NCBI GenBank assembly: GCA_015063985.1
Contig: SVTC01000007.1
Span: forward strand, 35,477-99,476
Length of the DNA: 64,000 bases
Direction of reading: 5' to 3'
From: Oscillospiraceae bacterium
GTDB lineage: Bacteria; Bacillota; Clostridia; Oscillospirales; SIG627
Made by a program: the position numbers and the translations under genes
Shown: positions 1 through 64,000 of the stretch, piece after piece
Numbering within the stretch: position 1 is the stretch's first letter
Layout of the letters: each line of letters starts with the position of its first letter
The notes under the pieces: generated by a model
Told to the model about the DNA's origin: nothing
Databases searched by the model: none
Seen by the model: only the letters and a program-made list of their open reading frames with translations

Positions 1-96
1 GAGCTCGTCCCCGATGACGTAAAGGTCATTCCATTCAGCGCACTTAACGGCGAAAACGCCGACGAAATAAGAGAAATCCTCTTTTCTGCCGTTTAA
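1..96 (+). CDS. C-terminal fragment of a GTP-binding protein, probably ribosome-biogenesis GTPase EngB/YsxC (5' end outside window)
   Basis: Frame 1 reads ELVPDDVKVIPFSALNGENADEIREILFSAV and ends at TAA 94-96. This resembles the C-terminal tail of EngB-type GTPases. The fragment is too short for certainty. Confidence 0.4.
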   Translation, partial: ELVPDDVKVIPFSALNGENADEIREILFSAV

Positions 97-138
97 AACC
101 AAGCTTGCGTGCCATACTAAGAAAAAACGGAGGAAAGT

Positions 139-420
139 ATGGCAATAACCCTTTGCTGTCACGGCCACCCCAATGTAACCTTAGCACCCGATGCTCCCCC
201 GCAGACCCTTTGGTGTGCGATGGATCAAAAAAGCACGGTAAGCTTTTCCAGCATCGGAGAAAATAAAGCAATGCTCAGTGTAAACCGAACGGTATTTTTA
301 AAAAACTCAAAAATAGAGCAATCGGAATATCCCGTCAGTTACGACAGAAAGCTATCGGTGGAGCAAAATCTACTCAACTGCGCCGCAAAACTCATCACAG
401 AGAAAGGAAAAGAAAAATGA
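139..420 (+). CDS. hypothetical 93-aa protein, translationally coupled to the downstream helicase
   Basis: GGAGG lies 6 nt upstream of the ATG at 139. The stop overlaps the next start in an ATGA at 417-420. I recognise no motif. Confidence 0.5.
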   Translation: MAITLCCHGHPNVTLAPDAPPQTLWCAMDQKSTVSFSSIGENKAMLSVNRTVFLKNSKIEQSEYPVSYDRKLSVEQNLLNCAAKLITEKGKEK

Positions 421-2600
421 ATACACAAAAGCCCGTCTTTTCCTTCAACGCCGAGGAGCTGATCCGACTCAGCTCGGATCTTATCTTTCCGACCATAAAG
501 CCCCATACCCACGCTATGCCCAAAGCCGATAACTCATTCCCCGATGCCGCCTTGTCCTGCAAGGTGGAGCGGGGATCTTTTGTCCTTGAGCTGACCGCGG
601 TATGCGATATGGTTACCAAAACCGAATCGGGATATTGTGCGGACTACGTTTCATCACCCGAAAATCCTCTCCACCGTCTAAACGCTCTTGTCTGCGCCGC
701 GATCCTTTGCCGTTCCCGCAAGCTTGATTCTGTCACGGTCAGAGAGGCAAGCTTTAAAAACAAGCTTTGGAGCTTTAAAAGCGAAGGCTTTTCCGCATCG
801 GCTCTTTCGGAGGCGCTGGAGCGCCGCATAGATATTCTCTGTAAGCTCATTGAAAAAACAAAGCTAAAAAGCAAAGCCCCCGTATTTCCCCATCCATCTC
901 TCCGCGAAGGTCAACGGGAGCTTATGGATGCCTGCTACGATACGATAAAGTCAAAAAAGAAGCTCTTCGTTTGCGCGCCCACGGGAATGGGCAAGACCCT
1001 TTCCTTCCTCTACCCCGCACTGAAGGCAGTGGAAAGATCAAGAGCAAAGCGAGTAATATTCGTTACCCCCAAGGGCTCTACTCAGGCTCAGGTGCAAAAA
1101 AGCGCCGAAAGCCTGTGCAAGGGTGTAGTATCTATGATACTGCCTTCAAGACAAAGCCTTTGCTACCGCTCTGCCCAACGCTGTGAATGCTGCAGCTCGG
1201 GAAAGCTCAGCGCCGCCCTGGAAATGCTCTTCGATAATTCCCGTATCACTCCCTCTCATATACTCTCCGCCGCCCGCGCCTTTTCCGTATGCCCCACCGC
1301 ACTGGCGCGTACCGCATCACGGCTTTGCGATCTTATTATCTGCGATTACAATTTTCTTTTTGACCCCAAGGCAAAGCTTGATTATTTTTGCGACAAGCAA
1401 AGCATTCTGCTTATAGATGAGGCTCACAATCTTCCTGACAGAGTCAGCGCCTGCCTTTCCTCATCCATCTCCCCCGAGGATATCAGTAAGCTTAAAGAGC
1501 TCTTCCCGCCCACCTCCCTTTCAGCGCCACTGACCGATGAGCTGTCCCGCCGCTTTGAAGTCCAAGCCCGAGCACTTGAAAACGGAAAGGAGAGCATATC
1601 CTCCCAAAGCGCCGACAAGGAAGCCGAGCTATGCAACAAGATATTTGCCGCCTTCTATACCCTTGACTTACTCTCACACCCCCAAAAGGCGGAGCTTCTG
1701 TACAGATTCAAGCATTTTTATAAAACCAACAACACCTTCAGCCAAGGCTACGTAAAGGTCATAACTCCCGACGGAGGCATAAGGCTCTGTCTTGCGGATC
1801 CCTCGGAGCATATCAGAAGCTGCTGCAGTCAATTTGGCAGCGCAGTGTTCTTCAGCGCCACTCTCATTCCCGAGGAATATTTCACTTTGGCTTTGGGCGC
1901 CGACCCCTGCGACGGCTTCATCCATGGCACATCCCCCTTTGACCCGGACTCTCTCGGTCTCTTCGCCTTTCCCTTGAATACCTCCCTTTCCTGCCGCGGA
2001 CAAAGCATGATAGCCCTTTGCAAGGTCATAAAGGCATCCACCTCCCACAGGGGAAGATACATAGCCTTTTTCCCCTCCTTCGAGTACCTATACAGCGCCA
2101 AGACCGCAATTTCATCCTTTTTAAAAAACCTTAAAGTGATCACCCAAGAGCAAAATATGTCCCCTCAAAGCAGAGCTCAATTCTTCACCGAGCTGAGCCA
2201 AGGCGATACAAACAGATCCGTCCTTGCTCTCTGCGTTCTGGGCGGACTCTTCTCCGAGGGCATTGAGCTTCCCGATGCATCACTTGACGGGGTCATAGTG
2301 GTAGGCAGTGGTATGATTCCCCCATCGCCCGAGCGAGAGGCGGTGTGCTTCTATTATAACGAAAACGATTTCGACGGCAGATCCTTTGCCTACACCCTCC
2401 CCGGCTTTAACAAGGTGCTCCAGGCGATAGGCAGAGTCATCCGCAAGGAATCGGATCGCGGAATAGCAGTGCTTTGCGACCGCCATTTCGCCGACGGCTC
2501 CTTTGATACCCTCTTCCCCGAGCACCTCCCCGAGCTTCAGGTCTGTGCAACACCTAACGAGCTTCTCGCACGTATTCGCAAATTCCACACTCCCATTTAA
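417..2600 (+). CDS. Rad3/XPD/DinG-family ATP-dependent DNA helicase with a non-helicase N-terminal region of about 170 aa
   Basis: Walker A motif VCAPTGMGKTL, DEAH box LLIDEAHNL, a Cys-rich insert (CYRSAQRCECCSSGK) where XPD-type Fe-S clusters sit, and C-terminal helicase motifs (GRVIRKESDRG). Confidence 0.8.
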   Translation: MNTQKPVFSFNAEELIRLSSDLIFPTIKPHTHAMPKADNSFPDAALSCKVERGSFVLELTAVCDMVTKTESGYCADYVSSPENPLHRLNALVCAAILCRSRKLDSVTVREASFKNKLWSFKSEGFSASALSEALERRIDILCKLIEKTKLKSKAPVFPHPSLREGQRELMDACYDTIKSKKKLFVCAPTGMGKTLSFLYPALKAVERSRAKRVIFVTPKGSTQAQVQKSAESLCKGVVSMILPSRQSLCYRSAQRCECCSSGKLSAALEMLFDNSRITPSHILSAARAFSVCPTALARTASRLCDLIICDYNFLFDPKAKLDYFCDKQSILLIDEAHNLPDRVSACLSSSISPEDISKLKELFPPTSLSAPLTDELSRRFEVQARALENGKESISSQSADKEAELCNKIFAAFYTLDLLSHPQKAELLYRFKHFYKTNNTFSQGYVKVITPDGGIRLCLADPSEHIRSCCSQFGSAVFFSATLIPEEYFTLALGADPCDGFIHGTSPFDPDSLGLFAFPLNTSLSCRGQSMIALCKVIKASTSHRGRYIAFFPSFEYLYSAKTAISSFLKNLKVITQEQNMSPQSRAQFFTELSQGDTNRSVLALCVLGGLFSEGIELPDASLDGVIVVGSGMIPPSPEREAVCFYYNENDFDGRSFAYTLPGFNKVLQAIGRVIRKESDRGIAVLCDRHFADGSFDTLFPEHLPELQVCATPNELLARIRKFHTPI

Positions 2601-2620
2601 AAATGCGGACAAATTTTTTG

Positions 2621-2649
2621 TTGCAAATATGATATAGTTGTAGTATAAT
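2621..2649 (+). promoter_or_regulatory. sigma-A type promoter for glnA
   Basis: TTGCAA (2621-2626), a 17-nt spacer, then TATAAT (2644-2649). It lies about 30 nt upstream of the AGGAG RBS of glnA. Confidence 0.6.
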
Positions 2650-2679
2650 GGAAATATAATATACTAAGGAGATAACAGT

Positions 2680-4104
2680 ATGAATGAAAAAATCAAGGCC
2701 ATAATGGACCTTATCAAGACCGAAGGTATTGAAATGGTCGATTTCAAGATGGTCGACATCAACGGAGCCTTCCGCCACGTCACTGTTCCCGCACACAGCT
2801 TCAATGAAGAAATGATGACCGACGGTATCGGCTTTGACGCCTCCAACTACGGCTACGCAGTTGTTGAAAAGAGCGATATGGTATTCATTCCCGACCCCGA
2901 CACCGCTTTTATCGACCCCTTCTGCGATATCCCCACTCTGTCAATGAGCGGAAACGCAATGATAATCGACTATCCCGAAAACCGTCCCTTGGCTCAGTAT
3001 CCCAGAAATATCGTTGTTGCCGCAGAAAAATATATGCAGGATCAGGGCATAGCAGACGAGATCCTTATCCTCCCCGAGTTTGAATTCTATCTTTTCGATC
3101 AGGTAGGCTGGGAGGTAAAGCCCCATTCCATCGCAATGGATCTCGACGCCGAAGCCGCTTATTGGAACAGCGCAACAGACGGCAGCGGAAACGTGGTTCC
3201 CAAGCAGAAGAACTACCACATTGCCAAGCCCTTTGACACCTCCTACGAGATCAGAAGCGAAATGTGCCGCCTTATCGAGCAGGTGGGTATCCCCGTAAAA
3301 TATCATCATCCCGAGGTTGGCGCCGCAGGTCAGTTTGAGATCGAGCCCAAGCTTGGCAAGCTCTCCAAAATGGCAGACGGAACCATGATGATAAAGTACA
3401 TAATCAGAAATACCGCCGCAAAACACGGCAAGAGCGCAACCCTTATGCCCAAGCCCGTTATGGGCGAGGCAGGCAACGGTATGCACGTTCATATGCTTCT
3501 TATGAAGGACGGCCGGCCCGTGTTCAGCGATGACAACGGCTACGCTCACCTGAGCCGCGAAGCTCATTGGTTTATCGGCGGACTTTTGAAGCATATCAGT
3601 GCGCTCTGCGCCATCACCAATCCCAGCACCAACTCCTTCAAGCGTCTCGTTCCCGGCTTTGAGGCTCCCGTAACCGTGGGCTATGCCACAAGCAACCGCA
3701 GCGCGGTCATCCGTATCCCCGCATACGCAAAGCGTCCCGAGGAGCGCCGCTTCGAGCTGAGAAATCCCGATGCCACCTGCAACCCCTATTTCTGCTACGC
3801 CGCCATCCTTATGGCAGGTCTTGACGGAATCAAGAACAAGATCGATCCCAAGGAAAACGGCTGGGGCCCCTACGACTTTAACCTCTTCAACCTTCCCGAG
3901 GAGGAGAAAAAGAAGCTCAAGGGCTTGCCCACCTCCCTGGATGCCGCGTTGGATGCCCTCGAGGCAGATCACGACTTTCTCACCGAGGGCGGAGTATTCC
4001 CCCTGCACCTTATCGAGAAGTTCATTTCCACCAAGCGCGACGAGCTTCGCCAGATGGCAGCCATCCCCCATCCCGCAGAATTTGAAAGATACTACAACCT
4101 TTAA
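2680..4104 (+). CDS. glnA: glutamine synthetase, type I
   Basis: 474 aa with GS signatures NGMHVHMLL, SNRSAVIRIP and RFELRNPD. The RBS is AAGGAG. Confidence 0.95.
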   Translation: MNEKIKAIMDLIKTEGIEMVDFKMVDINGAFRHVTVPAHSFNEEMMTDGIGFDASNYGYAVVEKSDMVFIPDPDTAFIDPFCDIPTLSMSGNAMIIDYPENRPLAQYPRNIVVAAEKYMQDQGIADEILILPEFEFYLFDQVGWEVKPHSIAMDLDAEAAYWNSATDGSGNVVPKQKNYHIAKPFDTSYEIRSEMCRLIEQVGIPVKYHHPEVGAAGQFEIEPKLGKLSKMADGTMMIKYIIRNTAAKHGKSATLMPKPVMGEAGNGMHVHMLLMKDGRPVFSDDNGYAHLSREAHWFIGGLLKHISALCAITNPSTNSFKRLVPGFEAPVTVGYATSNRSAVIRIPAYAKRPEERRFELRNPDATCNPYFCYAAILMAGLDGIKNKIDPKENGWGPYDFNLFNLPEEEKKKLKGLPTSLDAALDALEADHDFLTEGGVFPLHLIEKFISTKRDELRQMAAIPHPAEFERYYNL

Positions 4105-4178
4105 TTAAATAATACTATTTACTTTTCGGTTTTTTTGTGGTAAAATAAGCAAAACTTCATATTTAAGGAGATAATTTT

Positions 4179-4418
4179 ATGGACATTTTGAAGAAATTAT
4201 GGCCCACAGCCTTCGCGATCAAGGCCAAAGACGTCGTTTCCTTCGTTATCCAGCTTGTGATCTTTTTGGTGGTTTGCGCAGTTGTCGGCTGGCTTATCGC
4301 AGTTCTGGCTTCCATCCCCGTTATCGGCATAATCTTCGGTATCATCGGAGCTCTGATGGAGATCTACTCCGTAGTGGGAATCATACTTTGTATTCTCAAA
4401 TTCCTGGGAATGCTGTAA
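4179..4418 (+). CDS. small integral membrane protein (two predicted TM helices), unknown function
   Basis: 79 aa, strongly hydrophobic, AAGGAG RBS, followed by a terminator hairpin. Confidence 0.6.
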   Translation: MDILKKLWPTAFAIKAKDVVSFVIQLVIFLVVCAVVGWLIAVLASIPVIGIIFGIIGALMEIYSVVGIILCILKFLGML

Positions 4419-4431
4419 AAGCAAAATTAAA

Positions 4432-4466
4432 GAGTCTGCACCCGGTGCAGGCTCTTTTTCTTTATC
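4432..4466. terminator. bidirectional intrinsic terminator between convergent genes
   Basis: GAGTCTGCAC ccg GTGCAGGCTC stem with one G-U pair, followed by TTTTTC. It is flanked by A-rich sequence on the other side. Confidence 0.6.
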
Positions 4467-5043
4467 TGAAAAGAGATGAAAAAAAGTCCAGAATGAAAAA
4501 TCTTAAATTTCTCTCATTGCCTGACGAGAACACTCCGTCTTCAAATATCTCGCCGTCCGGAGTGGATGCCGAAAGGCAGGCGGGCGGAAACATAACGCAC
4601 CACCAATTTTCTCCTTCTCCCTTCCCCAGGCTGATCCTCAGAGAAAGGTACTCCCCTGCGGGGAGACTTATCTTATCATAATGCCTCGTAGGATAATATT
4701 CCTTCCCAAAGCTCACCTCGGATAAGTATTCTGCGCCGTTTTTCTTTAAAAATACGTCGGCGAAGCACTTGATATCGGCTTTATTTCTCTCCAATACCCT
4801 TGCCGCCTCCTCAACGCTTTCGCAATCCTCCACCATCCCCTCCACGTAAAGACAAACACTGTCCTTTAAAGCCATCTTCAAGGAAATATCCTCACTTGAA
4901 TTACTGTTTGCGGGCACGTGCAGCCTTATCACCGAGGAATATATCCCGCTGTCCCGACTCAAGGGCAAGACCACGGTGTAAAGCAGTATCACCACAAGGC
5001 TTAAAACACCAATCCTCTTAAGAGCTTCCTTTGTTTTTTCCAA
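4462..5043 (-). CDS. spoIIR: stage II sporulation protein R
   Basis: N-terminal signal/TM segment and the conserved WWCVMFPPAC motif typical of SpoIIR. The size (193 aa) fits. Confidence 0.75.
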   Translation of the reverse strand: MEKTKEALKRIGVLSLVVILLYTVVLPLSRDSGIYSSVIRLHVPANSNSSEDISLKMALKDSVCLYVEGMVEDCESVEEAARVLERNKADIKCFADVFLKKNGAEYLSEVSFGKEYYPTRHYDKISLPAGEYLSLRISLGKGEGENWWCVMFPPACLSASTPDGEIFEDGVFSSGNERNLRFFILDFFSSLFR

Positions 5044-5079
5044 AATAAAAAATCGCCTCCTTTGAGACGATTTTTGACT

Positions 5080-5964
5080 TCATATAAGTGTTTTATTCAC
5101 AAACTCCACACTGTATGCGGTAATTTTTTCCTTTCTCAAGGCATCGCAACAGCTTTTTGCGCCAAGCTCATCGAAAAATACACCGAACACAGATGGGCCC
5201 GAGCCACTCATAACAGAGCATTTTGCGCCCATTGAAAGCATTTTTTCCTTCAAGATCGCAATCGCAGGCCTTTTGGGGATGCTTACCTGCTCCATAACGT
5301 TAAAAACGCTTTTACTCATCAGCTCCGGATCCCCATTCCTCAACGCCTCCACGCACTGAGAGGTCAAGGGGTGGCTCTCGTAGCTTTCAAGGGAATCGTA
5401 AAGACTGTACATCTGAGGTGTGGACAAGCCTGCAGTGTTTTTTGCTATTACCGCATAGGCGCAAAGCCTCGACTGAAAGCTCTCCATCACCTCGCCCCTG
5501 CCTCGGCATACGGCGGTACCGCCCACCGTGGTAAAGGCGACGTCCGAGCCTACCTTTGCCGATATTTTGCAAAGCTCGGCCTTGTCTCCCTTGGAGAAAT
5601 ATTTTGCCAGAAGCCTTATCACCGCACTTCCGTCGGCGCTTCCTCCTCCCAAGCCCGCACAAACGGGTATGTTCTTTGAAAGGTGGATATCAAAGCCTCT
5701 GTCCTCTATTCCAAAATAATCAAAATAGGCATTGGCTGCCTTTATGCAGATATTATCCCCATTCTTCGGAACAGAATTGCTTTCGGAGATCATCCTCAGC
5801 TCTCCGAAGGCGTTTTTTTCAATACCGACTCTGTCATACAAGCCCGTAAGCTGCATAAGGGATTCTATCTCGTGAAATCCGTCGTCCCTTTTTGAAAGGA
5901 TATCCAGAGTAAGGTTTATTTTTGCATATGCCTTTTCACTGAGCATCGTCGTCTTCTCCGTCAT
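5080..5964 (-). CDS. ispE: 4-diphosphocytidyl-2-C-methyl-D-erythritol kinase
   Basis: AKINLTLDI N-terminus and the GHMP kinase motif PVCAGLGGGSADGSA. The start may be the internal Met at 5946. Confidence 0.9.
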   Translation of the reverse strand: MTEKTTMLSEKAYAKINLTLDILSKRDDGFHEIESLMQLTGLYDRVGIEKNAFGELRMISESNSVPKNGDNICIKAANAYFDYFGIEDRGFDIHLSKNIPVCAGLGGGSADGSAVIRLLAKYFSKGDKAELCKISAKVGSDVAFTTVGGTAVCRGRGEVMESFQSRLCAYAVIAKNTAGLSTPQMYSLYDSLESYESHPLTSQCVEALRNGDPELMSKSVFNVMEQVSIPKRPAIAILKEKMLSMGAKCSVMSGSGPSVFGVFFDELGAKSCCDALRKEKITAYSVEFVNKTLI

Positions 5965-6697
5965 CCACCAGAGATCTTGGTCTTTTCTTCTCCTTGGGCT
6001 TCTCCTCAGCCTCAGGCTCCTTCTTTTCTCCGATGCGCTTTTCAGTGCCGTTCTTCAGCCTTAAGATATTGTCCTTATGCATTACGATAATAAACGCAGC
6101 TATTGCCACCGCAAACAAGGCGGTAGTGAAAAAGCTGTTGGCAGAGGTAAATTTAATGCTGATCAAAGGATACATAGCCGCGGCAGTGATGGATGCCACC
6201 GAAACGATCTTTGTGACCCAAAGCATAAGTCCCCACACCAAGGCAAGAAGCAAAAATACCACAGGATCAATTATAAGCACGGTTACCGCGGCAACCAGCA
6301 CACCCTTTCCGCCCTTGAAATTATAATAAAGTGGGAAAACGTGTCCGAATATGCAAAAGAAGCCTCCGAGATGAGCGCCGCCAAAGGCTCTTCCCACTAT
6401 CAAGGAGCTGATAAGCACCGCTATCAAAGCCTTCAAAACGTCTCCCAGCAGGGTCAGTATGCCCGCTTTTTTGCCAAAAACTCTGAACATATTGGTCATT
6501 CCCGCATTTTTTGAGCCGTAGCTTCTTATGTCCTTCTTATAAAGACCGCGGGAAACTATGATCGCGGTATTAACGCTTCCCAAAAGATAGCTCACTATAG
6601 AGGAAATGGTATATCCCACCAAAAGCATTGCTATAAAGCTTTCGCCTGCGCCGGCCTTGTATATCAAGCCTTCGTTAATCAGCTTAAGAAAAAGCAT
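5936..6697 (-). CDS. plsY: glycerol-3-phosphate acyltransferase PlsY with a charged C-terminal tail
   Basis: GSKNAGMTN and FKGGKGV motifs with multiple TM helices. The unusual Lys/Glu/Asp-rich C-terminus overlaps the ispE start. Confidence 0.9.
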   Translation of the reverse strand: MLFLKLINEGLIYKAGAGESFIAMLLVGYTISSIVSYLLGSVNTAIIVSRGLYKKDIRSYGSKNAGMTNMFRVFGKKAGILTLLGDVLKALIAVLISSLIVGRAFGGAHLGGFFCIFGHVFPLYYNFKGGKGVLVAAVTVLIIDPVVFLLLALVWGLMLWVTKIVSVASITAAAMYPLISIKFTSANSFFTTALFAVAIAAFIIVMHKDNILRLKNGTEKRIGEKKEPEAEEKPKEKKRPRSLVDDGEDDDAQ

Positions 6698-6708
6698 AAT
6701 TATCTCCT

Positions 6709-8046
6709 TTACAGCTCGGGAGCGCTTTCGCCCTTCTCACGGATCACCAAGCGAATGGGTGTTCCTCTGAAGCCGAATGCCTCTCTGAGACAGTTTTCAA
6801 TGTATCTTTGATAAGAAAAATGGAAAAGCTCAGCCTTGTTGCAGAAAATAACAAACTCCGGCGGCTGAACCCCCGTCTGAGTCATATAATATATCTTCAG
6901 CCTTCTTCCCTTATCTGTGGGAGGCTGTACACGGGAGGTCGCATCGTTAAGAAGGTCGTTGAGCATACCCGTGGTGATCCTCTTAAGGCTCTGCAGATGT
7001 ACTGCATTGATCTCCTCAAAAAGCCTGTCTATACGCTGCCCCGTCTTTGCGGAAATATATACAACGGGAGCATAGGTCATATAGGGGAACATATTATATA
7101 TCTCTTTTGTATAGTTCTTAACAGTCTCGTTATCTTTATCGATAAGATCCCACTTATTGACCGCGATAACCGATGCCTTTCCCACTTCATGGGCGATTCC
7201 GGCAATTCTTGCATCCTGGAAGGCGGTTCCGTCGGAGGCATCTATGAGAAGAACGCATACGTCGGCTCTTTCCACCGCAAGCTTCGAGCGGATAACGGAA
7301 TATTTCTCTATGGAATCATTGATCCTGGCGTTTCTCCTTATTCCCGCAGTGTCGATAAGGTTAAACACTCCGTGCTTGTTTTCCACCCTGCTGTCAACGG
7401 CATCACGGGTGGTTCCCGCAACGTCGGATACAATAAGCCTCTTTTCTCCCAGGATCTTGTTTATCAGCGAGCTTTTTCCCGCGTTGGGCCTTCCTATGAC
7501 CGCAACGTTGATAAGCTCCTTGTCATCCTCCTCATTTTCCTGAGGCGGCAACAGCTCACATACCTGATCCAGAATATCTCCCGAACCCGTTCCGTGAATG
7601 GAGCTCAGCGCAAAAGGGCCGTATTCATAGCCCAGCTCGTAAAATTCATAAAACTCCAACGGAAGCTCTCCTATGCTGTCCACCTTGTTTACCGCAAGAA
7701 TAACGGGCTTTCCGGAGCGCTTCATAAACGCCGCCAGCTCTCTGTCCTCCGCGGTAACGCCCGCACGGATGTCCGCCATATAGATTATAACGTCGGCGGT
7801 CTCCATAGCAAGCTCCGCCTGCTCCTTGATATAGGATACTATCTCATCCTGAGGACGGGATTCTATTCCTCCCGTATCTATAAGCACCATATCTCTGCCG
7901 TTCCAGCGTATCTGAAAATAGATCCTGTCCCTTGTCACACCGGGAGTATCGGCAACAATGGATATTCGCTGACCCGATATTTTATTGAAAAAGGTACTCT
8001 TTCCCACGTTGGGTCTGCCAACAATGGCAACTATCGGCTTAGCCAT
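6709..8046 (-). CDS. der: ribosome-associated GTPase Der/EngA
   Basis: Two tandem GTPase domains (GRPNVGKST and GRPNAGKSS P-loops) plus a KH-like C-terminus. Confidence 0.95.
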   Translation of the reverse strand: MAKPIVAIVGRPNVGKSTFFNKISGQRISIVADTPGVTRDRIYFQIRWNGRDMVLIDTGGIESRPQDEIVSYIKEQAELAMETADVIIYMADIRAGVTAEDRELAAFMKRSGKPVILAVNKVDSIGELPLEFYEFYELGYEYGPFALSSIHGTGSGDILDQVCELLPPQENEEDDKELINVAVIGRPNAGKSSLINKILGEKRLIVSDVAGTTRDAVDSRVENKHGVFNLIDTAGIRRNARINDSIEKYSVIRSKLAVERADVCVLLIDASDGTAFQDARIAGIAHEVGKASVIAVNKWDLIDKDNETVKNYTKEIYNMFPYMTYAPVVYISAKTGQRIDRLFEEINAVHLQSLKRITTGMLNDLLNDATSRVQPPTDKGRRLKIYYMTQTGVQPPEFVIFCNKAELFHFSYQRYIENCLREAFGFRGTPIRLVIREKGESAPEL

Positions 8047-8049
8047 ATA

Positions 8050-9357
8050 TTACTCCTTTCTCACAGTCAGTGCATCCACAAGCTCTCGGGCACTGTCCGT
8101 AAAGATTATTTTTCTGTTTAATCTTTCCTCAAGCTCCTCGGTAGTCATGGAATCCAGAAACTGATCTCCCTGACTCCTGAGCATTCTGGCAGGAAGTATT
8201 ACCCTGTCGCCAAGCTCAACACCCTTTGCCGCAGCGATAATATCGCTTCCCGTAAGAAGCCCCGCAACGGTGACCTCTCCGCCAAAGAAACGGTTCTTTG
8301 CACAGATCACCTCAAAGCTTCCCTTGGCATCGGTGCGGGCTTTTATTTTTTCCACCCAGCTCCTCATCGACTCATATGCGCTCTCTCCGGTAAAAAGAGT
8401 TACGCTTCCGCCGTAACCCTCTCCCGCATCGCAAAGAGCATCCTCCAGCTCCTCGTCCATAAGAGCAAGAGCACCCACTCCGTTATCAAGCTGAGGATAG
8501 CCCTCGTAAAAGTCGCCGTCGGGTATTTTTCTCTGCGCCTTTAAATAAAACTCGTCGGAGCAGAAAACAAAGCGGGTCATTCTTTCCTCCAGCGCCTTTT
8601 TTGCAAAGCTGTCGGTAATATCAATGACCTCCCCGGCGCTGATCTTATCATAAGGCTCTATGGGGTAAAGGCCGCTACGGTAAGCAGTCAGACCCGCAGG
8701 CACCACCGCCACGCTTTCCACCGAGTCTCCGAGCTCATACAGATCGGCAAGAGTACGCTTTAAGCTTTCTTTGTCGTTGATGCCCTTACAGAGAACTATC
8801 TGACAGTTCAGGGATATTCCCCCGTCACAAAGATACTTGAGCTTTTGCAAAACGTCACCGGCAAAGCGGTTATTGAGCATCATACACCGAAGCTCGGGAT
8901 CCGTGGTGTGCACCGAAACGTTAACGGGCGAGAGTCTCATTTTTATGATTCGGTCAAGCTCATTGTAGGATACGTTTGTAAGAGTAACGTAATTCCCCAT
9001 TAAAAAGCTCAGCCTGGTATCGTCATCCTTAAAGTAGACGGTCTCTCTCATTCCGGGAGGATTCTGGTCGATAAAGCAAAAAATACATTTATTTGTGCAT
9101 GAGCATTTTTTATCCATAAGATAAGTGTCAAACTCAAGACCTATATCGGTATATTCACCCTTGGTAAAGCTGAGAGTATATTCCTCGCCGTCTCTTTTCA
9201 GCAAAAGCTTCACTCTCTTCTCGGTAAGGTAAAATCTGTAATCAAGAACGTCCCTGATAGGGTTGGAGTTTATCTCGAGAAGCATGTCTCCCGCCTTGAT
9301 CCCCTGCCTTTGAGCTATGGAGCCCTCGGCAACGCCCGATATTGTAACCACAAGCAT
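8050..9357 (-). CDS. DUF512 / PDZ-domain radical-SAM-like protein (the family usually found upstream of der in Clostridia)
   Basis: N-terminal PDZ-like segment (GIKAGDMLLEINS), CxxxCxFC motif (CTNKCIFCF), and position directly upstream of der. The exact start is uncertain: AGGAGG abuts the ATG at 9357, and a GTG at 9351 is also possible. Confidence 0.7.
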   Translation of the reverse strand: MLVVTISGVAEGSIAQRQGIKAGDMLLEINSNPIRDVLDYRFYLTEKRVKLLLKRDGEEYTLSFTKGEYTDIGLEFDTYLMDKKCSCTNKCIFCFIDQNPPGMRETVYFKDDDTRLSFLMGNYVTLTNVSYNELDRIIKMRLSPVNVSVHTTDPELRCMMLNNRFAGDVLQKLKYLCDGGISLNCQIVLCKGINDKESLKRTLADLYELGDSVESVAVVPAGLTAYRSGLYPIEPYDKISAGEVIDITDSFAKKALEERMTRFVFCSDEFYLKAQRKIPDGDFYEGYPQLDNGVGALALMDEELEDALCDAGEGYGGSVTLFTGESAYESMRSWVEKIKARTDAKGSFEVICAKNRFFGGEVTVAGLLTGSDIIAAAKGVELGDRVILPARMLRSQGDQFLDSMTTEELEERLNRKIIFTDSARELVDALTVRKE

Positions 9358-9373
9358 CCTCCTTTCAAAAAGT

Positions 9374-9457
9374 AAAGGAAGACACGCCAAAGGCAACCGA
9401 TAACAGCCTCTTGAAATTATCGGCTGTCAGCGGTTGTCATATAGCATATCTTCCTTT
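9374..9457. repeat. AAAGGAAGA(C)/TCTTCCTTT inverted repeat enclosing a CCGATAA/TTATCGG hairpin; probable rpmF terminator
   Basis: AAAGGAAGAC at 9374-9383 and TCTTCCTTT at 9449-9457, with an inner stem at 9397-9403/9417-9423. The outer arms have the same sequence as those bounding the hairpin-ladder elements at 34.1 and 60.5 kb. Confidence 0.45.
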
Positions 9458-9482
9458 TAGTACGTCCACGGAAGGTTTTTAC

Positions 9483-9668
9483 TTATGCCTTCGCATCCAT
9501 ATTCACAACGACCTTGCCGTCATATTTGCCGCAATTGGAGCAAACTCTGTGAGGAAGGTTGTATGTGCCGCAGGAGCAAAGTGTCATTGCGGGAGCGCTA
9601 AGCTTCCAAACACTGGAACGTCTCTTGTCTCTTCTCGCTTTAGAAGTTTTTCTCTTCGGTACTGCCAT
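9483..9668 (-). CDS. rpmF: 50S ribosomal protein L32
   Basis: [18 protein letters not shown]-terminus, 61 aa. Confidence 0.95.
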
Positions 9669-9712
9669 GATCCTAACATCCTTTCAAATTTTAGCAATGA
9701 TCGCAACCGATC

Positions 9713-10225
9713 TTATTCATTAAAAAAGTCCATTAAACCTGCAAGCCTGGGATCGACCTGCTTCTTTGCACAGTCGCAGTCTTCAAGGTTTAAGTTGATG
9801 CCGCAGTGAGGACAAAGTCCCTTGCAATCCTCCGAGCACAAAAGCCTTGTGGGGAGATTTATGCCGAGGTATTCGTACACAATGGCTCCCAGATCTATCC
9901 GGGAGTCCTCCACGATGAAATAATCACCGTCTTGGTCGGGGATGCTGTCGGGCTCGAAGCCATCCAGCTCAACATTTACCTCCAGCGCTGATCTCACTGT
10001 CTCTAAGCATCTGGCGCAGGGGGATGAAAAGCCGAAGGTCAACTTACCTTCCATCCTGACAAAGCCTCCGCATTCTTTAACGACACCGGCGAATCGCACT
10101 GCTCCGTCGGGAACAATGTCCGGGTCATCAATATCAGGGTTCAGGCTTACGTCAAATTTTCTGAGCGTTTCCTCACCCGATAGGAGCGTTGATATATCAA
10201 GAAGCACAGTTTTGTCATTTGCCAT
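9713..10225 (-). CDS. DUF177 (YceD-like) protein
   Basis: 170 aa, acidic, with paired CxxC motifs (CARC, CPHC). Canonical position upstream of rpmF. Confidence 0.8.
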   Translation of the reverse strand: MANDKTVLLDISTLLSGEETLRKFDVSLNPDIDDPDIVPDGAVRFAGVVKECGGFVRMEGKLTFGFSSPCARCLETVRSALEVNVELDGFEPDSIPDQDGDYFIVEDSRIDLGAIVYEYLGINLPTRLLCSEDCKGLCPHCGINLNLEDCDCAKKQVDPRLAGLMDFFNE

Positions 10226-10280
10226 CTATATCACCTCAAAGCACGGCATTTATAAATTATAGACTAAAATCTAAGTTTTG

Positions 10281-11591
10281 TCAATACATTATGCCTAATT
10301 TTTTTAAATTTCCTTGAAGGGTCAAATTAGCCGTCACGTAATACTCCCCAAGCACGTACGCCTCCGATGAGGATTGGAACTCCACCTTAACGGGAACCGC
10401 ACTCTTTATACCCTCTGTGTCGAAGGAAGAAAGATCTATCCTAATCTTTATATCCGCAGGATTGAGGGCGGAAAGTGCGTCGGCTCTTCCTCTGAAGCTA
10501 AGATTCAATGCCTCTCTGTCAAAGCTGTAATCAAGTCCTGCGGGAGCTATAACCGTCACGTTTTCTCCGCTGAGAGGTACGGTGATCTCCGCAGAGCTGT
10601 TAAGAAGCCTCAATTCAACGTCGAAGCCGGATTTGTAAACGTCCGGATCGTTAAGCTGCACTCCCTCGGGAAGCACAAGACTGTCATAGCTTAAAGCGGT
10701 GTTTGACACAGGCGCCGACAAGAAGCTTTCATCAAAGGTCTTAAGATCAACAAACTCCAGACCGTCTATCACGTCGGGGTCGCCCTTCAGCTTGACCGTA
10801 GCCGGCGTTATCTTCACGTTGACGTCGTCCTCTCCCAGGTATCCGCTGAGAAAATCGACCTTCAAGGGCACGGATTTTGTCTTATATACTTTATAGCTGA
10901 CGGTGATCTGATTAACCGCACATTTTACGTAGGGGCTTTCGACCTTGTTTCCGTCACTATCGGTCAGCATGACTGTTCCGAGAATATCAAAGCTGTCGGT
11001 CACGTTACCCAGATCAAGGCTTACGGTGGCATTCTTCACCGTTTCGAGAAGCTTTGCGGGGCCGGTAACGTTAACGGTGGTCTGGGAAAGCACGGGGGCA
11101 GATATCTCTATATCACCGGGCTTTGTCATAGATATAACGTTTATCTTTACGGGAACGGGAACCGTGGCGCTTTCATCCGCGTATACGGTGACAGTCTGGG
11201 GATAGCAGCTCACCACGCTCATTCCGTCGGGCAATTCATACTTGACAGTCAGCTTGGTATCTCCGGCAGCGGAAACTCCGTCAAGATCCACCCAGCAAAC
11301 TATATCCGACGCCTTGAGCTTTGAAATGTCGGCTTTTCTGCCCGATACGGTTATATCGGCAGTAGCACCGTGTCCCGAAAGAACACTAAAGCCCTTATCT
11401 GACAAAAGCTTATCGGAATTTTCCAGGGCTATGGGAATATAGGTAAACTTCTTCTCTGCCATATCCGTATCCACGCCCGCAACATAGAACCACAAAAACA
11501 CCGCACAAAGAACCGCCAGGATCAAATAGAGCAGTGAAGGCTTTTTCTTCGCAACCGAGCCGGAATCAATTATCGTTTCGTTACCGTTCAC
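10281..11591 (-). CDS. cdaR: YbbR-domain protein, regulator of diadenylate cyclase
   Basis: N-terminal TM helix followed by repeated YbbR-like beta domains. It overlaps the end of cdaA by 11 nt. Confidence 0.8.
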   Translation of the reverse strand: MNGNETIIDSGSVAKKKPSLLYLILAVLCAVFLWFYVAGVDTDMAEKKFTYIPIALENSDKLLSDKGFSVLSGHGATADITVSGRKADISKLKASDIVCWVDLDGVSAAGDTKLTVKYELPDGMSVVSCYPQTVTVYADESATVPVPVKINVISMTKPGDIEISAPVLSQTTVNVTGPAKLLETVKNATVSLDLGNVTDSFDILGTVMLTDSDGNKVESPYVKCAVNQITVSYKVYKTKSVPLKVDFLSGYLGEDDVNVKITPATVKLKGDPDVIDGLEFVDLKTFDESFLSAPVSNTALSYDSLVLPEGVQLNDPDVYKSGFDVELRLLNSSAEITVPLSGENVTVIAPAGLDYSFDREALNLSFRGRADALSALNPADIKIRIDLSSFDTEGIKSAVPVKVEFQSSSEAYVLGEYYVTANLTLQGNLKKLGIMY

Positions 11592-12471
11592 CGTTCTTTC
11601 CTCCTTTTTTCTTTGTGAGAGTATACAGCTTTTTCACAGGATTTTCCTTCTTTTGGGCATCCACCTCATAAAGAAGCTTAAGCTGCTCGGCAAGACTGTG
11701 CTTATCAAAATTTCTGGTAAGCTTGCCGTCGCGGGCAACGGAGATCATTCCCGTTTCCTCGCTGACCACTATAACAAAGGCATCGCTGACCTCACTCAGA
11801 CCTATTGCGGCTCTGTGGCGGGTTCCCAGCTCCTTTATTATCTCGTGGTTGTGGCTCAGCGGCAGAAAGCAGCCGCAGGCATACACTCTCGAGTCGCGTA
11901 TTATCATTGCACCGTCGTGCAAGGGAGCCTTGTTAAAGAAGATATTGCCTATAAGATATCTGGATACGTCGGCATTTACCACAACTCCGCTCTTTATCTC
12001 ATCGCCCAGCTTGGTAATGCCCTCAATGGCGATAAGTGCGCCCGTCCTGCTCTCGCTGAGATTGGCGCAGGCCTCGCAGATCTCCTCTATAAGCGCGGTC
12101 TTTTCGGTGTTTTCCTTGTTCTCACTGAGCTTGGTAAGCCCCTTTATTGAGCTTCCGCCCATTTTTTCAAGCATACTTCTCAGCTCGGGCTGGAAGATAA
12201 CTATCAAAGCCACCATTCCGACCTGCACCACGTTTTCCAAAATAAATCCCAAAGAGCGCATAGATAGAACGTTGCTTATCATTACCGCCAACAGCAAGAA
12301 TATTACGCCGATAGCAAGCCTTCCCGCTCTTCTTTCGCGGATAAACACCAAAACGTAATAAAGCAGTATGCTCACAAGGGCTATATCCACAAAATCCACA
12401 AGCCCCATGGAGGAAAACTGATCGCAAACATATTCCCAAAGGTTTTTCAAATAGTCCAAGATCTGTCCCAT
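11581..12471 (-). CDS. cdaA: membrane-bound diadenylate cyclase (c-di-AMP synthase)
   Basis: Three N-terminal TM helices and DAC-domain motifs LHDGAMII and GTRHRAA. Confidence 0.9.
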   Translation of the reverse strand: MGQILDYLKNLWEYVCDQFSSMGLVDFVDIALVSILLYYVLVFIRERRAGRLAIGVIFLLLAVMISNVLSMRSLGFILENVVQVGMVALIVIFQPELRSMLEKMGGSSIKGLTKLSENKENTEKTALIEEICEACANLSESRTGALIAIEGITKLGDEIKSGVVVNADVSRYLIGNIFFNKAPLHDGAMIIRDSRVYACGCFLPLSHNHEIIKELGTRHRAAIGLSEVSDAFVIVVSEETGMISVARDGKLTRNFDKHSLAEQLKLLYEVDAQKKENPVKKLYTLTKKKGGKNGER

Positions 12472-12504
12472 TTTAAGACTCCGATAAAAAAGTATAGTTC
12501 AGAC

Positions 12505-14337
12505 TCAGTCGATGCTCTCCATCAATTCAAGAGTCTGGGAAATGAGCTCTCCCGTCTCGTCGGCTGTAAGCTGTCTTTGAGCCATAACCGCAAGCATATA
12601 GATCTGACGTGCAAGCTTTTTGGCGTTGTCAGGCTTTGTCTCGTTCATCTTCTCCAGCTTATCCATCAAGGGACAAGAAAGGTTAAGGCAAAGCTTCTCG
12701 CCCGCCTGAGAGGGCATATCGGGACCGCCGTTTCTTGCGGTGTAGAATTTCATCATATCATCGAAGCGTCTCTGCTCCTCGTTGAAGGTGATTATGGCAG
12801 GTGTTTTCTCGTTCTTGAGTCTTGTCATCTCGACCTGTGTACCCTCACCCACAACAGACTTGAAGAGCTCGGTAAGCTTTTCTCTGTCCTCGGCGTCACC
12901 CTCGCCCTTGAGAACACTGTCCACGTCGCCGTCTATTCTTACAAACTTCAGCTCCTTGTTCTCGTTCTCCATAAAGGTAACGAACTGAGTGTCGATGACC
13001 GCATCCAATACCGCAACGGGTATCTGCTGCTGACGGAAAAGCTCCACGTAGCTTGCCTGACGGATCACGTCGTTGGTGTAGTACACCTTCTTTTCCTCGG
13101 AGGAAAGCTCACCGAGATATTCCTCAACGGTGCGGCACTTGTCGTCGGTGCATTTGAGAAGCATCATATTCTTAGTTCTGTCAAAGAACTTTCTGTCCCT
13201 CATACAGCCGTATTCCACAAAGGGCTTAACGTCTGCCCAGAAGCCCTCCAGCATCTCACGCTGATTGTTGAAAAGTCCGTTGAGCTTGTCGCAGACCTTC
13301 TTTACTATGTGGGCACTGAGCTTTGCCACGTAGCCCGAGTTTTGCAGATAGCTTCTGGATACGTTCAAGGGAAGCTCGGGGCAATCCAGAACACCCTTCA
13401 AAAGCATAAGATATTCGGGTATTACCTCCTTGATATTGTCGGCAACGAACACCTGATTATAATAAAGCTTGACCTGACCCTCAAGGTTGGCATACTCGTG
13501 GCTGAGCTTGGGGAAATACAAAATACCCTTAAAATTCAAGGGGAAGTCCGCGTTGATATGAATGTAGAACAAGGGGTCGTTCATATCGGGGAAAAGCTTG
13601 TGATAAAAGCTCTTGTAATCCTCCTCGGTGCATTCGGAGGGATTCTTCTGCCACAGGGGCTGAGTATCGTTTACCGCCTCGGGAGCTTTTCCCTCCTCGG
13701 GGGTCTCCTCCGCATCCTCTACAAATATCTCCACCGGCATAAAGGCGCAGTACTTTTTGATAAGCCCCTCAACGGTGCTCTTTTCAAGGAAGCTCTTTTC
13801 CGCCTCGGTAACGTGCATGACCACCTTGGTCCCGCGCTCATTCAGCTCGCAAGCCTCCATGGTGTATTCTCCGCTTTCGTTGCAGCTCCAGTGAACGCCC
13901 TCTGCATCGGTATAGCTCTTTGTGAAGAGCTCAACGGTGTCACTTACCATAAAGGCACTGTAAAAGCCAAGACCGAAGTGACCGATAATACCGCCGTCAC
14001 CCTCTCCCTGATACTTTTCCACAAATTCCAATGCACCGGAAAGAGCGATCTGACAAATATACTTTGAGACCTCCTCCCCGCTCATTCCTATACCGTTGTC
14101 GGTAACGGTAAGAGTACCCAGCTTCTTGTCCACTGCCACCCTTATCTTGTAATCATCCGCTGCCTCAGCCTGAGAAAGACTGACCAGACGCTTCATTTTC
14201 GTGATCGCATCGCAGGCGTTGGAAACTATCTCTCTTAAAAAGATCTCCTTGTCCGAATAGAGCCATCTTTTTATAACAGGGAATATATGCTCCGTCTGTA
14301 CGGATATTCCACCCTTTTGAATCTTTTCTTCTGCCAT
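12505..14337 (-). CDS. htpG: molecular chaperone HtpG (Hsp90 family)
   Basis: 610 aa with GHKL ATPase motifs (REIVSNACDA, DNGIGM, HFGLGFYSAFMV). Confidence 0.95.
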   Translation of the reverse strand: MAEEKIQKGGISVQTEHIFPVIKRWLYSDKEIFLREIVSNACDAITKMKRLVSLSQAEAADDYKIRVAVDKKLGTLTVTDNGIGMSGEEVSKYICQIALSGALEFVEKYQGEGDGGIIGHFGLGFYSAFMVSDTVELFTKSYTDAEGVHWSCNESGEYTMEACELNERGTKVVMHVTEAEKSFLEKSTVEGLIKKYCAFMPVEIFVEDAEETPEEGKAPEAVNDTQPLWQKNPSECTEEDYKSFYHKLFPDMNDPLFYIHINADFPLNFKGILYFPKLSHEYANLEGQVKLYYNQVFVADNIKEVIPEYLMLLKGVLDCPELPLNVSRSYLQNSGYVAKLSAHIVKKVCDKLNGLFNNQREMLEGFWADVKPFVEYGCMRDRKFFDRTKNMMLLKCTDDKCRTVEEYLGELSSEEKKVYYTNDVIRQASYVELFRQQQIPVAVLDAVIDTQFVTFMENENKELKFVRIDGDVDSVLKGEGDAEDREKLTELFKSVVGEGTQVEMTRLKNEKTPAIITFNEEQRRFDDMMKFYTARNGGPDMPSQAGEKLCLNLSCPLMDKLEKMNETKPDNAKKLARQIYMLAVMAQRQLTADETGELISQTLELMESID

Positions 14338-14489
14338 TATTAAACCTTCATCTCCCGTTTTGCCGTAAAAACAGCCATTTTTACTTATATGTATAATTAT
14401 ATCACAGTAAAGGGCCTTATTGCAATAGTGAAAAAGTATTTTTATTGTAAATAAACTTTTAGTTTTTCTTTCCCCTCCAAGTGAAAATA

Positions 14490-14516
14490 GGGCTGATCCG
14501 AAAATCGGATCAGCCC
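14490..14516 (-). terminator. intrinsic terminator of the flippase gene
   Basis: GGGCTGATCCG / CGGATCAGCCC stem with a 5-nt loop. On the minus strand it is followed by TATTTTC. Confidence 0.6.
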
Positions 14517-14522
14517 CGGAAT

Positions 14523-15770
14523 TTATTTCTCCGCCTTTAATAGGTGCTTATTTTTCAATATCACCGCTATTCTGTAAATAAGGATAAATCCCTCCGTGCA
14601 GCTTGTGGCTATTCCCAGAGTGACTATATTAAGCACTCCCGCTAAAAACAGTATTGCAAGAGCAGCTATGTGGAATACTCCCGCAAAAACCACGGAAAGA
14701 TTTGCTTGCTTGGCAAGCCCCATAGCTCCCAAAGTGGGAAATCCCAAAAGATAGCTTGGAAGGATCATAACTCCGATAGGCAAAAGAGTTCTGAGGGAAA
14801 CACCCGCGCCCTCAAAGCCCTCTCCGAAAAACCAAAGACAAATAGGCTCTGACCATATAAACATCACCGTGCAGGCAATGATTATCACAGGCTCCAAGGC
14901 CAAAAGCACCTTTTTTATTATGGAAAAATCTCTGTGCTTTATCATATAGGGATAAACACTGTCGCTTATGGGAGATATTCCGTTTTTAGCCGTGGTCATA
15001 AGCTTATCCGCGGAGGTATAAAAGCCCGTCATCGAGCCCGCGCTGATAAGGTCGAGGACCACCGTATTTGCAAAGGTATAGGCAGTGGTGGCGATCCTGG
15101 AAAGAAAGAAGGTCGCGCTTCTTCTGAATCTGAAAAGCATATCCCGAAGGCTTATACGGCATAGCCCTATTCCAAGCCTTCGCCTCAGATCCCACACCGA
15201 TGCCAAAAGGGCACCCAGATTTCCGATCGCCTGCAAAATAGGGATAAAAACAACGTCCTCCGGTCTTTTTACAAAAACAAAGACCATAAGCGTGAAGAAC
15301 AGCTTTATTATAACGGTCCTGACGGTTATCGCCGTCATTTTTTCTATGCCGCGATACAAATAGTCGGGTATAAGACTGTTTATAGCCGTTGCCGCAAAAT
15401 AAAAGAGAAGAACGTCTCTGTTTTGGTTCCATCTGTCCACGGAAAGACACATCACAAAGATCACCGCAAAGCTTACGGCGGTCAGCAAAAGCTTGTTTGC
15501 GCTGACGGAGGTAAAGATCCTTGAAAGCATTCTCTTGTCGTCGCGGTTGTTGGCGACCTCCTCCGTAGCGGAAAGAAGAAAGCCGAAATCTATTACCAGC
15601 TGCACAAAGCCCATCAAGGCGGCGGCAACGCCCAATACTCCGTATACCTCGTCTCCCAGCACTCTCGTCTGATACGGGACCACGATAAGTCCCATAAGAT
15701 AGTTGGAAAAGGTGAGGATATAGAGCATCACCGTGTTTTTTAAAAGATTTCTTTTACCGGTATTTGCCAT
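14523..15770 (-). CDS. polysaccharide/teichoic-acid flippase (MOP/Wzx-like superfamily)
   Basis: 415 aa with about 12 TM helices. The N-terminus is typical of polysaccharide biosynthesis protein flippases, and it is adjacent to tagD. Confidence 0.7.
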   Translation of the reverse strand: MANTGKRNLLKNTVMLYILTFSNYLMGLIVVPYQTRVLGDEVYGVLGVAAALMGFVQLVIDFGFLLSATEEVANNRDDKRMLSRIFTSVSANKLLLTAVSFAVIFVMCLSVDRWNQNRDVLLFYFAATAINSLIPDYLYRGIEKMTAITVRTVIIKLFFTLMVFVFVKRPEDVVFIPILQAIGNLGALLASVWDLRRRLGIGLCRISLRDMLFRFRRSATFFLSRIATTAYTFANTVVLDLISAGSMTGFYTSADKLMTTAKNGISPISDSVYPYMIKHRDFSIIKKVLLALEPVIIIACTVMFIWSEPICLWFFGEGFEGAGVSLRTLLPIGVMILPSYLLGFPTLGAMGLAKQANLSVVFAGVFHIAALAILFLAGVLNIVTLGIATSCTEGFILIYRIAVILKNKHLLKAEK

Positions 15771-15777
15771 ATCAGCC

Positions 15778-16170
15778 TCAACCGTGAAGGTTATTTTTTA
15801 TCTGACTTGTGGATACCTCGGGAGTTCTGGAAAGGTATACCACCTCGACCCCCGTCTCCTTCAGATAATCAAACTTGCCCTTCCAATCGTCGCCGATAAC
15901 AAAAACGTCAACGTGGTATTCCTTCATATCACTGACCTTCTGCTCCCAGCTCTCCTCGGGAATAACAAGGTCAACGTATCTTATCGCCTCAAGCAAAAGC
16001 TTTCTCTGCTGATAGGAAAAATAGCAGTTCTTCTTTTTCTGCAAATAGTTAAATTCATCGGTGGAAAGACATACGATAAGGTAATCACCAAGCTCCTTTG
16101 CACGTCTTAATAAATTTATATGTCCGTAATGCAAAAGGTCAAAGGTACCGTAGGTTATGACTCTTTTCAT
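15778..16170 (-). CDS. tagD: glycerol-3-phosphate cytidylyltransferase
   Basis: MKRVITYGTFDLLHYGHINLL...GDDWKGKFD closely matches TagD. I chose the start at 16170 because GGGAGA lies 6 nt upstream; the longer ORF to 16263 is unlikely. Confidence 0.9.
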   Translation of the reverse strand: MKRVITYGTFDLLHYGHINLLRRAKELGDYLIVCLSTDEFNYLQKKKNCYFSYQQRKLLLEAIRYVDLVIPEESWEQKVSDMKEYHVDVFVIGDDWKGKFDYLKETGVEVVYLSRTPEVSTSQIKNNLHG

Positions 16171-16203
16171 TTTTTCTCCCATTTCTTCCGTTTGTTTTAC
16201 TCT

Positions 16204-16232
16204 ATCATACCACAAATTTATGCCGTTGTCAA
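16204..16232 (-). promoter_or_regulatory. sigma-A type promoter for tagD
   Basis: Minus strand reads TTGACA (16232-16227), a 17-nt spacer, then TATGAT (16209-16204). Confidence 0.6.
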
Positions 16233-16247
16233 ATTTCTTAAGAAAAG

Positions 16248-16360
16248 CAGAGGTTTTCCACATATGTGGAAAACCTCTGTGGAAAAGTTATTGTAAACCA
16301 AAATCCCTTTTTTATACTCTTTTATCGACTTTTTTCTCAGATGCTTAAAGTTATGTAAAC
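16248..16360. repeat. copy 1 of a dispersed repeat: 32-bp perfect palindrome, GTTATTGTAAACC box and TATGTAAAC box
   Basis: CAGAGGTTTTCCACATATGTGGAAAACCTCTG (16248-16279) is a perfect palindrome. The 47-nt core at 16253-16299 matches 17764-17810 at 41/47 positions. The second box, TATGTAAAC, is at 16352-16360. Confidence 0.85.
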
Positions 16361-16367
16361 CATACCC

Positions 16368-17102
16368 CTATTCTTCGGCAAAAAATTCCCTTGTTATCTT
16401 AGCGAACACGTCTCCCAGAGGAGCTCTTATTACAAGCTCCGCCTCGTTGTCAAGCGGCGTGGGAGAAAGATTGAGTATGACCAGCTTTTTCGCGCTTTGA
16501 GCAAAGGATGCCGCAGGCCACACGGTAAGAGAGGTGCCGCAGGCTATAACGAGCTCTGCTCTTTCGCATTCCGCCTCCGCCTTCTCAAGGCACTTTTTCT
16601 CCAGAGCCTCGCCGTATAGGGTGACCCGCGGTCTGACTATCCCCGCGCAGTCGCTGCAACGGCAGATCCCGTCACACTCCTCAACCTGCATCCTTGTATA
16701 GCTTCTTCCGCAACGCATACAGTAGTAATCCCTGCAGTTTCCGTGAAGCTCTATAACTCTTTCGGAGCCTGCCGCAGTATGAAGTCCGTCTATATTCTGG
16801 GTAATCACCCCATTTGCCAAGCCCGCCTTTTCAAGTCTTGCCATAGCATAATGAACCGAATTGGGCCTTGCATCGCTAAAAAGCATATTCTTTCTGAAAA
16901 ACCTATAAAACTCCTCGGGCTCTCTTACAAGACATTCCCTGCTTAAATAATACTCATTTCCCAAGCCCGAATTCTTATAAAGGCCCTTATCGCCGCGAAA
17001 ATCGGGTATTCCGCTATCGGTGGATACTCCCGCCCCGGTGAAAAACAAGCTGCCTTCGGAGTATTTTATCAGATCGCAAAGCTTTTTTATTTCTTTTTCC
17101 AT
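16368..17102 (-). CDS. NAD-dependent protein deacylase (sirtuin, CobB/SrtN type)
   Basis: GAGVSTDSGIPDFRG, the QNIDGLH motif and a Zn-ribbon (CMRC...CSDC). Confidence 0.85.
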   Translation of the reverse strand: MEKEIKKLCDLIKYSEGSLFFTGAGVSTDSGIPDFRGDKGLYKNSGLGNEYYLSRECLVREPEEFYRFFRKNMLFSDARPNSVHYAMARLEKAGLANGVITQNIDGLHTAAGSERVIELHGNCRDYYCMRCGRSYTRMQVEECDGICRCSDCAGIVRPRVTLYGEALEKKCLEKAEAECERAELVIACGTSLTVWPAASFAQSAKKLVILNLSPTPLDNEAELVIRAPLGDVFAKITREFFAEE

Positions 17103-17105
17103 AGC

Positions 17106-17657
17106 TTATTCTTTTGCCGCTTCCTTAATTGCATCTGCTACGGCCTTTGCGCAAAGCTCTATCCCCTCGGCTGAAAGATGGATAAGATCGTCGCAAATAT
17201 ATCTGTCCACGTCCTGCTTCACAAGAGCGTTCAGATCGTTTATCCTTACCCCCATCTTGGAAAGCTCCGGTACAACCGCCGCATTATATTTGTCTATGAT
17301 GGCATTATTATTGTCAGGTTTTCCCTGCCTTACGGGAGTTGTGGTGGCAAAGATCACCTTGCCGTAATTATCCTTTAATATCTTTGCTATCTTGACAGTA
17401 TTCTTAACGTACTCGTCTACGTCGGTAAAGGATTCATTGTCAAAAAGGATGCAGGTATCCCAAAGTCCCACGTTGAAATGGACTATCTCGGAGCCCTTCA
17501 TATTCTTTCTCCACTCATAGATGCCTCTGAGAGTATATTTTGCAAATCTGCAGTTCTCCTCGGGCTGAAACACCTCAAAGTCCTCACCCAAAAGCTTTTC
17601 CGTTTCCTTTCCGTATCCCAAAAGCCTTATTGAATCTCCAAGCAAGCTTATCTTCAT
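17106..17657 (-). CDS. SGNH/GDSL-family hydrolase
   Basis: The block I motif LLGDSI follows the start at 17657 (MKISLLGDSIR). The upstream extension to 17726 is unlikely. Confidence 0.65.
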   Translation of the reverse strand: MKISLLGDSIRLLGYGKETEKLLGEDFEVFQPEENCRFAKYTLRGIYEWRKNMKGSEIVHFNVGLWDTCILFDNESFTDVDEYVKNTVKIAKILKDNYGKVIFATTTPVRQGKPDNNNAIIDKYNAAVVPELSKMGVRINDLNALVKQDVDRYICDDLIHLSAEGIELCAKAVADAIKEAAKE

Positions 17658-17763
17658 TATTTCTCCTCTTTTCACTTTTTCTTTAGGTATATAATACCAC
17701 AACTTTTCCCACAATGCAATAACCAAAGCGCTTCACCGTGCAAAAAAATACACACCGCAAAAA

Positions 17764-17871
17764 GTTTTCCACACCTGGGGAAAACTCCTGTGAAAAAGTT
17801 ATTGTAAACCTCGAAAACTCCTTTTTCGGGCTTTTAAGCCATTATTTTCTCCGATAAAAAAATATGTAAAC
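17764..17871. repeat. copy 2 of the 16248-16360 repeat
   Basis: GTTTTCCACACCTGGGGAAAACTCCTGTGAAAAAGTTATTGTAAACC (17764-17810) and TATGTAAAC (17863-17871). The two boxes sit at the same 53-nt offset as in copy 1. Confidence 0.85.
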
Positions 17872-17911
17872 TCTTTTTTCACCAAGGTGATGGGGAAAAG
17901 TATTTTCGGTA

Positions 17912-17940
17912 TTGAATATTTTCCGCCGTTATGCTACAAT
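17912..17940 (+). promoter_or_regulatory. sigma-A type promoter for the 17973 gene
   Basis: TTGAAT (17912-17917), a 17-nt spacer, then TACAAT (17935-17940). Confidence 0.5.
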
Positions 17941-17972
17941 ATATTCACCGTTTTACCGAAAAGGAGACGAAA

Positions 17973-18752
17973 ATGGAATTTGGATTTTACGTCGGCTTTA
18001 ACCGACTTTTTGAAAGTATGGATCCCGTCAGCGTATTAAGCACCGCAAAAAAAATGGGATATAGCTTTTTTGAACCCCTGCATTCCTCGCGACTGTATCT
18101 GAAAAACTCGCCCGAGGCGTTAAAGGAAGCAATGGCAGAAACGGGCGTAGGCATTCATTGCTACAGCGTGGGACTTAATATCTTTACCCAAAAAGGGCTG
18201 GACACCGCCAAGGAATGTCTGAGGATCGCCTCCTTTTTAGGCGCCGAGCATCTGCACCACACAATGTGCTTTTCCCTTACCGAAAAGAATAATATAGACG
18301 ATATTATATCCCCCACCGCCAAAAACACCGCCGCTGTCTGCGATATGGCAAAGGAGCTTGGAATGAACGTGCTGGTGGAAAACCAAGGGCTGGTGTTCAA
18401 CGGTGCAGATAACTTAAGCCGTCTTTTCGAGGCGGTAAACAGAGATAATTTTTTCTTTTGCTCCGATCTGGGAAACAGCCTCTTCGTGGGAGAGGATCAC
18501 ATCCACGCCGCAAAAAGGTTTATGCATCTGACAAAGCACGTCCACGTAAAGGACTATCGCTTCACCGCCGAAGGCCCCTATCGCACCCCCGACTCAAGAG
18601 CCTTTGAGGAGGTCATTCCCGGAGAGGGAGATCTGCCCTTAAGAGAGCTTCTTGGTCTATACAAGGATAAAAGCATCCCAATCTCGGTGGAATATTCCTG
18701 CCCCGAGGCACAGTACGAAAAAGCACTTAACTGCACAAAGGCACTGCTTTAA
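17973..18752 (+). CDS. sugar phosphate isomerase/epimerase (xylose-isomerase-like TIM barrel), paralog 1
   Basis: Family-typical pattern (LVENQG, HVHVKDY). The start at MEFGF has AAGGAG 7 nt upstream. Confidence 0.65.
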   Translation: MEFGFYVGFNRLFESMDPVSVLSTAKKMGYSFFEPLHSSRLYLKNSPEALKEAMAETGVGIHCYSVGLNIFTQKGLDTAKECLRIASFLGAEHLHHTMCFSLTEKNNIDDIISPTAKNTAAVCDMAKELGMNVLVENQGLVFNGADNLSRLFEAVNRDNFFFCSDLGNSLFVGEDHIHAAKRFMHLTKHVHVKDYRFTAEGPYRTPDSRAFEEVIPGEGDLPLRELLGLYKDKSIPISVEYSCPEAQYEKALNCTKALL

Positions 18753-18811
18753 GAAATGCAAAAGCCGCCGAGCTACCCTCGGCGGCATATTTTTTATTAA
18801 AGACGGGACTC

Positions 18812-19024
18812 TCAGACTATGATAGCCGCCGCAAGCGCGGGATCTATGCTGTACCTGCCGTCCTTGATGCTTACCACGCAGCTTCCCTTACGGCGCGATA
18901 CCACGGTTATAGGCTCGCCGCTATAGCAGCCCAAAGAGAATAAAAAGCTATTAAGCTCTTCGTCGTCGGTCTCAATGCTTTTGATTATATATTCCTTTCC
19001 CTCTTGTGCATCGTTCAGATTCAT
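18812..19024 (-). CDS. FeoA-domain small protein (orphan, no feoB nearby)
   Basis: The 70-aa SH3-like FeoA pattern (KEYIIKSI...GCYSGEPITVVSR...VSIKDGRYSI). The start at 19024 has GGGAGA upstream. Confidence 0.65.
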   Translation of the reverse strand: MNLNDAQEGKEYIIKSIETDDEELNSFLFSLGCYSGEPITVVSRRKGSCVVSIKDGRYSIDPALAAAIIV

Positions 19025-19081
19025 TTTCTTCTCCCGTAAAGCAAAGTCGATTAGCAAGGACTAACTCCCGCCCACAAAAAA

Positions 19082-19137
19082 GCGGTTAGTCTACCTTAAC
19101 CGCTCATAATAATAGCACTTTATTCCTTATTTGTCAA
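19082..19137 (-). promoter_or_regulatory. promoter plus leader inverted repeat upstream of the FeoA-like gene
   Basis: Minus strand reads TTGACA (19137-19132), a 17-nt spacer, then TATTAT (19114-19109). Next comes GCGGTTA-N8-TAACCGC (19103-19082) followed by TTTTTTG. A second near-palindrome, TTAGCAAGGACTAA, is at 19051-19064. Confidence 0.5.
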
Positions 19138-19189
19138 GGTTTTTGAAGGCTTTTTTACTGTTTTTTACTGATTTTTTCATAAAAAATAA

Positions 19190-19207
19190 GGGGCTTCAAC
19201 GAGCCCC
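19190..19207 (-). terminator. intrinsic terminator of the 19213-20043 gene
   Basis: GGGGCT tcaacg AGCCCC. The minus strand is followed by TTATTTTTT. Confidence 0.55.
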
Positions 19208-19212
19208 CAAGC

Positions 19213-20043
19213 TTAGAATTTTTGTTCAAGCTCTCTTATAAGATCTCTTGCGCGGATTATATCGGATATCTGCTTTTCGCCGGAGATCTCTCTTTCAATA
19301 GTCAAGTACCCCTGATAGTCGCCTTCCTTCAAAAGCTTCACCAAAGCCTCGAAATCCACCTTGCCTTCTCCCACCGGAGTTTCCTTTCCCAGATTCTTTC
19401 CGTCCGTGGGATAAAGGCCGTCCTTGATATGCATATCCATAACGTATTTGCCGAAAATACCGAAGGCGTCCACGGGATTTGCCTTTCCGTAAAGAACGAG
19501 ATTTCCCGTATCAAAGTTTATGCCGACGTTCTCAAGGCCGATATCCTCTATTGCCCTTACAAGGGTAACGGGGGTTTCCTGACCGGTCTCAAAAAGAAAG
19601 CTCAGCCCCTTCTCCTTCATAGCTCTGCAAAGCTTTCTCAATGCACCCACAGTACCGACGTAATCGGGGTCGTTGGGATTCTCAGGCAAAAAGCCCACGT
19701 GAGTGGCAATGTTTTTTGTGCCGATAGCCTCGGCAAAGGGGATAGCCCCCTCAAGCTCCGCAAGCCTCTGACCTCTGTAAGCCGCGGGAACAAGTCCTAA
19801 GGTTACGGGACCGTAAGTGAAATTCCATTCCTTGGGACCGCTCCAGCCGGCCCAAAGGGTGGATACCCTTACGCCGCTCTTTTCCTGTGCCTCATTTATT
19901 ATTGCCGCGTTCTCCTCTGTATAGAGCTCGTTCTCCCAGACGGAGATCTGACAGCTTTGCAGACCCATATCCGCGATCTTCTGAAACTCGGCCATCATAT
20001 CGACATCCTTGGTAAGACGCACCAATACTCCTAATTTAAGCAT
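19213..20043 (-). CDS. sugar phosphate isomerase/epimerase (xylose-isomerase-like TIM barrel), paralog 2
   Basis: MLKLGVL start. Family-typical LFETGQE, INFDTGN and HIKDG motifs. Confidence 0.65.
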   Translation of the reverse strand: MLKLGVLVRLTKDVDMMAEFQKIADMGLQSCQISVWENELYTEENAAIINEAQEKSGVRVSTLWAGWSGPKEWNFTYGPVTLGLVPAAYRGQRLAELEGAIPFAEAIGTKNIATHVGFLPENPNDPDYVGTVGALRKLCRAMKEKGLSFLFETGQETPVTLVRAIEDIGLENVGINFDTGNLVLYGKANPVDAFGIFGKYVMDMHIKDGLYPTDGKNLGKETPVGEGKVDFEALVKLLKEGDYQGYLTIEREISGEKQISDIIRARDLIRELEQKF

Positions 20044-20151
20044 ACACGTTTCTCCTTGATTTTTTACCATTATACATTATTTTCACACTTTTGGCAAGTG
20101 CGATAACACATAATCATATAAAGCATCACTTTAAAAACACCTTGGCATACT

Positions 20152-20180
20152 AAAAAGGGACCGAGCTTTCGCCCGGCCCC
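20152..20180 (-). terminator. intrinsic terminator of the solute-binding protein gene
   Basis: Minus strand reads GGGGCCGGGC gaaa GCTCGGTCCC followed by TTTTTA. Confidence 0.65.
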
Positions 20181-20205
20181 TTTCGGATTTTCAGCTTAAA
20201 CCGAT

Positions 20206-21765
20206 TTATTCCTCTGTGAAGTACGAAATAACGTCGTTAAACTTATCGGTAACGTCAGTCTCTATACTGTTCCACATAGAAGCAAAGTCGTTGGAAGCGT
20301 CTCTACCGATCATATGACGGAACTTGAAGGATACGTTTCCGCAAAGGGTGGAGTAAATAAGACCGAAGTTGAAGTTGTTACCTTCAAGGATCATATCGTA
20401 GACCTTCAGATCGTAATCCTCGCTGTCCTCGGAACGGATGTAACGGTACTTCATTACCACCTCGAAGAAGTTGGGAGCAACGGTTCTGTAGCTCTCTTCG
20501 TTGAGCTTTTCAAGAACTGCACCTGCAAGATAGTCTCTGGTGGTGCTTCCGTCGCTGCAGGTGTGGTTCTCAATACCTGCGGGAATGCAGAATGCGTTGT
20601 AGCTGTCTGTCTGAGAGGTATAGTAATTGGTCTGTTTCTCGTCGAACTTGGGCATGGGGAGAAGACCGTAATCGTCCTTCATATCTCTGAATCCGTTAGC
20701 TTCACCAAGAGCAGCTGCGTGGAAGATCATGCTTCCGTTGATGAACTTATCTCTGAAGATGGGGTTGCCGCTGTTATAGTATTTGGTGTCGGAAAGAACG
20801 CCGTCGCACTCGTAAGCGAGAGTGTAGAGCTTGTTGAGAGCGTTAACGGTTCTCTCGGTGTTGTAGGTGAGGTAGGGAACGCCGTTCTCATCGTCTCTGG
20901 TGATAGGAGCATCCATGCCGTACTGGAATGCGTCGCAGGGCATAGGACCGCTCCAAAGAGAACCGAAGCCGAAGAAGTCACCCTCACTCTTCTGACCGTC
21001 GCCGTCGGAGTCTACCCACTTATCCTTAACGAGGTTTGTGAAGGCTTCCATGGTCCACTTGCCGTCGAGAACCATCTTGTAGATTCCTTCGGAACCGCCG
21101 ATGTCAGCAAAGTGCTCGTCTGCAAGACGCTTGTTGAAGAAGATACAGCCTGCTTTTTCCTTACTGGAAAGAGAAAGGTCACCAACGCAGGTGTACATCT
21201 GACCGTTAAGAGTTGCGTTCTCAACGTAGATCTGGTTCCACCAGGGCTTTTCAAAATCCAGGTAGGGGATGTCATAAAGGTTAGCATAAGTGTTTACGCA
21301 AACCATTGCGGGAAGGAAGTAGCCGTAGCCGCCGCAGATGTCATAGTCGCCGGTATCGTTAAACACCATTGCATCGATCTCGGAGGCAAAGCCGGTGCTG
21401 GCAACGCTCTGAGCGCCGGTATACTTTATGAAGTTGAGCTCTACGCCCAGATCCTCTTCTACCTTGATGTTTCTGTTGTATACGGCATCGTTGATGATGT
21501 CATCGTTAAGCTCCTCAACGGTGTAATGAGTCAATATACTTCCGTCGATAAAGAAGTTTACTGTCTCGCCGTTAAAGTTGAGGTCTGCGGGAAGAGAGGA
21601 ATCCACCTTATCTCTGCCCCATTCGTCCTTGTCGGAAGCCTGTGCGGTTCCGGTAGGCTTTTGGCTGCCTGTCTGAGGCTGTGTCTTTGCAGGATCTCCG
21701 CCGCATGCGGCAAACAAAACAAGAACCATAGAAAGAACCAGCATAAGTGTTAGCAGTTTTTTCAT
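20206..21765 (-). CDS. large extracellular solute-binding lipoprotein (ABC-type sugar binding), no adjacent permease or ATPase genes
   Basis: The signal peptide has a lipobox (LVLFAACGG). The size of about 520 aa is typical of family-1 carbohydrate binding proteins. Confidence 0.65.
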   Translation of the reverse strand: MKKLLTLMLVLSMVLVLFAACGGDPAKTQPQTGSQKPTGTAQASDKDEWGRDKVDSSLPADLNFNGETVNFFIDGSILTHYTVEELNDDIINDAVYNRNIKVEEDLGVELNFIKYTGAQSVASTGFASEIDAMVFNDTGDYDICGGYGYFLPAMVCVNTYANLYDIPYLDFEKPWWNQIYVENATLNGQMYTCVGDLSLSSKEKAGCIFFNKRLADEHFADIGGSEGIYKMVLDGKWTMEAFTNLVKDKWVDSDGDGQKSEGDFFGFGSLWSGPMPCDAFQYGMDAPITRDDENGVPYLTYNTERTVNALNKLYTLAYECDGVLSDTKYYNSGNPIFRDKFINGSMIFHAAALGEANGFRDMKDDYGLLPMPKFDEKQTNYYTSQTDSYNAFCIPAGIENHTCSDGSTTRDYLAGAVLEKLNEESYRTVAPNFFEVVMKYRYIRSEDSEDYDLKVYDMILEGNNFNFGLIYSTLCGNVSFKFRHMIGRDASNDFASMWNSIETDVTDKFNDVISYFTEE

Positions 21766-21898
21766 TTCTTTTCTCCTTTTTAATTTTCGAGATATCACCT
21801 CGTATTGGATATTTTATCACACAATAAGCAAAAAGTCAATACAATAATTTATATGCTTCTTATCTTCATAACAGCACCGTGATCGGTATTATGCCATA

Positions 21899-22753
21899 TC
21901 AAGCCTCAAAGTCTATTTGATAAACGTTGCCGTGAGAATCGCTGTAGATGCATCTTCCGTCATAAAAATCTATAAGCTCGGGCTCGACGTTTGCTCCCGC
22001 CTCCACAAGATCATAGTATCTCTCCTCGCGCTTTATCGGATCCACAATGCGAATCGCGGGTCTGTTTTTCGTATCCCTTCCGCCAAATCCCTCTGTGGAG
22101 TATATCCTTCCGCCGTAAAAGCAGGCACCCTGAAGAAAATAATGATATGAGCAATCAAAGCTCGATATAATATCACCCTCGCTCAGCACAACGCAGCTTA
22201 CACCGAGCCTTTCGTCAAAGCTTCCCTCTCCCACACGGGGCATAGCGAATTTAAAATACCTTGTGCCCAGCTCTTCGTTTCTCATTACAAAGGCGTAAAG
22301 CTCGTTATTTTCTCGGTCTATAACAAAATTTCCGTAGGGACGCTTTCCGTGCTCATCCTCGCTTGCCTTCCAGAGCCTTGCATCCTCACAAAAGCCTATC
22401 TTTATCGCCCCCACCGCCTCGGCGGAATAAGTGCCACCATCTCTCTTGAGGCGATACGCCATTACGGTCCCCATAAGCTTATCCACGGGGTCCTTGTGAT
22501 AGTTATTGTAGATATTGGAGTATAAAATGGGATATTCGTCCTCGGCAGAATACTTTTCCGCACCGAAGCACACCGAATTACTGTGAGGGATCACTCCGCT
22601 GAGGGTAAAGCTCGCCTTGGGCTTCACCTCCCCCTTTAATGAGGTGATATCGTATACCTTGCATACTCCTTCACTGTCAAATCTAAATAGCTCGTTTCCC
22701 CACACCGCGCCGTCCTGAGCTCCGTCTATCACGGCGATCTGTTCAAGCTTCAT
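21899..22753 (-). CDS. hypothetical protein
   Basis: 284-aa ORF with AAGGAG 8 nt upstream of the ATG at 22753. It is tightly packed in the operon. I recognise no motif. Confidence 0.6.
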   Translation of the reverse strand: MKLEQIAVIDGAQDGAVWGNELFRFDSEGVCKVYDITSLKGEVKPKASFTLSGVIPHSNSVCFGAEKYSAEDEYPILYSNIYNNYHKDPVDKLMGTVMAYRLKRDGGTYSAEAVGAIKIGFCEDARLWKASEDEHGKRPYGNFVIDRENNELYAFVMRNEELGTRYFKFAMPRVGEGSFDERLGVSCVVLSEGDIISSFDCSYHYFLQGACFYGGRIYSTEGFGGRDTKNRPAIRIVDPIKREERYYDLVEAGANVEPELIDFYDGRCIYSDSHGNVYQIDFEA

Positions 22754-22765
22754 TTTTATCACTCC

Positions 22766-23680
22766 TTATTCTTCAAAAATGCCGTAGGCATTAAGCATAT
22801 ATTTTGAGGTATCGTACATCATTGCTTCTATATGCCTTTGCATAAAGAGCTGAGGCTCTCTTAAAAGGTCCGAGGCTTCAAACCTCCTTCTCTTTCCCTG
22901 CCAGCAATTATAGTTTCTCAGCGAGGAATCGCACTCAAGGGTGAAATATCCCTTGAAGCCCACGTCAATAAGAGCACTTATGACCTCATCGTGGTTAAGC
23001 GTTCCCAAAAACGGAGCAACGTGCTCGTCTCCGCCGCCGCGATTATCATTGTAATGCACCGCGTAAAGCTCGTCCTTCAATGTCATTATCTCGTCGTACT
23101 GGTTGCCCTCGCAGTTGGCGTGGCCCGTGTCCCAGCAGCCGTGGATCATGGGATGGTCAACAAATTTGATAAAGTCGTACATATCCTTGCCGCAGTTTAT
23201 AAAATAGCTCTCTCCCATATTTTTGGAGGTACTGTTCTCGCAAAGCACGTTTACTCCGCAAGCCTCCATAGCGGGAAAGAGCCTTGTATAGAATTTGCGA
23301 TTTACCTCAAACCACTCGTCCTTGCCGATGCCCTTTTTAACGCCGTTGTGAACTACCGTGTTCTTAATTCCCAGCATACCGCATATCTCAATGGAGCGAA
23401 TGGTCGCCTCCAATAAAAACTCCACCTTGCCTTCATCGTCGGAAAGGGGATTTCCGCCCTGAGAATGTGCCTGAACAAAGCTCATACCAAGACTGTCTGC
23501 AAGCTCCTTTATCCTTTGAACCTCCTTTTCCCAGCCCTCGTTCATATAGACACAGTCGGGAGTAAAGGTATACATATTAAGGTCGATATACCTAAAGCCC
23601 GCTTTGTGAAGCTCTGTTATCCTTTCGCTGTCGGTCTTACAAAATCTTGAAAAGTCTCCCGTTGTCGTTGCGATCTTCAT
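22766..23680 (-). CDS. sugar phosphate isomerase/epimerase (xylose-isomerase-like TIM barrel), paralog 3
   Basis: MKIATTTGDF start with an AAAGGAGAG RBS. Motifs LCENS, GCWDTGHAN and HYNDN. Confidence 0.65.
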   Translation of the reverse strand: MKIATTTGDFSRFCKTDSERITELHKAGFRYIDLNMYTFTPDCVYMNEGWEKEVQRIKELADSLGMSFVQAHSQGGNPLSDDEGKVEFLLEATIRSIEICGMLGIKNTVVHNGVKKGIGKDEWFEVNRKFYTRLFPAMEACGVNVLCENSTSKNMGESYFINCGKDMYDFIKFVDHPMIHGCWDTGHANCEGNQYDEIMTLKDELYAVHYNDNRGGGDEHVAPFLGTLNHDEVISALIDVGFKGYFTLECDSSLRNYNCWQGKRRRFEASDLLREPQLFMQRHIEAMMYDTSKYMLNAYGIFEE

Positions 23681-23693
23681 TTTTTCTCTCCTT

Positions 23694-24785
23694 TTATTCT
23701 TTTTTTCCAAAGGTCAATAAATTTTCAAACATCGGCGCAAGCCCGGGCATTGAAGCAGGTGGCACAAGAGATGGCACGCACGCCACCTGAAAATCATCTC
23801 CGTCAACAGTGACAAGAGTGGCGCCGTTTTGCCCGGGAACGTGATAATCGTATTGCCCCGTCTTCATTCCGAACACCCATTTTATTCCCTTGTGGCTTAT
23901 GCACCCGCAGTTATTGTGGTTGTGCCCCATAAAGACTCCGTCCACACAAAGCTCCTTTAACAGCTCATAAAAGCCGTCCGTGGCTATATATCCCTCATTC
24001 TCAAGGAAAAAACCGAAATCCCCATCAAGAGCCGGGGTATCAACTCCGATAATAAAGCTCCTTTTGCCTTCCTTTAAATATCCCTTTTCCTTAGCCGCAT
24101 CAAAGAAAAGATCAACGGGAACGTGAAAAGCCATGAACGCCTTGACGTCCCTTTTCTGTGCGGTCCGTATCCTTACAGCCTTCTCCCTCATAGCCTCAAG
24201 CTGGTCGGGATAGAGCCCCGTTTTCCTTGTTACCTTAGGATCCTCTGCTTTGCAGCCGTTGGAATCCAGCATATACATTACCCTTAAAAGCTTCCCGCTT
24301 TTTGCTATTCCTACCGTGTAGTTGGAATTACCCGTCACGCCGCCTCTTTTAAAAACGCAGTATCTGCTCCTTTCAAGCTGCTCACATTGCCAATTGACAC
24401 CCAAACGGCATTCGTTATCGTGATTTCCGAAAACAGGCGCCCAAGGTATCTTAAAGGAATCCATAAGACGGCAAAACCACTCCATAACTCTGCCGCTGTC
24501 ATCAAAGGAGCCGTACACAAAATCTCCCGTTATGAATATGAGATCGGGCTTTGTTTGGTTTACTATGCTCCTTATGTGATCCCCGCACTGCTTATCGAAA
24601 TACTCGGGCAGCCATGCCGCGTACTCATCGGGTCTTAATCTGTCGGGCTTCCTTTGCTGAGTGGAATCTATGACCTGCGTATCGGTGATCTGCAAAAGCC
24701 TCAGCTTCGAATCTTTCACCTCCACCACCGCATCACAGCCGTCAAACGCCGAGCCCTGATTATCGTATATAATCCTTGCCTCCAT
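23694..24785 (-). CDS. calcineurin-like metallophosphoesterase
   Basis: Motifs ITDTQ, GDFVYG, GNHDNE and GHNHNN. Confidence 0.75.
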   Translation of the reverse strand: MEARIIYDNQGSAFDGCDAVVEVKDSKLRLLQITDTQVIDSTQQRKPDRLRPDEYAAWLPEYFDKQCGDHIRSIVNQTKPDLIFITGDFVYGSFDDSGRVMEWFCRLMDSFKIPWAPVFGNHDNECRLGVNWQCEQLERSRYCVFKRGGVTGNSNYTVGIAKSGKLLRVMYMLDSNGCKAEDPKVTRKTGLYPDQLEAMREKAVRIRTAQKRDVKAFMAFHVPVDLFFDAAKEKGYLKEGKRSFIIGVDTPALDGDFGFFLENEGYIATDGFYELLKELCVDGVFMGHNHNNCGCISHKGIKWVFGMKTGQYDYHVPGQNGATLVTVDGDDFQVACVPSLVPPASMPGLAPMFENLLTFGKKE

Positions 24786-24886
24786 ATCTTCTTCCTCAAA
24801 AAACTGTCTTTTTGCTCTTTTTTCATTTACATTCTATCACCGTTATGGTATAATTTCAATATAAATTTTGCATCTGGAGGAGAAAA

Positions 24887-25963
24887 ATGTTAAATTCTCT
24901 CACTTTGAAAAGGAATATTAAAAGCTTTTCCGTTTCACCGGAAAATCCCACGGGAGAAAAGGGAAGGGGCGGTATGGCAACTCTCGAAAATGCAAGCGCT
25001 GCAAGAGCCGCAAGAGAGCTGGGAACGGGTTGGAAGCTCAATCCGTACATTGTTCTGGATGGGCAAAAAACAGCCGTTCTTGCCGACATTAAGGGAGAGG
25101 GCGCCATTAAGCATTTCTGGATAACCGACAGCGCTCAAAGAGGAAGACACCTTATTTTGCGCATTTATTTCGATTCTCAAAGCTCCCCCGCCGTTTGTGC
25201 CCCGCTTTCCGATTTCTTCGCCAATGCAGACTACAACGACTACCGCGCCGTCAACAGCCTTGCAATGTGCTTCAACCCCAAAAAGGGAATGAATTGCTAT
25301 TTTGAAATGCCTTATTTCAAGGGCTTTCGCGTAGAGGTGGAAAACTTAAGCGAGCACCCCGCCAATATCTACTATCAGATAGACTGCGAGGAAAAAAAGC
25401 TTGATCCCGATTCTCTTTATTTTCACGCCCAATTCAGAAGAGTGAATCCCCTGCCCTATAAATCGGTCTACACTATTTTGGACAACGTTAAAGGAAAGGG
25501 CCAGTACGTGGGAACCTATCTTCATTGGGGAGTAAAATCCAACGGCTGGTGGGGAGAGGGAGAGATAAAGTTCTTCATCGACGGAGACACCCAATACCCC
25601 ACGATATGCGGCACGGGAACCGAGGATTATTTCTGCGGAGCCTATAATTTTGACGTAGGCGGAAAGTACACGGAATTCTGCACGCCCTACACGGGTCTGT
25701 CAAAGGTGGAAAGAACCGACGATCTGTACAAGGTCCAAAAGCACTTTGATATGTACCGCTGGCATATAACCGACCCCGTTTATTTTGATAAAGATATAAG
25801 GGTAACCATTCAGGCATTGGGCTGGCGAAGCGAGGGCAGATACCTCCCACTGCAGGATGACATTTCCTCGGTGGCTTATTGGTATTCCGATAATCTTTCC
25901 GATGAATATCCCCCTCTCCCCGATAACGACTCCCTTGAATTGATCGGCGGCACCAAGCTGTAA
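24887..25963 (+). CDS. DUF2961-family protein (glycoside hydrolase family 172-like)
   Basis: 358 aa with the GTGTEDYF motif and a beta-jelly-roll-like composition characteristic of DUF2961. The RBS is GGAGGAG. Confidence 0.65.
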   Translation: MLNSLTLKRNIKSFSVSPENPTGEKGRGGMATLENASAARAARELGTGWKLNPYIVLDGQKTAVLADIKGEGAIKHFWITDSAQRGRHLILRIYFDSQSSPAVCAPLSDFFANADYNDYRAVNSLAMCFNPKKGMNCYFEMPYFKGFRVEVENLSEHPANIYYQIDCEEKKLDPDSLYFHAQFRRVNPLPYKSVYTILDNVKGKGQYVGTYLHWGVKSNGWWGEGEIKFFIDGDTQYPTICGTGTEDYFCGAYNFDVGGKYTEFCTPYTGLSKVERTDDLYKVQKHFDMYRWHITDPVYFDKDIRVTIQALGWRSEGRYLPLQDDISSVAYWYSDNLSDEYPPLPDNDSLELIGGTKL

Positions 25964-25983
25964 AGGAGAATATGTAAATACAA

Positions 25984-26028
25984 AAAGCCCGATGAACTGC
26001 AGTTAGATTCTTCGGGCTTTTGCTTTTT
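25984..26028 (+). terminator. intrinsic terminator of the DUF2961 gene
   Basis: AAAGCCCGA ... TCGGGCTTT stem followed by TGCTTTTT. Confidence 0.55.
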
Positions 26029-26035
26029 GAAAAAA

Positions 26036-26059
26036 CAAGGCGCCGTGCACGGCGCCTTG
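26036..26059 (-). terminator. intrinsic terminator of the LRR lipoprotein gene
   Basis: CAAGGCGCCG tgca CGGCGCCTTG. The minus strand is followed by TTTTTTC. Confidence 0.65.
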
Positions 26060-26072
26060 GCAAATGACATTT

Positions 26073-27308
26073 TTAATAAACAGGGTCCGGATTCGGCTCG
26101 TAGTGAGAATTTATCACCGCATCTTCGTGTATAACACAGGTTTTCGGAACGTCGTTAAACTTCAGCCTGTATTGATTACTGTAATTGACTATAGCACTTT
26201 TTTCTATAAGTTCAACATTTTCGGGAAGGTTTATTTCATAAAGCAGATTAGTACCGATGAAACTATATGAGCGTATAATTTTAAGTGTGGAAGGAAGCTT
26301 GAGCGACATTATATTCCCCGAAACCTTCTCAAAAGCTCCGCCCCTTATTTCAGTTACACCCTCCGGAATCTCAACATGACCGCCAAATCCAAGATACTTT
26401 ATCAAAACTCCATCCCTTATGACAAAATTATCCGGATTGCTGTCAGTAAGCTTATATTCCGGTCTATTATCGGCATTTAAATCACAGCCAATAAGATACT
26501 GAGACACAGTTATTGGTACTGACAACGTTGAGCTATCAATTATATTCACCAAAAAGTCTTTGGGGTCAAAGTCCATTTCCATTGTTTCAAGATTGTAACA
26601 TTCTCTTATTATGTATTCGTCTATGTCCAAAATATAATTTTCGCAAACGTTATTAAGTTGAATCCTTTTAAGGGTATTGTTATACGCAAAGGCTTCTCTT
26701 TCTATACCTTGAATTAGGCTGCAATCAATAACCGCTTCCTCTATTCTTCCCATATCGTCAAAACGACATATATATCCTCCGGCAATAATACAACCGTTTT
26801 CGTATTTTATATCAAGTTGACGATTTTCTTGCTCGTTAATTATATTAATTTCATCATTAAAGTCATAGTCGGGATTTTTGGATAGATTATTTTCGATATA
26901 ATCCCCTAATAATCTGTAGTATTTTTGATTACCTAACTTTCCTCTTGCGACAATTACAGCTTCAAGCTCTTTTCCGACAAGCTTAAACTCTTTTGGACTG
27001 CCATATCCCCAATAGTCAACCAATGTATTTAATACATCTATTGCCTCTTTATAAGACATTACCTTTTTCTCGGTAATCTCTTCGGTTTTTTGAGAATCAG
27101 AGTTTTCGGAGGTTTCGGTTTTGTCTTTGGTAATTATGTCTCCGTTATCGGTTAACGGCAAGGTTTTATTTTCCGTTTTCTCAGAAGTGATCGGCTTTGT
27201 ATCCGGCAATGTCTTAGTCGGCTCACTTCCTTGACAGGAGGTAAAAACACTTAAAAGCATTACAGTGACTAAAAGTATTGATAATAATTTTTTCATTAAA
27301 TCTTTCAT
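26073..27308 (-). CDS. BspA-type leucine-rich-repeat lipoprotein in an AT-rich island
   Basis: Signal peptide plus lipobox (VFTSCQG), a Thr/Glu/Lys-rich linker, and C-terminal repeats of the IPEGVTEI..AF type. The RBS is AGGAGG. Confidence 0.7.
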   Translation of the reverse strand: MKDLMKKLLSILLVTVMLLSVFTSCQGSEPTKTLPDTKPITSEKTENKTLPLTDNGDIITKDKTETSENSDSQKTEEITEKKVMSYKEAIDVLNTLVDYWGYGSPKEFKLVGKELEAVIVARGKLGNQKYYRLLGDYIENNLSKNPDYDFNDEINIINEQENRQLDIKYENGCIIAGGYICRFDDMGRIEEAVIDCSLIQGIEREAFAYNNTLKRIQLNNVCENYILDIDEYIIRECYNLETMEMDFDPKDFLVNIIDSSTLSVPITVSQYLIGCDLNADNRPEYKLTDSNPDNFVIRDGVLIKYLGFGGHVEIPEGVTEIRGGAFEKVSGNIMSLKLPSTLKIIRSYSFIGTNLLYEINLPENVELIEKSAIVNYSNQYRLKFNDVPKTCVIHEDAVINSHYEPNPDPVY

Positions 27309-27591
27309 ATTAATATCCTCCTTTATTTAATTCTATTTTAAATCCCCAAAAACAGCTTTTATTACAAATGACCCATTGGACTATACCCTCTTTCCGGATT
27401 ACAGAAAATGTGCATTAATGAAGTTTATCACACTCTGTATTTTTATTATATTTAATTGCATCCACTTTGTCAAGGTTTTATATTGATATCAAGGTGATTT
27501 CGTATACTTCCACATTTTGTAATTGATGGAATTGTGCAGTTTTACTATAGATCTGTTTTAGTGGTAAGATGCGGTGTTTTTCAAGAGAAAT

Positions 27592-27624
27592 AAAAACCCA
27601 AGATCGCATCGGATCTTGGGCTTT
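27592..27624 (-). terminator. intrinsic terminator of the 27629-28900 gene
   Basis: CCCAAGATC gcatcg GATCTTGGG. The minus strand is followed by TTTTTATTT. Confidence 0.6.
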
Positions 27625-27628
27625 GTTA

Positions 27629-28900
27629 TTATTCTACCGTCACAAACACTCCGTCGCCCTGCTCTAAGCTTACCGTGAAAACACCGTTACAAGGCTTTAA
27701 TTCCGAGGGCTCTCCGTCGCGGTAAATGGTTATTTTCCCATTTGCCTTAAAGCTTGCGGTAGCAGTCTTGGGCTTCTGAAAATCCTGCATATTCACAAGG
27801 GTAAACGCCTTACCTTCGCCCTTTTCCTTCTCAAAGCATCCCACAAGCAAGGGGGTATCACAAGAAATGTCCCATATAGCGTCAAAATCCGTATAGGGGG
27901 TGTTCATTTCAAGATACGGGGTAGTCTCGGGGGATGAATTTACGTTGAAGGCGCCCAGATTTTTATAGCTTACAAACAACGGCGAAAGCTTCTTTAAGCC
28001 CAACGCCAATTTTTGAGCTTCAAAATAGAGAGCATTTCTTTCCCCTATGAAATCCATCAAAGCATAATCGTGTCCGGGGCGAGCGGCGAAAACGTAGTAC
28101 AAAAAGTTAGTGGTACCGTAGGAAAGGCAAGTATAAGCCTGCCATCTCAGCTCGGCGCCGTCCACGGGGCGCACGTTTTTGTACCAGGTGCAGCTCTGAA
28201 GACATATCCACAATTCCCTATTGCTCTTTCTTGCCGCATTTGCTCCGTACTCAATGTTTTTAACGTAATCGGGGTAATTATATTTAATATGCTTTACCGG
28301 ATACATATCGGGATATTCGGGATCGGGACGGCGCTTGCAGGGATATATGTCTATGCATATATAGTGGGTATCGATAAGTCTTATATATTCGTCAAGATAG
28401 GTCTTGTAGATATGGTCGTCGGAGGAATAATACTCTATGGGAGCCGCCCAAGCACCACCCTTAAGCTGCTGCTCGTTGGCATAAAGGGGCAAAAGATTAA
28501 TGAAGGCGAATTTATCGGGATATCTTTTGTTAAATTCACTTACCTCCCTGCCAAGCTCCTCGAACACTGCCATTCCGGGCTCGTCGATATAGGAATAGGA
28601 AATATATCCGGGCTCATTTTTATAGAACATCAGCTCTTCTTTATCAAAATCCAGAACCGTAGCGTGATCTCCCACCGTCTTGTTGGTCTTGGGATCGTCC
28701 ACCGCAAAATCTATGCCGTATTTGGAAAACCAGGACATAAATTCGGGGCTTATCTTATCGGGGGCAATGAGCTTAAACTCTATCACCGCAAAATCCACGC
28801 CTGCCTCGCCAAGCTCCTTAACGTGCTTTTCGTCGGGGTGTGATACGGGCATATATGCGCCAAATCTTATCCTTTTTTCAAAAGCTCTTCCTTTTTTCAT
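27629..28900 (-). CDS. hypothetical protein (possibly a glycoside-hydrolase-like TIM barrel)
   Basis: 423-aa ORF in the sugar-gene context. I have no motif I can name with confidence. Confidence 0.55.
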   Translation of the reverse strand: MKKGRAFEKRIRFGAYMPVSHPDEKHVKELGEAGVDFAVIEFKLIAPDKISPEFMSWFSKYGIDFAVDDPKTNKTVGDHATVLDFDKEELMFYKNEPGYISYSYIDEPGMAVFEELGREVSEFNKRYPDKFAFINLLPLYANEQQLKGGAWAAPIEYYSSDDHIYKTYLDEYIRLIDTHYICIDIYPCKRRPDPEYPDMYPVKHIKYNYPDYVKNIEYGANAARKSNRELWICLQSCTWYKNVRPVDGAELRWQAYTCLSYGTTNFLYYVFAARPGHDYALMDFIGERNALYFEAQKLALGLKKLSPLFVSYKNLGAFNVNSSPETTPYLEMNTPYTDFDAIWDISCDTPLLVGCFEKEKGEGKAFTLVNMQDFQKPKTATASFKANGKITIYRDGEPSELKPCNGVFTVSLEQGDGVFVTVE

Positions 28901-28914
28901 ATTAATTCTCCTTT

Positions 28915-29859
28915 TTATATCTCGGCAACTGCCTTAAAAGCTCCAACGTCGGCATCGCCGTAAAGCTCTGTGTAATCCTCTCCCAAAAAGCAGGCAAAGG
29001 TCGCCGCTTTAAAAAATCCCAGCCTTTTATATTCCGCCGCCTCAAAAAGCATAGCCGCTTCATCAAGAGCAAAGCGCTTTGGAGGCTTTTTCCAACCCGA
29101 ATAAAGAGAATTATCATACCAATACTCCAAAACCTCGGCACTTTCTCGAGGAAAACAAGCCATCAGCGGCAAAAGCATTTTTCTTTCGTTTTCAACTCTC
29201 TCGCATCTGTCATCGCCCTTAGCGGTATACTTTTCCATGGGAGCATATTGGAGAAAAACGCCGTCAGCGGGCTTTATAGCTGCGGGAGGCACAAGACTGT
29301 CATAATAAGCAAGATAAGCCGCCTTGCCATCGGGAAAGACCGACCTTATGCCCTCTGTGATCGCATTGATCGCCATCATTTGCTGATCGGAAAAGGAAAG
29401 CGAGGCGCAGCTCGGGCAATGACAGCCCAGATCCTTGCCGTCATCCATCCAAAAATAAAATCTGTGACTGCTTTTGTAAAGCCTCGAGGCAAGCTCCGCG
29501 GCTCTTTTTGAGAAGAGCGTCAGGGCGTTTTTGTCGGATACGCAAAAATTCCAATCCCCGTTCCTTTTCCCCTCGTTATCAACTCTGAAATACTCCGGAT
29601 GCTCGCCGAAAAGCTCCCTTGGCATAAGATATCCCGCGGCGTGGAGATGGTATTCTATCTCCAGCCCCTTACGGCAGGCATAATCTATAAGCTCCTTGTA
29701 TTCGTCTCTTTCAAGCAAGCTCAAAAGCTCCTTTAAGGCATCCGTGGCGTGTCTTCCGCCCTTGGGATGTAAGCCCAATACTCCAACCTTGGCTTCAAAG
29801 AGCTTATCTATCCATCTTTTGGAAAGTTCCTCGGGGTGTATCAGCATTGCGGTTTTCAT
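28915..29859 (-). CDS. hypothetical protein, possibly a DUF4838-like carbohydrate-active enzyme
   Basis: The start at 29859 has GGAGG 7 nt upstream. It contains HCPSC and the WMDDG motif. The family assignment comes from memory of the pattern only. Confidence 0.5.
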   Translation of the reverse strand: MKTAMLIHPEELSKRWIDKLFEAKVGVLGLHPKGGRHATDALKELLSLLERDEYKELIDYACRKGLEIEYHLHAAGYLMPRELFGEHPEYFRVDNEGKRNGDWNFCVSDKNALTLFSKRAAELASRLYKSSHRFYFWMDDGKDLGCHCPSCASLSFSDQQMMAINAITEGIRSVFPDGKAAYLAYYDSLVPPAAIKPADGVFLQYAPMEKYTAKGDDRCERVENERKMLLPLMACFPRESAEVLEYWYDNSLYSGWKKPPKRFALDEAAMLFEAAEYKRLGFFKAATFACFLGEDYTELYGDADVGAFKAVAEI

Positions 29860-29928
29860 TATTAACCTCCATAGCTCGGGATCGTAAAATAATGATACCC
29901 CCAAATAGGTTTTATTGCAAGAGCTTTT

Positions 29929-30993
29929 TCAATTTTTATATTTTTTTATACTGCAAATCCCGCTTGAAAGGATCAGCCTTCTCAGAAAGGGAGAAAACAA
30001 AACGTGCATCTTCAATATCTTTAAGCCAAGCTTTAATCTTAGCTTCATTGTCTTTTTTCTGTAGCTTTTCAGTATTTTATCAGCCCCGTCCTCGCAAAAG
30101 GAATCGGCAAGCTGCTTTGCGCTCAGAAAGGCACTGCTTATACCCTCAAAGGAGCTGGAGCTGATCAAGCCCGCCGCTTCTCCGATAAGAAACACTCCGT
30201 CCCTTCCCAAAACAAAATCACCGAGGCTCAAGGGAGCGGTCACAAGGCAAGCCTCCCTGAAAAGAGGCTCTCCGAGACTCTTTTTCATATGGTCCTCCAA
30301 GCGGCTCCTTTGCCTTTGGAAGGCCTCCTTGCAGCCCTTTGGCTCAAAGGCGCCGCCGAATATCATCCTGCCGTTTTTTCTTATAATCCACGAGCAGGCC
30401 TTGGAGGTAACGGGATCGAAAACGCAGGAGTAATTTGCCATATCTTCTCCCTTGTCGGGATAATGCTCCTGAATAGCAAGGTACTGCCTCTTTGGCATTT
30501 TGAAAAAGCTTCTCCTGACGACAGATGCAGCGCCGTCCGCTCCCACAAGGTAACGGCAGGAAAGCTCCGATTCTCCCTCCGCTCCCTTCAGCCGAGCCCA
30601 ATAAGTGCCCTCCGAGGCACCTACGGCAACACAGATCCCGCGGATGATATCAACACCCTCGGGTATAAGGCTCAACAGCCAACGGTCAAAATCACCCCTT
30701 GTCATATTCAGATAGTGTCGCTGATAATGCCGCTCCTTGCCGAGGGGAATATCTATAGTCTTAACGTCAAATATCTGCAGTCGGGCAAGAAGCTCCTTGG
30801 GAAGAGTCAGGTCAAACTGAGCCATGACCTTTTGTGCATCGGGCGAAAGAAGCCCGCCGCATACCTTGCTTGAGCCTTCCGCCATACCGTCCACAAGAGC
30901 GATACTCTTACTCGGACAAAGCTTTTTAACCTCTCTTGCAAAAGTCGCACCTGCAGGTCCGCCGCCTATTATGACAATATCATAGCTCTTCAT
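29929..30993 (-). CDS. FAD-dependent oxidoreductase (geranylgeranyl-reductase-like family)
   Basis: The dinucleotide-binding motif YDIVIIGGGPAGA follows the start at 30993, which overlaps the end of the upstream XRE gene. Confidence 0.7.
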   Translation of the reverse strand: MKSYDIVIIGGGPAGATFAREVKKLCPSKSIALVDGMAEGSSKVCGGLLSPDAQKVMAQFDLTLPKELLARLQIFDVKTIDIPLGKERHYQRHYLNMTRGDFDRWLLSLIPEGVDIIRGICVAVGASEGTYWARLKGAEGESELSCRYLVGADGAASVVRRSFFKMPKRQYLAIQEHYPDKGEDMANYSCVFDPVTSKACSWIIRKNGRMIFGGAFEPKGCKEAFQRQRSRLEDHMKKSLGEPLFREACLVTAPLSLGDFVLGRDGVFLIGEAAGLISSSSFEGISSAFLSAKQLADSFCEDGADKILKSYRKKTMKLRLKLGLKILKMHVLFSPFLRRLILSSGICSIKKYKN

Positions 30994-31201
30994 CTTCGGC
31001 TCCCTCAACGTATTCAAGCAGATCCGCGGGCTGACATTCCAGCACACGGCAAAGCTTATCCAGTGTGGATATTTTAAAAGCCTTTATTTTTCCGTTTTTC
31101 AAAAGTGAAATGTTTGCCATAGTAAAGCCCACCCTTTCGGCAAGCTCGGTAACGCTCATCTTTCTTTTGGCGAGCATAACGTCGATGTTTATTCTTATCA
31201 T
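30980..31201 (-). CDS. XRE/Cro-family helix-turn-helix transcriptional regulator (YozG-like)
   Basis: 73 aa; MSVTELAERVGFTMANISLLKNGK is a classic HTH. Confidence 0.8.
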   Translation of the reverse strand: MIRINIDVMLAKRKMSVTELAERVGFTMANISLLKNGKIKAFKISTLDKLCRVLECQPADLLEYVEGAEDEEL

Positions 31202-31659
31202 AAGGTAGCCTCCGATTCCTCTTTAAGGATCGCCGCTCTTTTTATATAGTCCGAAAGAATGAAAAGAGCGCAGTCCACCAAAAATCCCATAAGTCCGATA
31301 AATCCCAAGGCGGGCGCGAGAATATACTCCCCGAGGGCAATAAGCACCGCCGCTGCCATAAATACCACAAGACAGTCGCAGAACAAAAGCACAGATACAA
31401 GCCTTACCCTCCGCGATACCTCAATGCTGAATACCGTATCCTTTTCTATATCCTTAACAAAGGAAAAGCCTATAGCGAGAATAACAAATATCGGTAACGC
31501 CGCAATAACAAACAGGGTGTATATCACCGCCTCGGGCACAAAAAGACATTCCGTAAGATAGGTCGCAGCACGGGGGATCCATAGGATGCACAGCAGTGCG
31601 CAAATAAGTATTACCGCGAGCATTCCCGGCTTTATCAGCTTTATAATATTTCTTTTCAT
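31198..31659 (-). CDS. DUF2975-like membrane protein
   Basis: Four TM helices. It overlaps the XRE gene start by 4 nt, which is the common DUF2975 + small HTH gene pair. Confidence 0.6.
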   Translation of the reverse strand: MKRNIIKLIKPGMLAVILICALLCILWIPRAATYLTECLFVPEAVIYTLFVIAALPIFVILAIGFSFVKDIEKDTVFSIEVSRRVRLVSVLLFCDCLVVFMAAAVLIALGEYILAPALGFIGLMGFLVDCALFILSDYIKRAAILKEESEATL

Positions 31660-31679
31660 AAAAATCACCTCTTTTCTTC

Positions 31680-31721
31680 ATTATACTCGAATATTTCGCA
31701 TTTGTCAATAAATATTTATTG
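31680..31721 (-). promoter_or_regulatory. consensus sigma-A promoter overlapped by a 16-bp perfect palindrome (candidate XRE operator)
   Basis: Minus strand reads TTGACA (31708-31703), a 17-nt spacer, then TATAAT (31685-31680). The palindrome CAATAAATATTTATTG (31706-31721) overlaps the -35 box. Confidence 0.65.
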
Positions 31722-31748
31722 CAACACGATAATTTTTTACCGTAAAAA

Positions 31749-31770
31749 GCGCTTGTCAATTGACAAGCGC
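31749..31770 (-). terminator. intrinsic terminator of the MFS gene
   Basis: GCGCTTGTCAATTGACAAGCGC is a perfect palindrome. The minus strand is followed by TTTTTA. Confidence 0.65.
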
Positions 31771-31777
31771 CTGAATT

Positions 31778-33013
31778 TTATTGATCGGTCACTTTATTTT
31801 TTTCAATGATGCGGATTATCCTCAAAAGAGCGATCAACGCAACAAGCATAAGAGCGCAGAACACGAAGAGAATAATATCGTAGCTTCCCAGAATATCAAA
31901 GCAGGCGTTGGCAATGGGACCGCCAACTGCATATCCCGCGGTATTTACAGAGGCAATGATACCCAAGGCGGTGTTAAAATACTTCTCTCCGAAAAGCTCA
32001 CGGGCATAGATCGGAAGCATAACCGTTTCAAGGGGCAAAGCCAGATCGCGAAAGAGTCCGCATGCCGTGGCGATAATTGCGCTTCCGCTACGGCTGACCC
32101 ATACAAGAAGCAAAAGTGAGATCACTGCGGAAAAATAGCAGATAGAGGAGGTAAACCTTACTCCCCTTTTATCGTATATAAAACCCACCGCAAGCTTTGT
32201 AACGGAGAGAAATACAGAGGTCACGCTTACGATATTTGCTATGGAAAGAGCATCTATTCCCGCATCGGAATAAATCGGCACTGCCACGCCGCTCACTCCC
32301 TGAAGCACTGCACCCGCGATAAAGATACAACCCAGCGCCACGAAAAATTCCGGCTTTGAGAGCAGCTTTTTCAAATCGTCGGGAGAAGCTTTTTTCTTTT
32401 GAGGCGATTGATCGGCAGTCTGCGAATCCTTGTTTTTGAAAAACAAAAGGATCAATACAAATAATACCGCCAGTATAAGGACTGTAAGTCTGTAGGCATC
32501 TCTGAAGCCGCCTGATCCGCCGTTCAGAACGGGAGTCAGAATATGTACCGCAAGGGCTCCGCCTATGCCGTTTGATGCAAGGATCACACCCATGATCGTG
32601 CCCTTATTCTCCTTGCACCAGAGATTGACCACAAAGCCCACCATGGTGGTGGTCGTCCATGCAATACCCAGACCCAAAAATATACTGCTTATATACAAGC
32701 TCGGCGCATTTTGGGCAAGGGAGGCTATCAATGAAGAAAGCATAAGCGAGCCGATTCCCAATAGAATAAGAAGCTTTGCCCCCAAGCGCCGTATCAGCAC
32801 CGAAAAAAACACGTTGATGATCGCCGTGGATACGTATCTGAAGCTGTCGGAAACCGAAAACTCAGTTCTGCTTATATCAAGTCCCTCGCATACGGGCAGG
32901 ATAAAAATACTTTTGCTTGAGCTGCAAAAGCCAAGGCAGGTAAAGGTCATAAGAAAGCACAGTGCAATTATTATCCATTTGTAGTTGATCCTTTTCTTTC
33001 CCGACTCGCTCAT
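31778..33013 (-). CDS. MFS transporter
   Basis: 411 aa, 12 predicted TM helices with a central charged loop. Confidence 0.8.
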   Translation of the reverse strand: MSESGKKRINYKWIIIALCFLMTFTCLGFCSSSKSIFILPVCEGLDISRTEFSVSDSFRYVSTAIINVFFSVLIRRLGAKLLILLGIGSLMLSSLIASLAQNAPSLYISSIFLGLGIAWTTTTMVGFVVNLWCKENKGTIMGVILASNGIGGALAVHILTPVLNGGSGGFRDAYRLTVLILAVLFVLILLFFKNKDSQTADQSPQKKKASPDDLKKLLSKPEFFVALGCIFIAGAVLQGVSGVAVPIYSDAGIDALSIANIVSVTSVFLSVTKLAVGFIYDKRGVRFTSSICYFSAVISLLLLVWVSRSGSAIIATACGLFRDLALPLETVMLPIYARELFGEKYFNTALGIIASVNTAGYAVGGPIANACFDILGSYDIILFVFCALMLVALIALLRIIRIIEKNKVTDQ

Positions 33014-33125
33014 AAGCTCCTCCGTTTATTGACATTACGATTTTAATATTATATAATATTTTTTGCGGAAAATAAAGGAAGAATAAACAAAAAATATCAA
33101 AATCGATCACATTAAGGAGCCTCTT

Positions 33126-33980
33126 ATGTCCGGAAGTGCGCTTTGGGAAACACAATCTATCGACGAAAAGCTTATAAAGGTCGACTATATGAACACCCAC
33201 ATTACCCCCGATAAAACCAACAAGCTCCACTGTCATCCCTTTTTCGAGCTTATCATAATCGATCGCGGGGAGGTAAAATATACTAAAAATAACAGTATGA
33301 CCGAGATAAAAAACAAAGCCGTCGTGTTTAACAGGATATACGATATTCACAACCCCTTCGTCAGCTATTCGCCTTTGTATAAAAGAATAAAGATACAGTT
33401 CTCCCATAAGCTTCTGGAGAAGTATATAAAGCCGTCCGCGGAGTTAGAGCTTGCCCTGGGAGCATCATACATCAAAAGCCTTAACGACGTTGATTTTGAA
33501 AGGATCTTCTCCCTTTCAAAGAGCATTTTTCAACTGTGCGGCAACGGTGAAGAAGAGCTTGAAAAAACGAGAGTCTGCCTTTATCTTGCTACGCTTATCC
33601 TTAATTGCTACGATGCTGCTCCGCTGCCTGCTGACAGCAGGCAAAGCTACGTAAACGGCGTAAGAGAATATATTATCGCCAATCTTTCCCGCCGACTTAC
33701 CATAGAGGACATAGCCGGCACCTTTTTCGTGAGTAAAACAAAGCTGATTTGCGATTTTAAAAGGTATAGCAATCTGAGTGTTTTGCAGTTTATCACCGCC
33801 GAAAGGGTAAAAGCTGCCCAAAGGCTTCTTTTGAAGGGCTATTCCGTTAGCTCCACTGCCGAAAAATGCGGCTTCTCAAGCCCCAGCTATTTTATTAAGG
33901 TATTTTCCCAAACAATGGGAATCACCCCTCTTAAATACACCTCTCTTCGACTCGAAGGCTCCGACACAAACCGCTTCTGA
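33126..33980 (+). CDS. AraC-family transcriptional regulator
   Basis: N-terminal cupin-like domain and a C-terminal double HTH (GFSSPSYFIKVFSQTMGITP). Confidence 0.85.
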   Translation: MSGSALWETQSIDEKLIKVDYMNTHITPDKTNKLHCHPFFELIIIDRGEVKYTKNNSMTEIKNKAVVFNRIYDIHNPFVSYSPLYKRIKIQFSHKLLEKYIKPSAELELALGASYIKSLNDVDFERIFSLSKSIFQLCGNGEEELEKTRVCLYLATLILNCYDAAPLPADSRQSYVNGVREYIIANLSRRLTIEDIAGTFFVSKTKLICDFKRYSNLSVLQFITAERVKAAQRLLLKGYSVSSTAEKCGFSSPSYFIKVFSQTMGITPLKYTSLRLEGSDTNRF

Positions 33981-34029
33981 CTTTTTTCCTTATACTATTA
34001 TTCACTAAAAGCAAACAATCGATAATTTA

Positions 34030-34106
34030 TTTACATAACATTGTTTACATTAGTATTATGTAAATCATTAAATTTACATAAGTTATAATATCTGTATTTA
34101 TGTAAA
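34030..34106. repeat. cluster of TTTACATAA / TTATGTAAA boxes
   Basis: TTTACATAA at 34030-38 and 34073-81, TTTACAT at 34044-50, and TTATGTAAA at 34056-64 and 34098-106. Confidence 0.8.
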
Positions 34107-34120
34107 CAATTTTCAAGAAT

Positions 34121-34506
34121 AAAGGAAGGCTTTTTAGCGTAGTGCCCTTAAGGACACTACGCGTCGATATAGATCCGCTTGCGCGGATCTTCGATATACG
34201 CTGACACGTTCGATATGATGTTTGCTACGCAAACACTCGATATGCTCACCGCGTGAGCGCGGATCTATATCATATCAAGCTTGAGTGTAGCGAAAGCATA
34301 TCGAATTTGCCGCAAGGCAAATATATCGAGCCGAGCGAAGCGACGGCATATCGACAAATAGCATCTGTGGACACAGATGCAGTGCTTGCAAAGAAAAGAG
34401 GACAGAGAGTGTAAAAACATTCTCTGTCCTCTTCCTGTCGGTGGGTGCTATTTCTATTGAATCTAAAACTATCCTTAAGAGTACGTCTCTTTAGAGTCTT
34501 CCTTTT
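34121..34506 (-). repeat. hairpin-ladder element, copy A (TIR-bounded; orientation given relative to copy B)
   Basis: AAAGGAAGGC (34121-30) pairs with GTCTTCCTTT (34496-505). Inside, TCGATAT occurs 4 times and then ATATCGA 3 times, interleaved with perfect hairpins without spare nucleotides. A terminator-like hairpin is at 34398-34431. Confidence 0.85.
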
Positions 34507-34517
34507 TACACCATTAA

Positions 34518-34550
34518 GTTTACATAACACACCAAATTCCAAGTTATGTA
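34518..34550. repeat. TTTACATAA-N16-TTATGTA inverted repeat
   Basis: GTTTACATAA at 34518-27 and TTATGTA at 34544-50. Confidence 0.75.
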
Positions 34551-34562
34551 TTTGTGACCCTA

Positions 34563-34734
34563 AACACCATCGAGCACTGTATTTGCGTGAACTATGTCGT
34601 CATTGAAGGTTTTTTGCCTACTTTTTTTCAAAGCTCACGTCCCTATCAGTACTAATATGACCTTCGAGCACTGTGTTTGTACTGACTTTACCGACATTGA
34701 AAGTTTTTTGCCTACTTTTTTTCAAAAAAGTAGG
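34563..34734 (-). repeat. stop-codon-abutting hairpin plus two tandem units of about 94 bp (locus A)
   Basis: The palindromic hairpin CCTAC T7 C A6 GTAGG (34711-34734) starts at the nucleotide after the TAA of the oxidoreductase gene. The unit core is GCAAAAAAC..TTCAATGTCG..AACACAGTGCTCGA. Confidence 0.85.
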
Positions 34735-35772
34735 TTATGCTTTGGGATATTTGATCTTAACGGGCATACCGGTCTTGGTGGACTCAACGGTAGCGGTGCA
34801 GACAGCCACGGTGCTTGCGCCCTCAAGACTGCTTACGGGGAGGGGAGTGTTGTTAACAAGGGCGTTGACAAAGGCATCGATTTCCGCGGTAATATTGTGG
34901 TTGTTGATCTCGATGGGTATCTCCTTGCCCTTGGTGAAGCTGCTTTTGCCGTTTTCCAGAGGACCGACGTCTTCAAAGAGCGTCATTGTGGGAGAGGTGT
35001 TGTCGCAGATTATGGTACCGTTGGTGCCGTAGAAAACACTTCTCATTGTGTAATCTCTCTTGCATCCGATGGAGGTGAACACCTTACCTGCAACGTTGTT
35101 GGGGAACTTGTAGATGGCAACTGCACAGTCGTCTGTGGGCCAGGTCGTGAGACACTTGTGGTTAGCAATGGCATATACCTCGCCGGGGTTGCCCGCGATC
35201 CATCTGAGAAGATCAACTGCGTGGCATCCGCCGCCGATAAAGCCGTGTCTTTCGGGTGTTACTCTCCAATCGTCCACACCTCTTGCCTTGGCATAGCTGT
35301 GAGCGTATTCGCTTTCAACAAAGAAAAGCTCGCCGATCTTGCCCTCCTCGATGAGCTTCTTTGCCTGCAAAAAGGCGGGGGTGCAACGGCATACCTGACC
35401 GATCATAAGTCTTCTGCCGGACTCCTTTTCGGCATCGATCATTCTCTGACACTGCTCCATATCAAGAGCCATAGGCTTTTCGCAAAGAACGTCCTTGCCG
35501 GCTCTGAGGAATGCTTCGGTCATTTCCAGATGGTACTGGTCGGGTGTAACGATAACCGCCGCATCAACCTTGGGATCGTTTACAAATTCTCTGTAATCGG
35601 TCACCGCCTTTTCAACGTCAGGGAAGCCCTCAAGCCTCTTTTTGAGAATGTCCTCGTGCTTGTCGCATATTCCGTAAAGCTTTGCGCCTTCCTTTGCAAC
35701 AACTCCGTCCATGTGACGTCTTGCCATATCACTGCATCCGATAACTACAATGTTTAAAACTTTATTTTCCAT
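34735..35772 (-). CDS. Gfo/Idh/MocA-family NAD(P)-dependent oxidoreductase
   Basis: N-terminal Rossmann motif (NIVVIGCSDMARRH) and the EKPM motif (CEKPMAL). 345 aa. Confidence 0.85.
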   Translation of the reverse strand: MENKVLNIVVIGCSDMARRHMDGVVAKEGAKLYGICDKHEDILKKRLEGFPDVEKAVTDYREFVNDPKVDAAVIVTPDQYHLEMTEAFLRAGKDVLCEKPMALDMEQCQRMIDAEKESGRRLMIGQVCRCTPAFLQAKKLIEEGKIGELFFVESEYAHSYAKARGVDDWRVTPERHGFIGGGCHAVDLLRWIAGNPGEVYAIANHKCLTTWPTDDCAVAIYKFPNNVAGKVFTSIGCKRDYTMRSVFYGTNGTIICDNTSPTMTLFEDVGPLENGKSSFTKGKEIPIEINNHNITAEIDAFVNALVNNTPLPVSSLEGASTVAVCTATVESTKTGMPVKIKYPKA

Positions 35773-35875
35773 TTCTATTGACCTTCCTTTCTGTTTGTGA
35801 TACTATTATATCAAGCTAATTGTTGGAATACAAGAATATTTTGTTGGTTTTTATCCTCATTTTGTTGGAGGTTTT

Positions 35876-36712
35876 ATGAATATCAAAAAAACTGATAACG
35901 TAAAAATAGAAAAGCTGAAAAACCGCGACCTATTTTCTCCCGATGACGTTACCTTATATTACTGCGGAATAGATAAAGATCTCAGCCCGGGAGCACGTTA
36001 CGGCCCGGTTATAAGAGAATGCTATATTCTGGAGGTATGCACCGGAGGGAGGGGCTCGGTTATTATAAACGGAACGGAATTCGAGGTAAAGGCAGGGGAC
36101 GTATATTTGCTTTTTCCCGGAGATACCGTGGTGCATACTGCAGATACCGTCTGCCCCCGAGAGGGATATTTTTGCGGTTTTTGGGGAATGCACGTTGCCC
36201 ATTGGCTGTCTCCGTCTCCTATCAGCTCCCGCCGCCCCTTTGCTGAGGCGAAGGCATTTGAGCCGATTTTAAAGCTTATTAAGGAGCTTTACCGATGCGG
36301 GCAGGATAAGAGCGCGGGGGTAAATCTGAAGATCAAGGGCTTGATATGCCTGATGCTTTCTCAGCTTATCGGCGATATTCCCCCTCAGCAGGAGGTTTCG
36401 GATCCGATAAACAACGCGCTGAAGCTTATGGAGCAAAGATACCACGATCCTTTGACGGTTTCTCAGATAGCCGCCGCATCGGGCTTGGAAAGAAGCTATT
36501 TTTCCACTCTTTTTAAGGAGCGAACAAAGCTCAGCCCCTACGATCATCTCTGCCGACTGAGGATAAATAAGGCTTGCGCTCTTTTGAAGGACCGCCGTTG
36601 CTCGGTGAACGTTGCCGCAACGAGCTGCGGGATAGAGCCTCATAATTTCGCCCGCCTTTTTAAAAAGTATCTGGGCACTACCCCCGCAAAATGGCTGGAG
36701 TCAATTAAATAA
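35876..36712 (+). CDS. AraC-family transcriptional regulator
   Basis: Cupin-like N-terminal domain and a C-terminal double HTH. Confidence 0.85.
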   Translation: MNIKKTDNVKIEKLKNRDLFSPDDVTLYYCGIDKDLSPGARYGPVIRECYILEVCTGGRGSVIINGTEFEVKAGDVYLLFPGDTVVHTADTVCPREGYFCGFWGMHVAHWLSPSPISSRRPFAEAKAFEPILKLIKELYRCGQDKSAGVNLKIKGLICLMLSQLIGDIPPQQEVSDPINNALKLMEQRYHDPLTVSQIAAASGLERSYFSTLFKERTKLSPYDHLCRLRINKACALLKDRRCSVNVAATSCGIEPHNFARLFKKYLGTTPAKWLESIK

Positions 36713-36726
36713 ACCAATATAAAAAT

Positions 36727-36772
36727 ACATCCACCGCTATGACATAAATAATCATTGCGATGGATGTTTTTG
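36727..36772. terminator. terminator-like hairpin after the AraC gene
   Basis: ACATCCA ... TGGATGT stem flanked by AAAAAT and TTTTTG. Confidence 0.45.
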
Positions 36773-36810
36773 CTTTATGAATATTTAAAACCTTCAAAAA
36801 ACACCGGGAT

Positions 36811-37085
36811 TATGTAAACCAAAAGCTTTCGAGCACTGTGTTTGCATTGATGTGATCGACATTGAAAGTTTTTGCCTGCTTTTTTTCAAAACTCACGTCC
36901 CTATCAGCGCTAATATGACCTTCAAGCACTGTGTTTGCACTGACTTTACCGACGTTGAAGGTTTTTTGCCTGCTTTTTTCAAAACTTCCATTAAAGTTGG
37001 CACTGATATCGCCATCGAGCACTGTGTTTGTGCTGACTCTGTCGACATTGAAAGTTTTTTGCCTACTTTTTTTCAAAAAAGTAGG
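36811..37085 (-). repeat. stop-codon-abutting hairpin plus three 93-bp tandem units ending in GGTTTACATAA (locus C); open in frame with the upstream gene
   Basis: The hairpin at 37062-37085 starts right after TGA (37086-88). GCACTGTG recurs at 36833, 36926 and 37019, giving a 93-nt period. The minus-strand frame is open for 91 codons up to the TAA inside the TTTACATAA box. Confidence 0.85.
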
Positions 37086-38429
37086 TCAGAACAGCTTTTC
37101 GCAGAATTCCTCGATGAGACCCAGATCCCAAGCCAAACGGCTTGCAACATACTTGTCGCGGATATCCTTGGTTGCCTTGAAGGAATCCTTGAGGCAATCG
37201 GGACAGATACCGATCTCCTCAACCGCCTTGGGTGCACCGATAAGGTCCATAAGATCCTCAACGGTCTTAGCATCGGGGAGCTCTTCTGCCATGATCTTCT
37301 TGATCTCGTCCCAATTATCGATGATCTTTTCAAGACGTGCGGCGTGCTTTTCGAGATTGTATTTGCCGGCGCCTGCCTCTGCCTCGATCATAGTCTCTGC
37401 GGCAGTGCCCAGAAGCTTTCTCAGATCCTCGCTCCAAGCCTCGAAGGAGAAGCTCTTAACGTAGCTGAGAGCCTTTTCTCTGTCGGGAGTTGCCGCCTTA
37501 AGAAGATCGTATACCTTAAGGCTGAGAAGCGTACCTATGCCAACCTGAATACCGTGAAGATCCACGGGAGTTCCAAGCTCAAGACCTCTCATATCCCAAA
37601 CGTGGGAGAAGTAGTGCTCCATACCGGAAGCGGGACGGCTCATACCGGCGTAGTTCATACCGATGCCCGCAATGAGCATACCCTCCATAACACTCTTTAC
37701 GCTTTCGGGGTCGCGCTTGATAAGACCCGCAGCGCCGTCAACAACGCGCTTAAGTGCGGTACGTACAAGACCTGCAACGTTTTCGCAGTAGTACTCTCCG
37801 ATGAGAAGGCTTGCTATTCTCCATTCGCAAATGGAAATGTACTTTGCAAGCATATCGCCAACGCCGGCCTGGAGCATTTTCATGGGAGCATTGCAAAGAA
37901 TATCAAGATCGCCGATAACTACCTGAGGGCAGGTGGAATCAAGAGAGACCTTAAGGCCGTCTCTTGCCATAGAAGAGGTCGCAGATGCGTAACCGTCCAT
38001 ACTGGGTGCAGTTCCAACGATAAAATAAGGGTGACCCGTGATCTTGGAAAGGATCTTTCCCAGATCGTTGATAACACCGCCGCCAACGCCGACGATAAGA
38101 TCGCAGCTGTGGTCGTAGTGCATCACGGCACTGCCAACAGCCCACTCATCGGGCTCAAGATGCTCTTTTCTGAAGGCGTAACGGCTGTGGGGGATCCCCG
38201 CAGCGTCAAGCTCTGCCTCGCAAAGCTCTCCTGCCGCCTTGTAGGTGTTAGTGTCGCAAAGGATAAACACCTTCTTGCCGCCGTACTTTTTAACCAGCTC
38301 GGCAAGCTTTTTTACAGCACCCTTCTCAATGTATGCTTCCTTTACCATTGCAAAATGCTTTTTGCCGCAATCGCACAGTGCGCCGTCGTTGGCAAGAAGC
38401 TCCGCAACGGTTGCTTTTGTCATATCCAT
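37086..38429 (-). CDS. iron-containing alcohol dehydrogenase family protein (glycerol-1-phosphate dehydrogenase/AraM-like)
   Basis: Family-typical GGGVINDLGK and polyol-dehydrogenase His motifs. The start at 38429 (MDMTKA) has GGAGG 8 nt upstream. Confidence 0.7.
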   Translation of the reverse strand: MDMTKATVAELLANDGALCDCGKKHFAMVKEAYIEKGAVKKLAELVKKYGGKKVFILCDTNTYKAAGELCEAELDAAGIPHSRYAFRKEHLEPDEWAVGSAVMHYDHSCDLIVGVGGGVINDLGKILSKITGHPYFIVGTAPSMDGYASATSSMARDGLKVSLDSTCPQVVIGDLDILCNAPMKMLQAGVGDMLAKYISICEWRIASLLIGEYYCENVAGLVRTALKRVVDGAAGLIKRDPESVKSVMEGMLIAGIGMNYAGMSRPASGMEHYFSHVWDMRGLELGTPVDLHGIQVGIGTLLSLKVYDLLKAATPDREKALSYVKSFSFEAWSEDLRKLLGTAAETMIEAEAGAGKYNLEKHAARLEKIIDNWDEIKKIMAEELPDAKTVEDLMDLIGAPKAVEEIGICPDCLKDSFKATKDIRDKYVASRLAWDLGLIEEFCEKLF

Positions 38430-38496
38430 ATTATTTACCTCCAAATCAATCTCTTACACTATTATATTATATCAACGCTCTTTCGTCAAGAGGCGT

Positions 38497-39798
38497 TCAT
38501 TTCACTTTCGGCAGAAAATACATAACCAAAACGGAATCCTTTTTCACCACTCCGTCAAAGAAGCATCTTGACATCGTCTTCTTTTCGCTTATCTCCTCGC
38601 AAAGATAAAGCTCATAAGGGGTATCTATCTCCAGCTCTATATCATTATCGGTGGGGTTTGCCACAACGATGACCTCGTCCTTCTCGCCCCTTGCGCAAAC
38701 GGCATACAGGCCTTCCTTATCGCCCTTAAGAGCAAGCTTTTCGCCTCTTTTGTAGAGCTCGTTAAAGGCAACGAAGGACCAGTAGGTCTTGTAGGGCTCC
38801 GCGCTTGCGGGATCAAAGAGCGAGCCGTAAATACTGACTCCGTAGCGTGCATCGTAGAACATGGCACTGTCCACGGGAAGATCCTCAAAGGAAAGCATCA
38901 TAGCGGCGGTAACCGCGGCATGCTTTGCCGTACCTCGCAGATTTACCAGACTGTTCCACTCGTTTACCGAGATATGAACGTCCTTGTAGCCTGCTTCATC
39001 GAGGGTGTCTCTGGCGTATTTTGCATATACCGCATTGTTTTCAACTGTATCGTAGCTGTGCCAGGAGAAGAAGTCCAGCGGACATTTGTGAAGAGTGATA
39101 TACTCAAGAAAGCGCTTGAAGAATACTATAAAATATTCCTTTCTTGGGGAGCTGTTGGCATTTGCAACAAAGCTCTTTTTCAGATCGTAGAAGCCGCAGG
39201 ATGCATAACCGCCTATCATCAGATGAGGGAATCTACCCTTCAGATGCTTGCTGGCAACGTCATAGAGCTCAAAGTATTCCTCCATATCGCCGCGCCACAT
39301 CTGATTTTCCATAGGATCCTCGTAGTTGTCGGGCTCGTTCCAGATCTCCCAAAAGCGGATATTGTATTTAAAGCCCTTTGCCCAACCCTCGGTATAGTGG
39401 CGGATTATACCCTCGCATATCTTCGCCCATTTAAGCTTGTCCTTAGGCGGGTATATATCGTACGCCTTTACGGCACAGTAGTTTTCTATAGACACACCGA
39501 GACGGATAAAGGGCTCAACGCCGTTTTCCACAAGAGCGCTTATCAAAAGATCCGCAAAACTAAAGTCGTATGCGCTCTCATCCTCGGGATCCCTGGCCCC
39601 GTCCTTGAATATGTAAGGTATGTCCAGGAAGCGACCGTAAAAGAAGCCTACGTCGTGAAGACGGGAAAAGGGAATACCTGCGTCCTTTAAGTAACTAATC
39701 ATCGAAAAGTCAATACCCTTATAGGGGGGCTGACCGACGCCGTGCATAGGCTTGATCCTACCGGTTGAAGCCGATCTGTCCACTGTAAGCTTTGCCAT
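38497..39798 (-). CDS. clan GH-A glycoside hydrolase (GH39-like)
   Basis: The WEIWNEPD catalytic-acid motif in a TIM-barrel-sized protein. The start at 39798 has GGAGAA upstream. Confidence 0.6.
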   Translation of the reverse strand: MAKLTVDRSASTGRIKPMHGVGQPPYKGIDFSMISYLKDAGIPFSRLHDVGFFYGRFLDIPYIFKDGARDPEDESAYDFSFADLLISALVENGVEPFIRLGVSIENYCAVKAYDIYPPKDKLKWAKICEGIIRHYTEGWAKGFKYNIRFWEIWNEPDNYEDPMENQMWRGDMEEYFELYDVASKHLKGRFPHLMIGGYASCGFYDLKKSFVANANSSPRKEYFIVFFKRFLEYITLHKCPLDFFSWHSYDTVENNAVYAKYARDTLDEAGYKDVHISVNEWNSLVNLRGTAKHAAVTAAMMLSFEDLPVDSAMFYDARYGVSIYGSLFDPASAEPYKTYWSFVAFNELYKRGEKLALKGDKEGLYAVCARGEKDEVIVVANPTDNDIELEIDTPYELYLCEEISEKKTMSRCFFDGVVKKDSVLVMYFLPKVK

Positions 39799-39800
39799 TA

Positions 39801-41432
39801 TTATTTCTCCTTGTCTTTCCAATACTTCCTTACGACCTTGCTTACCGCAAGATAGTTGTTTGTGAGGATGGTATCGATGCCCATCTTGGCATAGTTCAGT
39901 GCTTTATCGGGACTGTCCGCCCAGAAGAGATTGCAGATAATGCCGTTTTTGTGAGCCTCGTCGATGGTGTTCTGATCAAAATAGGGTCTGAAGAGCTGGA
40001 TCTTCTTTATTCCCAGAGCCAGGGCTCTGTTGACCATACTCATCTTGTCCTCGTTGCCGTCCCATCCTACACACACCGCAATGTCGGGAGCATATTCCAT
40101 TGCCATTTTCAGCATTTTATCGCTGGTGGTCATAAAGTAGCAGTGCTTTGCGCAGTCATATTTTCTGATAAGCGCCACTATCTCCTCCAGCTTGTGATCC
40201 TCAAATTCAGCATCCCATATCTTTACGTGGATATTCATAACCACTCTGGAGGCAAATTTTTGCAAAATTTCCTCAAAGGTGCAGATACCGAGACCCGCAA
40301 AGCTCTCGGAGTGCTTGGAACCAAAGTCCAGATCCTTAAGCTCATCAAAGGTCTTTTCATATATCTTTCCGCTGCCGTTTGATACTCTGTCCAGCGTGGG
40401 ATCGTGACAGCTTACCAGCACGCCGTCAAGAGTTGACCATATGTCAAATTCTATCTCCTCGGCTCCCAAAGCCACCGCCGCCCCGAAGGCAGGCATTGTG
40501 TTTTCGGGACAAGCCACACTGAATCCTCTGTGAGCGCATATTCTCGGATAGGGCATTACGTCCTCAAAAGCAACGACACCGGGACCGCCGTTGCGGTAAA
40601 GCCAAGGTCTTCTGCCCTCCTCGATGTATTCGTAATGGCTCTTTTCCTTCCCCTTGAAGCCCGCGGCTTTATAATACTTCTTTTTCGGATCTATTTCACA
40701 GATACCGAGACCTATTCTGCTCTTCATATCCACGAGGACCTTGGAATCCGGAGCAATAACGCAGCTGCATCCGCAAATATCGCTGTCCTCTCCCAGGCTG
40801 ACCGCAGACCTTATAAGATAGGCATTGGTATTGTAGCACAAAAAGCGATTTATCAACTCAAGAGCGCTGTGACTGTCCGTCCTTTGATGACTGCAGCCTA
40901 TCACCACGTCCACACCCTCTCTTGCCAACGCCGCAAAGGACTCGTAGAAATAGAAATCGTAGCAGGTCATAAAGCCGTATTTCACGCCCTCGATCTCCAC
41001 GGTATATGGCTTGGCAAAGCTATAGCTGTAGCTTACGTCCAGCTCGTTTCCGCCCTGAGCGGCTGTCTTTACCTCGCTGGGCGCAGGGTGTGCCTTGTAG
41101 TATTTTCCAACCGTATTGCCCTTTCTGTCAATGGCGTGAGTGCAGTTTACGTAGCCGTTGGGGCTTTTGTCGGCGGCGTTTACGAATACTATGGCGTTGC
41201 ATCTTATCGCCGCCTCCCTTGCCTTTGTCATAACGGTTTGATTATACTTTTCTATTGACTTATGGAACTCCTCCTTGGAGGGCTGATCGGCAGGAACGTC
41301 GGAATACTCCGGCATTACGATAAGATCCAGACTGTCATCGCAGGAATCCAAAAGCGCGATCATTTCATCAAAGCATTTTTGGGTATCCGCTCCGTCAAAG
41401 GAATAGTATGGCTGAATAACGCAAACCTTCAT
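39801..41432 (-). CDS. fusion protein: carbon-nitrogen hydrolase (nitrilase superfamily) domain plus glycerophosphodiester phosphodiesterase domain
   Basis: The N-terminal half (VCVIQP...VMPEYS...MTCYDF) is CN-hydrolase-like. The C-terminal half (CAHRGFS..PENT..EFDI..CHD) is GDPD-like. Confidence 0.65.
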   Translation of the reverse strand: MKVCVIQPYYSFDGADTQKCFDEMIALLDSCDDSLDLIVMPEYSDVPADQPSKEEFHKSIEKYNQTVMTKAREAAIRCNAIVFVNAADKSPNGYVNCTHAIDRKGNTVGKYYKAHPAPSEVKTAAQGGNELDVSYSYSFAKPYTVEIEGVKYGFMTCYDFYFYESFAALAREGVDVVIGCSHQRTDSHSALELINRFLCYNTNAYLIRSAVSLGEDSDICGCSCVIAPDSKVLVDMKSRIGLGICEIDPKKKYYKAAGFKGKEKSHYEYIEEGRRPWLYRNGGPGVVAFEDVMPYPRICAHRGFSVACPENTMPAFGAAVALGAEEIEFDIWSTLDGVLVSCHDPTLDRVSNGSGKIYEKTFDELKDLDFGSKHSESFAGLGICTFEEILQKFASRVVMNIHVKIWDAEFEDHKLEEIVALIRKYDCAKHCYFMTTSDKMLKMAMEYAPDIAVCVGWDGNEDKMSMVNRALALGIKKIQLFRPYFDQNTIDEAHKNGIICNLFWADSPDKALNYAKMGIDTILTNNYLAVSKVVRKYWKDKEK

Positions 41433-42553
41433 TATTTATCCTCCTTCTTATCGAAAGCCTCAGATGCTCTTTCCAAATTCTTTATTATCTCCAGATGCTG
41501 GGGACATATAGCCTCGCAGGCTCCGCATTTTAAGCAATCCTTTGCTTTTCCCTTTCCGTGGGTGGCAACCGAATAATAATATTTGCTGTTCCAGCCCTTC
41601 AGTGCATTGTACTTATTGTAGCAGCTGAACACGTCGGGAATGGGGATGTTTGCTGGACAGCCGTCGGTGCAATATCTGCAGGCGGTACAGGATACAAGGT
41701 CAAGGCTTTTAAAATACGCAACCACGTTATTTACCGCCTCTCTTTCCTTTTCGTCAAGAGGCTTAAAAGCCTTCAGGCTGGCAATGTTATCTCTCAGCAT
41801 CGCCTCGTCTCCCATACCGGAGAGCACACTGACCACGCCTTCAAAGCCTGCGGCAAAACGGATGGCATAGCTTGCTGCCGAGGCAGAGCCCAGCCTTTTA
41901 AAATGCTCTGCAGCTTCATCGGGAAGATTTGCAAGGCTGCCTCCCTTTACGGGCTCCATTACAAAAACGGGAATATTCCTTTCCCTGCAAAGCTCGTAGC
42001 ATTTTCTCGACTGGATGGCGTCATCCTCGTAATCAAGATAGTTAAACTGAAGCTGTACCACCTCTATCTGAGGATAAGCGTCGAGAATGGTCTTGAGCAT
42101 ATCGGCGTTATCGTGGAAGGAGATTCCGAAATGCTTTATCCTGCCCTCCTTCAAAAACTCCAGCGCAGTCTCGTAAGCACGGCAGGCTTTATATTTTTCA
42201 AAAAGCTTTTTCTCCTGGGCGTGCATAAGATAAAAATCAAAATACTCTACTCCGCAGGCATCAAGCTGTCTTTGAAAATAAGGTCTTATGTCCTCATTCT
42301 TTTCAAAGAAGGGAGTGGAGAGCTTATTTGTAAGAAGGTATGACTCTCTGGGGTATCTGTCGGTAAGACATTTCTTTAAAGCCGTCTCGCTCTTTCCCGA
42401 AAGATAGCCCGTTGCAGTGTCAAAATAGTTAAAGCCCTCTGCCAAAAATATATCCACCAAAGCACTGAAGGCATCGTGATCCACCTCGTCATCCTTCATG
42501 GGAAGCCTCATGCATCCAAATCCCAATTTGCCCTTTATACTGTCAAAGCTCAT
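41432..42553 (-). CDS. aldo/keto reductase with a C-terminal 4Fe-4S ferredoxin-type domain
   Basis: AKR N-terminus (GFGCMRLP), then CTACRYCTDGCP and CLKCGACEAICP cluster motifs. Confidence 0.75.
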   Translation of the reverse strand: MSFDSIKGKLGFGCMRLPMKDDEVDHDAFSALVDIFLAEGFNYFDTATGYLSGKSETALKKCLTDRYPRESYLLTNKLSTPFFEKNEDIRPYFQRQLDACGVEYFDFYLMHAQEKKLFEKYKACRAYETALEFLKEGRIKHFGISFHDNADMLKTILDAYPQIEVVQLQFNYLDYEDDAIQSRKCYELCRERNIPVFVMEPVKGGSLANLPDEAAEHFKRLGSASAASYAIRFAAGFEGVVSVLSGMGDEAMLRDNIASLKAFKPLDEKEREAVNNVVAYFKSLDLVSCTACRYCTDGCPANIPIPDVFSCYNKYNALKGWNSKYYYSVATHGKGKAKDCLKCGACEAICPQHLEIIKNLERASEAFDKKEDK

Positions 42554-43950
42554 TCTTTTTCCCCCGCCTTACGTATTACCTTCAGCCATTTTCCGCTTTT
42601 CAGTCGGAAAAAGCACCAAATGCATTTAATTACCTCATCTATTTTCAGACAAACGAATATCCAGAAGGGAGGCCAGTGGAACACAAGCCCCGCCAGAGCA
42701 CCGAGAGGTATGCTTGCAACCCACAAGAACAAAATATCTCCCATCATCAGAAATCTCGTATCTCCGCCTGCTCTGAGCACTCCCTTTGTAAGGATAGAAT
42801 TCATAGACATAAAGATCACTATAAAGCCAATGGCCTTTAAAAGCTCTCCCGCTATCTGCTTTGCCTCTGATGAAATATCGTAGAATGCCACCACCGGCGC
42901 CTTTATAATAAGGATCACGACGCTGGCAAAAACGCCGATCATTCCCGCCATTATCAAAAAGGTATAGCCCTGCTTCTGCGCCTTTTCAAACTTACCCTCT
43001 CCCATGGTGTGGCCGGTGATTATTCCCGAGGCGTTGCTGATTCCGGTGGTAAGCACCGTGGAAAGCTGCTGTACGACCACTGCAACGGCGTTGGCGGCTA
43101 CAAAGCTCTCTCCGATACGCCCCATTATCATTCCCACAGCGTTATTACCTATGGCAAGAAGGCCGTCGCTGACAAGCACGGGAATGGATACCTTTATATA
43201 CTCCCTTACAAGATCGCGGCATTTCATAAAGAAATCCTTTATTCTGTACGCCGCCCTCTTATCAATAAAGAAGAAGTATCCGCAAATAAACACAAGCTCG
43301 AAAATTCTGGCAATAAGAGTACCCAAGGCGGCACCCTCGATCTCCATTCGCGGCATACCGAGCTTACCGAAAATGAACACCCAGTTGCTGAACACGTTTA
43401 CAAAGAAAGCGATCACGGAACAGACAAGAGGGATCTTGACCTGCCCGATGGTCCTGAGAACTATGGTAAGAGTCAGGCTCAGCCCCATGCAGAAGTAGGT
43501 AGGGACCATCCACTTCAGATACCTTATTCCGTAGCCGATTATTACTTCCTCTCCGGTATATATTCTCATAACCAGCTCAGGTGCAACGGCTGTAAAGATG
43601 GTAAATACCGATGCAAACACAACGGTGACCCTGAGCATTATGGTTATAGCCTTCTTAAGGCTGTTCTTATCTCCCATGCCCCAGAAGCGGCTGGTAAGCA
43701 CCGAGGCTCCCATTCCGATACCCATACAGAAGATCATAAACAGAGTTATAAACTGCGCCGCAAGGCTTGATGCGGAAAGCTGGCTGTCCCCCATGCCGCT
43801 GAGCATTATAGTATCCATAAGGTTTATGCCCACCGTAATAAGAGATTGCAGTGACACCGGCACGGCTATTCTCGCCATTTTTTTGTAAAGCTCCTTGGAG
43901 CCCAGGTATTCCTTTATTCTGACCATTTTCCCTCCGGTTATTTTCTCCAC
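42550..43950 (-). CDS. MATE-family efflux transporter
   Basis: 466 aa, 12 TM helices, N-terminal pattern of MATE proteins (PVSLQSLITVGINLMDTIM). Confidence 0.8.
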   Translation of the reverse strand: MEKITGGKMVRIKEYLGSKELYKKMARIAVPVSLQSLITVGINLMDTIMLSGMGDSQLSASSLAAQFITLFMIFCMGIGMGASVLTSRFWGMGDKNSLKKAITIMLRVTVVFASVFTIFTAVAPELVMRIYTGEEVIIGYGIRYLKWMVPTYFCMGLSLTLTIVLRTIGQVKIPLVCSVIAFFVNVFSNWVFIFGKLGMPRMEIEGAALGTLIARIFELVFICGYFFFIDKRAAYRIKDFFMKCRDLVREYIKVSIPVLVSDGLLAIGNNAVGMIMGRIGESFVAANAVAVVVQQLSTVLTTGISNASGIITGHTMGEGKFEKAQKQGYTFLIMAGMIGVFASVVILIIKAPVVAFYDISSEAKQIAGELLKAIGFIVIFMSMNSILTKGVLRAGGDTRFLMMGDILFLWVASIPLGALAGLVFHWPPFWIFVCLKIDEVIKCIWCFFRLKSGKWLKVIRKAGEKE

Positions 43951-45377
43951 GCGCCGGGATACAAAAGACTGAGCATCGGGAACAGCTCCAGTCTTCCCGC
44001 AAGCATATCAAAGCTTAAAACAAGCTTACTGAGCACCGACATATCGGCATAATTTCCCATAGGACCAACCGTTTCAAGACCGGGACCTATGTTATTAAGA
44101 CAAGCAGCGACCGAGGTAAAGGACGTCACCATAGAAAAGCTGTCTAAGCTGATTATCGCCAAAGACACGACGAAAACGCAGATATATACCGTCAGATATC
44201 CCATTATTCCGCTCTGCAAAGACGAATCCACAAGCTTCTTTTCAAACTTTACAGTCTGAACACTTCTTGGAGAGACCTGCTTTTTGACCTGCGCTATGGC
44301 TGTCTTTATCATTATAACTATTCTTGAAACCTTGATACCGCCGCCGGTAGAGCCCGAGCAGGCTCCGATAAACATCAAGCCCACCAAAATGACCTTGGAA
44401 AAGTCCGGCCAAAGATCAAAATTCGCCGTGGCAAAGCCCGTGGTCGATATAAGACTGGCAACAGAGAAGGATACGTCTCTGAAGGCGTGAGAAAGACTGT
44501 CGTACAAAGGAAGGACGTTTATGGTAACGGAAATCACGGCGAAGACCACGATCCTGCCGAACCATTTAAGCTCCTCACTTTTAAGAGCCTCTCGCCAGGA
44601 GCCTATAAGAATAAAGTAATAAAGGTTGAAATTTATGCTGAATAAAAGCATAAATACCGTTATGACCCATTCAGCCCAAACGCTTTGATACTGACCTATG
44701 CCGAGATTTTTAATTCCGAAGCCGCCCGTTCCCGCGGTCGCAAAGGAGTTGAGCATAGAATCGAAAATATCCATTCCGCCAAAGACCAAAAGCACAAACT
44801 CCACAACTGTCAGGGATACGTAGATAAGATACAGAATTCTTGAATTCACCTGCATCTTGCTCACAAGCTTTCCTGCCTGATGCCCCGGCACCTCCGCACG
44901 CATAATGTGCATACTGCGGCTGTCATTGAAGGAAAGGATAGCCATAACGAAGACCAAAACGCCCATTCCACCTATCCAATGGGTAAAGCTGCGCCAGAAC
45001 ATAGTGCAGTGGCAAAGTGTTTCCACCTCTCGAAAGATAGTGGCACCGGTGGTGGTAAAGCCGCTTACGATCTCAAAAAAAGCATCAATATAGTTTGCCT
45101 CGGAACAAAGCGTGAGAGGCAAAGCTCCGAAAAGACTTACCGCTATCCATCCGAGTCCCGCTATTGCAAGTCCCTCTCTTGCTCTGAGAATCTTGCTTTG
45201 AGGCTTGAAGACAAAGCTCAGCGCCCCCGTGGCGACAAGCCCAACGGCTGTCATAAAATAATTCAGCGACTGAAAATATTCACCGTATATAAGTCCCACC
45301 AAAGCCGAAGGGACCAAAAGCAAGCCCTCGATAAAAATCAGCTTGCCCAATATCCAAAAAACAAATCCTACGTTCAT
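43938..45377 (-). CDS. trkH: TrkH/KtrB-family potassium uptake membrane subunit
   Basis: 479 aa polytopic protein with repeated GFTTTGA/ATAGTGGF selectivity-filter-like motifs. It is adjacent to trkA. Confidence 0.85.
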   Translation of the reverse strand: MNVGFVFWILGKLIFIEGLLLVPSALVGLIYGEYFQSLNYFMTAVGLVATGALSFVFKPQSKILRAREGLAIAGLGWIAVSLFGALPLTLCSEANYIDAFFEIVSGFTTTGATIFREVETLCHCTMFWRSFTHWIGGMGVLVFVMAILSFNDSRSMHIMRAEVPGHQAGKLVSKMQVNSRILYLIYVSLTVVEFVLLVFGGMDIFDSMLNSFATAGTGGFGIKNLGIGQYQSVWAEWVITVFMLLFSINFNLYYFILIGSWREALKSEELKWFGRIVVFAVISVTINVLPLYDSLSHAFRDVSFSVASLISTTGFATANFDLWPDFSKVILVGLMFIGACSGSTGGGIKVSRIVIMIKTAIAQVKKQVSPRSVQTVKFEKKLVDSSLQSGIMGYLTVYICVFVVSLAIISLDSFSMVTSFTSVAACLNNIGPGLETVGPMGNYADMSVLSKLVLSFDMLAGRLELFPMLSLLYPGAWRK

Positions 45378-45378
45378 A

Positions 45379-46734
45379 TCAGCTCAGAATATCATCAAGG
45401 GTGGAGAGCTTTTCACTGCGCACAGCCACCACTACGTTGTCGCCCGCACGAATAACGTCGTTACCACCGGGAATAATGATGTTATTGTCTCTTATTATAC
45501 AGCAAATAAGAAGATCCTTCTTCAATTCCAGCTTAAAAAGAGGAATATTTACGGCTCTGCTGTCCTCCGAGGCATGAAATTCCACCGCCTCGACTCTGTC
45601 ATCGGCAAGCCTGCACACCGTAAGCACCTCTCCGCCTCTCGCACTCTTCATAGCACGGATATATCTGAGTATCATATTCTCCGTAAGAGTCTTGGGGCTT
45701 ACCACGCTGTCCAGTCCCACCGCACGGAACATATCACCCAAATGGGTCTTACTTACCTTTATTACCGATTTTTCTATGCCCTCACGCTTTGCATACATTC
45801 CGACTATGATATTCTCCTCGTCCCTGCCCGTTACGGCAATGCAAACGTCGGTATCGGAAAAATTCTCCTCGTCAAGAAGCTCCATATCCGTTCCGTCGCC
45901 GCAGATTATATGCGCCTTGGGCAAAAGCTCGCAAAGCTCGAGGCATCTCTTTTCGTCTATCTCCACCACCTTGACGCTTACACCCGTATCACAAAGCATA
46001 CTTGCAAGGTAATAGGCTATCCTGCCGCCGCCGATTATAAACGCATTCTTCAGCCTTGTTCTGAACACGCCCATCTCCCTGAAAAAGGCACTGAGTTGAT
46101 CGTGGCTTGAGGTAAAGAATATCCTATCGTCTGCATAAATGGAGCTTTCGCCGTTAGGGATGATAAGCTCATCGCCGCGCAAGATCGCACAGATAAGCAC
46201 TCGGGCATCCAGCTTTTTGGAAAGATTCTTCATTTTCACCCCGTCAAGAGGAGAGCCCTCGGGCACTCTCATCTCCGCCACGTCCACCTTACCTTTTGCA
46301 AAGCTGTTTAAGGCTATGGCAGAGGGATAGCGGATAAGCTTTGATATCTCCCTTGCGGTGGCAAACTCGGGATTGACCGCCAGATCAAGTCCCATCTTAT
46401 CAAGCAGAGTTATAAAGTTCTTGGAATACTCGGGGTCTCTTATTCTGGCTACGGTCCTTCTGACTCCCAGCTTTTTCGCCACAAGACAGCAAAGCATATT
46501 GATCTCGTCGGAGGAGGTGGTGGCAATCACCACGTCCGCGTGACCGACTCCCGCCTCGCTCTGCACGGAATAGTTTACTCCGTTTCCCGCAATGCCGTTT
46601 ACGTCAAAGCTGTTAAGCGCCGCATCTATCACGGCCTGATCCGTATCAATAAGAGTAAGATCGTGACCCTCGGCGCTGAGCGATCCCGCAAGGGCAAGAC
46701 CTATCTTTCCTACACCGATTATTACTATTTTCAT
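45379..46734 (-). CDS. trkA: Trk system potassium uptake protein TrkA (two RCK/NAD-binding domains)
   Basis: MKIVIIGVGKIG and a second IIGGGRIA Rossmann motif. 451 aa. Confidence 0.9.
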   Translation of the reverse strand: MKIVIIGVGKIGLALAGSLSAEGHDLTLIDTDQAVIDAALNSFDVNGIAGNGVNYSVQSEAGVGHADVVIATTSSDEINMLCCLVAKKLGVRRTVARIRDPEYSKNFITLLDKMGLDLAVNPEFATAREISKLIRYPSAIALNSFAKGKVDVAEMRVPEGSPLDGVKMKNLSKKLDARVLICAILRGDELIIPNGESSIYADDRIFFTSSHDQLSAFFREMGVFRTRLKNAFIIGGGRIAYYLASMLCDTGVSVKVVEIDEKRCLELCELLPKAHIICGDGTDMELLDEENFSDTDVCIAVTGRDEENIIVGMYAKREGIEKSVIKVSKTHLGDMFRAVGLDSVVSPKTLTENMILRYIRAMKSARGGEVLTVCRLADDRVEAVEFHASEDSRAVNIPLFKLELKKDLLICCIIRDNNIIIPGGNDVIRAGDNVVVAVRSEKLSTLDDILS

Positions 46735-46758
46735 TTTCCGTCCCTCTGTTTTGCATTC

Positions 46759-47568
46759 TCAGCAGGTTATCAGCTGATCGCCGTCCTTGATAACGTAGTG
46801 CTCCTTGACTCCCATTTTCTCCATCCAGCCTCTGACTATAACAGTCTTGAAGCTTGCGGTATTAAATCCGCCGCCTCTGTCGTTATCCCAAAGCCAATCG
46901 GGAGCGCACCACAAGCAGGTCTTGCACTCGGTGGCGTTGTAAAAGGCCTCGTCAACACCCTCCTGGCCGTGATGTGCCATCTGAACGGTGTCGCACTTTA
47001 TTGCCTCGGGCATATTTCTCATCAGCACGTGACCGCCCTCAACACCAAGATCACCCAAAAACAGCACCCTTCTGTCTCCGAGGGTCATTTTAAACACGGT
47101 GGACGAGTTATTGCACCAGTTATCGTTTATCGTTGTATCCGCGGTGTAAAGCACCTCGAATTTTGCCTCGCCTATTTGGTAAACGTCTCCCACGCTTACC
47201 GTTACGACCTTATGGTATATCCTTCCCTGAAGATCGTAAAACTTCTGAAGGGTAGCAGCTCCGTCAAGAGCAAGGTACTGCTTGGAGGGGAAATTACAGT
47301 AGATCTTATCAAAGCTGAAGCAATCAAGGTATTTATCGTAAAGCTCGTAAAAGGCGTGAACGTGATCGCTGTGAGCGTGAGTAAAGAACCATGCGTCAAC
47401 GTGCGGCTTTTTCTGACCGGTCAGCTCTCTGAGTCTCTGCAAAAGATAAGGCGCGTCAAGAGTATTTCCGCCGTCTATTACTATCACCTTTCCGCTCTTG
47501 TCGAGAATAACAAAGCTCATCATCTGTGTATGTGTATTATTCTTAAGCATCCAAATGCAGTTTTCCAT
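46759..47568 (-). CDS. MBL-fold metallo-hydrolase
   Basis: HAHSDH (HxHxDH) motif. 269 aa. Confidence 0.75.
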   Translation of the reverse strand: MENCIWMLKNNTHTQMMSFVILDKSGKVIVIDGGNTLDAPYLLQRLRELTGQKKPHVDAWFFTHAHSDHVHAFYELYDKYLDCFSFDKIYCNFPSKQYLALDGAATLQKFYDLQGRIYHKVVTVSVGDVYQIGEAKFEVLYTADTTINDNWCNNSSTVFKMTLGDRRVLFLGDLGVEGGHVLMRNMPEAIKCDTVQMAHHGQEGVDEAFYNATECKTCLWCAPDWLWDNDRGGGFNTASFKTVIVRGWMEKMGVKEHYVIKDGDQLITC

Positions 47569-47764
47569 TTTCCTTCTCCTTTTTGAAAAAGCTTATCATT
47601 GTAATTATACTTCAGCCCCAATGCTTTGTCAATAAGTACGCTTAAAATATGACTGTTTATATCATAAAAACAGTCCGCACAAATTCTTGATTTTACGTTG
47701 TTTGTATTGACATAAAGAAAAAAATATGGTAAAGTTCAAATAAAAAAATCTCAGGAGCAGCAAT

Positions 47765-49840
47765 ATGAACATTCCGCTTCCCTCAATAGGCGCCAAAGCC
47801 ATTAATTATCCTCACTTTCCGTCCCGTCAGCAAGAATTCATCTTCCGCTCCCATGAATTTGCCACTCCCTTGCAGATGGCAAAGCTTTTAAAAACCGACG
47901 AAAAGACCGTCCTTGAAGCAATGGATGCAATGGGCATAAAGCCCGGAGAATACTGCGCTCAAATGATGGCAAAAAGCTACATTACCTTGATCAAGCAGCT
48001 CTGGCACGTTTTAAACTACGATCAGCTCCTTGAATTTTTGGGAATGACCTCCGACGAGCTCGCCATCACCTTAAGAGAAGAGGATTTTCTTGATGTAAAG
48101 CTCAAGGCAAAGCCCGACTGCGATCCCCTTTTCTGGGAGGAGCTCAGCCCCGAACAGATCAAAGCCACAAAGCTTATCAAAGAAGCAATGGCAGACGTTT
48201 CCCTCTCGGGAAAGGCCCCCTTTGATTTTGAATACAACGTCACTCCTCTGCAATTCTCAGGCAAGGCAAGCTTCGATCTTCGCATCCTCTACTTTTTCTC
48301 GGGGCTTTTCCAGCACGCCTTCGACGTTGACAGTGAAGAATACCTGCCCGATTCTATGCTCCAAGCCTACCAAAGCATAGGGATAAACGGTCTCTGGACC
48401 CAAGGCATACTCTATCAGCTCTGCCCCTTCCCCTTTGAGCCAAAGCTATCCGAGGGCTGGGAAAAGCGAATGGAAAACCTTAAAAAGCTCGTTGGCAGAA
48501 TGAAAAAATACGGCATCAAGCTCTATCTCTACCTCAACGAGCCCCGTTCTATGCCCGCCGCCTTCTACGAAAAATATCCCCATCTCAGAGGACACGAGGC
48601 ACAAAAGGAAAAGATCTGCCTTTGCACGTCCACTCCCGACGTACAAAAATACCTCACTGACAGCGTGGAGCTTATCTGCCGCGAGGTACCCGACATCGGC
48701 GGCTTCTTCTCGATAACCCGCTCCGAAAATCCTTCCAACTGCTACTCCCACTCCAATCCCGAGACCTGCACCTGTCCCCGTTGCTCTAAGCGCCCCTTAC
48801 CCGAGGTAATAGGAGAATACTTCTCCCTTCTTCGCCGCGGCGCAGACAGAGTCAGCTCCGGTATAAAGGTAATGGCTTGGAGCTGGGGTTGGAACACCCG
48901 CAATCTTGACATTATCCGCGCTCTGCCTCAAAACGTGATCCTACTCAGCCAAAGCGAGCTTGACATCCCCTACACCATCGGCGGAGTCAGCGGCAACGTT
49001 TTAGACTATTCCATAAGCATTCTCGGCCCCGGCGAAAGAGCTCTCAAGGAATGGGAGGTGGCCAAGGAGTGCGGTCTGGAGTTGGGAGCAAAGGTGCAAA
49101 TAAACACCTCCTGGGAGTGCTCCACTGTTCCCGCCATCCCCGTCTACGATCTCATCGAGGAGCATATAAAGCGTCTTCGCGATCTCAACATCAAAAACCT
49201 TCTTCTCAGCTGGACTCTCGGCGGCTTCCCATCAAGAAACGTAATGCGAATAGCTCAGTATTTCCACGAAGGCTTGGATAATCCCGAAGCCATTTCCTTG
49301 ACCCCCGCAGAGAAAAAGGCATCCGCCCTCTTTTGCGAGGCGTTTAAAAACTTCCCCTTCAGCTGCAGCGTTCTCTATTCAGGACCCCAGAACGGCGGAC
49401 CTTCCAATCTTCTCTACGCCGAGCCCTCAGGCTACAAGGCAACGATGACCTGCTTTGCCTACGATGATCTCAACGGCTGGAGAAGCCGTTATCCGGTGCC
49501 CGTTTTCTACGATCAGTTCTCCAAGATCTGCGACATATGGAAGCAGGGGCTTGAGCTTATCCAAAACGACAGCGGCGAAATGGCAACTATGGCAAAAGCA
49601 GCTTATCTCGTCTTCTCCTCCTGCCGCGATCAGATAGCCTTCTACGTCGCCCGCGAGAAAAACGACACCGCCTCAATGGCCGAGCTGGCAAAAAAAGAAG
49701 AGCAGACCGCAAGAGCTATGCTTAAGCTTATGAACGAGAACGCTTCCATCGGCTTTGAAGCGGCAAATCAATACTACTATTCCCGCTCCGTCTTAGCCGA
49801 AAAGATCATAAACTGCCGCTACATCTCTTCCCTTTTTTAA
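47765..49840 (+). CDS. hypothetical 691-aa protein (likely carbohydrate-active; family not recognised)
   Basis: Long uninterrupted ORF with an AGGAG RBS and a CTCPRC motif. It sits among sugar-utilisation genes. Confidence 0.6.
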   Translation: MNIPLPSIGAKAINYPHFPSRQQEFIFRSHEFATPLQMAKLLKTDEKTVLEAMDAMGIKPGEYCAQMMAKSYITLIKQLWHVLNYDQLLEFLGMTSDELAITLREEDFLDVKLKAKPDCDPLFWEELSPEQIKATKLIKEAMADVSLSGKAPFDFEYNVTPLQFSGKASFDLRILYFFSGLFQHAFDVDSEEYLPDSMLQAYQSIGINGLWTQGILYQLCPFPFEPKLSEGWEKRMENLKKLVGRMKKYGIKLYLYLNEPRSMPAAFYEKYPHLRGHEAQKEKICLCTSTPDVQKYLTDSVELICREVPDIGGFFSITRSENPSNCYSHSNPETCTCPRCSKRPLPEVIGEYFSLLRRGADRVSSGIKVMAWSWGWNTRNLDIIRALPQNVILLSQSELDIPYTIGGVSGNVLDYSISILGPGERALKEWEVAKECGLELGAKVQINTSWECSTVPAIPVYDLIEEHIKRLRDLNIKNLLLSWTLGGFPSRNVMRIAQYFHEGLDNPEAISLTPAEKKASALFCEAFKNFPFSCSVLYSGPQNGGPSNLLYAEPSGYKATMTCFAYDDLNGWRSRYPVPVFYDQFSKICDIWKQGLELIQNDSGEMATMAKAAYLVFSSCRDQIAFYVAREKNDTASMAELAKKEEQTARAMLKLMNENASIGFEAANQYYYSRSVLAEKIINCRYISSLF

Positions 49841-50018
49841 CACACCTTTTTGAAAAAAGGTGTGCCAAAAACTTTTATTGTCGATAAAGTCAGCATAAAC
49901 AAAGCAATCGATGGTTTTCTCGGCCCGAAACCATACTTTCCTTTTTGAAAAAAGGTGTGCCAAATACCTTTATTGTCGATAAAGTCAGTGCACACGGTAC
50001 TCTATTCATTTATTTACA
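49841..50018 (+). repeat. stop-codon-abutting hairpin plus two tandem units of about 95 bp (locus D), variant hairpin sequence
   Basis: CACACC T5 G A6 GGTGTG (49841-49864) starts right after TAA (49838-40). The conserved core is CCAAAAACTTTTATTGTCGATAAAGTCAG, and the array ends near TTTACA at 50013-18. Confidence 0.8.
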
Positions 50019-50025
50019 GCTTTTA

Positions 50026-50064
50026 CAAGATCAGCAGAAAATCCTTCTGCTGATCTTGCATTTT
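50026..50064 (+). terminator. intrinsic terminator downstream of locus D
   Basis: A 14-bp stem, CAAGATCAGCAGAA / TTCTGCTGATCTTG, with a 5-nt loop, followed by CATTTT. Confidence 0.6.
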
Positions 50065-50265
50065 AGCGAGACAGACAACAATAATAATCGTTTTTCGAAG
50101 AGAAATTATTCCGCAGATCACAGGCCATCAAAAAACATAACCAAAAAAATCAACATTTTTCACTTTTTTCACTCTCGCCACCCCCTTGCATATCAAAAAA
50201 CAAGAGAGTTTTTTGTGCAACTTTCACAAAAATTCAATATTTTTTTCTACAGTGTAAAAAAACAC

Positions 50266-50294
50266 TTGACTTTTTTGTTGAAATTTGCTAAAAT
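50266..50294 (+). promoter_or_regulatory. strong sigma-A type promoter with an A/T-rich upstream region
   Basis: TTGACT (50266-71), a 17-nt spacer, then TAAAAT (50289-94). Confidence 0.65.
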
Positions 50295-50300
50295 ATATAC

Positions 50301-50514
50301 GTAAACAACAAGAGCGGTTATTTCTTCGGAAATGCCGCCATTAAATATAGCTTACTTCACATCGCTCAGTTTTTTCTCCTCTCTCTTTCTTTTCTGAGCG
50401 AATTTGTTTTTTGGGGTCCCCTCCCCAAACATTGATTACTTGAGCCTTGGAACACAGGCATTATCGTACATAGATCCCCTTTTTAAAAAACGCTTCCTTC
50501 GGGAAGCGTTTTTG
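50301..50514 (+). ncRNA. candidate standalone small RNA of about 214 nt (family unknown)
   Basis: It is bounded by the promoter above and by the terminator CGCTTCC ttcg GGAAGCG + TTTTT (50491-50513). Internal hairpins are at 50314-38 (UUCG loop), 50363-50400 (24-nt all-pyrimidine loop) and 50410-29. There is no downstream same-strand gene. Confidence 0.5.
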
Positions 50515-50524
50515 CGTTAAAAAG

Positions 50525-50553
50525 CATCCCCCGCAAAAGATTTGCGGGGGATG
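50525..50553 (-). terminator. intrinsic terminator of the 50567-52651 gene
   Basis: A 13-bp stem, CATCCCCCGCAAA / TTTGCGGGGGATG. The minus strand is followed by CTTTTTAA. Confidence 0.65.
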
Positions 50554-50566
50554 TGAAATTTAAATA

Positions 50567-52651
50567 CTACTTTTTGACAACGACCACGCCATAGGGCGGC
50601 AAAACAAAGCTATTGCTTTCACAAAGGGAAATAAAACGGTCCTCGAAGGGCTCATAAACGCTTTCCGGCGTAAATCCAAGCGTAATACTCTTTTCCATTG
50701 AGGTGCTGTTGGCAAGATAAAGACTTGAGGCGGTGTGCATACTAACAACTCCCCTTGCGTCCCCATCGGTAACAGACGAAAATTCCGCCTGCAGCTCCCG
50801 CGCACCTTCTATGGATATAACCCCTTTCGGCAATGGCTTGGCACCATTAACGGCGTATATCCTCCATCCCTTTTTCAAAAGCTCGGGTATCATTTCAAAA
50901 AGCTCGGACTCCACAGCGTCCGCATATATCACAAGACTGCGCGGCTCTGCATCCGCCAAGGAAGGAGTATCTATAAAGCCAAAGGAGATCTGCCTGTCCA
51001 TCAAGGCAAACATACATTCCTCCATTTGGCTTTGTATTGCCAAAGCCCGTTGACTTGAGGCATCCTCCACCAAAGGATCCAAGGAAAGCTTCTTTTTCAG
51101 GTCCTTGCGATCCAGAGGATAGGGCAAGCTATATTCATTGAGTATACTGTCGTAAACAGTTGCCACGTCCACGGGATTTACGGTATTTGCCATCACACCT
51201 TCAATGGGATAATGCAAAAAAACATCATAAGGCAAGGCCTCCTCGGTGCTTTTCAGCAAGCGGGAAAACGCCTTAAGTGTGCTTTCTCCGGCAAAGGTGG
51301 GGGCGCAAATGGGATCCACACCATCCATATAATAGGAGTGAAATACACTCACACCCAAGAAATGCTGCATGGCAAGGGAGGTAAAGAGCTGACGGGCAGA
51401 GACCTTGATGCCGTATTTATTTTGGAAATGGCAGGATACCTCATCCATCACGTCTCCCTCTCTGTGCAAACGGGAAACAGACGAAACCAAAAGAGGAGTA
51501 AATGCCTTTTTCCAAATACGCTCCGGCAAGGAGTCCAGCATATCCATTCCCGGGACGTGCATAGTCTTCAATATGGAAAAGAAGCTGCCTTGATATCGGG
51601 GATGATCCGTTATCCTCTCCTCCAGCAAAATATGCCCGGATGATAAGACGCCGTAGCTTTCACAGCATTTGGCAATAGGCAAAAAGAAATTCCTTCTTGC
51701 AAGCTCCGTAAGAAGCATATAAAACCTTTTGCGAAGCTTTTCGGCTCGCTCTCCCTCGGAGAAAAACAAAAAGGGAAGCTGATCCATAAGGGAGTCGCCG
51801 TAGGCATCCTCAAACCTATCCTCCAATCCGTCACTCCAGTTTACCATAGCATAAAGGGGAAGCTTGGGATCGGGAATGTGGTTTACCACGCGGGGTATTT
51901 TCTCTAAATTAAAATAAACCGCCATATAGGAGGGCTCATCCATAAAAAACGCCTCCACGGTGCCGTCCTTAATGTAAGGCAACAGACGGCGGCAATATGG
52001 CTCGTAGGTATTTTTCACAAAGGCTTCTCCCGCCTTGGGATGAGACAAATCGATATATCTCCTTTGCGAGGCAGCATTATGCTGGCAATGAGTGCCCTCA
52101 AAGGCAGGCTTTGTGAAAAACGCAAGACAGAGCAGCTTCTTGTCGCCCTCGTTAACAAAATGATATCCATTCTTGCCGTAATCGGGGCGCAGAGGCTCTG
52201 CACAAAGATCACTTTGTGTAACCTTGTCATCGCCAAAGTAATATGCAAATGCCCCCATAGGCTGAATATGCCCGTAAGGCAAGGGTATATCCCCACTCTC
52301 TCCCGGCATAAGGACCTTATGGACAGCAACGAGAGCCTTTGCCTCAAGAGAAGGATCGTCACTGAGGGTCTTAACGCCTGCGGCTCCGCTGGGATACCAC
52401 TTTTCATCGTATATCCAAAGCCTCAATCCGTGCTTCTTGCAAAGACGCGCCTTCTCCTCCACCAAACGCCAATTGGCTTCGTTTTCTATATAACCATCGG
52501 TGAAATCAACGTTCAGCACAACACCGTCGTACCCCGCCTCTTTTATATTGACCAAATGGGTTTCTGACACCGCCACCTTGGTCTCAAAGGGGGCATCGTC
52601 GGCATAGGGAAAGCCGTGCACCAGCTTAAAAATACCTTTTTTCAGTTTCAT
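50567..52651 (-). CDS. hypothetical protein of about 694 aa (glycoside-hydrolase-like context)
   Basis: Long ORF. I prefer the ATG at 52651 over the TTG at 52690. I recognise no named motif. Confidence 0.55.
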   Translation of the reverse strand: MKLKKGIFKLVHGFPYADDAPFETKVAVSETHLVNIKEAGYDGVVLNVDFTDGYIENEANWRLVEEKARLCKKHGLRLWIYDEKWYPSGAAGVKTLSDDPSLEAKALVAVHKVLMPGESGDIPLPYGHIQPMGAFAYYFGDDKVTQSDLCAEPLRPDYGKNGYHFVNEGDKKLLCLAFFTKPAFEGTHCQHNAASQRRYIDLSHPKAGEAFVKNTYEPYCRRLLPYIKDGTVEAFFMDEPSYMAVYFNLEKIPRVVNHIPDPKLPLYAMVNWSDGLEDRFEDAYGDSLMDQLPFLFFSEGERAEKLRKRFYMLLTELARRNFFLPIAKCCESYGVLSSGHILLEERITDHPRYQGSFFSILKTMHVPGMDMLDSLPERIWKKAFTPLLVSSVSRLHREGDVMDEVSCHFQNKYGIKVSARQLFTSLAMQHFLGVSVFHSYYMDGVDPICAPTFAGESTLKAFSRLLKSTEEALPYDVFLHYPIEGVMANTVNPVDVATVYDSILNEYSLPYPLDRKDLKKKLSLDPLVEDASSQRALAIQSQMEECMFALMDRQISFGFIDTPSLADAEPRSLVIYADAVESELFEMIPELLKKGWRIYAVNGAKPLPKGVISIEGARELQAEFSSVTDGDARGVVSMHTASSLYLANSTSMEKSITLGFTPESVYEPFEDRFISLCESNSFVLPPYGVVVVKK

Positions 52652-52682
52652 TTTATGTTCTCTCGCTAATAGATTATCAAGC

Positions 52683-53591
52683 TCAGTCAAGCTGTTTTTT
52701 CATAAACTCTCTCACAAAAGCAAGATTTTCCTTTTGCTTTTTCTTGTTTTCGGGATAAGCCCTTGCCAAAGAGAGGAAATAATCCTTATGGGGAGCTTCA
52801 TCGGGATCGTCTCTGTATGCGCAGATCGCCGCCATCCTTTCCTCGTCGGTCTTTGTAAAATCATCGTTTAAAAGAAAGTGCTCCGTCGCTACCGCATCTC
52901 TCAGAGAGGAAACAGCCCTGCGCCAAGGATCCAGCTCGGGGCTGATAGCTCTGTCACAAAGCTCCAAGCCCTGGAACTGAAGAAAGCACTTTGCCATATA
53001 AAAATGGCCTTCCTTGGTGGGATGAACTCTGTCGGCTCCGTAAAGCACCTCTTCGCTTGCACTGAGAAGCCTTGTAAGGTAAGAATGGTAATCGCAAATA
53101 GGATAGGAGTTTTCCTTTGCAAACTGCTTAAGATATTCACTGTAGCCAAGCATCAGAGCAGAACAGCCGCGAAGAGGCTCTACACTGCTTTCAATATACT
53201 CGGCATAGGGCGCCGGTGTACAAAGGATAAGCTCTGCACCGATATCCCCGATCCGTTTTACAAAGATATCAAGATCCTTCTTATATTGGCAAAACGCCTC
53301 CTCCAACGCATCGTATCTGTCCGGGCTTCCGGAATTAAGAAGTGTTCTTTTGGAATCGTTTATACCTATCATTAAAACCGCGTGGGTGGGCTCCCAGGGA
53401 AGGATATCCTCATCAAACACACTAAGAGCGGTCCCAAGCCTTCCGCCGGCAATCCCGCAGTTATAAAACTCCACTCCCGAATCGGGGAAATTTTTTCGAT
53501 AGTAGTCTACTATATGAGAAACAAAGTGATTGGTGTGGGTGATGCTGTCGCCCACAAAGCATACTCTCGATCCGTCGCTAAATCTTCCCAT
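52683..53591 (-). CDS. SGNH/GDSL-family hydrolase
   Basis: FVGDSITH block I and GINDS block III. The start at 53591 has GGAGGA 8 nt upstream. Confidence 0.7.
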   Translation of the reverse strand: MGRFSDGSRVCFVGDSITHTNHFVSHIVDYYRKNFPDSGVEFYNCGIAGGRLGTALSVFDEDILPWEPTHAVLMIGINDSKRTLLNSGSPDRYDALEEAFCQYKKDLDIFVKRIGDIGAELILCTPAPYAEYIESSVEPLRGCSALMLGYSEYLKQFAKENSYPICDYHSYLTRLLSASEEVLYGADRVHPTKEGHFYMAKCFLQFQGLELCDRAISPELDPWRRAVSSLRDAVATEHFLLNDDFTKTDEERMAAICAYRDDPDEAPHKDYFLSLARAYPENKKKQKENLAFVREFMKKQLD

Positions 53592-53733
53592 TTTATGATC
53601 CTCCACCAATTTTATTTTTTTCATTATATCATGGGCAAGCGTTTTTTTCAATAAAAACTTCTTCCAAAATTATTGAAACTGTGTTATAATGACCTTAGCC
53701 TTAAAATTTCAAACTTTCCCTTGGAGAAGCCTT

Positions 53734-55731
53734 ATGATAATCGAAAACAAAAGCTTTAAAATAGACATCTGTGACAAAACGGGCGCCACCTCGGCGATCA
53801 TTTCCCTTGAAAACGGTTTTAATTGGGTCCTTTCCGATTCCAATTGGGGGCTGGTCGAAGGATTTGAGACCCAAAGCGTCGTTTCAGAGGCTAACTGCGT
53901 TAAAGTAAACACCTTTAACAGCGAAAGAAACGTTCAGATCACAATCGAAAAAAGCCTTGATGAAAGCGACTATTTTGAAAGCTACAAGATCACAAACCAT
54001 CACGTCTCCGACGTTTTTCTCACAAAAGATAATTTCGGCATCCCCTTTTCTTATGATTGCCTCTATGACAAAAGGCGGGACTTTATGAACGAGTGTTGCA
54101 TCAGCCACCTTTGGTGCGGAGGCGACTGTGCGTGGATCTATTCGGTCAGATGCTCCGGCGAAGCTCCCTATCTGGTCATGAATCTGACCGAGGGCGCGAT
54201 CGACGATTACAGCATCAGCTACGATATTTCCAGAACCAAAAACGCTTCATTCTACAGAGGCGCCTTTTTGCTCCACCCCCGCAATCTTTTTCTTTTACCA
54301 AAGGAAACCAAAACTCTCACCTTCCGCTACAGACTTCAAAACCAAAAGCCCGAAAGCGCCCCTCTTGATCATGCGGGTGCCATCAGATTCACGGCGGATA
54401 AATATACCGTCAAAAGGGATGAAGAAATTTCCCTTCTCTTTGAAAGCGCATCACGCTTTGAAAATCTGAAGCTCTCCTGCGAGGATAAGTCCATCCCCTT
54501 TGAAAGCTCCGAAAACCGTGCCCGCGCAAAAATCAAATTCCAAACCACAGGCGAGCGCCTTATCACCGCAGAGGCAGACGGAAAAGTTACTCATCTTAAA
54601 ATAAACGTTATTTTGCCGATAGGCGAGCTTTTACAAAGAAGAGCCCGCTTTATCTGCGAAAAACAGCAATATCTGAAGGAGGACAGCAATCTTTTCGGAG
54701 CATATCTGGTCTATGACGACGAAACAAAAAGCCTTTATTACGACAGCGCTTGGCAGGACTACAACGCGGGAAACGAGCGTATCGGCATGGGAGTTTTGGT
54801 CTGCAAGGCACTGCAGGAAAAATTCGACCAAAAACTCTTTCAATCCTTGAAGCTCCACCGAAGCTTTGTGGAAAGAGAGCTTTTCGACAGCGAAAGCGGC
54901 ATGGTCTACGACAACGTCGCAGTAAAAAAGGACTTCCCCAGGATCTATAACTTCCCCTGGGTCTCCACCTATTATCTTGAATGGTATAATCTCAGCGGCG
55001 AAGTAAAATGCTTGGAAAACTCCGCAAAGATCCTCATAAAATTCTATGAAAACACCCACTGCAAGCTGGGCGCACAGTGTATCGAAGCCTATAAGATCCT
55101 GACAGCCTTGAAAAAAGAGGGCTTGGATTCTCTTTACAACAAGCTTTTGGAGCTGTTTTTATGCTATATCGAAAAGATAGATGCAGAGATAGTTGAGCAC
55201 GAGGGTCACACCAACGAAACCTCCTACGTCAGCGAGATCCCAAACCAAACCCTTTCCTATTTCTCTCAGGCAGCCCTTTTAACGGGAAAGGAAAAATATC
55301 TGCAATATGCCCGCGACAGCTTGAAAAAGAGCCAATGCTTTTTTGCAAATCAGCCCGATTTCCACCTTAACTGCGTAAACGTTCGTTATTGGGACAGATA
55401 TTGGTTCGGAAAGATAAAATCCTACGGCGACGTTTTCCCCCACTATTGGAGCACTCTTGCCGCTTGGGGAATGTATTGGTATAACAAAGCGACAAACAGC
55501 AGCCAAACCGAGGAAATGATCTATAATAACCTCACGGGCAACCTTTGCATCTACCGAGAGGACGGCTTTGCTCACAACAATTACCTCTACCCCTATAAGG
55601 TCATCCAATATTCCGCAAACCCCGAAAAGCAAAATAAATATCTCACCCCCGGGGTTTTCTACGGTAAATCCTACGACGCCTTCGCAAACGACCAGGACTG
55701 GGCGCTTTATTACGCAAGCTCTATTCTTTAA
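53734..55731 (+). CDS. hypothetical 665-aa protein
   Basis: Long ORF. The start at 53734 has GGAGAA 6 nt upstream. I recognise no motif. Confidence 0.55.
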   Translation: MIIENKSFKIDICDKTGATSAIISLENGFNWVLSDSNWGLVEGFETQSVVSEANCVKVNTFNSERNVQITIEKSLDESDYFESYKITNHHVSDVFLTKDNFGIPFSYDCLYDKRRDFMNECCISHLWCGGDCAWIYSVRCSGEAPYLVMNLTEGAIDDYSISYDISRTKNASFYRGAFLLHPRNLFLLPKETKTLTFRYRLQNQKPESAPLDHAGAIRFTADKYTVKRDEEISLLFESASRFENLKLSCEDKSIPFESSENRARAKIKFQTTGERLITAEADGKVTHLKINVILPIGELLQRRARFICEKQQYLKEDSNLFGAYLVYDDETKSLYYDSAWQDYNAGNERIGMGVLVCKALQEKFDQKLFQSLKLHRSFVERELFDSESGMVYDNVAVKKDFPRIYNFPWVSTYYLEWYNLSGEVKCLENSAKILIKFYENTHCKLGAQCIEAYKILTALKKEGLDSLYNKLLELFLCYIEKIDAEIVEHEGHTNETSYVSEIPNQTLSYFSQAALLTGKEKYLQYARDSLKKSQCFFANQPDFHLNCVNVRYWDRYWFGKIKSYGDVFPHYWSTLAAWGMYWYNKATNSSQTEEMIYNNLTGNLCIYREDGFAHNNYLYPYKVIQYSANPEKQNKYLTPGVFYGKSYDAFANDQDWALYYASSIL

Positions 55732-55743
55732 ACTTGGTTTTAA

Positions 55744-55778
55744 TTTACATAATTTGCCGCATTATAATATTATGTAAA
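55744..55778. repeat. TTTACATAA-N17-TTATGTAAA inverted repeat in a convergent intergenic region
   Basis: TTTACATAA at 55744-52 and TTATGTAAA at 55770-78. Confidence 0.8.
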
Positions 55779-55793
55779 CATAATACACATATT

Positions 55794-55829
55794 AAAAGAC
55801 GCTCAGGGAATTTTCCGAAAGCGTCTTTT
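55794..55829. terminator. bidirectional terminator
   Basis: AAAAGACGC ... GCGTCTTTT stem with an 18-nt loop, between convergent genes. Confidence 0.55.
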
Positions 55830-55840
55830 TAGTTTATATT

Positions 55841-56650
55841 TTAAATTTCCTCGTCGCCGTGTTTTGCCATCCATTCCAAAGCCACGTCGTAAGCTTCGTA
55901 ATCCAAGTCAGCCATGGTGTTGGTGTGGAGCACAACTCCCTCTGCCTCGCCCGCAAGGATCTTTTCGCGGTAGAAATCCAACTGCCACTTCACAGATTCG
56001 CCCGTGGCTTGCTTGCTCTCTCCGAAATTATAGAGATAACAGCCAAACATACGGCGCTGGTTGGGAGTGAGCTTTTTCAAGATCTCGAACTTTTCGGGTA
56101 TCTGAGGCGCATTCTTTTCCTCCCAGTTCCACATAATAATTCCGTTAAAGGGATCCATATATTTTTTAAAGGCAAGATCCGATTCCGGCTTCACGCCGAA
56201 TTCGTGGGTATAGAGCACCATCCACATATCTATCTTTCGCACGGGGTTATTGTTAAGCCTTTCTCTGACTTCCCAAAGCTTCTTTTCGTCAACGGGCGGC
56301 AAGCCTTTTTTCTCCAAATATTTTGCTTTAACTCTGAAATCGTCAAAAACCGCCGCGGTAATATTGGGAAATTCCTTTGATTCTTCGATTATCTGCTCAA
56401 CCTTTTCGGGATGCGCATCAGCACCGAAACATTCCCAGCCCACCGCAGAAAGAGTTTTGAAGGATTTGTTATACTGTCTGCGATTCACGTCCACGCCCAC
56501 GGGCACCATAAAGGTCTTGCTTATTCCCATATACAAACAGCCCTCCATGGGAGTCATTCTGGACACCGCAAAGTTGCCGTAATTATCCGCGTTATTGTTA
56601 TAGCGTCCCTCGGGATGTCCCCACTGCCAAAAGGTATCTCTTAATTTCAT
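55841..56650 (-). CDS. hypothetical 269-aa protein
   Basis: Uninterrupted ORF with coding-like composition. I recognise no motif. Confidence 0.55.
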   Translation of the reverse strand: MKLRDTFWQWGHPEGRYNNNADNYGNFAVSRMTPMEGCLYMGISKTFMVPVGVDVNRRQYNKSFKTLSAVGWECFGADAHPEKVEQIIEESKEFPNITAAVFDDFRVKAKYLEKKGLPPVDEKKLWEVRERLNNNPVRKIDMWMVLYTHEFGVKPESDLAFKKYMDPFNGIIMWNWEEKNAPQIPEKFEILKKLTPNQRRMFGCYLYNFGESKQATGESVKWQLDFYREKILAGEAEGVVLHTNTMADLDYEAYDVALEWMAKHGDEEI

Positions 56651-56764
56651 AGCTTTATCTCCTGAAAAAATATTGATTTTTCGCTAAAAGGATGTATAAT
56701 AATTATATATAATTAAGCCACATCAAGGAATATAAAAACGGTTTAAAAATATGGAGTTTTGGCT

Positions 56765-57526
56765 ATGAACAAAATTTCTCTTCAGCTCACTCATTCAGGC
56801 AGGCGCCTCACAGACAAAAGCTTTAAGGGCACGGTTATCTCTCCCACGGAATCAAGGCTTTATTTCATTCTCAGCGGAAGCTTCGTTATCGTCTCGCCAA
56901 ACAATGAAAAAACTGTCCTTTCCCAAGGAAATTCCTATCTGATCCCCTCGGGCTATTCCTTCGACTACTATTGCCCCGACGAAATGGATCACGTCTTTTT
57001 CCACGTCACTCTCACCGCTTTCGACGGCTTGGATCTTTTAAGAAGCGTTGAGCGCCCCATCTCCCGACCCTTTGAAAGCATTCCCGAGGACGTCTTTCGC
57101 TTCAAAACAATAGTCGAAAGCTTAAAAACCGAAGCCTTTATCATTGCTTCTCTCCACGCCCTGCTTTTGGAAAACAATATGAATTTAGACACAAATCCAT
57201 ATTCCAAAGAGGTAAAAAAGGCAATGGAATACGTTCAAAGGAATTTATCGGTTCAACTAAGCGTTAAAGACATCGCAAAAAACGCATTCACCGCCCCCAG
57301 CACCCTTTCCAGAAAATTCAGAAAGGAAACCTCAATGAGCCCGGGGGAATATCTTGACAGTATGGTTTTTCGGGAAGCAAAGCGCCTTTTAAAATCGGGC
57401 AAGCACTCAATTCTGGAAATAAGCGAGCGTTTGGGCTTTTCCGATCAGTTCTATTTTTCCCGCCGATTCACCGAAAAATACGGCGTTTCCCCATCGAAAT
57501 ACCGCCGAAGCCATTTGGATATATAA
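56765..57526 (+). CDS. AraC-family transcriptional regulator
   Basis: C-terminal double HTH (GFSDQFYFSRRFTEKYGVSP). I prefer the ATG at 56765 over the TTG at 56759. Confidence 0.85.
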   Translation: MNKISLQLTHSGRRLTDKSFKGTVISPTESRLYFILSGSFVIVSPNNEKTVLSQGNSYLIPSGYSFDYYCPDEMDHVFFHVTLTAFDGLDLLRSVERPISRPFESIPEDVFRFKTIVESLKTEAFIIASLHALLLENNMNLDTNPYSKEVKKAMEYVQRNLSVQLSVKDIAKNAFTAPSTLSRKFRKETSMSPGEYLDSMVFREAKRLLKSGKHSILEISERLGFSDQFYFSRRFTEKYGVSPSKYRRSHLDI

Positions 57527-57598
57527 GTTGCTTTTAGTATAAGGATATGGTATAATAAAAAGCATTCCGCTTAACAATAAAACGAAAGGAGCGAGAAT

Positions 57599-59560
57599 AT
57601 GCCCGACAAGTTTATTTTACATTCAAATTACAAGCCCACAGGGGATCAGCCCGAGGCCATCGAAAAGCTTACCGAAGGCTTGGAAAACGGCTTAAAGGAG
57701 CAGGTTTTACTTGGCGTAACAGGATCGGGAAAAACCTTCACAATGGCAAACGTCATCGAAAAAGCCAACCGCCCCACCCTTGTTTTAGCTCACAACAAGA
57801 CCCTTGCCGGACAGCTCTACACCGAATTCAAGGAATTTTTCCCCGACAATGCGGTGGAATACTTCGTTAGCTATTACGATTACTACCAGCCCGAAGCCTA
57901 CATACCCGGCAGAGACATATACATCGAAAAGGATTCCGCCATCAACGACGACATTGACCGGATGCGCCACAGTGCCACATCCGCTCTCTTTGAACGCAGA
58001 GACGTTATAATAGTCGCCAGTGTAAGCTGCATCTACACCCTTGGCGATCCCGAGGAATACAAAAGCATGGTGTTGAGTCTGCGCCCCGGTATGGAAATGT
58101 CAATAGAAGAGCTGACAAGAAGGCTTGTGGACATCCAATATCAGCGCAACGACTTTTCCCTTGAAAGAGGAAAGTTCAGAGTCAGGGGCGACACCGTGGA
58201 CATCTACGCCGCCTCAGGCAGCGACGAGGCAATAAGAGTTGAGTTTTTCGGCGACGAAATAGACCGCATCTTCCTTATACACACCGTCACCGCCCAGCTT
58301 CTGGGAAAGCTCAGCCACGCCGCCATCTACCCCGCCACCCACTACGTCACGGGGGATGAAAAGCGCGAGGAGGCCATTGAACGCATAGAAAAGGAAATGA
58401 CCGACAGAGTCATATTCTTCAAAAACGAGGGCAAGCTCCTTGAGGCACAGCGTTTGGAGGAAAGAGTCCGCTACGATATGGAAATGCTCAGGGAAATAGG
58501 CTACTGCTCGGGTATAGAAAACTACTCCGCAGTCTTTGCGGGAAAGGCGCCCGGGAGCCCCCCTTTCACTCTTTTGGACTATTTCCCCGACGATTTTCTT
58601 TTGATCGTGGACGAAAGCCACGTAAGTCTGCCACAGGTCAAGGGAATGAGCGCAGGCGACCGCGCACGCAAAAAGAATCTTATCGACTACGGCTTCCGTC
58701 TCCCCAGCGCCTACGACAATCGCCCCCTTACCTTCGACGAATTTGATGCAAAGCTGGGTCAGATAATCTACGTAAGCGCCACCCCCGGCCCCCTTGAAAT
58801 GGATCGCGCCGATCAAGTAGTACAACAGCTAATCCGTCCCACCGGCCTCCTTGATCCTATCATCGAGCTCTGTCCCGTGGAAGGACAGATAGACGACCTC
58901 ATAGGAAGGATCAACGACACCGTCGACAAGGGTCAACGCGCCCTTGTGGTAACTCTCACAAAGAAAATGGCCGAGGATCTCACGGATCATCTATCCCAAA
59001 ACGGCATCAAGGTCAGATATATGCATCACGCCACCGAAACGGTAGAGCGTGCAGAGCTTCTCAGAAAGCTTCGCGAGGGCGATTTCGACGTCCTGGTCGG
59101 CATAAACCTCCTAAGAGAAGGTCTCGACCTACCCGAGGTATCCCTTATCGCCATTCTGGATGCCGACAAGGAAGGCTTTTTAAGGTCTCAGCGCTCCCTT
59201 ATTCAGATAATCGGACGAGCCGCAAGGCATGTTGAGGGCAAGGTTGTTATGTACGCCGACAGCATCACCGATTCAATGAAGGGCGCCATCGACGAGACCA
59301 ACCGCCGCCGTGCCATCCAGGAGGAGTACAACAAAGCCAACGGCATTACTCCCCGTTCGGTAAGCTCTCAGATCAAAAAGCTCACCCTAACCCGAGAAGA
59401 AGAAGCCCCCGAGACGACCCAAGCACCCGCAGAGCTCCCCTCACCCGAGGAACAGATCTCCCTTCTTACCGACGCAATGAAAAAAGCCGCCGCAGAGCTC
59501 AATTTCGAAAGGGCGGCAGAGCTCCGCGACAAAATAAAAGAACTGGAAAAGGAGCTATAA
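57599..59560 (+). CDS. uvrB: excinuclease ABC subunit B
   Basis: [21 protein letters not shown] and a C-terminal UVR domain. 653 aa. Confidence 0.97.
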
Positions 59561-59564
59561 ATAT

Positions 59565-60260
59565 ATGTACAACTCAAAGCTCAAAGCCCTCACCTTCAGC
59601 TTTGATGACGGCGTCACTCAGGATCAACGTCTTATCAAGCTATTGGACAAATATCACCTGCGCTCCACCTTCAACATAAATTCCGCAAGGCTGGATCAGG
59701 CCAAGATCCTCCTCGTAGGCGACGTGACGGTCAGCCACTGCAAGCCCCGTCCCTGCGAGATCAAGGCGATCTACCAAAACCACGAGGTGGCAGGCCACAC
59801 CCTCAGCCACCCCTGTCTGACCACCCGCAGTGACGACGAAATAGTCCGCGAGGTGGAGCAGGACCGTCTTGCTCTCTCCCAACTCTGCCAATACGAGGTG
59901 GTAGGCTTTGCCTATCCCGGAGGCTCCCAATACGTGGACGACAGAGTCATAAGCGCCGTAAGGACCCGCACCGGTGTTAAATACGCACGCAACGCCTGCA
60001 CCTCCGGCAGCTTCGATCCGCCCACCGATCTTTTCAACGTGATCCCCACCGCCTCCTTTCTTGACGGCAATATTTTGGAGCTTGCAAAAGAGTTTATCGC
60101 CATCTCTCCCCATTCCCCCAAGCTATTCTTCATCTACGGACACGCCTACGAGCCCGACGGCTACTCCGACGGCTGGGAAAGAGTGGAAAAACTCTTCTCT
60201 CTCATCTCGCACAAGGATGACGTCTTCTACGGCACCAACAAAGAATGCCTACTTTTTTGA
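59565..60260 (+). CDS. polysaccharide deacetylase (CE4 / NodB-homology domain)
   Basis: The LTFSFDDG and GHTLSHP motifs. The last 13 nt, including the TGA, lie inside the repeat hairpin at 60248-60271. Confidence 0.8.
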   Translation: MYNSKLKALTFSFDDGVTQDQRLIKLLDKYHLRSTFNINSARLDQAKILLVGDVTVSHCKPRPCEIKAIYQNHEVAGHTLSHPCLTTRSDDEIVREVEQDRLALSQLCQYEVVGFAYPGGSQYVDDRVISAVRTRTGVKYARNACTSGSFDPPTDLFNVIPTASFLDGNILELAKEFIAISPHSPKLFFIYGHAYEPDGYSDGWERVEKLFSLISHKDDVFYGTNKECLLF

Positions 60261-60506
60261 AAAAAAGTAGGCAAAAAACTTTTATTGTCGATAGACTCAG
60301 CACGAACACAGTGCTCGATGCTTTGCTTTTCGGGAACAACCCTTTTTAAAAGCAGGCAAAAAGCTTTTATTGTCGATGGAGTCGGCACGAACACAGTTCT
60401 CGATGCTTTGCTTTTCGGGAACAACCCTTTTTAAAAACAGGCAAAAAACTTTTATTGTCGATAGAGTCGGCACGAACACAGTGCTCAATGCTTTAACTTT
60501 ACATAA
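60248..60506 (+). repeat. hairpin plus three 85-bp tandem units ending in TTTACATAA (locus B)
   Basis: CCTAC T6 G A7 GTAGG is at 60248-60271. GGCAAAAA recurs at 60270, 60355 and 60440, giving an 85-nt period. TTTACATAA is at 60498-60506. Confidence 0.85.
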
Positions 60507-60545
60507 TTCGCATTTACAAATGTTATGTAGATCAAACAGAGCTAA

Positions 60546-60906
60546 AAAAGGAAGACCGACAAGAGGCACACTTCCTTACGGAGTGTGCCTCAATTTTCTT
60601 TTTATATAAAATTTGACACTTTCTGTTTGAAAGTGTCATAGTGGGTTACATACTTTGAAATATTACCTATCTCAAAGATAAAAATAATAAGTGATATTGT
60701 GAGACAGGTCTCACAGTGATATTTTTGATAAATCAAAAGTGATATTAAAACCTTGCGGTTTTAGTGATATTTTATTCGCCCCTAAACTCGCAAAGCGAAT
60801 AACACTCGGCTATAGCCGAATATAACTGCGAAGCAATACAACTCGCCTTTGGCGAATAAAACTGAGGCACACTTCCTTACGGAGTGTGCCTCAAGGTCTT
60901 CCTTTT
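60546..60906 (+). repeat. hairpin-ladder element, copy B (TIR-bounded)
   Basis: AAAAGGAAGACC (60546-57) pairs with GGTCTTCCTTTT (60895-906). An identical 31-nt hairpin unit occurs at 60563-93 and 60864-94. GTGATAT occurs 4 times and then ATAnnAC 4 times, interleaved with perfect hairpins. Confidence 0.85.
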
Positions 60907-60910
60907 GCTT

Positions 60911-62425
60911 TTAATAAATATTTATCGCGGATTCGTCCACCTTATCGAGAACAATGTCCACATCCTCGCGGCTTACCTTTTTTCCGTTGAGATAAAGCCC
61001 CTCTACAGTCACGCCGTCCATTCGGCTGGTGGGAATAAAGTTTTTCATCTTCACCTTGAGACATTTTGTTCCAAGCTTCTCAAGGATCTTCTCATCGCAA
61101 TAAACGAAAATATCCTTAAGCTTAATATCCGTCACTGACGCATAGCGCTCATCACCCAAGGTGATCTTACTCTTGGATTCCCCAAGATTAAGAAAAGCAT
61201 AGCTTTCGCGGAAGCGCTTATTCCTGATACTGAGAACACCGGCAACCTCCATCTCATCCTTATTCGAATACTTCCCATCATCGCTCTTCTGAAGCTGACA
61301 CCCGGTGTAGAAGCTTTCCAGCTCCAATCTGATATTTTCAAATCTGATATTCTTGACCCGAGCATAGTCACCGTTCTGAATATCGCAAGCGGTATTACCG
61401 CCTCTTAAAATATCGCAGTCGTAAAATACTATATCGTCGTACTCATCCGCCGATGTCTCCAGGCCTATCTCACAGGTCTTACCCCAATCGCACCAAAGCA
61501 CACAGCCCTCGATCCTTATCCTGCGATTATCGGTCCGGCAGTATCTGTCTATCCCCTTAACGGTTACGGTATCGTCAAAGGAATGGATAAAAGAACCCTT
61601 GATAAGCACGTCTTGGCAATTCACCACGTCTACACCGTCGGTATTATATCTCCACTGGCCGAATACGTTTATCCTATCCAGCAACACGTCTTTACAATGG
61701 AAAAGATTGATGCACCATATCGCAGAATTCATAAAGCCAACGCCCTCAACGCTGACATTACTGCAATCGTAAAGCTTAAAGTTGCCGTTTGCATACGGCT
61801 CATAGCAATGCTGAGAAAACCTTTCCTCACCGCTGTCATCAAATATTCCGTTTCCGAAAATGCGAATATTCTCGGCGTTTTCGGCATAAATGCATCCGTA
61901 TACCAATGCATCCTTATCCACGTACACGCTCTCGTTGGACTTCAGAGTGATCTTGCCGGGAAAATGCACTCCCCTTCCGAAATAATAGCTGACCTTCTCG
62001 GGCTCCTCGCAAACCACGGGCTTATTATTAAAGATGTATAAAAGGCCGTGATAATCGTCTATCTCCAGAACGTATGCGCCGTTTTCCTTCAAGGTGAACT
62101 TAAGCTTACCATCACGCTTCTCGGGTACTACCTTCTTGGAGTAAGGCTTTAGCATAACTCTGCCGTCAATACTCTTGGTCAAGGACTCTACCTCAAGCTC
62201 CACGTCCTCGTCGGAGACAAGATTTACGTAAGACACCTTACAGCTCTGCTCCACAGGCCTCTGAAAGCCCGGCCACCATCTGTTAAAGGGATAATCCGAT
62301 ATCCTGCAGGTATAAACGGGTATCCTTTCGCCACGTGCGTAAACTCTGTAATTCCCGGACTCCTCCACCTCAATGGGAAAAGCGGACAGCTTCCAATCGT
62401 GTTTAAATCGGGAATAAGAAAACAT
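60911..62425 (-). CDS. right-handed beta-helix glycoside hydrolase (GH28-like)
   Basis: The NTDGVD and SFDDTVTVKG motifs are characteristic of GH28/pectin-lyase-fold enzymes. 504 aa. Confidence 0.55.
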   Translation of the reverse strand: MFSYSRFKHDWKLSAFPIEVEESGNYRVYARGERIPVYTCRISDYPFNRWWPGFQRPVEQSCKVSYVNLVSDEDVELEVESLTKSIDGRVMLKPYSKKVVPEKRDGKLKFTLKENGAYVLEIDDYHGLLYIFNNKPVVCEEPEKVSYYFGRGVHFPGKITLKSNESVYVDKDALVYGCIYAENAENIRIFGNGIFDDSGEERFSQHCYEPYANGNFKLYDCSNVSVEGVGFMNSAIWCINLFHCKDVLLDRINVFGQWRYNTDGVDVVNCQDVLIKGSFIHSFDDTVTVKGIDRYCRTDNRRIRIEGCVLWCDWGKTCEIGLETSADEYDDIVFYDCDILRGGNTACDIQNGDYARVKNIRFENIRLELESFYTGCQLQKSDDGKYSNKDEMEVAGVLSIRNKRFRESYAFLNLGESKSKITLGDERYASVTDIKLKDIFVYCDEKILEKLGTKCLKVKMKNFIPTSRMDGVTVEGLYLNGKKVSREDVDIVLDKVDESAINIY

Positions 62426-62512
62426 ATCAGTACCTCCAACCCTTCATCACAAATTCTTTACGTATACCAATATTAACGCCGCGCAAAGCTTCTTCCAAGC
62501 TAAGTCATTTCC

Positions 62513-63910
62513 TTATTGGCATTCTTCCTTTATAAACTGCAAAACGCCCGCCGACCAGCCGTGGCAAAGGCTATGCCTGAAGCCCTTATAGCAGAAGGCT
62601 CCGAAATCACCGTGAACGTCCTTTTGCCCCTTTTGGGGAAGACGGTCGATCCTCGAGGAATCTTGTGCCCACAGTATATCGTAATCCTCCCAAAAGGTGG
62701 TGGCTCCCTTATCAAGCATCGAGCCGTAATATTCCTTCATCATCTCAACGGCGGCCTTCTTATCAAAGGATGCCACTGCAGTTAAGATATAATAGCTCAT
62801 AAAGGTGGACATTCCCTCGGCTCCGCCCCTTACCAAAAGCTCCCTATCGCAATCATCAAGTCCCACTGCCCAATGCTTAAGACCTGCAACCTGCTTGCTC
62901 TTTTTCACCTCTATTTTCTTTAAGAGCAGGCGATCAAGGGTGGTTTTTGCCTTAACTGTGCTTCTTTTGTACATTTCAAGCAAAAACATTGCCTTCTTCA
63001 TTGCAATTATATTTATCGCCCTTACTCCGCCAAGCTCATCCTCCGTTCCGCTGCTGGGCCAATCCACAAAATAAGAGGGATAATCAAGGCTTCCGTCCTC
63101 CTTGACACAAGGCGCCATCATCTCCACCAGAGCCTCAAGGTAATCTATCTGCTTATCAAGATAGTCCTTTGACTTGGTCTTTTCGTAGTAGTCGGCAAGA
63201 ATTATTATCCACCACATGGAATACATGGGTATTCTATTCATCCATGCGGGAAGGGGCGTCTTTTCCCTGACGTAATCCAAGGATCTTTCTATAACGGATA
63301 ATCTGCCGTAAAGAGTTGTCAAGGCAAGCATTTCCGGATGTATATCTCCGATCCACACCAGCCTGTCACGCTTTACTCCGTCCCACAGATAATCTCCCGC
63401 GGCGCAAAGATCCACCGTACGCTTTGCGGTAAGATATATGCGTTTTATCAGCTTGTCATCTCCCGTATAGGAATAAAGGCATCTTTTTCTCAGTATGTTG
63501 TTTTGCGCCACCACGGTTTTTATGGTAATATCGCCGTAAAAATCCAGCCTCACAAAACGAAATCCCGTGTTGGCAAAGCTCATATCGGAATAATTCTGAA
63601 GCTCGGCATAAAAATCCCTGAGGGCGTGATCATTGGTGGCGTTCTGCTCTCCGTAAAGCTCGGAGCAGCACTCGCTGAGGCTCTCTCCGAAGCGTATTCT
63701 CACCTTGACCCTTTTCCCCTTGTGAACAAGGATCCTTATCCCGCCGTTCATTTCCTTACCGAAATCCAAAATAACGTACCCGCCCTCAAGGCACTTGGCA
63801 CATTTTTCCTCCGTAAGACCTATCTGCAGCTCCTGCTTTATCAAAAGGTTTTCTCCGTCGCTGACAAAACGGCTATCCTTGACTCTTTTTGCAAATACAA
63901 TCTCTTTCAT
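62513..63910 (-). CDS. six-hairpin glycosidase-like protein (GH78 alpha-L-rhamnosidase-like, short form)
   Basis: The C-terminal HGWSAG motif and (alpha/alpha)6-like composition. It is shorter than typical GH78 enzymes, so the assignment is tentative. Confidence 0.4.
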   Translation of the reverse strand: MKEIVFAKRVKDSRFVSDGENLLIKQELQIGLTEEKCAKCLEGGYVILDFGKEMNGGIRILVHKGKRVKVRIRFGESLSECCSELYGEQNATNDHALRDFYAELQNYSDMSFANTGFRFVRLDFYGDITIKTVVAQNNILRKRCLYSYTGDDKLIKRIYLTAKRTVDLCAAGDYLWDGVKRDRLVWIGDIHPEMLALTTLYGRLSVIERSLDYVREKTPLPAWMNRIPMYSMWWIIILADYYEKTKSKDYLDKQIDYLEALVEMMAPCVKEDGSLDYPSYFVDWPSSGTEDELGGVRAINIIAMKKAMFLLEMYKRSTVKAKTTLDRLLLKKIEVKKSKQVAGLKHWAVGLDDCDRELLVRGGAEGMSTFMSYYILTAVASFDKKAAVEMMKEYYGSMLDKGATTFWEDYDILWAQDSSRIDRLPQKGQKDVHGDFGAFCYKGFRHSLCHGWSAGVLQFIKEECQ

Positions 63911-64000
63911 TTTTTACCTCCCAAGACTTTTTTCGATTATATCACATTCTTTTGCGTTTTTCAATAAAGAAATAAATAAACGGCTTGTTTAAGTTATTTT

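Follow-up and report, generated by a model that had tools for sequence, protein, structure and literature searches.

We found that a 9-base box, TTTACATAA/TTATGTAAA, is present in 10 exact copies in the window (the whole 64,000-nt stretch of DNA analyzed here, from an uncultured rumen Clostridia bacterium) and that it looks like a protein-recognized recombination joint, not a chance word or an ordinary promoter. The best reading of these letters is that (R)TTTACATAA is a sequence-specific recognition motif, probably placed at the joint of lineage-specific intergenic mosaics. Five box pairs within the window form a 9-16/17-9 dyad of 34 to 35 bp (Table 1).

Enrichment and geometry of the box

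All 10 exact boxes fell in intergenic DNA, which makes up 10.7% of the window. Dinucleotide shuffles of the whole window gave 0.54 expected copies compared to the 10 observed. Markov models of orders 1 to 3, trained on the window's 6,844 intergenic bases alone, gave 0.21 to 0.37 copies, and none of 2,000 simulations reached 10. Box frequency relative to A+T-rich composition was the comparison on which the earlier sequence-only reading had staked its motif, and the motif withstood it. Exact boxes were found in 5 of 10 convergent intergenic regions but in only 1 of 35 other regions (Fisher P = 0.001), as expected from the earlier placement of the boxes mostly in 3' intergenic DNA. Every site listed in that reading is present in the sequence, with two corrections. 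The "five boxes" at 34030-34106 are four exact copies plus a fifth, at 34044, that reads TTTACATTA with one mismatch, and the box given as 36811-21 lies at 36810-36820.

The left flank (10 kb) held six further exact boxes, five of them in one convergent-gene mosaic between mntP and lon that has the same grammar as the window mosaics. The pairs in this flank comprised one at N27 and two at N16, the latter with a single mismatch in an arm. Over the ~84 kb examined, there were at least 16 exact boxes. Coding copies numbered 0 of 10 in the window and 1 of 6 in the left flank, on which grounds we rejected a DNA uptake sequence (DUS/USS).

Across dyads, the arms were 93% identical and the spacers 32% identical, the random level. 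The three boundary units have only the arms and the word AAAGGAAGRC in common, and the arrangement of dyad, 13 to 16 nt, and AAAGGAAGRC recurs at 34494-34550 (minus strand) and 60523-60557. Dyad A-right is separated from module array A by 17 nt and from the block A closing stem by 11 nt. Two single boxes had no partner arm, one in the 83% identical relative L136 and one at 36810, where the expected partner-arm position reads TTTAAAACC (5/9). (T)ATGTAAAC was found at 16351-16360 and 17862-17871, and ATATGTAAAC of repeat G has one mismatch to the box. The conserved arms and free spacers fit the earlier proposal of a site for a dimeric DNA-binding protein. The suggested link to nearby AraC regulators was not supported, as dyads also lie between mntP and lon with no AraC gene near, and the AraC gene located immediately to the right of the window lacks a dyad.

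Table 1. Positions of boxes, dyads, module arrays, and hairpin blocks in the window (L numbers denote other contigs)
Feature	Position (strand)	Sequence or composition	Context
Exact TTTACATAA starts	34030(+), 34056(-), 34073(+), 34098(-), 34519(+), 36810(-), 55744(+), 55770(-), 60498(+), 16351(-)		
Palindrome	16253-16274	GTTTTCCACATATGTGGAAAAC	precedes repeat F
Repeat F	16288..16360 (-)	TTATTGTAAACC (16288-16299), 51 nt, GTTATGTAAACC	exact box 16351-16359
Repeat G	17799..17871 (-)	TTATTGTAAACC (17799-17810), ~50 nt, ATATGTAAAC	diverged copy of F
TGTAAA near-boxes	25959..25979 (+)	TGTAAAGG, ATATGTAAAT	3 nt before terminator 25982-26021, convergent region
Dyad 1, A-left cluster	34030..34064	TTTACATAA-N17-TTATGTAAA	
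One-mismatch direct box	34044-34052	TTTACATTA	within dyad 1
Dyad 2, A-left cluster	34073..34106	TTTACATAA-N16-TTATGTAAA	
Boundary word	34121..34130 (+)	AAAGGAAGGC	14 nt past dyad 2; 5' half of closing stem, block A
Hairpin-cassette block A	34131..34493	inverted 7-nt word runs (TCGATAT / ATATCGA) alternating with perfect hairpins	
Closing stem, 3' half	34494..34507 (+)	GAGTCTTCCTTTTT	block A
Dyad A-right	34519..34550	GTTTACATAA-N16-GTTATGTA	right arm TTATGTAtt
Module array A	34567..34734 (-)	2 units + hairpin CCTACTTTTTTTCAAAAAAGTAGG	
Single box	36810..36820 (+)	TTATGTAAACC	10 nt from module array B
Module array B	36828..37085 (-)	3 units + hairpin	hairpin at stop codon of Fe-ADH gene
Fe-ADH gene	37086-38444 (-)		
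Module array C	49841..50001 (+)	hairpin, then 2 units	hairpin directly after stop of gene 47765-49840
Decayed boxes	50013..50029 (+)	TTTACAgc, TTTACAag	adjoin terminator hairpin 50026-50058
Dyad E	55744..55778	TTTACATAA-N17-TTATGTAAA	between convergent 53689-55731 (+) and 55841-56650 (-)
Terminator-like hairpin, bidirectional	55794..55830	AAAAGACGCT...AGCGTCTTTTT	15 nt from dyad E
Module array D	60246..60490 (+)	hairpin, three 85-nt units	hairpin over stop of polysaccharide deacetylase gene (59565-60260)
Dyad D	60498..60531	TTTACATAA-N16-TTATGTAGA	right arm TTATGTAgA; 7 nt past last module
Internal word	60513	TTTACAAAT	within dyad D
Hairpin-cassette block D	60544..60908		closed by AAAAAAGGAAGACC / GGTCTTCCTTTTGC
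Arrays with exact distal box	A 34567-34711, B 36828-37062, D 60271-60490, L145:6048-6097, L136:1724-1772		

Layout of the mosaics

A mosaic starts with a stop-codon hairpin and continues with one or more modules, a box or dyad, a terminator or a block of hairpin cassettes, and a dyad. Each arm runs from a stop codon through an A/T-rich hairpin and one to three copies of a 50-nt module to the box. Two such arms, or one arm and a bare gene end, are opposed across a bidirectional terminator, with dyads ~11 to 18 nt from the terminator. At some loci, the terminator is expanded to a hairpin-cassette block of 370 to 390 nt.

An nhmmer profile built from the core of the 50-nt module served as an independent search for module arrays. 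The profile identified seven arrays, and an exact box lay 6 to 17 nt beyond the distal unit in five of them, which upholds the earlier view that the boxes mark the ends of the repeat modules. The exceptions were array C, with only decayed boxes, and one L145 array located 80 nt from its dyad. Box copies internal to the arrays are decayed, while the terminal copy is exact. The hairpin CCTACTTTTTTTCAAAAAAGTAGG adjoins the stop codon of a GFO/IDH/MocA oxidoreductase gene (34735-35772, minus strand).

A structured RNA was rejected for the module, as 13 units gave no consensus fold. Coding sequence was rejected as well: the frame is open only in array B and broken elsewhere, and the peptide has no Pfam match. 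The open frame through array B (minus strand, 91 residues, with the gene caller's 70-aa ORF inside) had been described as the locus C frame, closed by a TAA that the box supplies. The TTA of the 36810 box is indeed a minus-strand stop, but the frame is not a gene, since the peptide has no Pfam match and arrays A, D, and H do not preserve an open frame.

The hairpins of block A are unrelated to each other in sequence, with a terminator-like hairpin at 34398-34431. This block folds at -164 kcal/mol (z -10.5) on the plus strand and -157.7 kcal/mol (z -9.9) on the minus strand, and it had no match in Rfam. Block D contains two copies of the hairpin GAGGCACACTTCCTTACGGAGTGTGCCTC and GTGATAT word runs between hairpins; its folding z-scores were -12.3 and -13.0, at -140 versus -146 kcal/mol for the two strands. 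At the gathering threshold, the window gave no match to Rfam, and no tRNA genes were found in it.

Strains and relatives

In L272 (98.9% identical), homology with the window ends at 55766, 4 nt into the spacer of dyad E. The gene, the terminator, the first arm, and 4 spacer nt are common to both, after which the spacer and the neighboring gene are unrelated. The second arm, TTATGTAAA, is nonetheless present at exactly N17. Given the base composition, unrelated DNA would have an exact arm at this spacing with a probability of ~4e-5. L273 (98.2% identical) is collinear with the window at dyad E.

The four-box cluster is kept in L140 (97.7% identical overall) and L141 (91.5%). Both are identical to the window over 34073-34132, i.e., with zero substitutions over 60 nt in L141, which is 8.5% diverged. 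Homology then stops, 26 nt past dyad 2; beyond 34132, the hairpin block and the gene in both differ from those of the window, the interior of block A having been replaced wholesale. In these two contigs, dyad 1 has lost its middle box and 1 nt of spacer (N17 to N16), whereas its arms are unchanged apart from one alteration in an L141 arm. Spacings of N16 and N17 are therefore both tolerated, because a 1-nt deletion turned an N17 dyad into an N16 dyad in a close strain. L001 (100% identical) departs from the window at 60892, inside block D.

The neighborhood changes at the mosaic in three of the five box-bearing loci that were comparable with other contigs or close strains. The sequence-only reading had offered termini or recombination sites as the second of two readings, and this one is the better supported. 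In its favor are the position of the boxes at module ends, their retention in the 83% identical relative, and the L272 break within a dyad; against it, the remaining two of the three strain breakpoints mapped are not in a dyad but 26 nt and ~360 nt from the nearest one.

In L136, a hairpin, one module, and GTTTACATAA follow the orthologous gene, and the window's internal inter-module segments align to this box region as decayed copies. No box was found in 14 kb of L271 (80% amino-acid identity). At 71% and 80% amino-acid identity, the orthologous loci have lost synteny and have no boxes, so these relatives are uninformative for conservation. The module core had no matches in metagenome_contigs, a collection without this organism; the same pattern occurs five times in the window. 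The dyad plus AAAGGAAG gave two chance matches in metagenome_contigs, in DNA of 27 to 30% G+C. In viral_contigs, the dyad had five matches with no enrichment, and the multi-match loci inspected for the Gut-1-like word pattern were simple tandem repeats.

A candidate recombination joint

Our tentative preference, held at somewhat less than even confidence and by analogy, is that the dyad may be a protein-bound junction or recombination box comparable to dRS3 or pdif sites. One protein monomer would bind each arm, and the dyad would be the place where DNA segments join or exchange, with catalysis presumed to occur there. Such recombination could be either site-specific or dyad-targeted, and it would reshuffle modules, hairpin cassettes, and neighboring gene blocks. 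The 9-bp arms and unrelated spacers are too short for RecA-type homologous exchange, which points to a targeted process. Since the half-site is identical to the XerD arm of the Firmicute dif, a Xer-type tyrosine recombinase heads the list of putative enzymes. No integrase or transposase domains were found among the genes checked in the 84 kb examined (Pfam for ~30 window proteins and precomputed annotations for the flank genes).

Several observations count against a joint. The 16- to 17-bp spacer of the dyads lies outside known recombinase crossover geometries: tyrosine recombinases have a crossover spacing of 6 to 8 bp and serine recombinases a 2-bp center, and we know of none with 16 to 17 bp. 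The 4 spacer nt that L272 has in common with the window fit neither geometry cleanly. There are also single boxes without partners, and two N17 dyads would be acceptable as sigma-70 promoters. In other Clostridia, the palindrome occupies promoter or leader positions, which suits a transcription factor.

A more specific version, which we regard as quite improbable, is that the dyads are crossover or anchor sites of an undescribed Clostridia system with XerD-like half-sites 16 to 17 bp apart, block exchange, and hairpin-cassette capture. Gene blocks would then be exchanged between convergent-gene junctions, and arrays of Gut-1-like word-plus-hairpin cassettes would be captured or replaced beside a conserved multi-box site. 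If true, this would be a chromosomal Firmicutes counterpart of pdif-module or integron-type exchange.

Recombination joints would explain the differing gene neighborhoods at convergent gene ends in near-identical strains of rumen Clostridia, as well as the breaks of this organism's metagenome contigs at mosaics. They would also imply a recombinase acting on sites of unusual 9-16/17-9 geometry and give orphan Gut-1-type hairpin arrays their first genomic context. As operators or promoters, the dyads would instead point to a family of small transcripts located at 3' gene ends. With either reading, the motif is a practical annotation marker for mosaics and a warning against ORF calls through module arrays.

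Alternative explanations

A plausible but on the whole unlikely alternative is that the dyad serves a dimeric transcription factor as its operator or is a weak sigma-A-type bidirectional promoter pair with TTTACA as the -35 element. Its targets would be terminator-only RNAs of 45 to 130 nt, Gut-1-like hairpin-cassette RNAs, and antisense RNAs running through the modules into convergent 3' ends. TTTACA-18-TATTAT scores 10/12 at 34030 and 55744 and 9/12 on the reverse strand at 55778. The earlier statement that no promoter is expected at several sites is right for the convergent regions; the N17 dyads at 34030 and 55744 do give the promoter-like reading. Sigma-70 hexamers 16 to 18 bp apart with A2/T6 are present in these two N17 dyads and absent from the N16 dyads at 34073, 34519, and 60498, where the -10 reading fails because the invariant A2 is missing from ATTTAT, AGTTAT, and TGTTAT. 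A hairpin with a T-run, which is small-RNA-like, lies 45 to 130 nt or less beyond dyads E, D, A-right, and L145:6168, and the perfect retention of 34073-34132 in diverged strains is what a promoter and start region might show.

Searching genome_contigs for the exact dyad lent the promoter some further support. Among the matches listed, Clostridiaceae M8S5 has the dyad at five paralogous genes, 25 to 30 nt before the start codon and reading TTTACA-17/18-TATTAT every time, and Oscillospirales MAGs have it ~20 nt before an MBL-fold gene start and also before spoIIE. The matches listed comprised chance palindromes in A+T-rich phyla, terminator stems, and conserved Clostridia sites; none was a locus like the window's repeats and modules. 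The genes next to the dyad in other taxa formed no common regulon among the matches listed, which argues against an operator, while the 9-16-9 geometry has a precedent in a dimeric repressor site, the E. coli bioO operator for BirA. A promoter does not require two-fold symmetry, and single boxes persist. Most of the sites lie between converging genes. Neither a promoter nor an operator explains the second arm on non-homologous DNA at the L272 junction or the box as an integral component of a 50-nt unit without a consensus RNA fold. Judged by eye against consensus sequences, the LacI/CcpA-type cre, GlnR box, and Spo0A box failed on orientation, spacing, or consistency among sites, and the sporulation-sigma -10 (CATA) and TcdR/BotR-type (TTTACA/GTTATA) promoters failed as well.

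It is distinctly unlikely that the box is passive repeat DNA, i.e., the functionless end of a 3'-UTR or terminator repeat spread by duplication or gene conversion, with the rearrangements coming from fragile, hairpin-rich repeats that confuse assemblers. A constant distance separates the module from the boxes of A-right, B, D, L136, and L145:6104, which suggests that box and module were copied together, and F and G are diverged copies of one ~110-bp repeat. Many contigs of this organism end within mosaics, and the lack of a box in L271 points to a young, lineage-specific expansion. However, a passive end does not account for exact terminal boxes beside decayed internal copies, for the zero substitutions in L141, or for the dyad geometry retained at the L272 junction. 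The dyads at 34030, 34073, 55744, and L145:6168 and 6255 have no flank or spacer similarity to each other and are therefore not recent copies, yet their arms are 93% identical. Assembly artifacts are also ruled out, since many independent samples contain the same mosaic sequences at 100% identity.

Non-recombining architectural sites of the XerD type, similar to those for SMC unloading, or a true dif would be a very improbable reading of the motif. XerD-binding sites near the B. subtilis terminus reportedly unload SMC complexes, the half-site here agrees with the dif XerD arm, and an additional 10 to 11 bp of spacer preserves the angular relation of the arms. On the other hand, ~84 kb contain at least 16 copies of the box where one or a few would be expected, and both a XerC-type arm and the 6-bp central region are absent. 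The GC skew never changes sign in the window, which is thus not a terminus.

That the box is merely a chance A+T-rich word has a negligible probability: intergenic DNA is 37% G+C and such exact palindromes do arise by chance in A+T-rich genomes of many phyla, but the window shuffles and intergenic Markov models (0.2 to 0.4 copies expected by the latter), the spacing fixed in five dyads, and the retention of the motif in relatives refute a chance origin.

Comparison with known systems

Widely spaced half-sites are known from the BirA operator bioO (9-16-9) and from RhaS/RhaR (17-16/17-17), where they are 16 to 17 bp apart, as in the dyads here. The near-boxes TTGTAAACC at 16291 and 17802 equal the bioO half-site. 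In bioO, however, TGTAAACC...GGTTTACA point inward, whereas the arms here are everted (GG..TTTACA...TGTAAA..CC). We rejected a BirA operator on this orientation, on the lack of a partner for TTGTAAACC at both positions, and on the absence of biotin genes nearby. No biotin or rhamnose regulon logic is visible here, and most sites are outside promoters.

Like the mosaics here, BIMEs/REP of E. coli and BOX of S. pneumoniae are modular extragenic repeats that combine a few module types and cluster at 3' ends and between convergent genes. In BOX, the inner boxB is tandemly amplified, while here it is a unit of 85 to 93 nt. In REP, the hairpin is the conserved unit; here, conservation lies in an unstructured 50-nt module and an A+T-rich dyad, and it is the hairpins that differ. 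The genes checked here included no RAYT-type gene. A MITE would have a defined length, inverted repeats at its two termini, and a target-site duplication around it. Block A is bracketed by inverted units of dyad, 11 to 14 nt, and AAAGGAAGRC, whereas just one side has the unit in D, E, B, and L140, and no direct repeat was seen by eye outside the dyads. A MITE-like pattern of presence and absence was rejected, as sequence in the relatives is replaced, not cleanly absent, and leaves no empty site.

The Gut-1 motif has been reported solely from gut metagenomes and is likely a non-coding RNA (PMC2864571). In both, runs of a 7-nt word (consensus GUGAAAU; here GUGAUAU) lie between at least three hairpins of free sequence. 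Sub-threshold matches to Gut-1 (RF01706) were found in block D at 60689-60775 (+) with 30.8 bits and at 60794-60864 (-) with 34.7 bits; the gathering threshold is 50 bits, so block D is not a member of this Rfam family. The blocks here differ in having two inverted word runs inside one closing stem and hairpins that are perfect Watson-Crick palindromes, so that both strands fold almost equally well. Block A, with its different word TCGATAT, gave no match.

The dif site is 28 bp long, with two 11-bp arms and a 6-bp center (up to 8 bp in plasmid sites). The half-site found here, TTATGTAAAC(T), equals the Firmicute XerD arm, and the arms are opposed in the same way, as CATAA...TTATG. The reverse complement of AGTTTACATAA (34517-34527) agrees at 11/11 positions with TTATGTAAACT, the XerD arm in B. 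subtilis dif (PMC3025954). The ten exact boxes match all of the first 9 XerD-arm positions and 9 to 11 of 11 overall. CATAA-N6-TTATG in dif is CATAA-N16/17-TTATG here, a difference of about one helical turn; the arms are 6 bp apart in dif compared to 16 or 17 bp here, or 27 in one dyad. The partner is a second XerD-like arm in place of a XerC arm. Read from the sequence, the 11 nt at the 6-nt spacing are unlike ACTTCCTAGAA or GGTGCGCATAA, and a complete dif at 34081-34108 or 55753-55780 was rejected for want of a XerC arm. Finally, dif occurs once per replicon at the GC-skew switch, whereas the sites here are many and chromosomal, and cumulative skew falls monotonically across the window. In Acinetobacter, dif modules lie between pdif sites; similarly, gene blocks of 1.5 to 13 kb lie between successive box loci here.

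In the NIME repeats of Neisseria, short inverted-repeat dRS3 boxes (ATTCCC-N8-GGGAAT) separate intergenic modules and mark rearrangements, and the dRS3 box is a phage integrase target (PMC3898611). The box described here likewise recurs in intergenic arrays of a few hundred bp, where it separates repeat modules (30 to 160 bp in Neisseria). The phylum is a different one and the motif is unrelated, with 34 to 35 bp and a free spacer of 16 to 17 bp instead of 20 bp and N8, and the present mosaics start exactly at stop codons and are associated with terminators and the ends of convergent genes. As an analogy, not a homology, the likeness extends to the position of the boxes in A, B, D, and the L145 mosaic, where they separate module arrays from terminators or hairpin blocks, and to the strain rearrangements at the arrays (L272, L140, L141, and L001).

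Copies and geometry of the box

The 9-base box TTTACATAA was found in 10 exact copies on the two strands of the window, against 0.54 in dinucleotide shuffles. All 10 lie in intergenic DNA, which amounts to 6,844 bases (10.7% of the window) at 37% G+C. Markov models of order 1 to 3 trained on this intergenic DNA alone gave 0.21 to 0.37 expected copies, and none of 2,000 simulations reached 10. Thus, A+T-rich intergenic composition, raised by the sequence-only reading as the explanation that would undo the motif, does not account for its frequency, and we dismiss a chance origin as extremely improbable. Every site listed in that reading was found, with coordinates off by at most one base. Exact boxes occupy 5 of the 10 convergent intergenic regions versus 1 of 35 others (P = 0.001), and near-boxes adjoin terminators in two additional convergent regions.

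Five pairs of boxes face each other as dyads, TTTACATAA-N16/17-TTATGTA(AA) (see the table). The 10 kb to the left of the window in the same strain (L145) holds five further intergenic boxes within one mosaic of modules, boxes, and a terminator, forming two N16 dyads with one arm mismatch each and one N27 pair. Across the eight dyad units of window and flank, the arms are 93% identical and the spacers 32%, the random level. As an RNA hairpin, a dyad would close a 16- to 17-nt loop with nine pairs, of which eight are A-U, and we estimate its folding potential as negligible. With the arms alone conserved and a spacing that varies by 1 bp, we favor a motif that would be read as sequence.

The window comes from the chromosome of an uncultured Clostridia bacterium of the rumen, and contigs 99.9 to 100% identical to it come from many JGI and ENA samples. 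The nearest other lineages, at about 70 to 80% protein identity, are labeled Clostridia or Ruminococcaceae MAGs. Its genes serve mainly sugar metabolism and housekeeping, with AraC regulators and uvrB. No integrase or transposase domain was found among the ~30 window proteins (Pfam scan) or in precomputed annotations of the flank genes, and the window gave no tRNA gene and no Rfam match at the gathering threshold.

Coordinates of features (window positions unless a contig is named)
Feature	Coordinates	Remark
Dyad	34030-64	
Dyad	34073-106	
Dyad	34519-50	
Dyad E	55744-78	between convergent genes
Dyad	60498-531	
Terminator stem at dyad E	55794-55830	
In-frame continuations in arrays A and B	34661-34737; 36810-37088	minus strand
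Hairpin block A	34121-34507	
Hairpin block D	60544-60908	
Replaced interior of block A	34133 onward	L140:1045-1660; L141:1648-2229
Paralogue of replacement block	L148:9418-9756	about window 64155-64493, just right of window
G+C-rich hairpin units	L145:5890-6040	~3.6 kb left of window
Sigma-70-like promoter	50266-50294	TTGACT-17-TAAAAT
Terminator hairpins	50486-50513; 50525-50553	
119-aa ORF	49945-50304	
DinG-like helicase gene	417-2600	first gene; DEAD_2, Helicase_C_2
Palindrome GTTTTCCACATATGTGGAAAAC	16253-16274	
Degenerate palindrome copy	17764-17785	
M8S5 dyad loci	L084:3367-7054; L063:3598-3632; L066:3991-4024	

Boxes at the ends of module arrays

The modules are a second repeat family with a 50-nt core (GCAAAAAACTTTYAATGTCGAT...CAAACACAGTGCTCGATG), arranged in arrays of one to three units with a period of 85 to 94 nt. 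Using nhmmer with a profile of the core, we located seven arrays across the window, the flanking DNA, and a single relative. An array starts at an A/T-rich hairpin adjoining or overlapping the stop codon of a gene (GFO oxidoreductase, Fe-ADH, a 691-aa protein, polysaccharide deacetylase, mntP, or lon) and extends away from that gene. The proposal that boxes mark module ends held for five of the seven arrays, which carry an exact box 6 to 17 nt beyond the last unit; of the remaining two, one has TTTACAgc/TTTACAag and the other a dyad at 80 nt. Because the segments between modules are, by alignment, decayed copies of the box region, the box belongs to the repeat unit as its 3' part and is intact only in the terminal copy. 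No consensus RNA fold was found for the module. A coding role was rejected: the frame is open only in array B, and Pfam gave no match for the peptide.

In arrays A and B, unit 1 continues in frame with the upstream gene right past its TAA (PTFLKKSRQKTFNV...). The continued frame of array B is open for 91 residues, up to a TAA supplied by the box, and gene callers place a 70-aa ORF in it; this continuation is probably a by-product of the unit having been copied together with the stop codon. Tandem G+C-rich hairpin units of ~44 nt (ATGGGGCGCTGCCCCATGCCCC...) lie between two modules of the mntP/lon mosaic in the left flank.

Terminators and hairpin cassettes

An A-tract and a stem follow 11 to 18 nt past the box. 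At dyad E and in the L145 mosaic, the stem is an ordinary bidirectional terminator. Elsewhere there are hairpin blocks of 370 to 390 nt (A and D), closed by the stem AAAGGAAGRC / GYCTTCCTTT and folding with z scores of -10 to -13, near-equal on the two strands. In both, two runs of a 7-nt word lie in opposite orientation, with perfect hairpins of unrelated sequence interspersed among the words; these are TCGATAT (four) with ATATCGA (three) in block A and GTGATAT (four) in block D. The runs of block D resemble the Gut-1 RNA motif (RF01706), in which GUGAAAU words lie between three free hairpins, and scored 34.7 and 30.8 bits against it, under the Rfam threshold. At the two-sided loci (A and the L145 mosaic), dyads symmetrically flank the central terminator or block.

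A good sigma-70-like promoter is followed, ~190 nt on, by two strong terminator hairpins. This region (50266-50553) may represent a small RNA, or a small ORF, missing from the annotation; the 119-aa ORF listed there has no Pfam match.

Apparent exchange of neighboring DNA between strains

A relative with 83% DNA identity (L136) has the hairpin, one module, and GTTTACATAA downstream of the orthologous GFO gene. A relative at 80% amino acid identity has no box in 14 kb, and no modules were found in the metagenome contig collection searched or among the genome matches listed; the box/module system is lineage specific. L140 (97.7% identical) and L141 (91.5%) both retain the AraC gene and a four-box cluster, where changes are located in spacers and linkers. 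One deletion converts N17 to N16 and abolishes a "fifth" box, and a single arm base is changed in L141. Positions 34073 to 34132 are identical in both, where about five changes were expected in L141.

Beyond 34132, both contigs carry a different block, equally structured (z = -9.7), and a different downstream gene. A 73 to 90% paralogue of this block lies just beyond the right end of the window, so structured intergenic elements of several families circulate in the genome. L001 (100% identical) diverges in block D at 60892, past the second GAGGCACACTTCCTTACGGAGTGTGCCTC hairpin. L272 (98.9%) matches the window through the 269-aa gene and its terminator, over the first arm of dyad E, and for 4 nt into the spacer; the rest of the spacer and the neighboring gene are unrelated, yet TTATGTAAA stands at exactly N17. 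As L273 (98.2%) is collinear with the window, there are two coexisting arrangements, with a dyad as the junction; the two halves of that dyad differ in history. Ordinary homologous exchange would need longer identity than 9-bp arms around unrelated spacers provide. The data favor the box as a fixed component of the mosaics, at places where strains appear to exchange neighboring DNA.

Other differences were seen in L150, which diverges 22 nt into the GH28 gene (62403), in L270 (98.9%), which diverges within the 269-aa gene (56085), and in L125, which lacks 72 bp (28712-28783).

The palindrome in other Clostridia

A scan for exact dyads covered 185,579 species genomes, and the matches listed were heterogeneous. 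They include chance palindromes in A+T-rich phyla. They also include dyads in Oscillospirales MAGs of high G+C content, for which chance occurrence is negligible; these dyads are conserved across species upstream of an MBL-fold gene and of spoIIE. Seven Butyrivibrio loci among the matches have an exact dyad between the gene for a DinG-like helicase (~830 aa), with its stop 17 to 47 nt upstream, and a GGDEF gene; the DinG-like helicase gene of the window has no box at the corresponding position. Also among the matches listed, Clostridiaceae bacterium M8S5 (CP118523.1) has exact dyads in five promoter/leader regions that are paralogous to one another; in four of them, an ORF was called that encodes a secreted protein of ~440 aa. 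The dyads lie downstream of a TATAAT box and upstream of the ribosome-binding site, with the arms and a preceding ATA conserved and the spacers free, and look like a paralogous operator or second promoter. Because arms are kept and spacers free in all three groups, the palindrome recurs in Clostridia as a protein-type recognition element. The genes adjoining it in the matches listed showed no common regulon.

The window also has a palindrome, GTTTTCCACATATGTGGAAAAC, with two DnaA-box-like TTTTCCACA words, forming a 14-bp stem with its flanks. Both it and its degenerate copy are followed by TTATTGTAAACC, which includes TTGTAAACC, the E. coli bioO half-site. At two further Clostridia loci (L117 and L011), TTTCCACA words adjoin the dyad.

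Candidate functions and known systems

Because the motif appears to be read as sequence, fixed in mosaics, and placed at sites of exchange between strains, we tentatively rank a protein-bound junction or recombination box first. A protein would bind the box, and DNA would be joined or recombined there. Against this, only one of three mapped breakpoints falls inside a dyad, no recombinase was found nearby, and the 16- to 17-bp spacer matches no crossover geometry known to us. The sequence-only observation is borne out and extended. Its interpretation is upheld in part: termini or recombination sites now fit better than a link to the AraC regulators. A Xer-type enzyme is the leading candidate, as the half-site has the same sequence as the XerD arm of the Firmicute dif site (B. 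subtilis ACTTCCTAGAATATATATTATGTAAACT, PMC3025954) and the arms are oriented as in dif, but with a spacer one helical turn longer. A true dif site was rejected because of the spacing, the lack of a XerC arm, the number of copies, and a location away from the terminus.

An operator or bidirectional promoter for short RNAs seems unlikely. Two N17 dyads do read TTTACA-18-TATTAT, and the M8S5 and Oscillospirales sites are promoter proximal, but N16 dyads lack a usable -10, and neither the symmetry nor the L272 junction would be explained. Less likely again is passive repeat DNA: lineage-specific expansion fits, but internal box copies have decayed while terminal ones are preserved, and independent dyads have unrelated flanks. 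Reading the arms as architectural XerD sites is very doubtful.

Extragenic mosaic repeats with boundary boxes are an already known kind of element. To our knowledge, the present variant is undescribed: in a Clostridia chromosome, a 9-16/17-9 dyad with XerD-like arms is tied to hairpins at stop codons, to terminators, and to Gut-1-like hairpin cassettes that vary between strains. The main interest lies in the strain breakpoint centered on a dyad and in the hairpin-cassette blocks. Analogues of the proposed junction box are dRS3 in Neisseria mosaic elements (PMC3898611) and pdif sites.

Follow-up and report, generated by a model that had tools for sequence, protein, structure and literature searches.

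Element A, a hairpin ladder of 386 nt at positions 34121-34506 of the window (the whole 64-kb stretch of DNA that was analysed), and its sibling copy B, on the minus strand at 60546-60907, are very probably divergent, two-armed members of the Gut-1 family (RF01706) that fold as a single strand. They most likely act in this folded single-stranded form, and probably as RNA at the 3' ends of genes; for the whole statement, which joins family membership, the two-armed build and the putative 3'-end role, we estimate a probability of about 0.4. The full unit is closed, strand-symmetric and two-armed, measures about 240-390 nt, and is larger and more symmetric than the published Gut-1 model, which consists of three hairpins over 77 nt (Weinberg et al., 2010, Genome Biol 11:R31, PMC2864571). 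The description given there is a single sentence, with nothing beyond an occurrence in the human gut only. New here are the mirror-image arms, a covarying helix (P1), a first domain of fixed size (~105 nt), the apparent swapping of hairpins and domains, and the placement at gene ends and in phage modules.

All coordinates that the sequence-only reading had given for element A proved correct when checked by script, and every listed hairpin, the central palindrome, the mini-hairpin, the outer inverted repeat, the closing hairpin and the hairpin at 34398-34431 were located where they had been placed. Two descriptions needed amendment. H7 is a hairpin as proposed, with its details corrected to an 8-bp stem and the loop GGAC. 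The 34398-34431 hairpin had been described as terminator-like and followed by a U-run; it is present, but the T-run (TTTTCTTT) lies on the minus strand only, downstream of a stem that contains an A-C mismatch on that strand. On the plus strand the stem is an unbroken 17 bp, one G-U pair included, and the tail is TTCCTGTCGG. The parts of element A and its neighbours are as follows.

Ending at 33980, plus strand: AraC-type gene, upstream neighbour of A
34030-34059, plus strand: promoter-like site TTTACA-18-TATTAT upstream of A, a consensus match only, within the TTTACATAA motif cluster
34121-34130, plus strand: 5' strand of the outer stem, AAAGGAAGGC, paired with 34496-34505 (pair probability 0.945)
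34137-34162, plus strand: closing hairpin GCGTAGTG-cccttaagga-CACTACGC (pair probability 0.99)
34160-34278, plus strand: first (forward) domain, with TCGATAT linkers starting at 34164, 34191, 34210 and 34237 (family covariance model)
34171-34190, 34198-34209, 34220-34234 and 34244-34258, plus strand: hairpins H1, H2, H3 and H4 of the first domain
34275-34297, plus strand: centre, with the palindrome TCAAGCTTGA and the mini-hairpin GCGAAAGC (sequence check)
34298-34354, plus strand: second (reverse) domain, with ATATCGA linkers starting at 34298, 34323 and 34348 (rung probabilities 0.97-0.99)
34305-34322 and 34330-34347, plus strand: hairpins H5 (loop GCAA) and H6 (containing GCGAAGC) of the second domain
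34361-34380, plus strand: hairpin H7, GCATCTGT-ggac-ACAGATGC (sequence check and fold)
34398-34431, plus strand: long terminator-type hairpin (pair probability 1.0)
34496-34505, plus strand: 3' strand of the outer stem, GTCTTCCTTT (sequence check and fold)
Ending at 34735, minus strand: GFO/IDH/MocA gene, downstream neighbour of A, convergent

The hairpin ladder of A is real and far from chance. A scan of the 64-kb window for 7-mers with at least three forward and at least two reverse-complemented copies within 400 nt returned only A and its neighbouring TTTACAT cluster, and the same scan on 20 shuffles gave 0-1 hits. Folded as RNA, the 386 nt of A reach -163.6 kcal/mol compared with -103 ± 5 kcal/mol for shuffles (z = -11.1). 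The minus strand of A has z = -9.6, A as single-stranded DNA has z = -10.6, and copy B (60546-60907) has z = -13 to -14.

The Gut-1 family is recognised by at least three consecutive short hairpins with one repeated GUGA(A/U)AU-type linker. Element A carries four hairpins separated by TCGATAT, which has the core GATAT in common with Gut-1 linkers. At gathering thresholds Rfam gave no matches in the whole window, and Gut-1 surfaced only in a permissive scan, where RF01706 matched B with 34.7 bits on the minus strand and 30.8 bits on the plus strand, both below the 50-bit gathering threshold, and had no match to A even at E ≤ 10. A third copy, L042, from a Christensenellaceae MAG, reached 49.4 bits, also below this threshold. 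A family covariance model, R1, was built from 18 other members over the first domain and helix P1, with A and B left out. This model matched A(+) at 34160-34278 over its full length (27.3 bits, E = 0.001, filters off, 64 kb) and otherwise only B(-) in the window, again along the whole of the model, the next match having E = 0.75; all of these E-values are rough, as the calibration was short. The idea that the ladder is of a new kind was thereby overturned, since the pattern is that of a known family and the same ladders stand in its published seeds: the flanks of the 2010 seed sequences (e.g., BAAZ01000095 and BAAV01002358) already hold complete ladders, of which only one arm, with three hairpins, was modelled.

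Copy B and its neighbours comprise the following parts.

Ending at 60260, plus strand: deacetylase gene, downstream neighbour of B, convergent
60546-60907, minus strand: copy B, sibling element (Rfam Gut-1 matches, family-model match and folds)
60689-60775, plus strand: inverted array of B (RF01706, 30.8 bits)
60764-60866, minus strand: first domain of B (family model, 33.3 bits, E = 5e-5)
Ending at 60911, minus strand: GH28 gene, upstream neighbour of B

The build of B is that of A, but its second-arm linkers are degenerate (AATAnnACT, with 7-8 of 9 positions complementary). B is flanked by two identical hairpins (60563-60591 and 60866-60894) and by an outer inverted repeat of 12 bp, and B(-) is colinear with seeds such as BAAZ01000322, including the closing hairpin GAGGCRCACUCCGNAAGGAAGUGYGCCUC. 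An architecture common to both copies, with A(+) corresponding to B(-), had been proposed from the letters of the window and is borne out here; the covariance model matches exactly these strands. The outer inverted repeat of A (AAAGGAAGGC / GTCTTCCTTT, 9/10 complementary) also closes B and L042; the latter is a true ladder with variant linkers in mirrored order, and its linker, like that of B, is (A)GTGATAT. The closing hairpin of A stands where other family members have a terminator-like hairpin in front of the array, and hairpins with a TCCTTAAG-type loop, like that of A, are found in L500 and B. Across the family, the first domain is 103-108 nt long in 20 of 23 copies, with free stem sequences that differ in all hairpins and all copies. 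One-armed copies exist as well (hgutS7, BAAU01005691, L312 and L174), and the ladder is therefore not obligatory.

The arms are mirror images in their loops as well as in their linkers, which is new here. Across the family, GCTTCGC occurs in the 5' arm only (11:0) and GCGAAGC in the 3' arm only (0:11), and the purine fraction of the loops is 0.23 in the 5' arm versus 0.65 in the 3' arm; purine-rich loops and GCGAAGC are typical of the 3' arm family-wide. The heptamer GCGAAGC is best known as an exceptionally stable DNA mini-hairpin, a point against RNA as the working form.

Pairing of each TCGATAT with an ATATCGA into 7-bp rungs, as first proposed, is the thermodynamic ground state in A (F1:R3, F2:R2 and F3:R1, pair probability 0.97-0.99). 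The proposal does not extend to the family, in which the first linker pairs with the centre and not with the outermost reverse linker. Linker pairing is nevertheless upheld among members: in 17 of them, complementarity between forward and reverse linkers is 0.96 for cognate versus 0.85 for non-cognate pairs (0/5000 permutations). Part of this complementarity comes automatically, the second arm being built from the same module in inverted orientation. A shows the switch from GU to UC and from AC to GA in each of its seven linkers, while B in the same genome keeps GUGAUAU; some rungs are mismatched in the mixed-linker copy BAAZ01000130. The alternative helix P1 is formed family-wide between the centre and a strand made up of the first linker and the 5' arm of hairpin 1, and is 93% paired. 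In A, positions 34165-34178 are complementary to the centre strand 34259-34272, with a 13-nt perfect inverted match found by blastn. The covariation score of P1 is 0.436, compared with 0.162 for shuffles (0/500 reach the observed score) and 0.04-0.12 for slid controls, and its complementarity is broken in L412. Hairpin 1 is itself 97% paired across the family, with 5 pairs changed on both sides. Since P1 excludes hairpin 1, at least two folds exist, and the simple nested ladder is just one of them. The fixed number of modules, the fixed domain length and the two covarying alternative helices speak for a defined fold and against a free array.

The stems are 98% Watson-Crick, with 5 G-U and 6 A-C among 467 pairs. 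The sequence-only reading had taken the kept architecture and differing stems as the pattern expected for a structure under selection or for a templated generating mechanism. Pairing is indeed kept despite the change of stems, but without an excess of G-U pairs a selection on RNA structure is not proven over a constraint at the DNA level. Counting of G-U against A-C pairs as a pointer to the transcribed strand gave no signal and was rejected.

Such stems, unusual for a selected RNA, lend weight to a serious rival, which we regard as possible: the elements may be selfish palindromic DNA repeats with a REP/BIME-, BOX- or MITE-like lifestyle. Hairpin modules in single-stranded DNA would be copied, inserted or exchanged at the 7-mer, either by a trans-acting ssDNA enzyme (e.g., a HUH/Y1-type nuclease) or by template switching, the stems would be kept perfect by DNA-templated correction, and any RNA structure would be incidental. 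Whole hairpins or domains do appear to have been swapped between otherwise identical loci, which is new here. The copies L414 and L436 have identical flanks and a replaced first-domain interior, with breakpoints at the first and centre linkers. B and L273 are 93% identical, with a complete exchange of one hairpin and of the closing hairpin, and L273 lies in a context unrelated to that of B, directly beside a phage head-tail adaptor gene that is truncated. L174 breaks off precisely at its centre, next to a kinase gene truncated at the 5' end. Besides this module-exact exchange bounded by linkers, the DNA-repeat explanation is favoured by the multiple copies (two within 64 kb, tandem 240-nt arrays in seed sequences and the tandem L418), by a single-stranded DNA fold as significant as the RNA fold, by the strand-symmetric architecture, by the terminal inverted repeat of 10-12 bp common to A, B and L042, and by the lack of a constant gene neighbour across copies. 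It is at odds with several other observations. A, B and L042 have no target-site duplication or flanking direct repeat, and no transposase adjoins any copy among the neighbours examined. Moreover, the module number and domain length are fixed and two alternative helices covary, the orientation to the upstream gene is constant, and the loops have a strand polarity that a pure palindrome constraint does not require. An empty-site search for A was made via the flanking oxidoreductase. The contigs with an exact match to the A locus are all identical to each other, the contig of a 97% relative ends 145 nt past the oxidoreductase gene, before the element, and 71% homologues are not syntenic.

The genomic context suggests a role at the ends of genes. 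Wherever the upstream neighbour is known (A, B, L042, and the stop-codon or tRNA annotation of seeds), it is a co-directional ORF or tRNA, and the downstream neighbours are mostly convergent genes; L042 is arranged as A and B are. Most copies are chromosomal and lie between ordinary metabolic genes. The one-armed arrays of hgutS7 and BAAU01005691 are followed by a terminator, and those of L312 stand in sense orientation in a phage head operon, between portal, Prp and the next genes. Canonical members carry GCACUUGC-N4-GCAAGUGC-U6 ahead of the first linker and leave no room for a promoter. With this strong terminator-like hairpin and U-run right before the first linker in most members, little transcription may enter the array. 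The features of an intrinsic terminator are found only in parts of the elements and not in the ladder itself: in the canonical hairpin with U6 just described, in B at 60563-60591(+), with AATTTTCTTT behind the hairpin, and in A at 34431-34398(-), where TTTTCTTT follows.

The module of the element is a 7-nt linker with the core GA(A/U)AU, followed by a short, near-perfect Watson-Crick hairpin of free sequence. Four such modules make up the first domain, whose size is fixed at about 105 nt, and three to four more, arrayed in inverse orientation, form the second arm; a hairpin and the outer stem close the whole. As a single strand, the array folds up as a row of tandem hairpins. In A, the complementary linkers of both arms zip into the 7-bp rungs and yield a compact multi-junction body, while across the family P1 can replace hairpin 1 and thereby give two alternative folds. 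In the reading that we prefer, the working form would probably be RNA in the orientation A(+)/B(-), supplied by transcription that runs through from the co-directional upstream gene or tRNA or extends its 3' end, or else, possibly, by a weak promoter of its own at 34030-34059. Because the arms are mirror images, a transcript from either convergent gene would meet the same series of structures. The element may thus be a strand-symmetric module of 3' ends, serving to cap, stabilise or insulate transcripts where units converge, and its copies may have spread and diversified by recombining with one another at the conserved linkers.

The mirrored loop polarity is also consistent with two independent convergent Gut-1 units, in which each arm would be an RNA of its own strand, read toward the centre, and the rungs a by-product of the back-to-back arrangement. 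In B, RF01706 matches one arm on each strand, the U-G pair at the base of the hairpins is found only on the own strand of each arm (18/18), one-armed copies exist, and in B the same terminator-type hairpin precedes each arm. We consider this explanation unlikely, as the P1 partner and the fixed 105-nt domain are confined to one arm, R1 matches A and B on a single strand, and the centre is without a terminator, so that a transcript of one arm would in any case continue into the other. The cognate covariation of linkers, including the seven-linker switch of A, is likewise hard to explain without pairing or homogenisation in cis.

Rather improbably, the Gut-1 element would represent a class of two-state structured RNA, large (about 240-390 nt) and previously unrecognised, in gut Clostridia and their phages. 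One state would be a cloverleaf-like first domain closed by a P1 of 12-15 bp, and the other a ladder of tandem hairpins, whose mirror arms are zipped into stacked four-way junctions by 7-bp rungs of identical sequence. As the rungs are identical within an element, they could pair in a shifted register or between molecules, which might give rise to multimeric assemblies or to a mechanical or regulatory switch. In a remoter variant, the hairpin-plus-handle modules would be decoys or substrates of a structure-specific RNA-binding nuclease.

A very unlikely explanation is a protein-binding site in double-stranded DNA, of the phage packaging, recombination or origin type, with 7-bp sites direct and then inverted around a central cut or crossover. 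It would account for the 4 + 3 heptamers around the central palindrome of A, for phage copies just upstream of terS/TerL (L500 and L150) or inside head modules (L312 and L273), for the iteron-like repeats that adjoin the L150 copy, for rearrangement breakpoints at the centre (L174 versus L214), and for several copies beside partial tRNA genes at prophage junctions. However, duplex binding gives no role to the compensatory, sequence-free hairpins that separate the sites, the linker spacing of 19-27 bp is not helically phased, most copies are chromosomal, and those next to tRNA genes are explained as host sequence downstream of a tRNA terminator. Other candidates were rejected: a CRISPR-like array (CRISPR arrays have repeats of 24-48 nt and unique spacers, whereas the repeat here is 7 nt, the 'spacers' are palindromic and no cas genes are nearby), an integron attC array (attC sites have R''/R' boxes and flank cassettes, whereas each hairpin here is flanked by a 7-mer of the same orientation, not an inverse pair, and no intI is nearby), a retron or tRNA-like gene (no features or associated genes, and ARAGORN returned nothing), a coding region (the ORFs over the element are short and not conserved) and a simple long inverted repeat (no hairpin is the same in both arms).

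BLASTN of the A locus against phage and plasmid collections gave no match. A scan of the genome collection for the outer-repeat frame AAAGGAAGRC-N337-367-GYCTTCCTTT returned 92 loci, nearly all chance occurrences across phyla, and only L042 was a true ladder. The same frame in the metagenome collection, which does not include the source contigs, returned 37 loci without a ladder, one of which (L117) has the frame only. In viral contigs, tandem repeats drowned out the matches to simple three-linker patterns, and a hairpin filter was needed; the many matches to GTGATAT..ATATCAC in phages of 55-60 kb are arrays of a palindromic operator-like site (GTGATATCAC) and not Gut-1.

Since its description in 2010, Gut-1 has remained an orphan motif, with human-gut reads as its only known source and a model of three hairpins. 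The element is abundant in uncultured Clostridia, including the Christensenellaceae MAG, and in their phages, and it exchanges hairpin modules, as far as comparison of copies indicates; the Rfam model misses divergent members such as A. Experimental handles are gained in the form of defined strands, two testable helices, defined hosts and phage contexts. A true RNA device or a substrate of an ssDNA enzyme would be a new tool-like system, and a REP-like repeat would be the first family of its type to be defined in these gut anaerobes, of use in assembly, in strain typing and in understanding 3'-end biology.

Several known systems resemble the element in part. The pac site of phage P1 has 4 + 3 hexamer repeats around a cleavage region and works as duplex DNA with methylatable TGATCA sites; it is not known to have hairpin spacers. 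The 4 + 3 arrangement around a centre is shared with Gut-1, and some Gut-1 copies adjoin terminase genes; this is a resemblance only. The Gut-1 element has hairpin spacers and mostly chromosomal copies. BOX modules are conserved sequences of 45-60 nt, and MITEs have target-site duplications. Pneumococcal BOX elements and other modular intergenic repeats or MITEs (Correia and RUP) are, like Gut-1, modular, with end modules and a variable middle, strong in secondary structure, intergenic, and present in unrelated contexts. Unlike Gut-1, BOX elements and MITEs are not known to have a 7-nt linker with sequence-free hairpins or two covarying alternative helices. REP/BIME elements of Enterobacteria have sequence-conserved stems and a GTAG-type tetranucleotide and are tied to RAYT transposases. 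They also consist of many extragenic palindromic units, direct and inverted, typically at gene 3' ends or between convergent genes, and form hairpins in transcripts and in single-stranded DNA. The Gut-1 element differs in its stems, which are free in sequence, in having only the 7-nt linkers conserved and in its fixed number of modules, and no Y1 transposase was found among the neighbours examined. The closest system is the Gut-1 RNA motif itself, which has consecutive short hairpins and a repeated linker (model consensus GUGAAAU), often with a terminator-type hairpin ahead of them, and comes from metagenomes of gut anaerobes, as here; B and L042 match the full length of its model (30.8-49.4 bits), and A differs in its linker, UCGAUAU. 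Beyond the described motif are, in structure, the second inverted arm, the outer stem, helix P1, the fixed 105-nt domain and the mirror symmetry, and, in distribution, the placement in Clostridia, the Christensenellaceae MAG and the phage copies.

The element at 34121-34506(+), A, carries the 7-nt linker TCGATAT four times and then its reverse complement ATATCGA three times, with perfect hairpins adjoining the linkers, and a script check found the sequence-only reading of this segment correct throughout. The centre of A consists of the palindrome plus GCGAAAGC, and A also has a closing hairpin, a long terminator-type hairpin, and a 10-nt outer inverted repeat that is complementary at 9 of 10 positions. 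A scan of the whole window for any 7-mer occurring at least three times forward and at least twice in reverse within 400 nt returned only the A locus and the adjacent TTTACAT cluster, against 0-1 matches in shuffled sequences; the ladder pattern of A is thus beyond chance. Fold z-scores for the 386 nt of A are -11.1 (plus-strand RNA), -9.6 (minus strand), and -10.6 (single-stranded DNA). In its ground state A adopts the ladder, and the proposed 7-bp rungs between forward and reverse linkers form with probabilities of 0.97-0.99. The sibling copy B (60546-60907(-)) shares this build, as had been noticed from the sequence, and folds with z = -13 to -14, and the reverse linkers of its second arm are degenerate.

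The window gave no match to Rfam at curated thresholds. In a permissive Rfam scan, both arms of B matched RF01706 (“Gut-1 RNA”), an orphan hairpin-array motif, on opposite strands with 34.7 and 30.8 bits, covering the full 77-nt model. Searching with the outer inverted repeat revealed a third ladder, L042, in a Christensenellaceae MAG; it scored 49.4 bits against a threshold of 50. A itself did not match RF01706 because its linker is UCGAUAU, and we therefore trained our own covariance model for the first domain on 18 further members, leaving out A and B. With filters off, this family model gave exactly two significant matches in the 64 kb, both full-length, and the next-best match had E = 0.75.

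Features of the two ladders and of L042
34160-34278(+), first-domain match of A, 27.3 bits, E = 1e-3
60764-60866(-), first-domain match of B, 33.3 bits, E = 5e-5
34165-34178 with 34259-34272 (+), alternative helix P1 in A, as an inverted match
34121-34130 / 34496-34505, outer stem of A
60546-60557 / 60896-60907, outer stem of B
L042 1543-1552 / 1920-1929, outer stem of the third ladder

A is therefore a divergent member of the Gut-1 family, and its plus orientation equals B(-) and the published Gut-1 sense strand. A lies below the curated Rfam threshold, yet it agrees with the independent family model and has every architectural feature. Rather than the categorically new element first suspected, A is in kind a Gut-1 element, real and unusual. 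Gut-1 was first reported by Weinberg et al. (PMC2864571), with a published model of the first three hairpins only (SS_cons; PMC2864571). The flanks in the published Stockholm file hold complete ladders, including BAAZ01000095 (GUUAUAU, GCGAUAU, and two GUGAUAU, then four AUAUCAC) and BAAV01002358 (four GUGAAAU, then four AUUUCAC), and the file also has tandem 240-nt units, often placed directly after tRNA genes.

The first domain, which begins at the first linker, contains four hairpins, and ends with the centre segment, measures 103-108 nt in 20 of 23 copies, despite its sequence-free stems. Complementarity between the centre segment and the first linker together with the 5' arm of hairpin 1 defines helix P1, which is 93% paired, with both-sided changes in 6 of 13 pairs (alignment A3). 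Its covariation score is 0.436, compared with 0.162 for shuffles (0 of 500 reach 0.436) and 0.04-0.12 for slid partners, and two covarying pairs lie in the linker part and are therefore independent of hairpin 1. Hairpin 1 is 97% paired and covaries as well as P1 (0.453). As the two helices use a common strand, the family keeps two mutually exclusive folds. The minimum-energy folds of BAAZ01000840 and BAAZ01025322 contain P1; in A its pair probability is 0.0, and enforcing it costs 9 kcal/mol.

The linker pairing covaries in additional copies, in line with the ladder originally proposed: across 17 elements, nested pairing of forward linkers 2-4 was 0.96 with their own reverse linkers and 0.85 with those of other elements, a difference reached in 0 of 5000 permutations. 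The divergent first linker of S1, S5, B, and L042 finds its best partner in the centre linker, and the remaining forward linkers of these elements in the reverse linkers. Variant linkers of L042 (GUUAUAU/AUAUAAC) are innermost in both arms. In A, the GU-to-UC / AC-to-GA change is present in every one of the seven linkers, while B in the same genome retains GUGAUAU. In the 5' arm, loops are rich in pyrimidines (purine fraction 0.23, TTC 14 times), and in the 3' arm in purines (0.65); between the two arms, GCTTCGC is confined to the 5' one (11 occurrences), and GCGAAGC shows the opposite distribution. This mirrored polarity indicates that the second arm is an inverted array of one oriented module, beyond the complementary linkers. 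The stems (456 Watson-Crick, 5 G-U, and 6 A-C pairs) have no strand signal, so they do not reveal which strand is transcribed. One-armed copies include hgutS7 and BAAU01005691, in which a terminator follows the array, as well as L312 and L174.

The source organism is an uncultured member of the Clostridia. Contigs with the A locus came from JGI or Logan metagenomes only and were all identical; among the matches listed at 65-70% identity, the named homologues of the flanking oxidoreductase belong to Clostridia or Ruminococcaceae MAGs. A and B each lie between convergent genes. Pattern scans followed by a hairpin filter identified true arrays at 16 viral-contig loci, several of which adjoin integrase arm-like repeats and partial tRNA genes. 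Such tRNA-adjacent copies are host sequence directly downstream of the tRNA at a prophage junction, and others sit in genuine phage modules.

Gene neighbors of A, B, and phage copies
A: AraC-type regulator (+) ending at 33980; GFO/IDH/MocA oxidoreductase (-) ending at 34735
B: polysaccharide deacetylase (+) ending at 60260; GH28 hydrolase (-) ending at 60911
L500: copy upstream of terS/TerL
L150: copy 80 nt upstream of TerL, beside iteron-like repeats
L312: two one-armed arrays in sense orientation, between portal, Prp-like peptidase, and the next gene
L273: copy after a truncated head-tail adaptor gene

At L150 5230-5400, two tandem-repeat sets (GGTAACTTGCC and TATCTGC, four copies each) adjoin the full ladder. 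A reverse-transcriptase (RVT_1) gene at L404 1711-3228 lies about 900 nt from a ladder on a viral contig, a single case, with no association with RVT_1 seen beyond this locus. In a family of 50-60-kb phage contigs (L297 1771-1838, L356, L280, L321, and about 20 more loci from sample 3300045988), the palindrome (G)TGATATCA(C) occurs six to eight times in a promoter region between divergent genes, an arrangement resembling an array of operators; the half-site of this palindrome is identical to the Gut-1 linker GTGATAT.

Comparison of copies revealed exchange of whole modules. B and the L273 element are 93% identical in unrelated contexts, with the hairpin TTTTGAT..ATCAAAA replaced wholesale by TTTGCC..GGCAAA between unchanged linkers and the closing hairpin likewise exchanged whole. 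The L273 adaptor ORF (1569-1814, minus strand; 81 aa) matches positions 40-117 of a 201-position profile, and its last codons are homologous to non-coding B sequence (60668-60690); judging from these sequences, a B-like element appears to have truncated the gene and furnished its end. L414 and L436 represent one locus: their flanks agree at 100% identity for more than 300 nt, and the first-domain interior is wholly different, with breakpoints at the first and centre linkers. Ordinary recombination between copies can explain this exchange, since paralogous loci have flanking hairpins in common, and a dedicated mechanism is possible. In L412, hairpin 1 of one type is combined with the centre of another, which breaks P1. 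The L174 element ends exactly at the centre: L174 (9792-9900) and L214 (minus strand, 3667-3900) have in common a partial tRNA-Asn, a terminator hairpin, and the first domain, and diverge exactly after hairpin 4, where L174 passes into the 3' portion of a gene for an FGGY-type kinase, which places a rearrangement junction at the element centre.

Other repeats accompany the ladders. A separate tandem family, with units roughly 85-95 nt long that are 85-95% identical to one another, adjoins both. The final unit closes with the hairpin GCCTACTTTTTT-TCA-AAAAAGTAGG; at three unrelated genes (ends 34735, 37086, and 60260) this hairpin either adjoins or includes the stop codon, and accordingly the repeat may supply or follow gene ends. 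The 9-mer TTTACATAA / TTATGTAAA is over-represented (29 matches with at most one mismatch, 18.7 expected), forms inverted-pair clusters beside the ladders and 90-nt repeats, and could be an operator or promoter motif; TTATGTAAA is also similar to the XerD arm of dif sites in Firmicutes.

Repeats in the window
34567-34735, 36828-37086, 60261-60494, 49847-49895: 85-95-nt family (approximate unit length)
34030-34106 (5 copies), 34519, 36810, 55744/55770, 60498/60523: 9-mer

One strand of the outer stem, AAAGGAAG, is Shine-Dalgarno-like, and the other, CTTCCTTT, is like the 16S rRNA 3' end. The window has four exact occurrences of the 10-mer AAAGGAAGAC, all of them at structured elements bearing the outer stem. 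A small element at 9374-9457 is framed by the same outer inverted repeat as A and B (AAAGGAAGAC ... ATCTTCCTTT), with another hairpin, GGCAACCGATAACAGCC / GGCTGTCAGCGGTTGTC, inside; this small element was not detected by the family covariance model. On the metagenome contig OJKP01000515.1 (L117 3957-4330), the outer frame AAAGGAAGAC, a terminator, TTTACATG, and the end GTCTTCCTTT surround a long hairpin of approximately 38-nt tandem repeats with no ladder.

The Gut-1 element folds as a single strand with two covarying alternative helices and a fixed-size first domain. It is mirror-symmetric, keeps a constant orientation to the upstream gene or tRNA, and lies mainly between convergent genes. 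The working strand is probably RNA in the A(+)/B(-) sense, given that upstream genes are co-directional and that one-armed arrays either lie in sense within a phage operon or have a terminator behind them. The same reading is favoured by the terminator hairpin of A, whose 17-bp stem is made complete by a G-U pair in the plus-strand form alone, and by a site at 34030-59 that resembles a promoter. In the two-armed form, transcription from either convergent gene would meet an identical succession of structures, which may then collapse to a compact ladder as the outer stem closes. Capping, stabilising, or insulating 3' ends is a plausible candidate role.

Several points count against the RNA reading: a strong terminator ahead of the array in most members, no promoter space in canonical copies, stems without G-U bias, GCGAAGC, which has the character of a stable DNA mini-hairpin, and clear evidence for mobility and module exchange. 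A selfish DNA repeat of the REP/BIME or BOX kind is therefore a strong rival, one that we consider possible. Two independent convergent units are less likely than such a repeat and rather improbable, and a duplex protein-binding site, such as a packaging site, is very unlikely.

Gut-1 was mentioned only in PMC2864571 in the literature searched, relative to which the two-armed closed architecture, P1 and the two-state fold, mirror symmetry, the domain-length constraint, module exchange, the variant linker of A, and the host and phage assignments are new. In location and copy number the Gut-1 element resembles REP/BIME and BOX repeats, from which its conserved linkers and free stems set it apart.

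Follow-up and report, generated by a model that had tools for sequence, protein, structure and literature searches.

Stop-adjacent hairpin repeats of an Oscillospiraceae genome and of phage contigs as candidate REP-like extragenic elements

The repeat that follows the 691-aa gene at locus D in an Oscillospiraceae MAG is best explained as an extragenic repeat resembling REP/BIME/REPIN sequences, which is defined by its hairpin, lies in the 3′ UTR, and is neither a terminator nor coding. We put the probability of this reading at roughly 0.55. A signature of 40 nt, consisting of the hairpin (here called the head) and the first ~16 nt of the conserved core that follows it, is common to locus D and to more than 100 phage contigs, which argues for a REP-like element rather than for a terminator or a hidden peptide. 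Judged by sequence comparison, the constraint on the element demonstrably acts on the pairing of the hairpin arms and not on an encoded peptide.

Locus D

The earlier note described a 691-aa gene that ends at a TAA, a hairpin that begins at the very next base, and a core sequence behind it, all of which was confirmed in coordinates and sequence (Table 1). Many homologs of the 691-aa protein (53–58% identity) end at the same position, seven residues past a conserved NC. The predicted fold of head D (CACACCTTTTTGAAAAAAGGTGTG) is a 10-bp stem closed by a UGAA loop, with a stability of −11.3 kcal/mol that was reached by 0 of 200 shuffled sequences (shuffle mean −3.3 kcal/mol). Read in frame past the stop, the locus gives SSLF, the stop, HTFLKKGVPKTFIVDKVSINKAIDGFLGPKPYFPF, and a further stop; translation thus bears out the in-frame reading up to a TGA that had been proposed, and this closing TGA lies in the loop of unit D2. 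The second unit had likewise been placed correctly at about 95 nt from the first, with a degraded left arm (only CCTTTTTGAAAAAAGG of the palindrome is left) and out of frame, the latter because D2 begins 95 nt after D1. Behind D2 there is a terminator-like hairpin which, going by its predicted fold, probably forms the 3′ end of the locus D transcript and which was missed by a consensus terminator scan because its U-tract is short. The stretch from 49801 to 50320 is identical in nine independent metagenome contigs, and locus D is therefore a real sequence and not an assembly artefact.

Related arrays in the MAG

The window, that is, the whole stretch of 64,000 nt that was analyzed, contains 10 units in four arrays according to an nhmmer profile, and the 19-nt core matches it six times where 0.02 matches are expected. 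With two further arrays within 10 kb to the left of the window, the MAG has six arrays, which were found in about 84 kb; the sequence covered for this organism, which occurs in goat-gut enrichment cultures, came to about 104 kb and contained the six arrays with eight perfect heads. Each array is built from a head and core, one to three units of 85–95 nt, and usually a second hairpin (TTTACATAA...TTATGTAAA). The heads are perfect hairpins of 10–12 bp (predicted stability −9 to −14 kcal/mol), in which variable, complementary arms of 5–7 nt enclose an invariant T5-6-G-A6-7 center, and the core follows the consensus (C)CA5-6CTTT(T/C)A(T/A)TGTCG. The full hairpin is confined to the first unit of an array, with the exception of array E, which has two internal full heads. 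Arrays E and F are ~760 nt apart and form the sole inverted pair in the MAG.

Table 1. Positions of the repeat arrays and associated features in the window
Feature	Position	Strand	Remarks
691-aa gene, no Pfam family	47765..49840	+	native TAA stop at 49838-40
Head D, perfect palindrome CACACC-TTTTT-G-AAAAAA-GGTGTG	49841..49864	+	begins +1 after TAA
Conserved core CCAAAAACTTTTATTGTCGATAAAGTCAG	49865..49893	+	directly 3′ of head D
Unit D1, 95 nt	49841..49935	+	nhmmer profile
Unit D2, degraded left arm, only CCTTTTTGAAAAAAGG pairs	49936..50023	+	nhmmer profile, alignment
Terminator-like hairpin CAAGATCAGCAGAA-AATCC-TTCTGCTGATCTTG, then CAUUUU	50026..50064	+	fold
Array A, head CCTAC..GTAGG, 2 units	34549..34734	-	+1 after TAA (34737-35) of 345-aa Gfo/Idh/MocA gene
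Tail hairpin of array A	34521-50		
Array B, head CCTAC..GTAGG, 3 units, period 93	36806..37085	-	+1 after TGA of 452-aa Fe-ADH gene
Array C, head TGCCTAC..GTAGGCA, 3 units, period 85	60246..60510	+	polysaccharide deacetylase gene stops in loop
Tail hairpin of array C	60500-29		
Terminator of array C	60563-93		

As had been claimed, the module stands behind unrelated genes, namely those of a Gfo/Idh/MocA oxidoreductase, an Fe-ADH, a polysaccharide deacetylase, the 691-aa protein, and MntP (the last just outside the window). Ordinary chromosomal genes (Lon, MntP, the deacetylase next to uvrB) lie upstream, and all six arrays are located in spacers between convergent genes and nowhere else. Direct abutment of the stop codon holds for A (TAA), B (TGA), and D but not for C, where the deacetylase gene (...KECLLF) ends at a TGA inside the hairpin loop (60258-60). 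Loci A, B, and C share one and the same 24-nt head, and unit A1 is similar to unit B2, which fits a spread of the repeat in blocks; the CCTAC...GTAGG arms ascribed to these three loci are present in all of them, with the palindrome of C extending 2 nt further on each side to TGCCTAC...GTAGGCA. Over the six arrays, the head begins at +1 in four, the stop lies in the loop in one, and it is 86 nt off in one. The exact +1 placement at four independent loci is tighter than insertion tolerance alone predicts, which counts against the REP-like reading. The number of units can differ, as locus C has two in contig L008 and three in the window.

Covariation of the hairpin arms

The seven arm variants of the MAG (CCTAC, TGCCTAC, CACACC, CCTACC, ATTACC, CCCTC, and CTTAC) are all fully Watson–Crick paired, and a comparison of the A/B/C type with the D type shows three pairs altered in both arms, in agreement with the earlier observation that both arms change together. 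For the wider family, 92 distinct heads that had been picked without regard to arm pairing were compared. Their arm covariation was 0.452 versus 0.140 ± 0.018 in shuffles, none of 500 of which reached the observed value, and slid controls gave at most 0.225. Each of the four inner pairs is paired in 68–79% of the heads, and at least three of the four are Watson–Crick in 64/92 heads, compared to ~5% by chance. The selection on the hairpin itself that had been proposed is supported by the covariation, with the reservation that templated quasi-palindrome correction is a rival source of the same pattern. No strand asymmetry was seen between G·U pairs and A·C mismatches in the heads, so that RNA and DNA hairpins cannot be told apart.

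Occurrence in phage contigs

The 40-nt head and core were found in at least 120 IMG/VR viral contigs of 26–72% GC. An open frame of at least 90 codons ends within −60 to +25 nt for 61/82 viral heads, whereas the same test at shifted control positions gave 8–13/82. The heads of the wider family are thus associated with gene ends; exact abutment of the stop is the rule in the MAG but is not universal in this family. Among GC-rich cases in which codon-position GC clearly indicates an upstream sense gene, the stop lies 5–14 nt before the head in 13/17, and an ORF ends in the loop TGA not only at locus C but also in contig L037 and in ~11 viral cases. In two diverged gut phages, the TAA with head and core is the same at 36/37 nt, while the surrounding genes are 70–80% identical. 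The element occurs in both orientations relative to phage genes; in contig L113 it is antisense and adjoins a Shine–Dalgarno sequence, which argues against a purely sense-RNA role.

In phage genomes of 56–72% GC, the element stands out as an AT-rich insert. Some GC-rich phage contigs carry two inverted heads around a GC-rich center, which together form one hairpin of ~55 bp. These inverted doublets have terminal inverted repeats of ~45 nt that include RAAGNAAGNN flanks; their heads, when read outward, are followed by T-rich tracts, and the center has the form A6-hairpin-T6. Between more distant head pairs there are genes for capsid, baseplate, terminase, and methyltransferase, and no IS, transposase, or autonomous partner was found there. 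Some arm-less viral pattern matches (L052, L122) resemble real promoters and are not the same element.

Searches for relatives and associated enzymes

A search of GTDB genomes with the MAG-specific core returned only four chance-like single matches (profile aligned over at most ~36 nt). A first metagenome scan and a first viral scan gave 0 matches, and a second metagenome scan yielded one true relative (L036) and one chance match. The closest homologous contig (98% identity) ends inside the head, and the next homologous contigs (58% identity) do not contain the element. No target-site duplication and no empty site came to light, and the closest relatives of the organism reach only ~58% identity. 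Among GenBank phages there was no DNA match to an element-rich contig, and there are no heads in Acetobacter phage phiAO1, whose terminase is the closest relative of that of L037.

No transposase or recombinase was found in the larger ORFs of the window at 12.5–37 kb, in the 691-aa and 707-aa genes, or among the genes on matching contigs. RAYTs (TnpA_REP, Y1 HUH) are single-copy genes; none was present among the scanned or predicted ORFs of the window and the flanking sequence. The translated module, including a 178-aa query that joins both frames of array B, had no homolog among 5.8 billion proteins. Rfam 15 gave no match in the window at gathering threshold, none at E ≤ 5 over the arrays, and none for the motifs in 15 viral loci. 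A literature search by sequence string returned nothing relevant.

Alternative explanations

The element could be a purely selfish MITE, REPIN, or PATE-like element, whose effect on RNA would be a by-product and which a putative single-strand-specific enzyme (e.g., HUH/Y1) would recognize by its hairpin and place relative to gene ends. Identical heads behind unrelated genes, the AT-rich inserts in GC-rich phages, the inverted doublets with their terminal repeats and flanks, both orientations relative to phage genes, and the replacement of ORF ends by head sequence are all in line with this. However, transposase, target-site duplication, and empty site were all missing from the searches, and the head that two diverged phages keep at the same TAA is more conserved than the flanking genes, which looks like purifying selection or strict site specificity; we regard a purely selfish element as possible, if somewhat unlikely. 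Alternatively, the coordinated arm changes may be unselected, with templated (fold-back, quasi-palindrome) copying writing the left arm from the right arm of the first unit. This would fit the perfect pairing of 8/8 MAG heads, the restriction of the left arm to the first unit (save the two internal heads in E), and its variable length, as locus C would have copied two extra bases (TG/CA). The wider family, however, contains heads with a single mismatch (e.g., CCTAC/GTAAG in contig L142) and 16 mismatches in all among the 64 heads, and its diverse arms keep their pairing in unrelated genomes, which is a classical signature of selection on structure. Templated copying as the source of the arm changes is thus improbable.

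A role of the head as intrinsic terminator or attenuator of the upstream gene had been suggested, and the head, like such terminators, is a stable hairpin beside A- and T-tracts that directly follows the ORF. On the opposite strand, the head of locus A is picked out as terminator-like by the consensus scan, and in the phage doublets, where T-rich tracts follow the outward-read heads, the A6-hairpin-T6 center resembles an intrinsic bidirectional terminator. In the window, however, the T- and A-runs lie inside the stem, which is 60% A-U, and the heads are followed by CAAAAAC (CCAAAAAC at head D) and not by a U-run, whereas intrinsic terminators have a GC-rich stem and an immediate U-tract. Moreover, a separate and better terminator-like hairpin lies downstream of each of the four arrays (for B, C, and D by folding, as strong hairpins with U-rich tails, and for A by inspection), which at locus D is GC-rich and has CAUUUU behind it. 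A terminator role is accordingly very improbable. Hardly credible is a C-terminal extension through stop read-through or hairpin-stimulated recoding. It is true that hairpins immediately 3′ of stop codons are known as recoding signals (SECIS, PYLIS) and that the frame stays open for 35–91 codons past the stop in loci A, B, and D. Nevertheless, both TAA and TGA serve as stops, the unit periods of 85, 94, and 95 nt do not divide by three, as those of a coding repeat would, the substitutions have no third-position bias (alignment, judged by eye), the peptide has no homolog, and the frame in which the gene runs into the module differs at locus C. Owing to its period of 93 nt, array B stays open on both strands.

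Comparison with known systems

The REP-like reading rests on several shared properties. Like REP/BIME/REPIN sequences, the elements are short palindromes that are set by pairing and not by sequence, with frequent compensatory changes, which are common in REPIN hairpins (PMC3116915); they are extragenic and multi-copy, with clusters at the 3′ ends of genes and in convergent spacers; they form inverted doublets that fold into one long hairpin (here in phage contigs); and many lie at most 15 nt from the stop, a position in which REPs affect translation and mRNA stability (PMC3116915, PMC12306157). On the other hand, REP stems are GC-rich, whereas the stem found here is AU-rich and has an invariant apex of T-run, G, and A-run. 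Nor is the GTAG or CGTC tag that classically flanks REP palindromes constant here: GTAG occurs only inside the arms of A–C, D (GGTGTG), E (GGTAAT, GAGGG), and most phage heads lack it, and the constant flank is CA5-6CTTT. In addition, no RAYT accompanies the element in the window and flanks, the MAG form consists of a head and direct tandem units of 85–95 nt instead of alternating REPs, and the hosts are a Firmicute and phages, whereas REPs are those of Proteobacteria. With regard to MITEs, the phage doublets have the ~45-nt inverted repeats, while the MAG arrays lack a matching right-hand repeat.

Mycobacterial MIRUs are reportedly tandem intergenic units of ~50–100 nt in variable copy number, whose ends are said to touch or overlap the upstream stop between co-transcribed genes, with small ORFs that couple translation. 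The tandem intergenic build, the variable unit number, and the contact with the upstream stop are thus shared, but the arrays described here are found in convergent spacers, out of frame, and hairpin-capped. BOX elements of Streptococcus pneumoniae have a modular head-(unit)n-tail structure with a variable middle module, lie near gene 3′ ends, and form predicted stable RNA folds; the modular build is the same as that of the locus D repeat, without sequence similarity, and we know of no stop-anchored perfect palindrome in BOX elements. Integron attC sites are also imperfect palindromes that start at or in the stop of the preceding ORF and are recognized as folded single strands, but neither an integrase nor a cassette array is present here, the arrays consist of direct repeats, and the upstream genes are ordinary chromosomal ones; attC sites were rejected on anatomy (unit length, no partner genes).

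Several other candidates were discarded. CRISPR does not agree with the unit length and the absence of partner genes, and SECIS/PYLIS-type recoding signals do not agree with the use of TAA and TGA stops and, again, the absence of partner genes. Type III toxin–antitoxin RNA repeats have units of ~34–36 nt compared to 85–95 nt here, where the genes downstream are in convergent orientation and there is no toxin gene. A coding repeat was rejected since arrays other than B are out of frame and there is no protein match. A promoter was rejected as well: the consensus scan finds no promoter-like site over A, B, and D, and by eye the core is a poor match to −35/−10 sequences.

Possible mechanism and significance

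If locus D is a REP-like repeat, the element would spread, or would once have spread, as DNA; it would be non-autonomous, with its hairpin read in single-stranded form, and copies would survive only at the extreme ends of genes. An ORF clipped by the element could obtain its stop from the head, either from the TGA in the loop or from the TAG in a right arm of the A–C type. The head would be transcribed within the 3′ UTR, and the stem-loop would re-form right behind the terminating ribosome. As for stop-proximal REPs, the likeliest effect would be a block to 3′-to-5′ exonucleases at the end of the ORF, and/or the head may hinder termination when it is less than ~15 nt from the stop. We infer in this sense that the stop adjacency has a functional meaning. 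REPs lower translation only if they are <16 nt from the stop (PMC12306157). Since the head is much weaker (−9 to −14 kcal/mol) than GC-rich REPs, ribosome stalling may be slight.

The signature is nearly unchanged across more than 100 phage contigs, which would point to either a widely travelling miniature element or a signal for conserved machinery. A more far-reaching and rather unlikely reading is that the 40-nt head and core form a pan-phylum, phage-carried gene-end module whose position or action depends on the stop codon. In such a module, a hairpin with free arms and the invariant apex U5-6-G-A6-7 would precede CA5-6CUUU, and the module might either be inserted by a single-strand enzyme coupled to gene ends or be recognized by a conserved component of translation termination or RNA decay. 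If true, this would be a new class of stop-anchored element in Firmicutes chromosomes and in phages of 26–72% GC.

Most known hairpin repeats close to stop codons come from Enterobacteria and Pseudomonas; the locus D repeat, from an uncultured gut Firmicute, would represent a family of different structure. Its placement at +1 or with the stop in the loop would offer a clean system to study a 3′ hairpin against terminating ribosomes and exonucleases. On the practical side, the arrays interrupt metagenome assemblies and give rise to spurious ORF calls: contig L025 breaks off inside the head, as is usual for repeats in assemblies, and the 119-aa ORF at 49945..50304 is a spurious call seeded by the array at locus D.

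Repeat arrays in the organism

The 19-nt core occurs six times in the window against an expected 0.02, and a profile built from the repeat units recovered 10 units in four arrays, A to D. Each array opens with a hairpin palindrome (the head) followed 3' by the conserved core, and the left arm is found in the first unit only. At locus D, the sequence and coordinates given in an earlier note match the window base for base: the head begins at the nucleotide after TAA, and the second unit, 95 nt on, is out of frame and keeps CCTTTTTGAAAAAAGG alone of the palindrome. Read in the frame of the 691-aa gene, the module gives SSLF, stop, HTFLKKGVPKTFIVDKVSINKAIDGFLGPKPYFPF and a second stop (TGA). Many homologues (53-58% identity) terminate at exactly the same position, seven residues past a conserved NC, so the stop is native, and the identity of 49801-50320 in nine independent metagenome contigs excludes an assembly artefact. 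As RNA, the head forms a 10-bp stem capped by a UGAA loop (-11.3 kcal/mol), compared with a mean of -3.3 kcal/mol for shuffled sequences, none of which (0/200) folded equally well.

Features of the organism's arrays and their surroundings (window coordinates unless stated)
Feature	Position	Strand	Description
Array A	34734-34549	-	2 units, period 94; upstream Gfo/Idh/MocA gene, TAA
Array B	37085-36806	-	3 units, period 93; upstream Fe-ADH gene, TGA
Array C	60246-60510	+	3 units, period 85; upstream polysaccharide deacetylase gene
Array D	49841-50023	+	2 units, period 95; upstream 691-aa gene, TAA
Array E	left flank (L027)		at +1 after mntP TAA; arms CCTACC/GGTAGG, not seen in A-D
Array F	left flank (L027)		perfect head CTTAC/GTAAG, 86 nt from lon stop
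691-aa ORF	47765..49840	+	TAA stop at 49838-40
Head D	49841-64	+	CACACCTTTTTGAAAAAAGGTGTG; perfect 24-nt palindrome, directly after TAA
Core D	49865-93	+	CCAAAAACTTTTATTGTCGATAAAGTCAG; directly 3' of head D
Solo tail hairpins	34032-34062, 34075-34104, 55746-55776		TACATAA-N16-TTATGTA
119-aa ORF	49945-50304		begins within unit D2
Promoter-like site	50266-50294	+	TTGACT-17-TAAAAT with upstream TG
Hairpin	about 50490-50515		AAACGCTTCCTTCGGGAAGCGTTT
707-aa ORF	50567-52690		convergent with 691-aa ORF
Direct repeats	60563-60593, 60864-60894		GAGGCACACTTCCTTACGGAGTGTGCCTC; 31 nt, perfect
GC-rich palindromes	L027 5900-6020, 6565-6580		ATGGGGCGCTGCCCCAT; about 3-4 kb left of window start

The claim that the same module stands behind unrelated genes holds for the Gfo/Idh/MocA, Fe-ADH, deacetylase and 691-aa genes. 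What had been said of the heads at loci A to C stands for A and B, where the head lies at +1 as at D; locus C departs from it, as the gene extends into the head and terminates at the loop TGA (ending in KECLLF), and the palindrome is 2 nt longer per side (TGCCTAC...GTAGGCA). The window belongs to an NCBI metagenome-assembled genome with the locus tag E7646_. The 10 kb left of the window (L027) hold two further arrays, E and F, facing each other in the convergent mntP/lon spacer. Array E contains the perfect internal palindromes ATTACC/GGTAAT and CCCTC/GAGGG, and one degenerate head and one GC-rich palindrome lie between the lon stop and the head of array F. Over the ~104 kb of the organism's sequence covered, convergent spacers house all six arrays and a stop lies at or inside the head in five of them. 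Judging from the coordinates, uniform placement in spacers of 370-850 nt would make five of six heads within ~1 nt of a stop vanishingly improbable. The eight full heads are all perfectly Watson-Crick paired and carry seven arm variants.

A second conserved hairpin, TTTACATAA-N14-25-TTATGTAAA, stands at the end of arrays A, C, E and F; given its solo copies in the window, the tail hairpin appears to be an independent dispersed motif. Multi-unit blocks have apparently been copied between loci, as unit A1 is nearly identical to B2. In one contig, locus C has two units rather than three. A second repeat family, GC-rich palindromes, stands in tandem within array E.

Head and core in phage contigs

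With a relaxed pattern (head centre plus start of core), a solo unit turned up in L036, an unrelated, AT-rich metagenome contig, and an element in L037, a phage-like contig with 66% GC, where a 264-aa ORF closes with EAVLF at the loop TGA, as at locus C. The general pattern TTTTTGAAAAAAN{4,9}AAAAACTTTT, which places no constraint on the arms, matched at least 120 IMG/VR contigs with GC contents from 26% to 72%. At least three of the four inner arm pairs are Watson-Crick in 64 of 92 distinct heads (~5% expected), and all four pair types are represented. The arm covariation score was 0.452, against 0.140 +/- 0.018 for shuffles (0/500 reach it) and at most 0.225 for slid controls. The earlier proposal that the hairpin is retained and not the peptide is well supported, far more strongly by the wider family than by locus D alone.

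Apart from two weak cases that extend to ~65, the likeness of the viral elements to the units of the metagenome-assembled genome (MAG) ends at profile position ~40, so only head and core are common to both. That this 40-nt signature is so widespread among phage contigs differing greatly in composition was unexpected, and searches of the literature by sequence string did not find it described. The core specific to the MAG gave 4 chance matches in 185,579 GTDB species genomes and is otherwise absent from them, as it is from the metagenome and viral collections. In GC-rich Caudoviricetes contigs, the elements are inverted doublets of 110-135 nt (some up to 166 nt) with the layout RAAGNAAGNN-head-CA6CT4G-(GC-rich centre)-CA4GT6G-head-NNCTTNCTTY, which fold into one hairpin of ~55 bp (-61 kcal/mol, z = -6) and share the architecture of REPINs. 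The pairing of a GGGGC-NNN-GCCCC-type hairpin with a T5-G-A6 head 6-8 nt further on is seen again in viral contigs of low GC such as L088 and L059; in L049, L063 and L144, another GC-rich stem takes the hairpin's place.

The elements keep to gene ends: at 61 of 82 heads, an open frame of 90 codons or more terminates between -60 and +25 nt of the head, compared with 8-13 of 82 at shifted positions. Since GC-rich DNA yields long spurious open frames, codon-position GC was used as a check; among 17 cases with a clear sense gene ahead of the head, its stop lies 5-14 nt upstream in 13. Phage contig L113, which shares its goat sample with one of the MAG contigs, carries the elements antisense (5416-5444 and 12307-12335), with the head abutting the Shine-Dalgarno sequence of two genes. 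Strict stop abutment describes this lineage and fails as a family-wide rule.

Alternative readings

A coding repeat was rejected: unit periods of 85, 94 and 95 nt shift the frame, and at locus C the module is entered in another frame; no match among 5.8 billion proteins was obtained with a query that joined the two open frames of array B. Strongly folding hairpins with a U-rich tail follow arrays B, C (60563-93) and D (50026-64), and sequence inspection gives a comparable one for array A. This places the arrays in 3' UTRs; the head is not the obvious terminator, and that role is unlikely for it. No Rfam family matched at gathering or permissive thresholds.

A purely selfish miniature element, placed at gene ends by a putative enzyme, is a rival that would account for ORFs ending inside the head, for AT-rich composition within GC-rich phages and for the occurrence of both orientations. 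Neither the scanned window ORFs nor the gene calls of matching contigs yielded a transposase or recombinase, and the genes between distant heads are capsid, baseplate, terminase and methyltransferase genes, not transposases. Next in line among homologues of the 691-aa protein stand sequences of 58% identity; with the organism so isolated, no empty site was found. The selfish element fits less well with two diverged gut phages from IMG/VR (L061 and L142), which retain the junction of TAA with head and core between connector-like and head-closure-like genes: head and core are identical at 36 of 37 nt, compared with 70-80% for the flanking genes and ~57% for the remaining spacer. Templated quasi-palindrome correction could also produce coordinated arm changes without selection and is consistent with the variable left-arm length, but it is weakened by mismatched heads in the wider family, such as the uncompensated CCTAC/GTAAG of L142.

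Relation to REP elements and role of stop adjacency

In several respects the element resembles the REP, BIME and REPIN repeats: it is defined by pairing and not by sequence, is extragenic and multi-copy, lies at the 3' ends of genes and between genes that converge, forms long hairpins as doublets and commonly shows compensatory changes, which are also common in REPIN hairpins (PMC3116915). It differs from REPs in its AU-rich stem with an invariant T-run/G/A-run apex, in the fixed CA5-6CTTT flank 3' of the hairpin and, in the MAG, in its expansion into MIRU- or BOX-like tandem arrays with a single head cap. The element is best classed as working like a REP and not as a member of the family, since no constant GTAG or CGTC tag, a defining REP feature, was found flanking the palindrome. 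The search for a RAYT, the cognate enzyme of such repeats, covered ORFs in the window and its flanks and found none.

REP hairpins shield upstream mRNA from 3' exonucleases. The best precedent for the stop adjacency of the head is offered by stop-proximal REPs of E. coli, which, as summarised in PMC12306157, reduce translation only if the stop codon is <16 nt away, with ribosomes stalling just before termination. A head at +1 would be wholly melted by the terminating ribosome and re-form behind it, and the re-formed head may be the last barrier against loss of the stop codon from a message trimmed at its 3' end. Ribosome stalling by a head of -9 to -14 kcal/mol would probably be mild at most.

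Sequences neighbouring the arrays

The convergent 691-aa and 707-aa proteins match no Pfam family. The former belongs to a large, uncharacterised family (>1,200 homologues of ~690 aa in Clostridia, Oscillospiraceae and Lachnospiraceae MAGs, none named) set among glycoside-hydrolase genes. The 119-aa ORF called on most metagenome contigs has no Pfam match; its prediction is probably spurious, prompted by the repeat. The strong promoter-like site and the hairpin ~200 nt downstream of it point to a possible small transcript in the interval from array D to the 707-aa gene, for which Rfam gave no match.

Near array C, a terminator-like hairpin is directly repeated, and AGTGATATT occurs four times in the 270-nt AT-rich stretch between its two copies. 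Just past the second copy of the hairpin, the contigs of other samples part ways into three different neighbourhoods (GH28, AMP-binding enzyme and transketolase); the region 60563-60894 is either a further repeat element or a hotspot of recombination or assembly.
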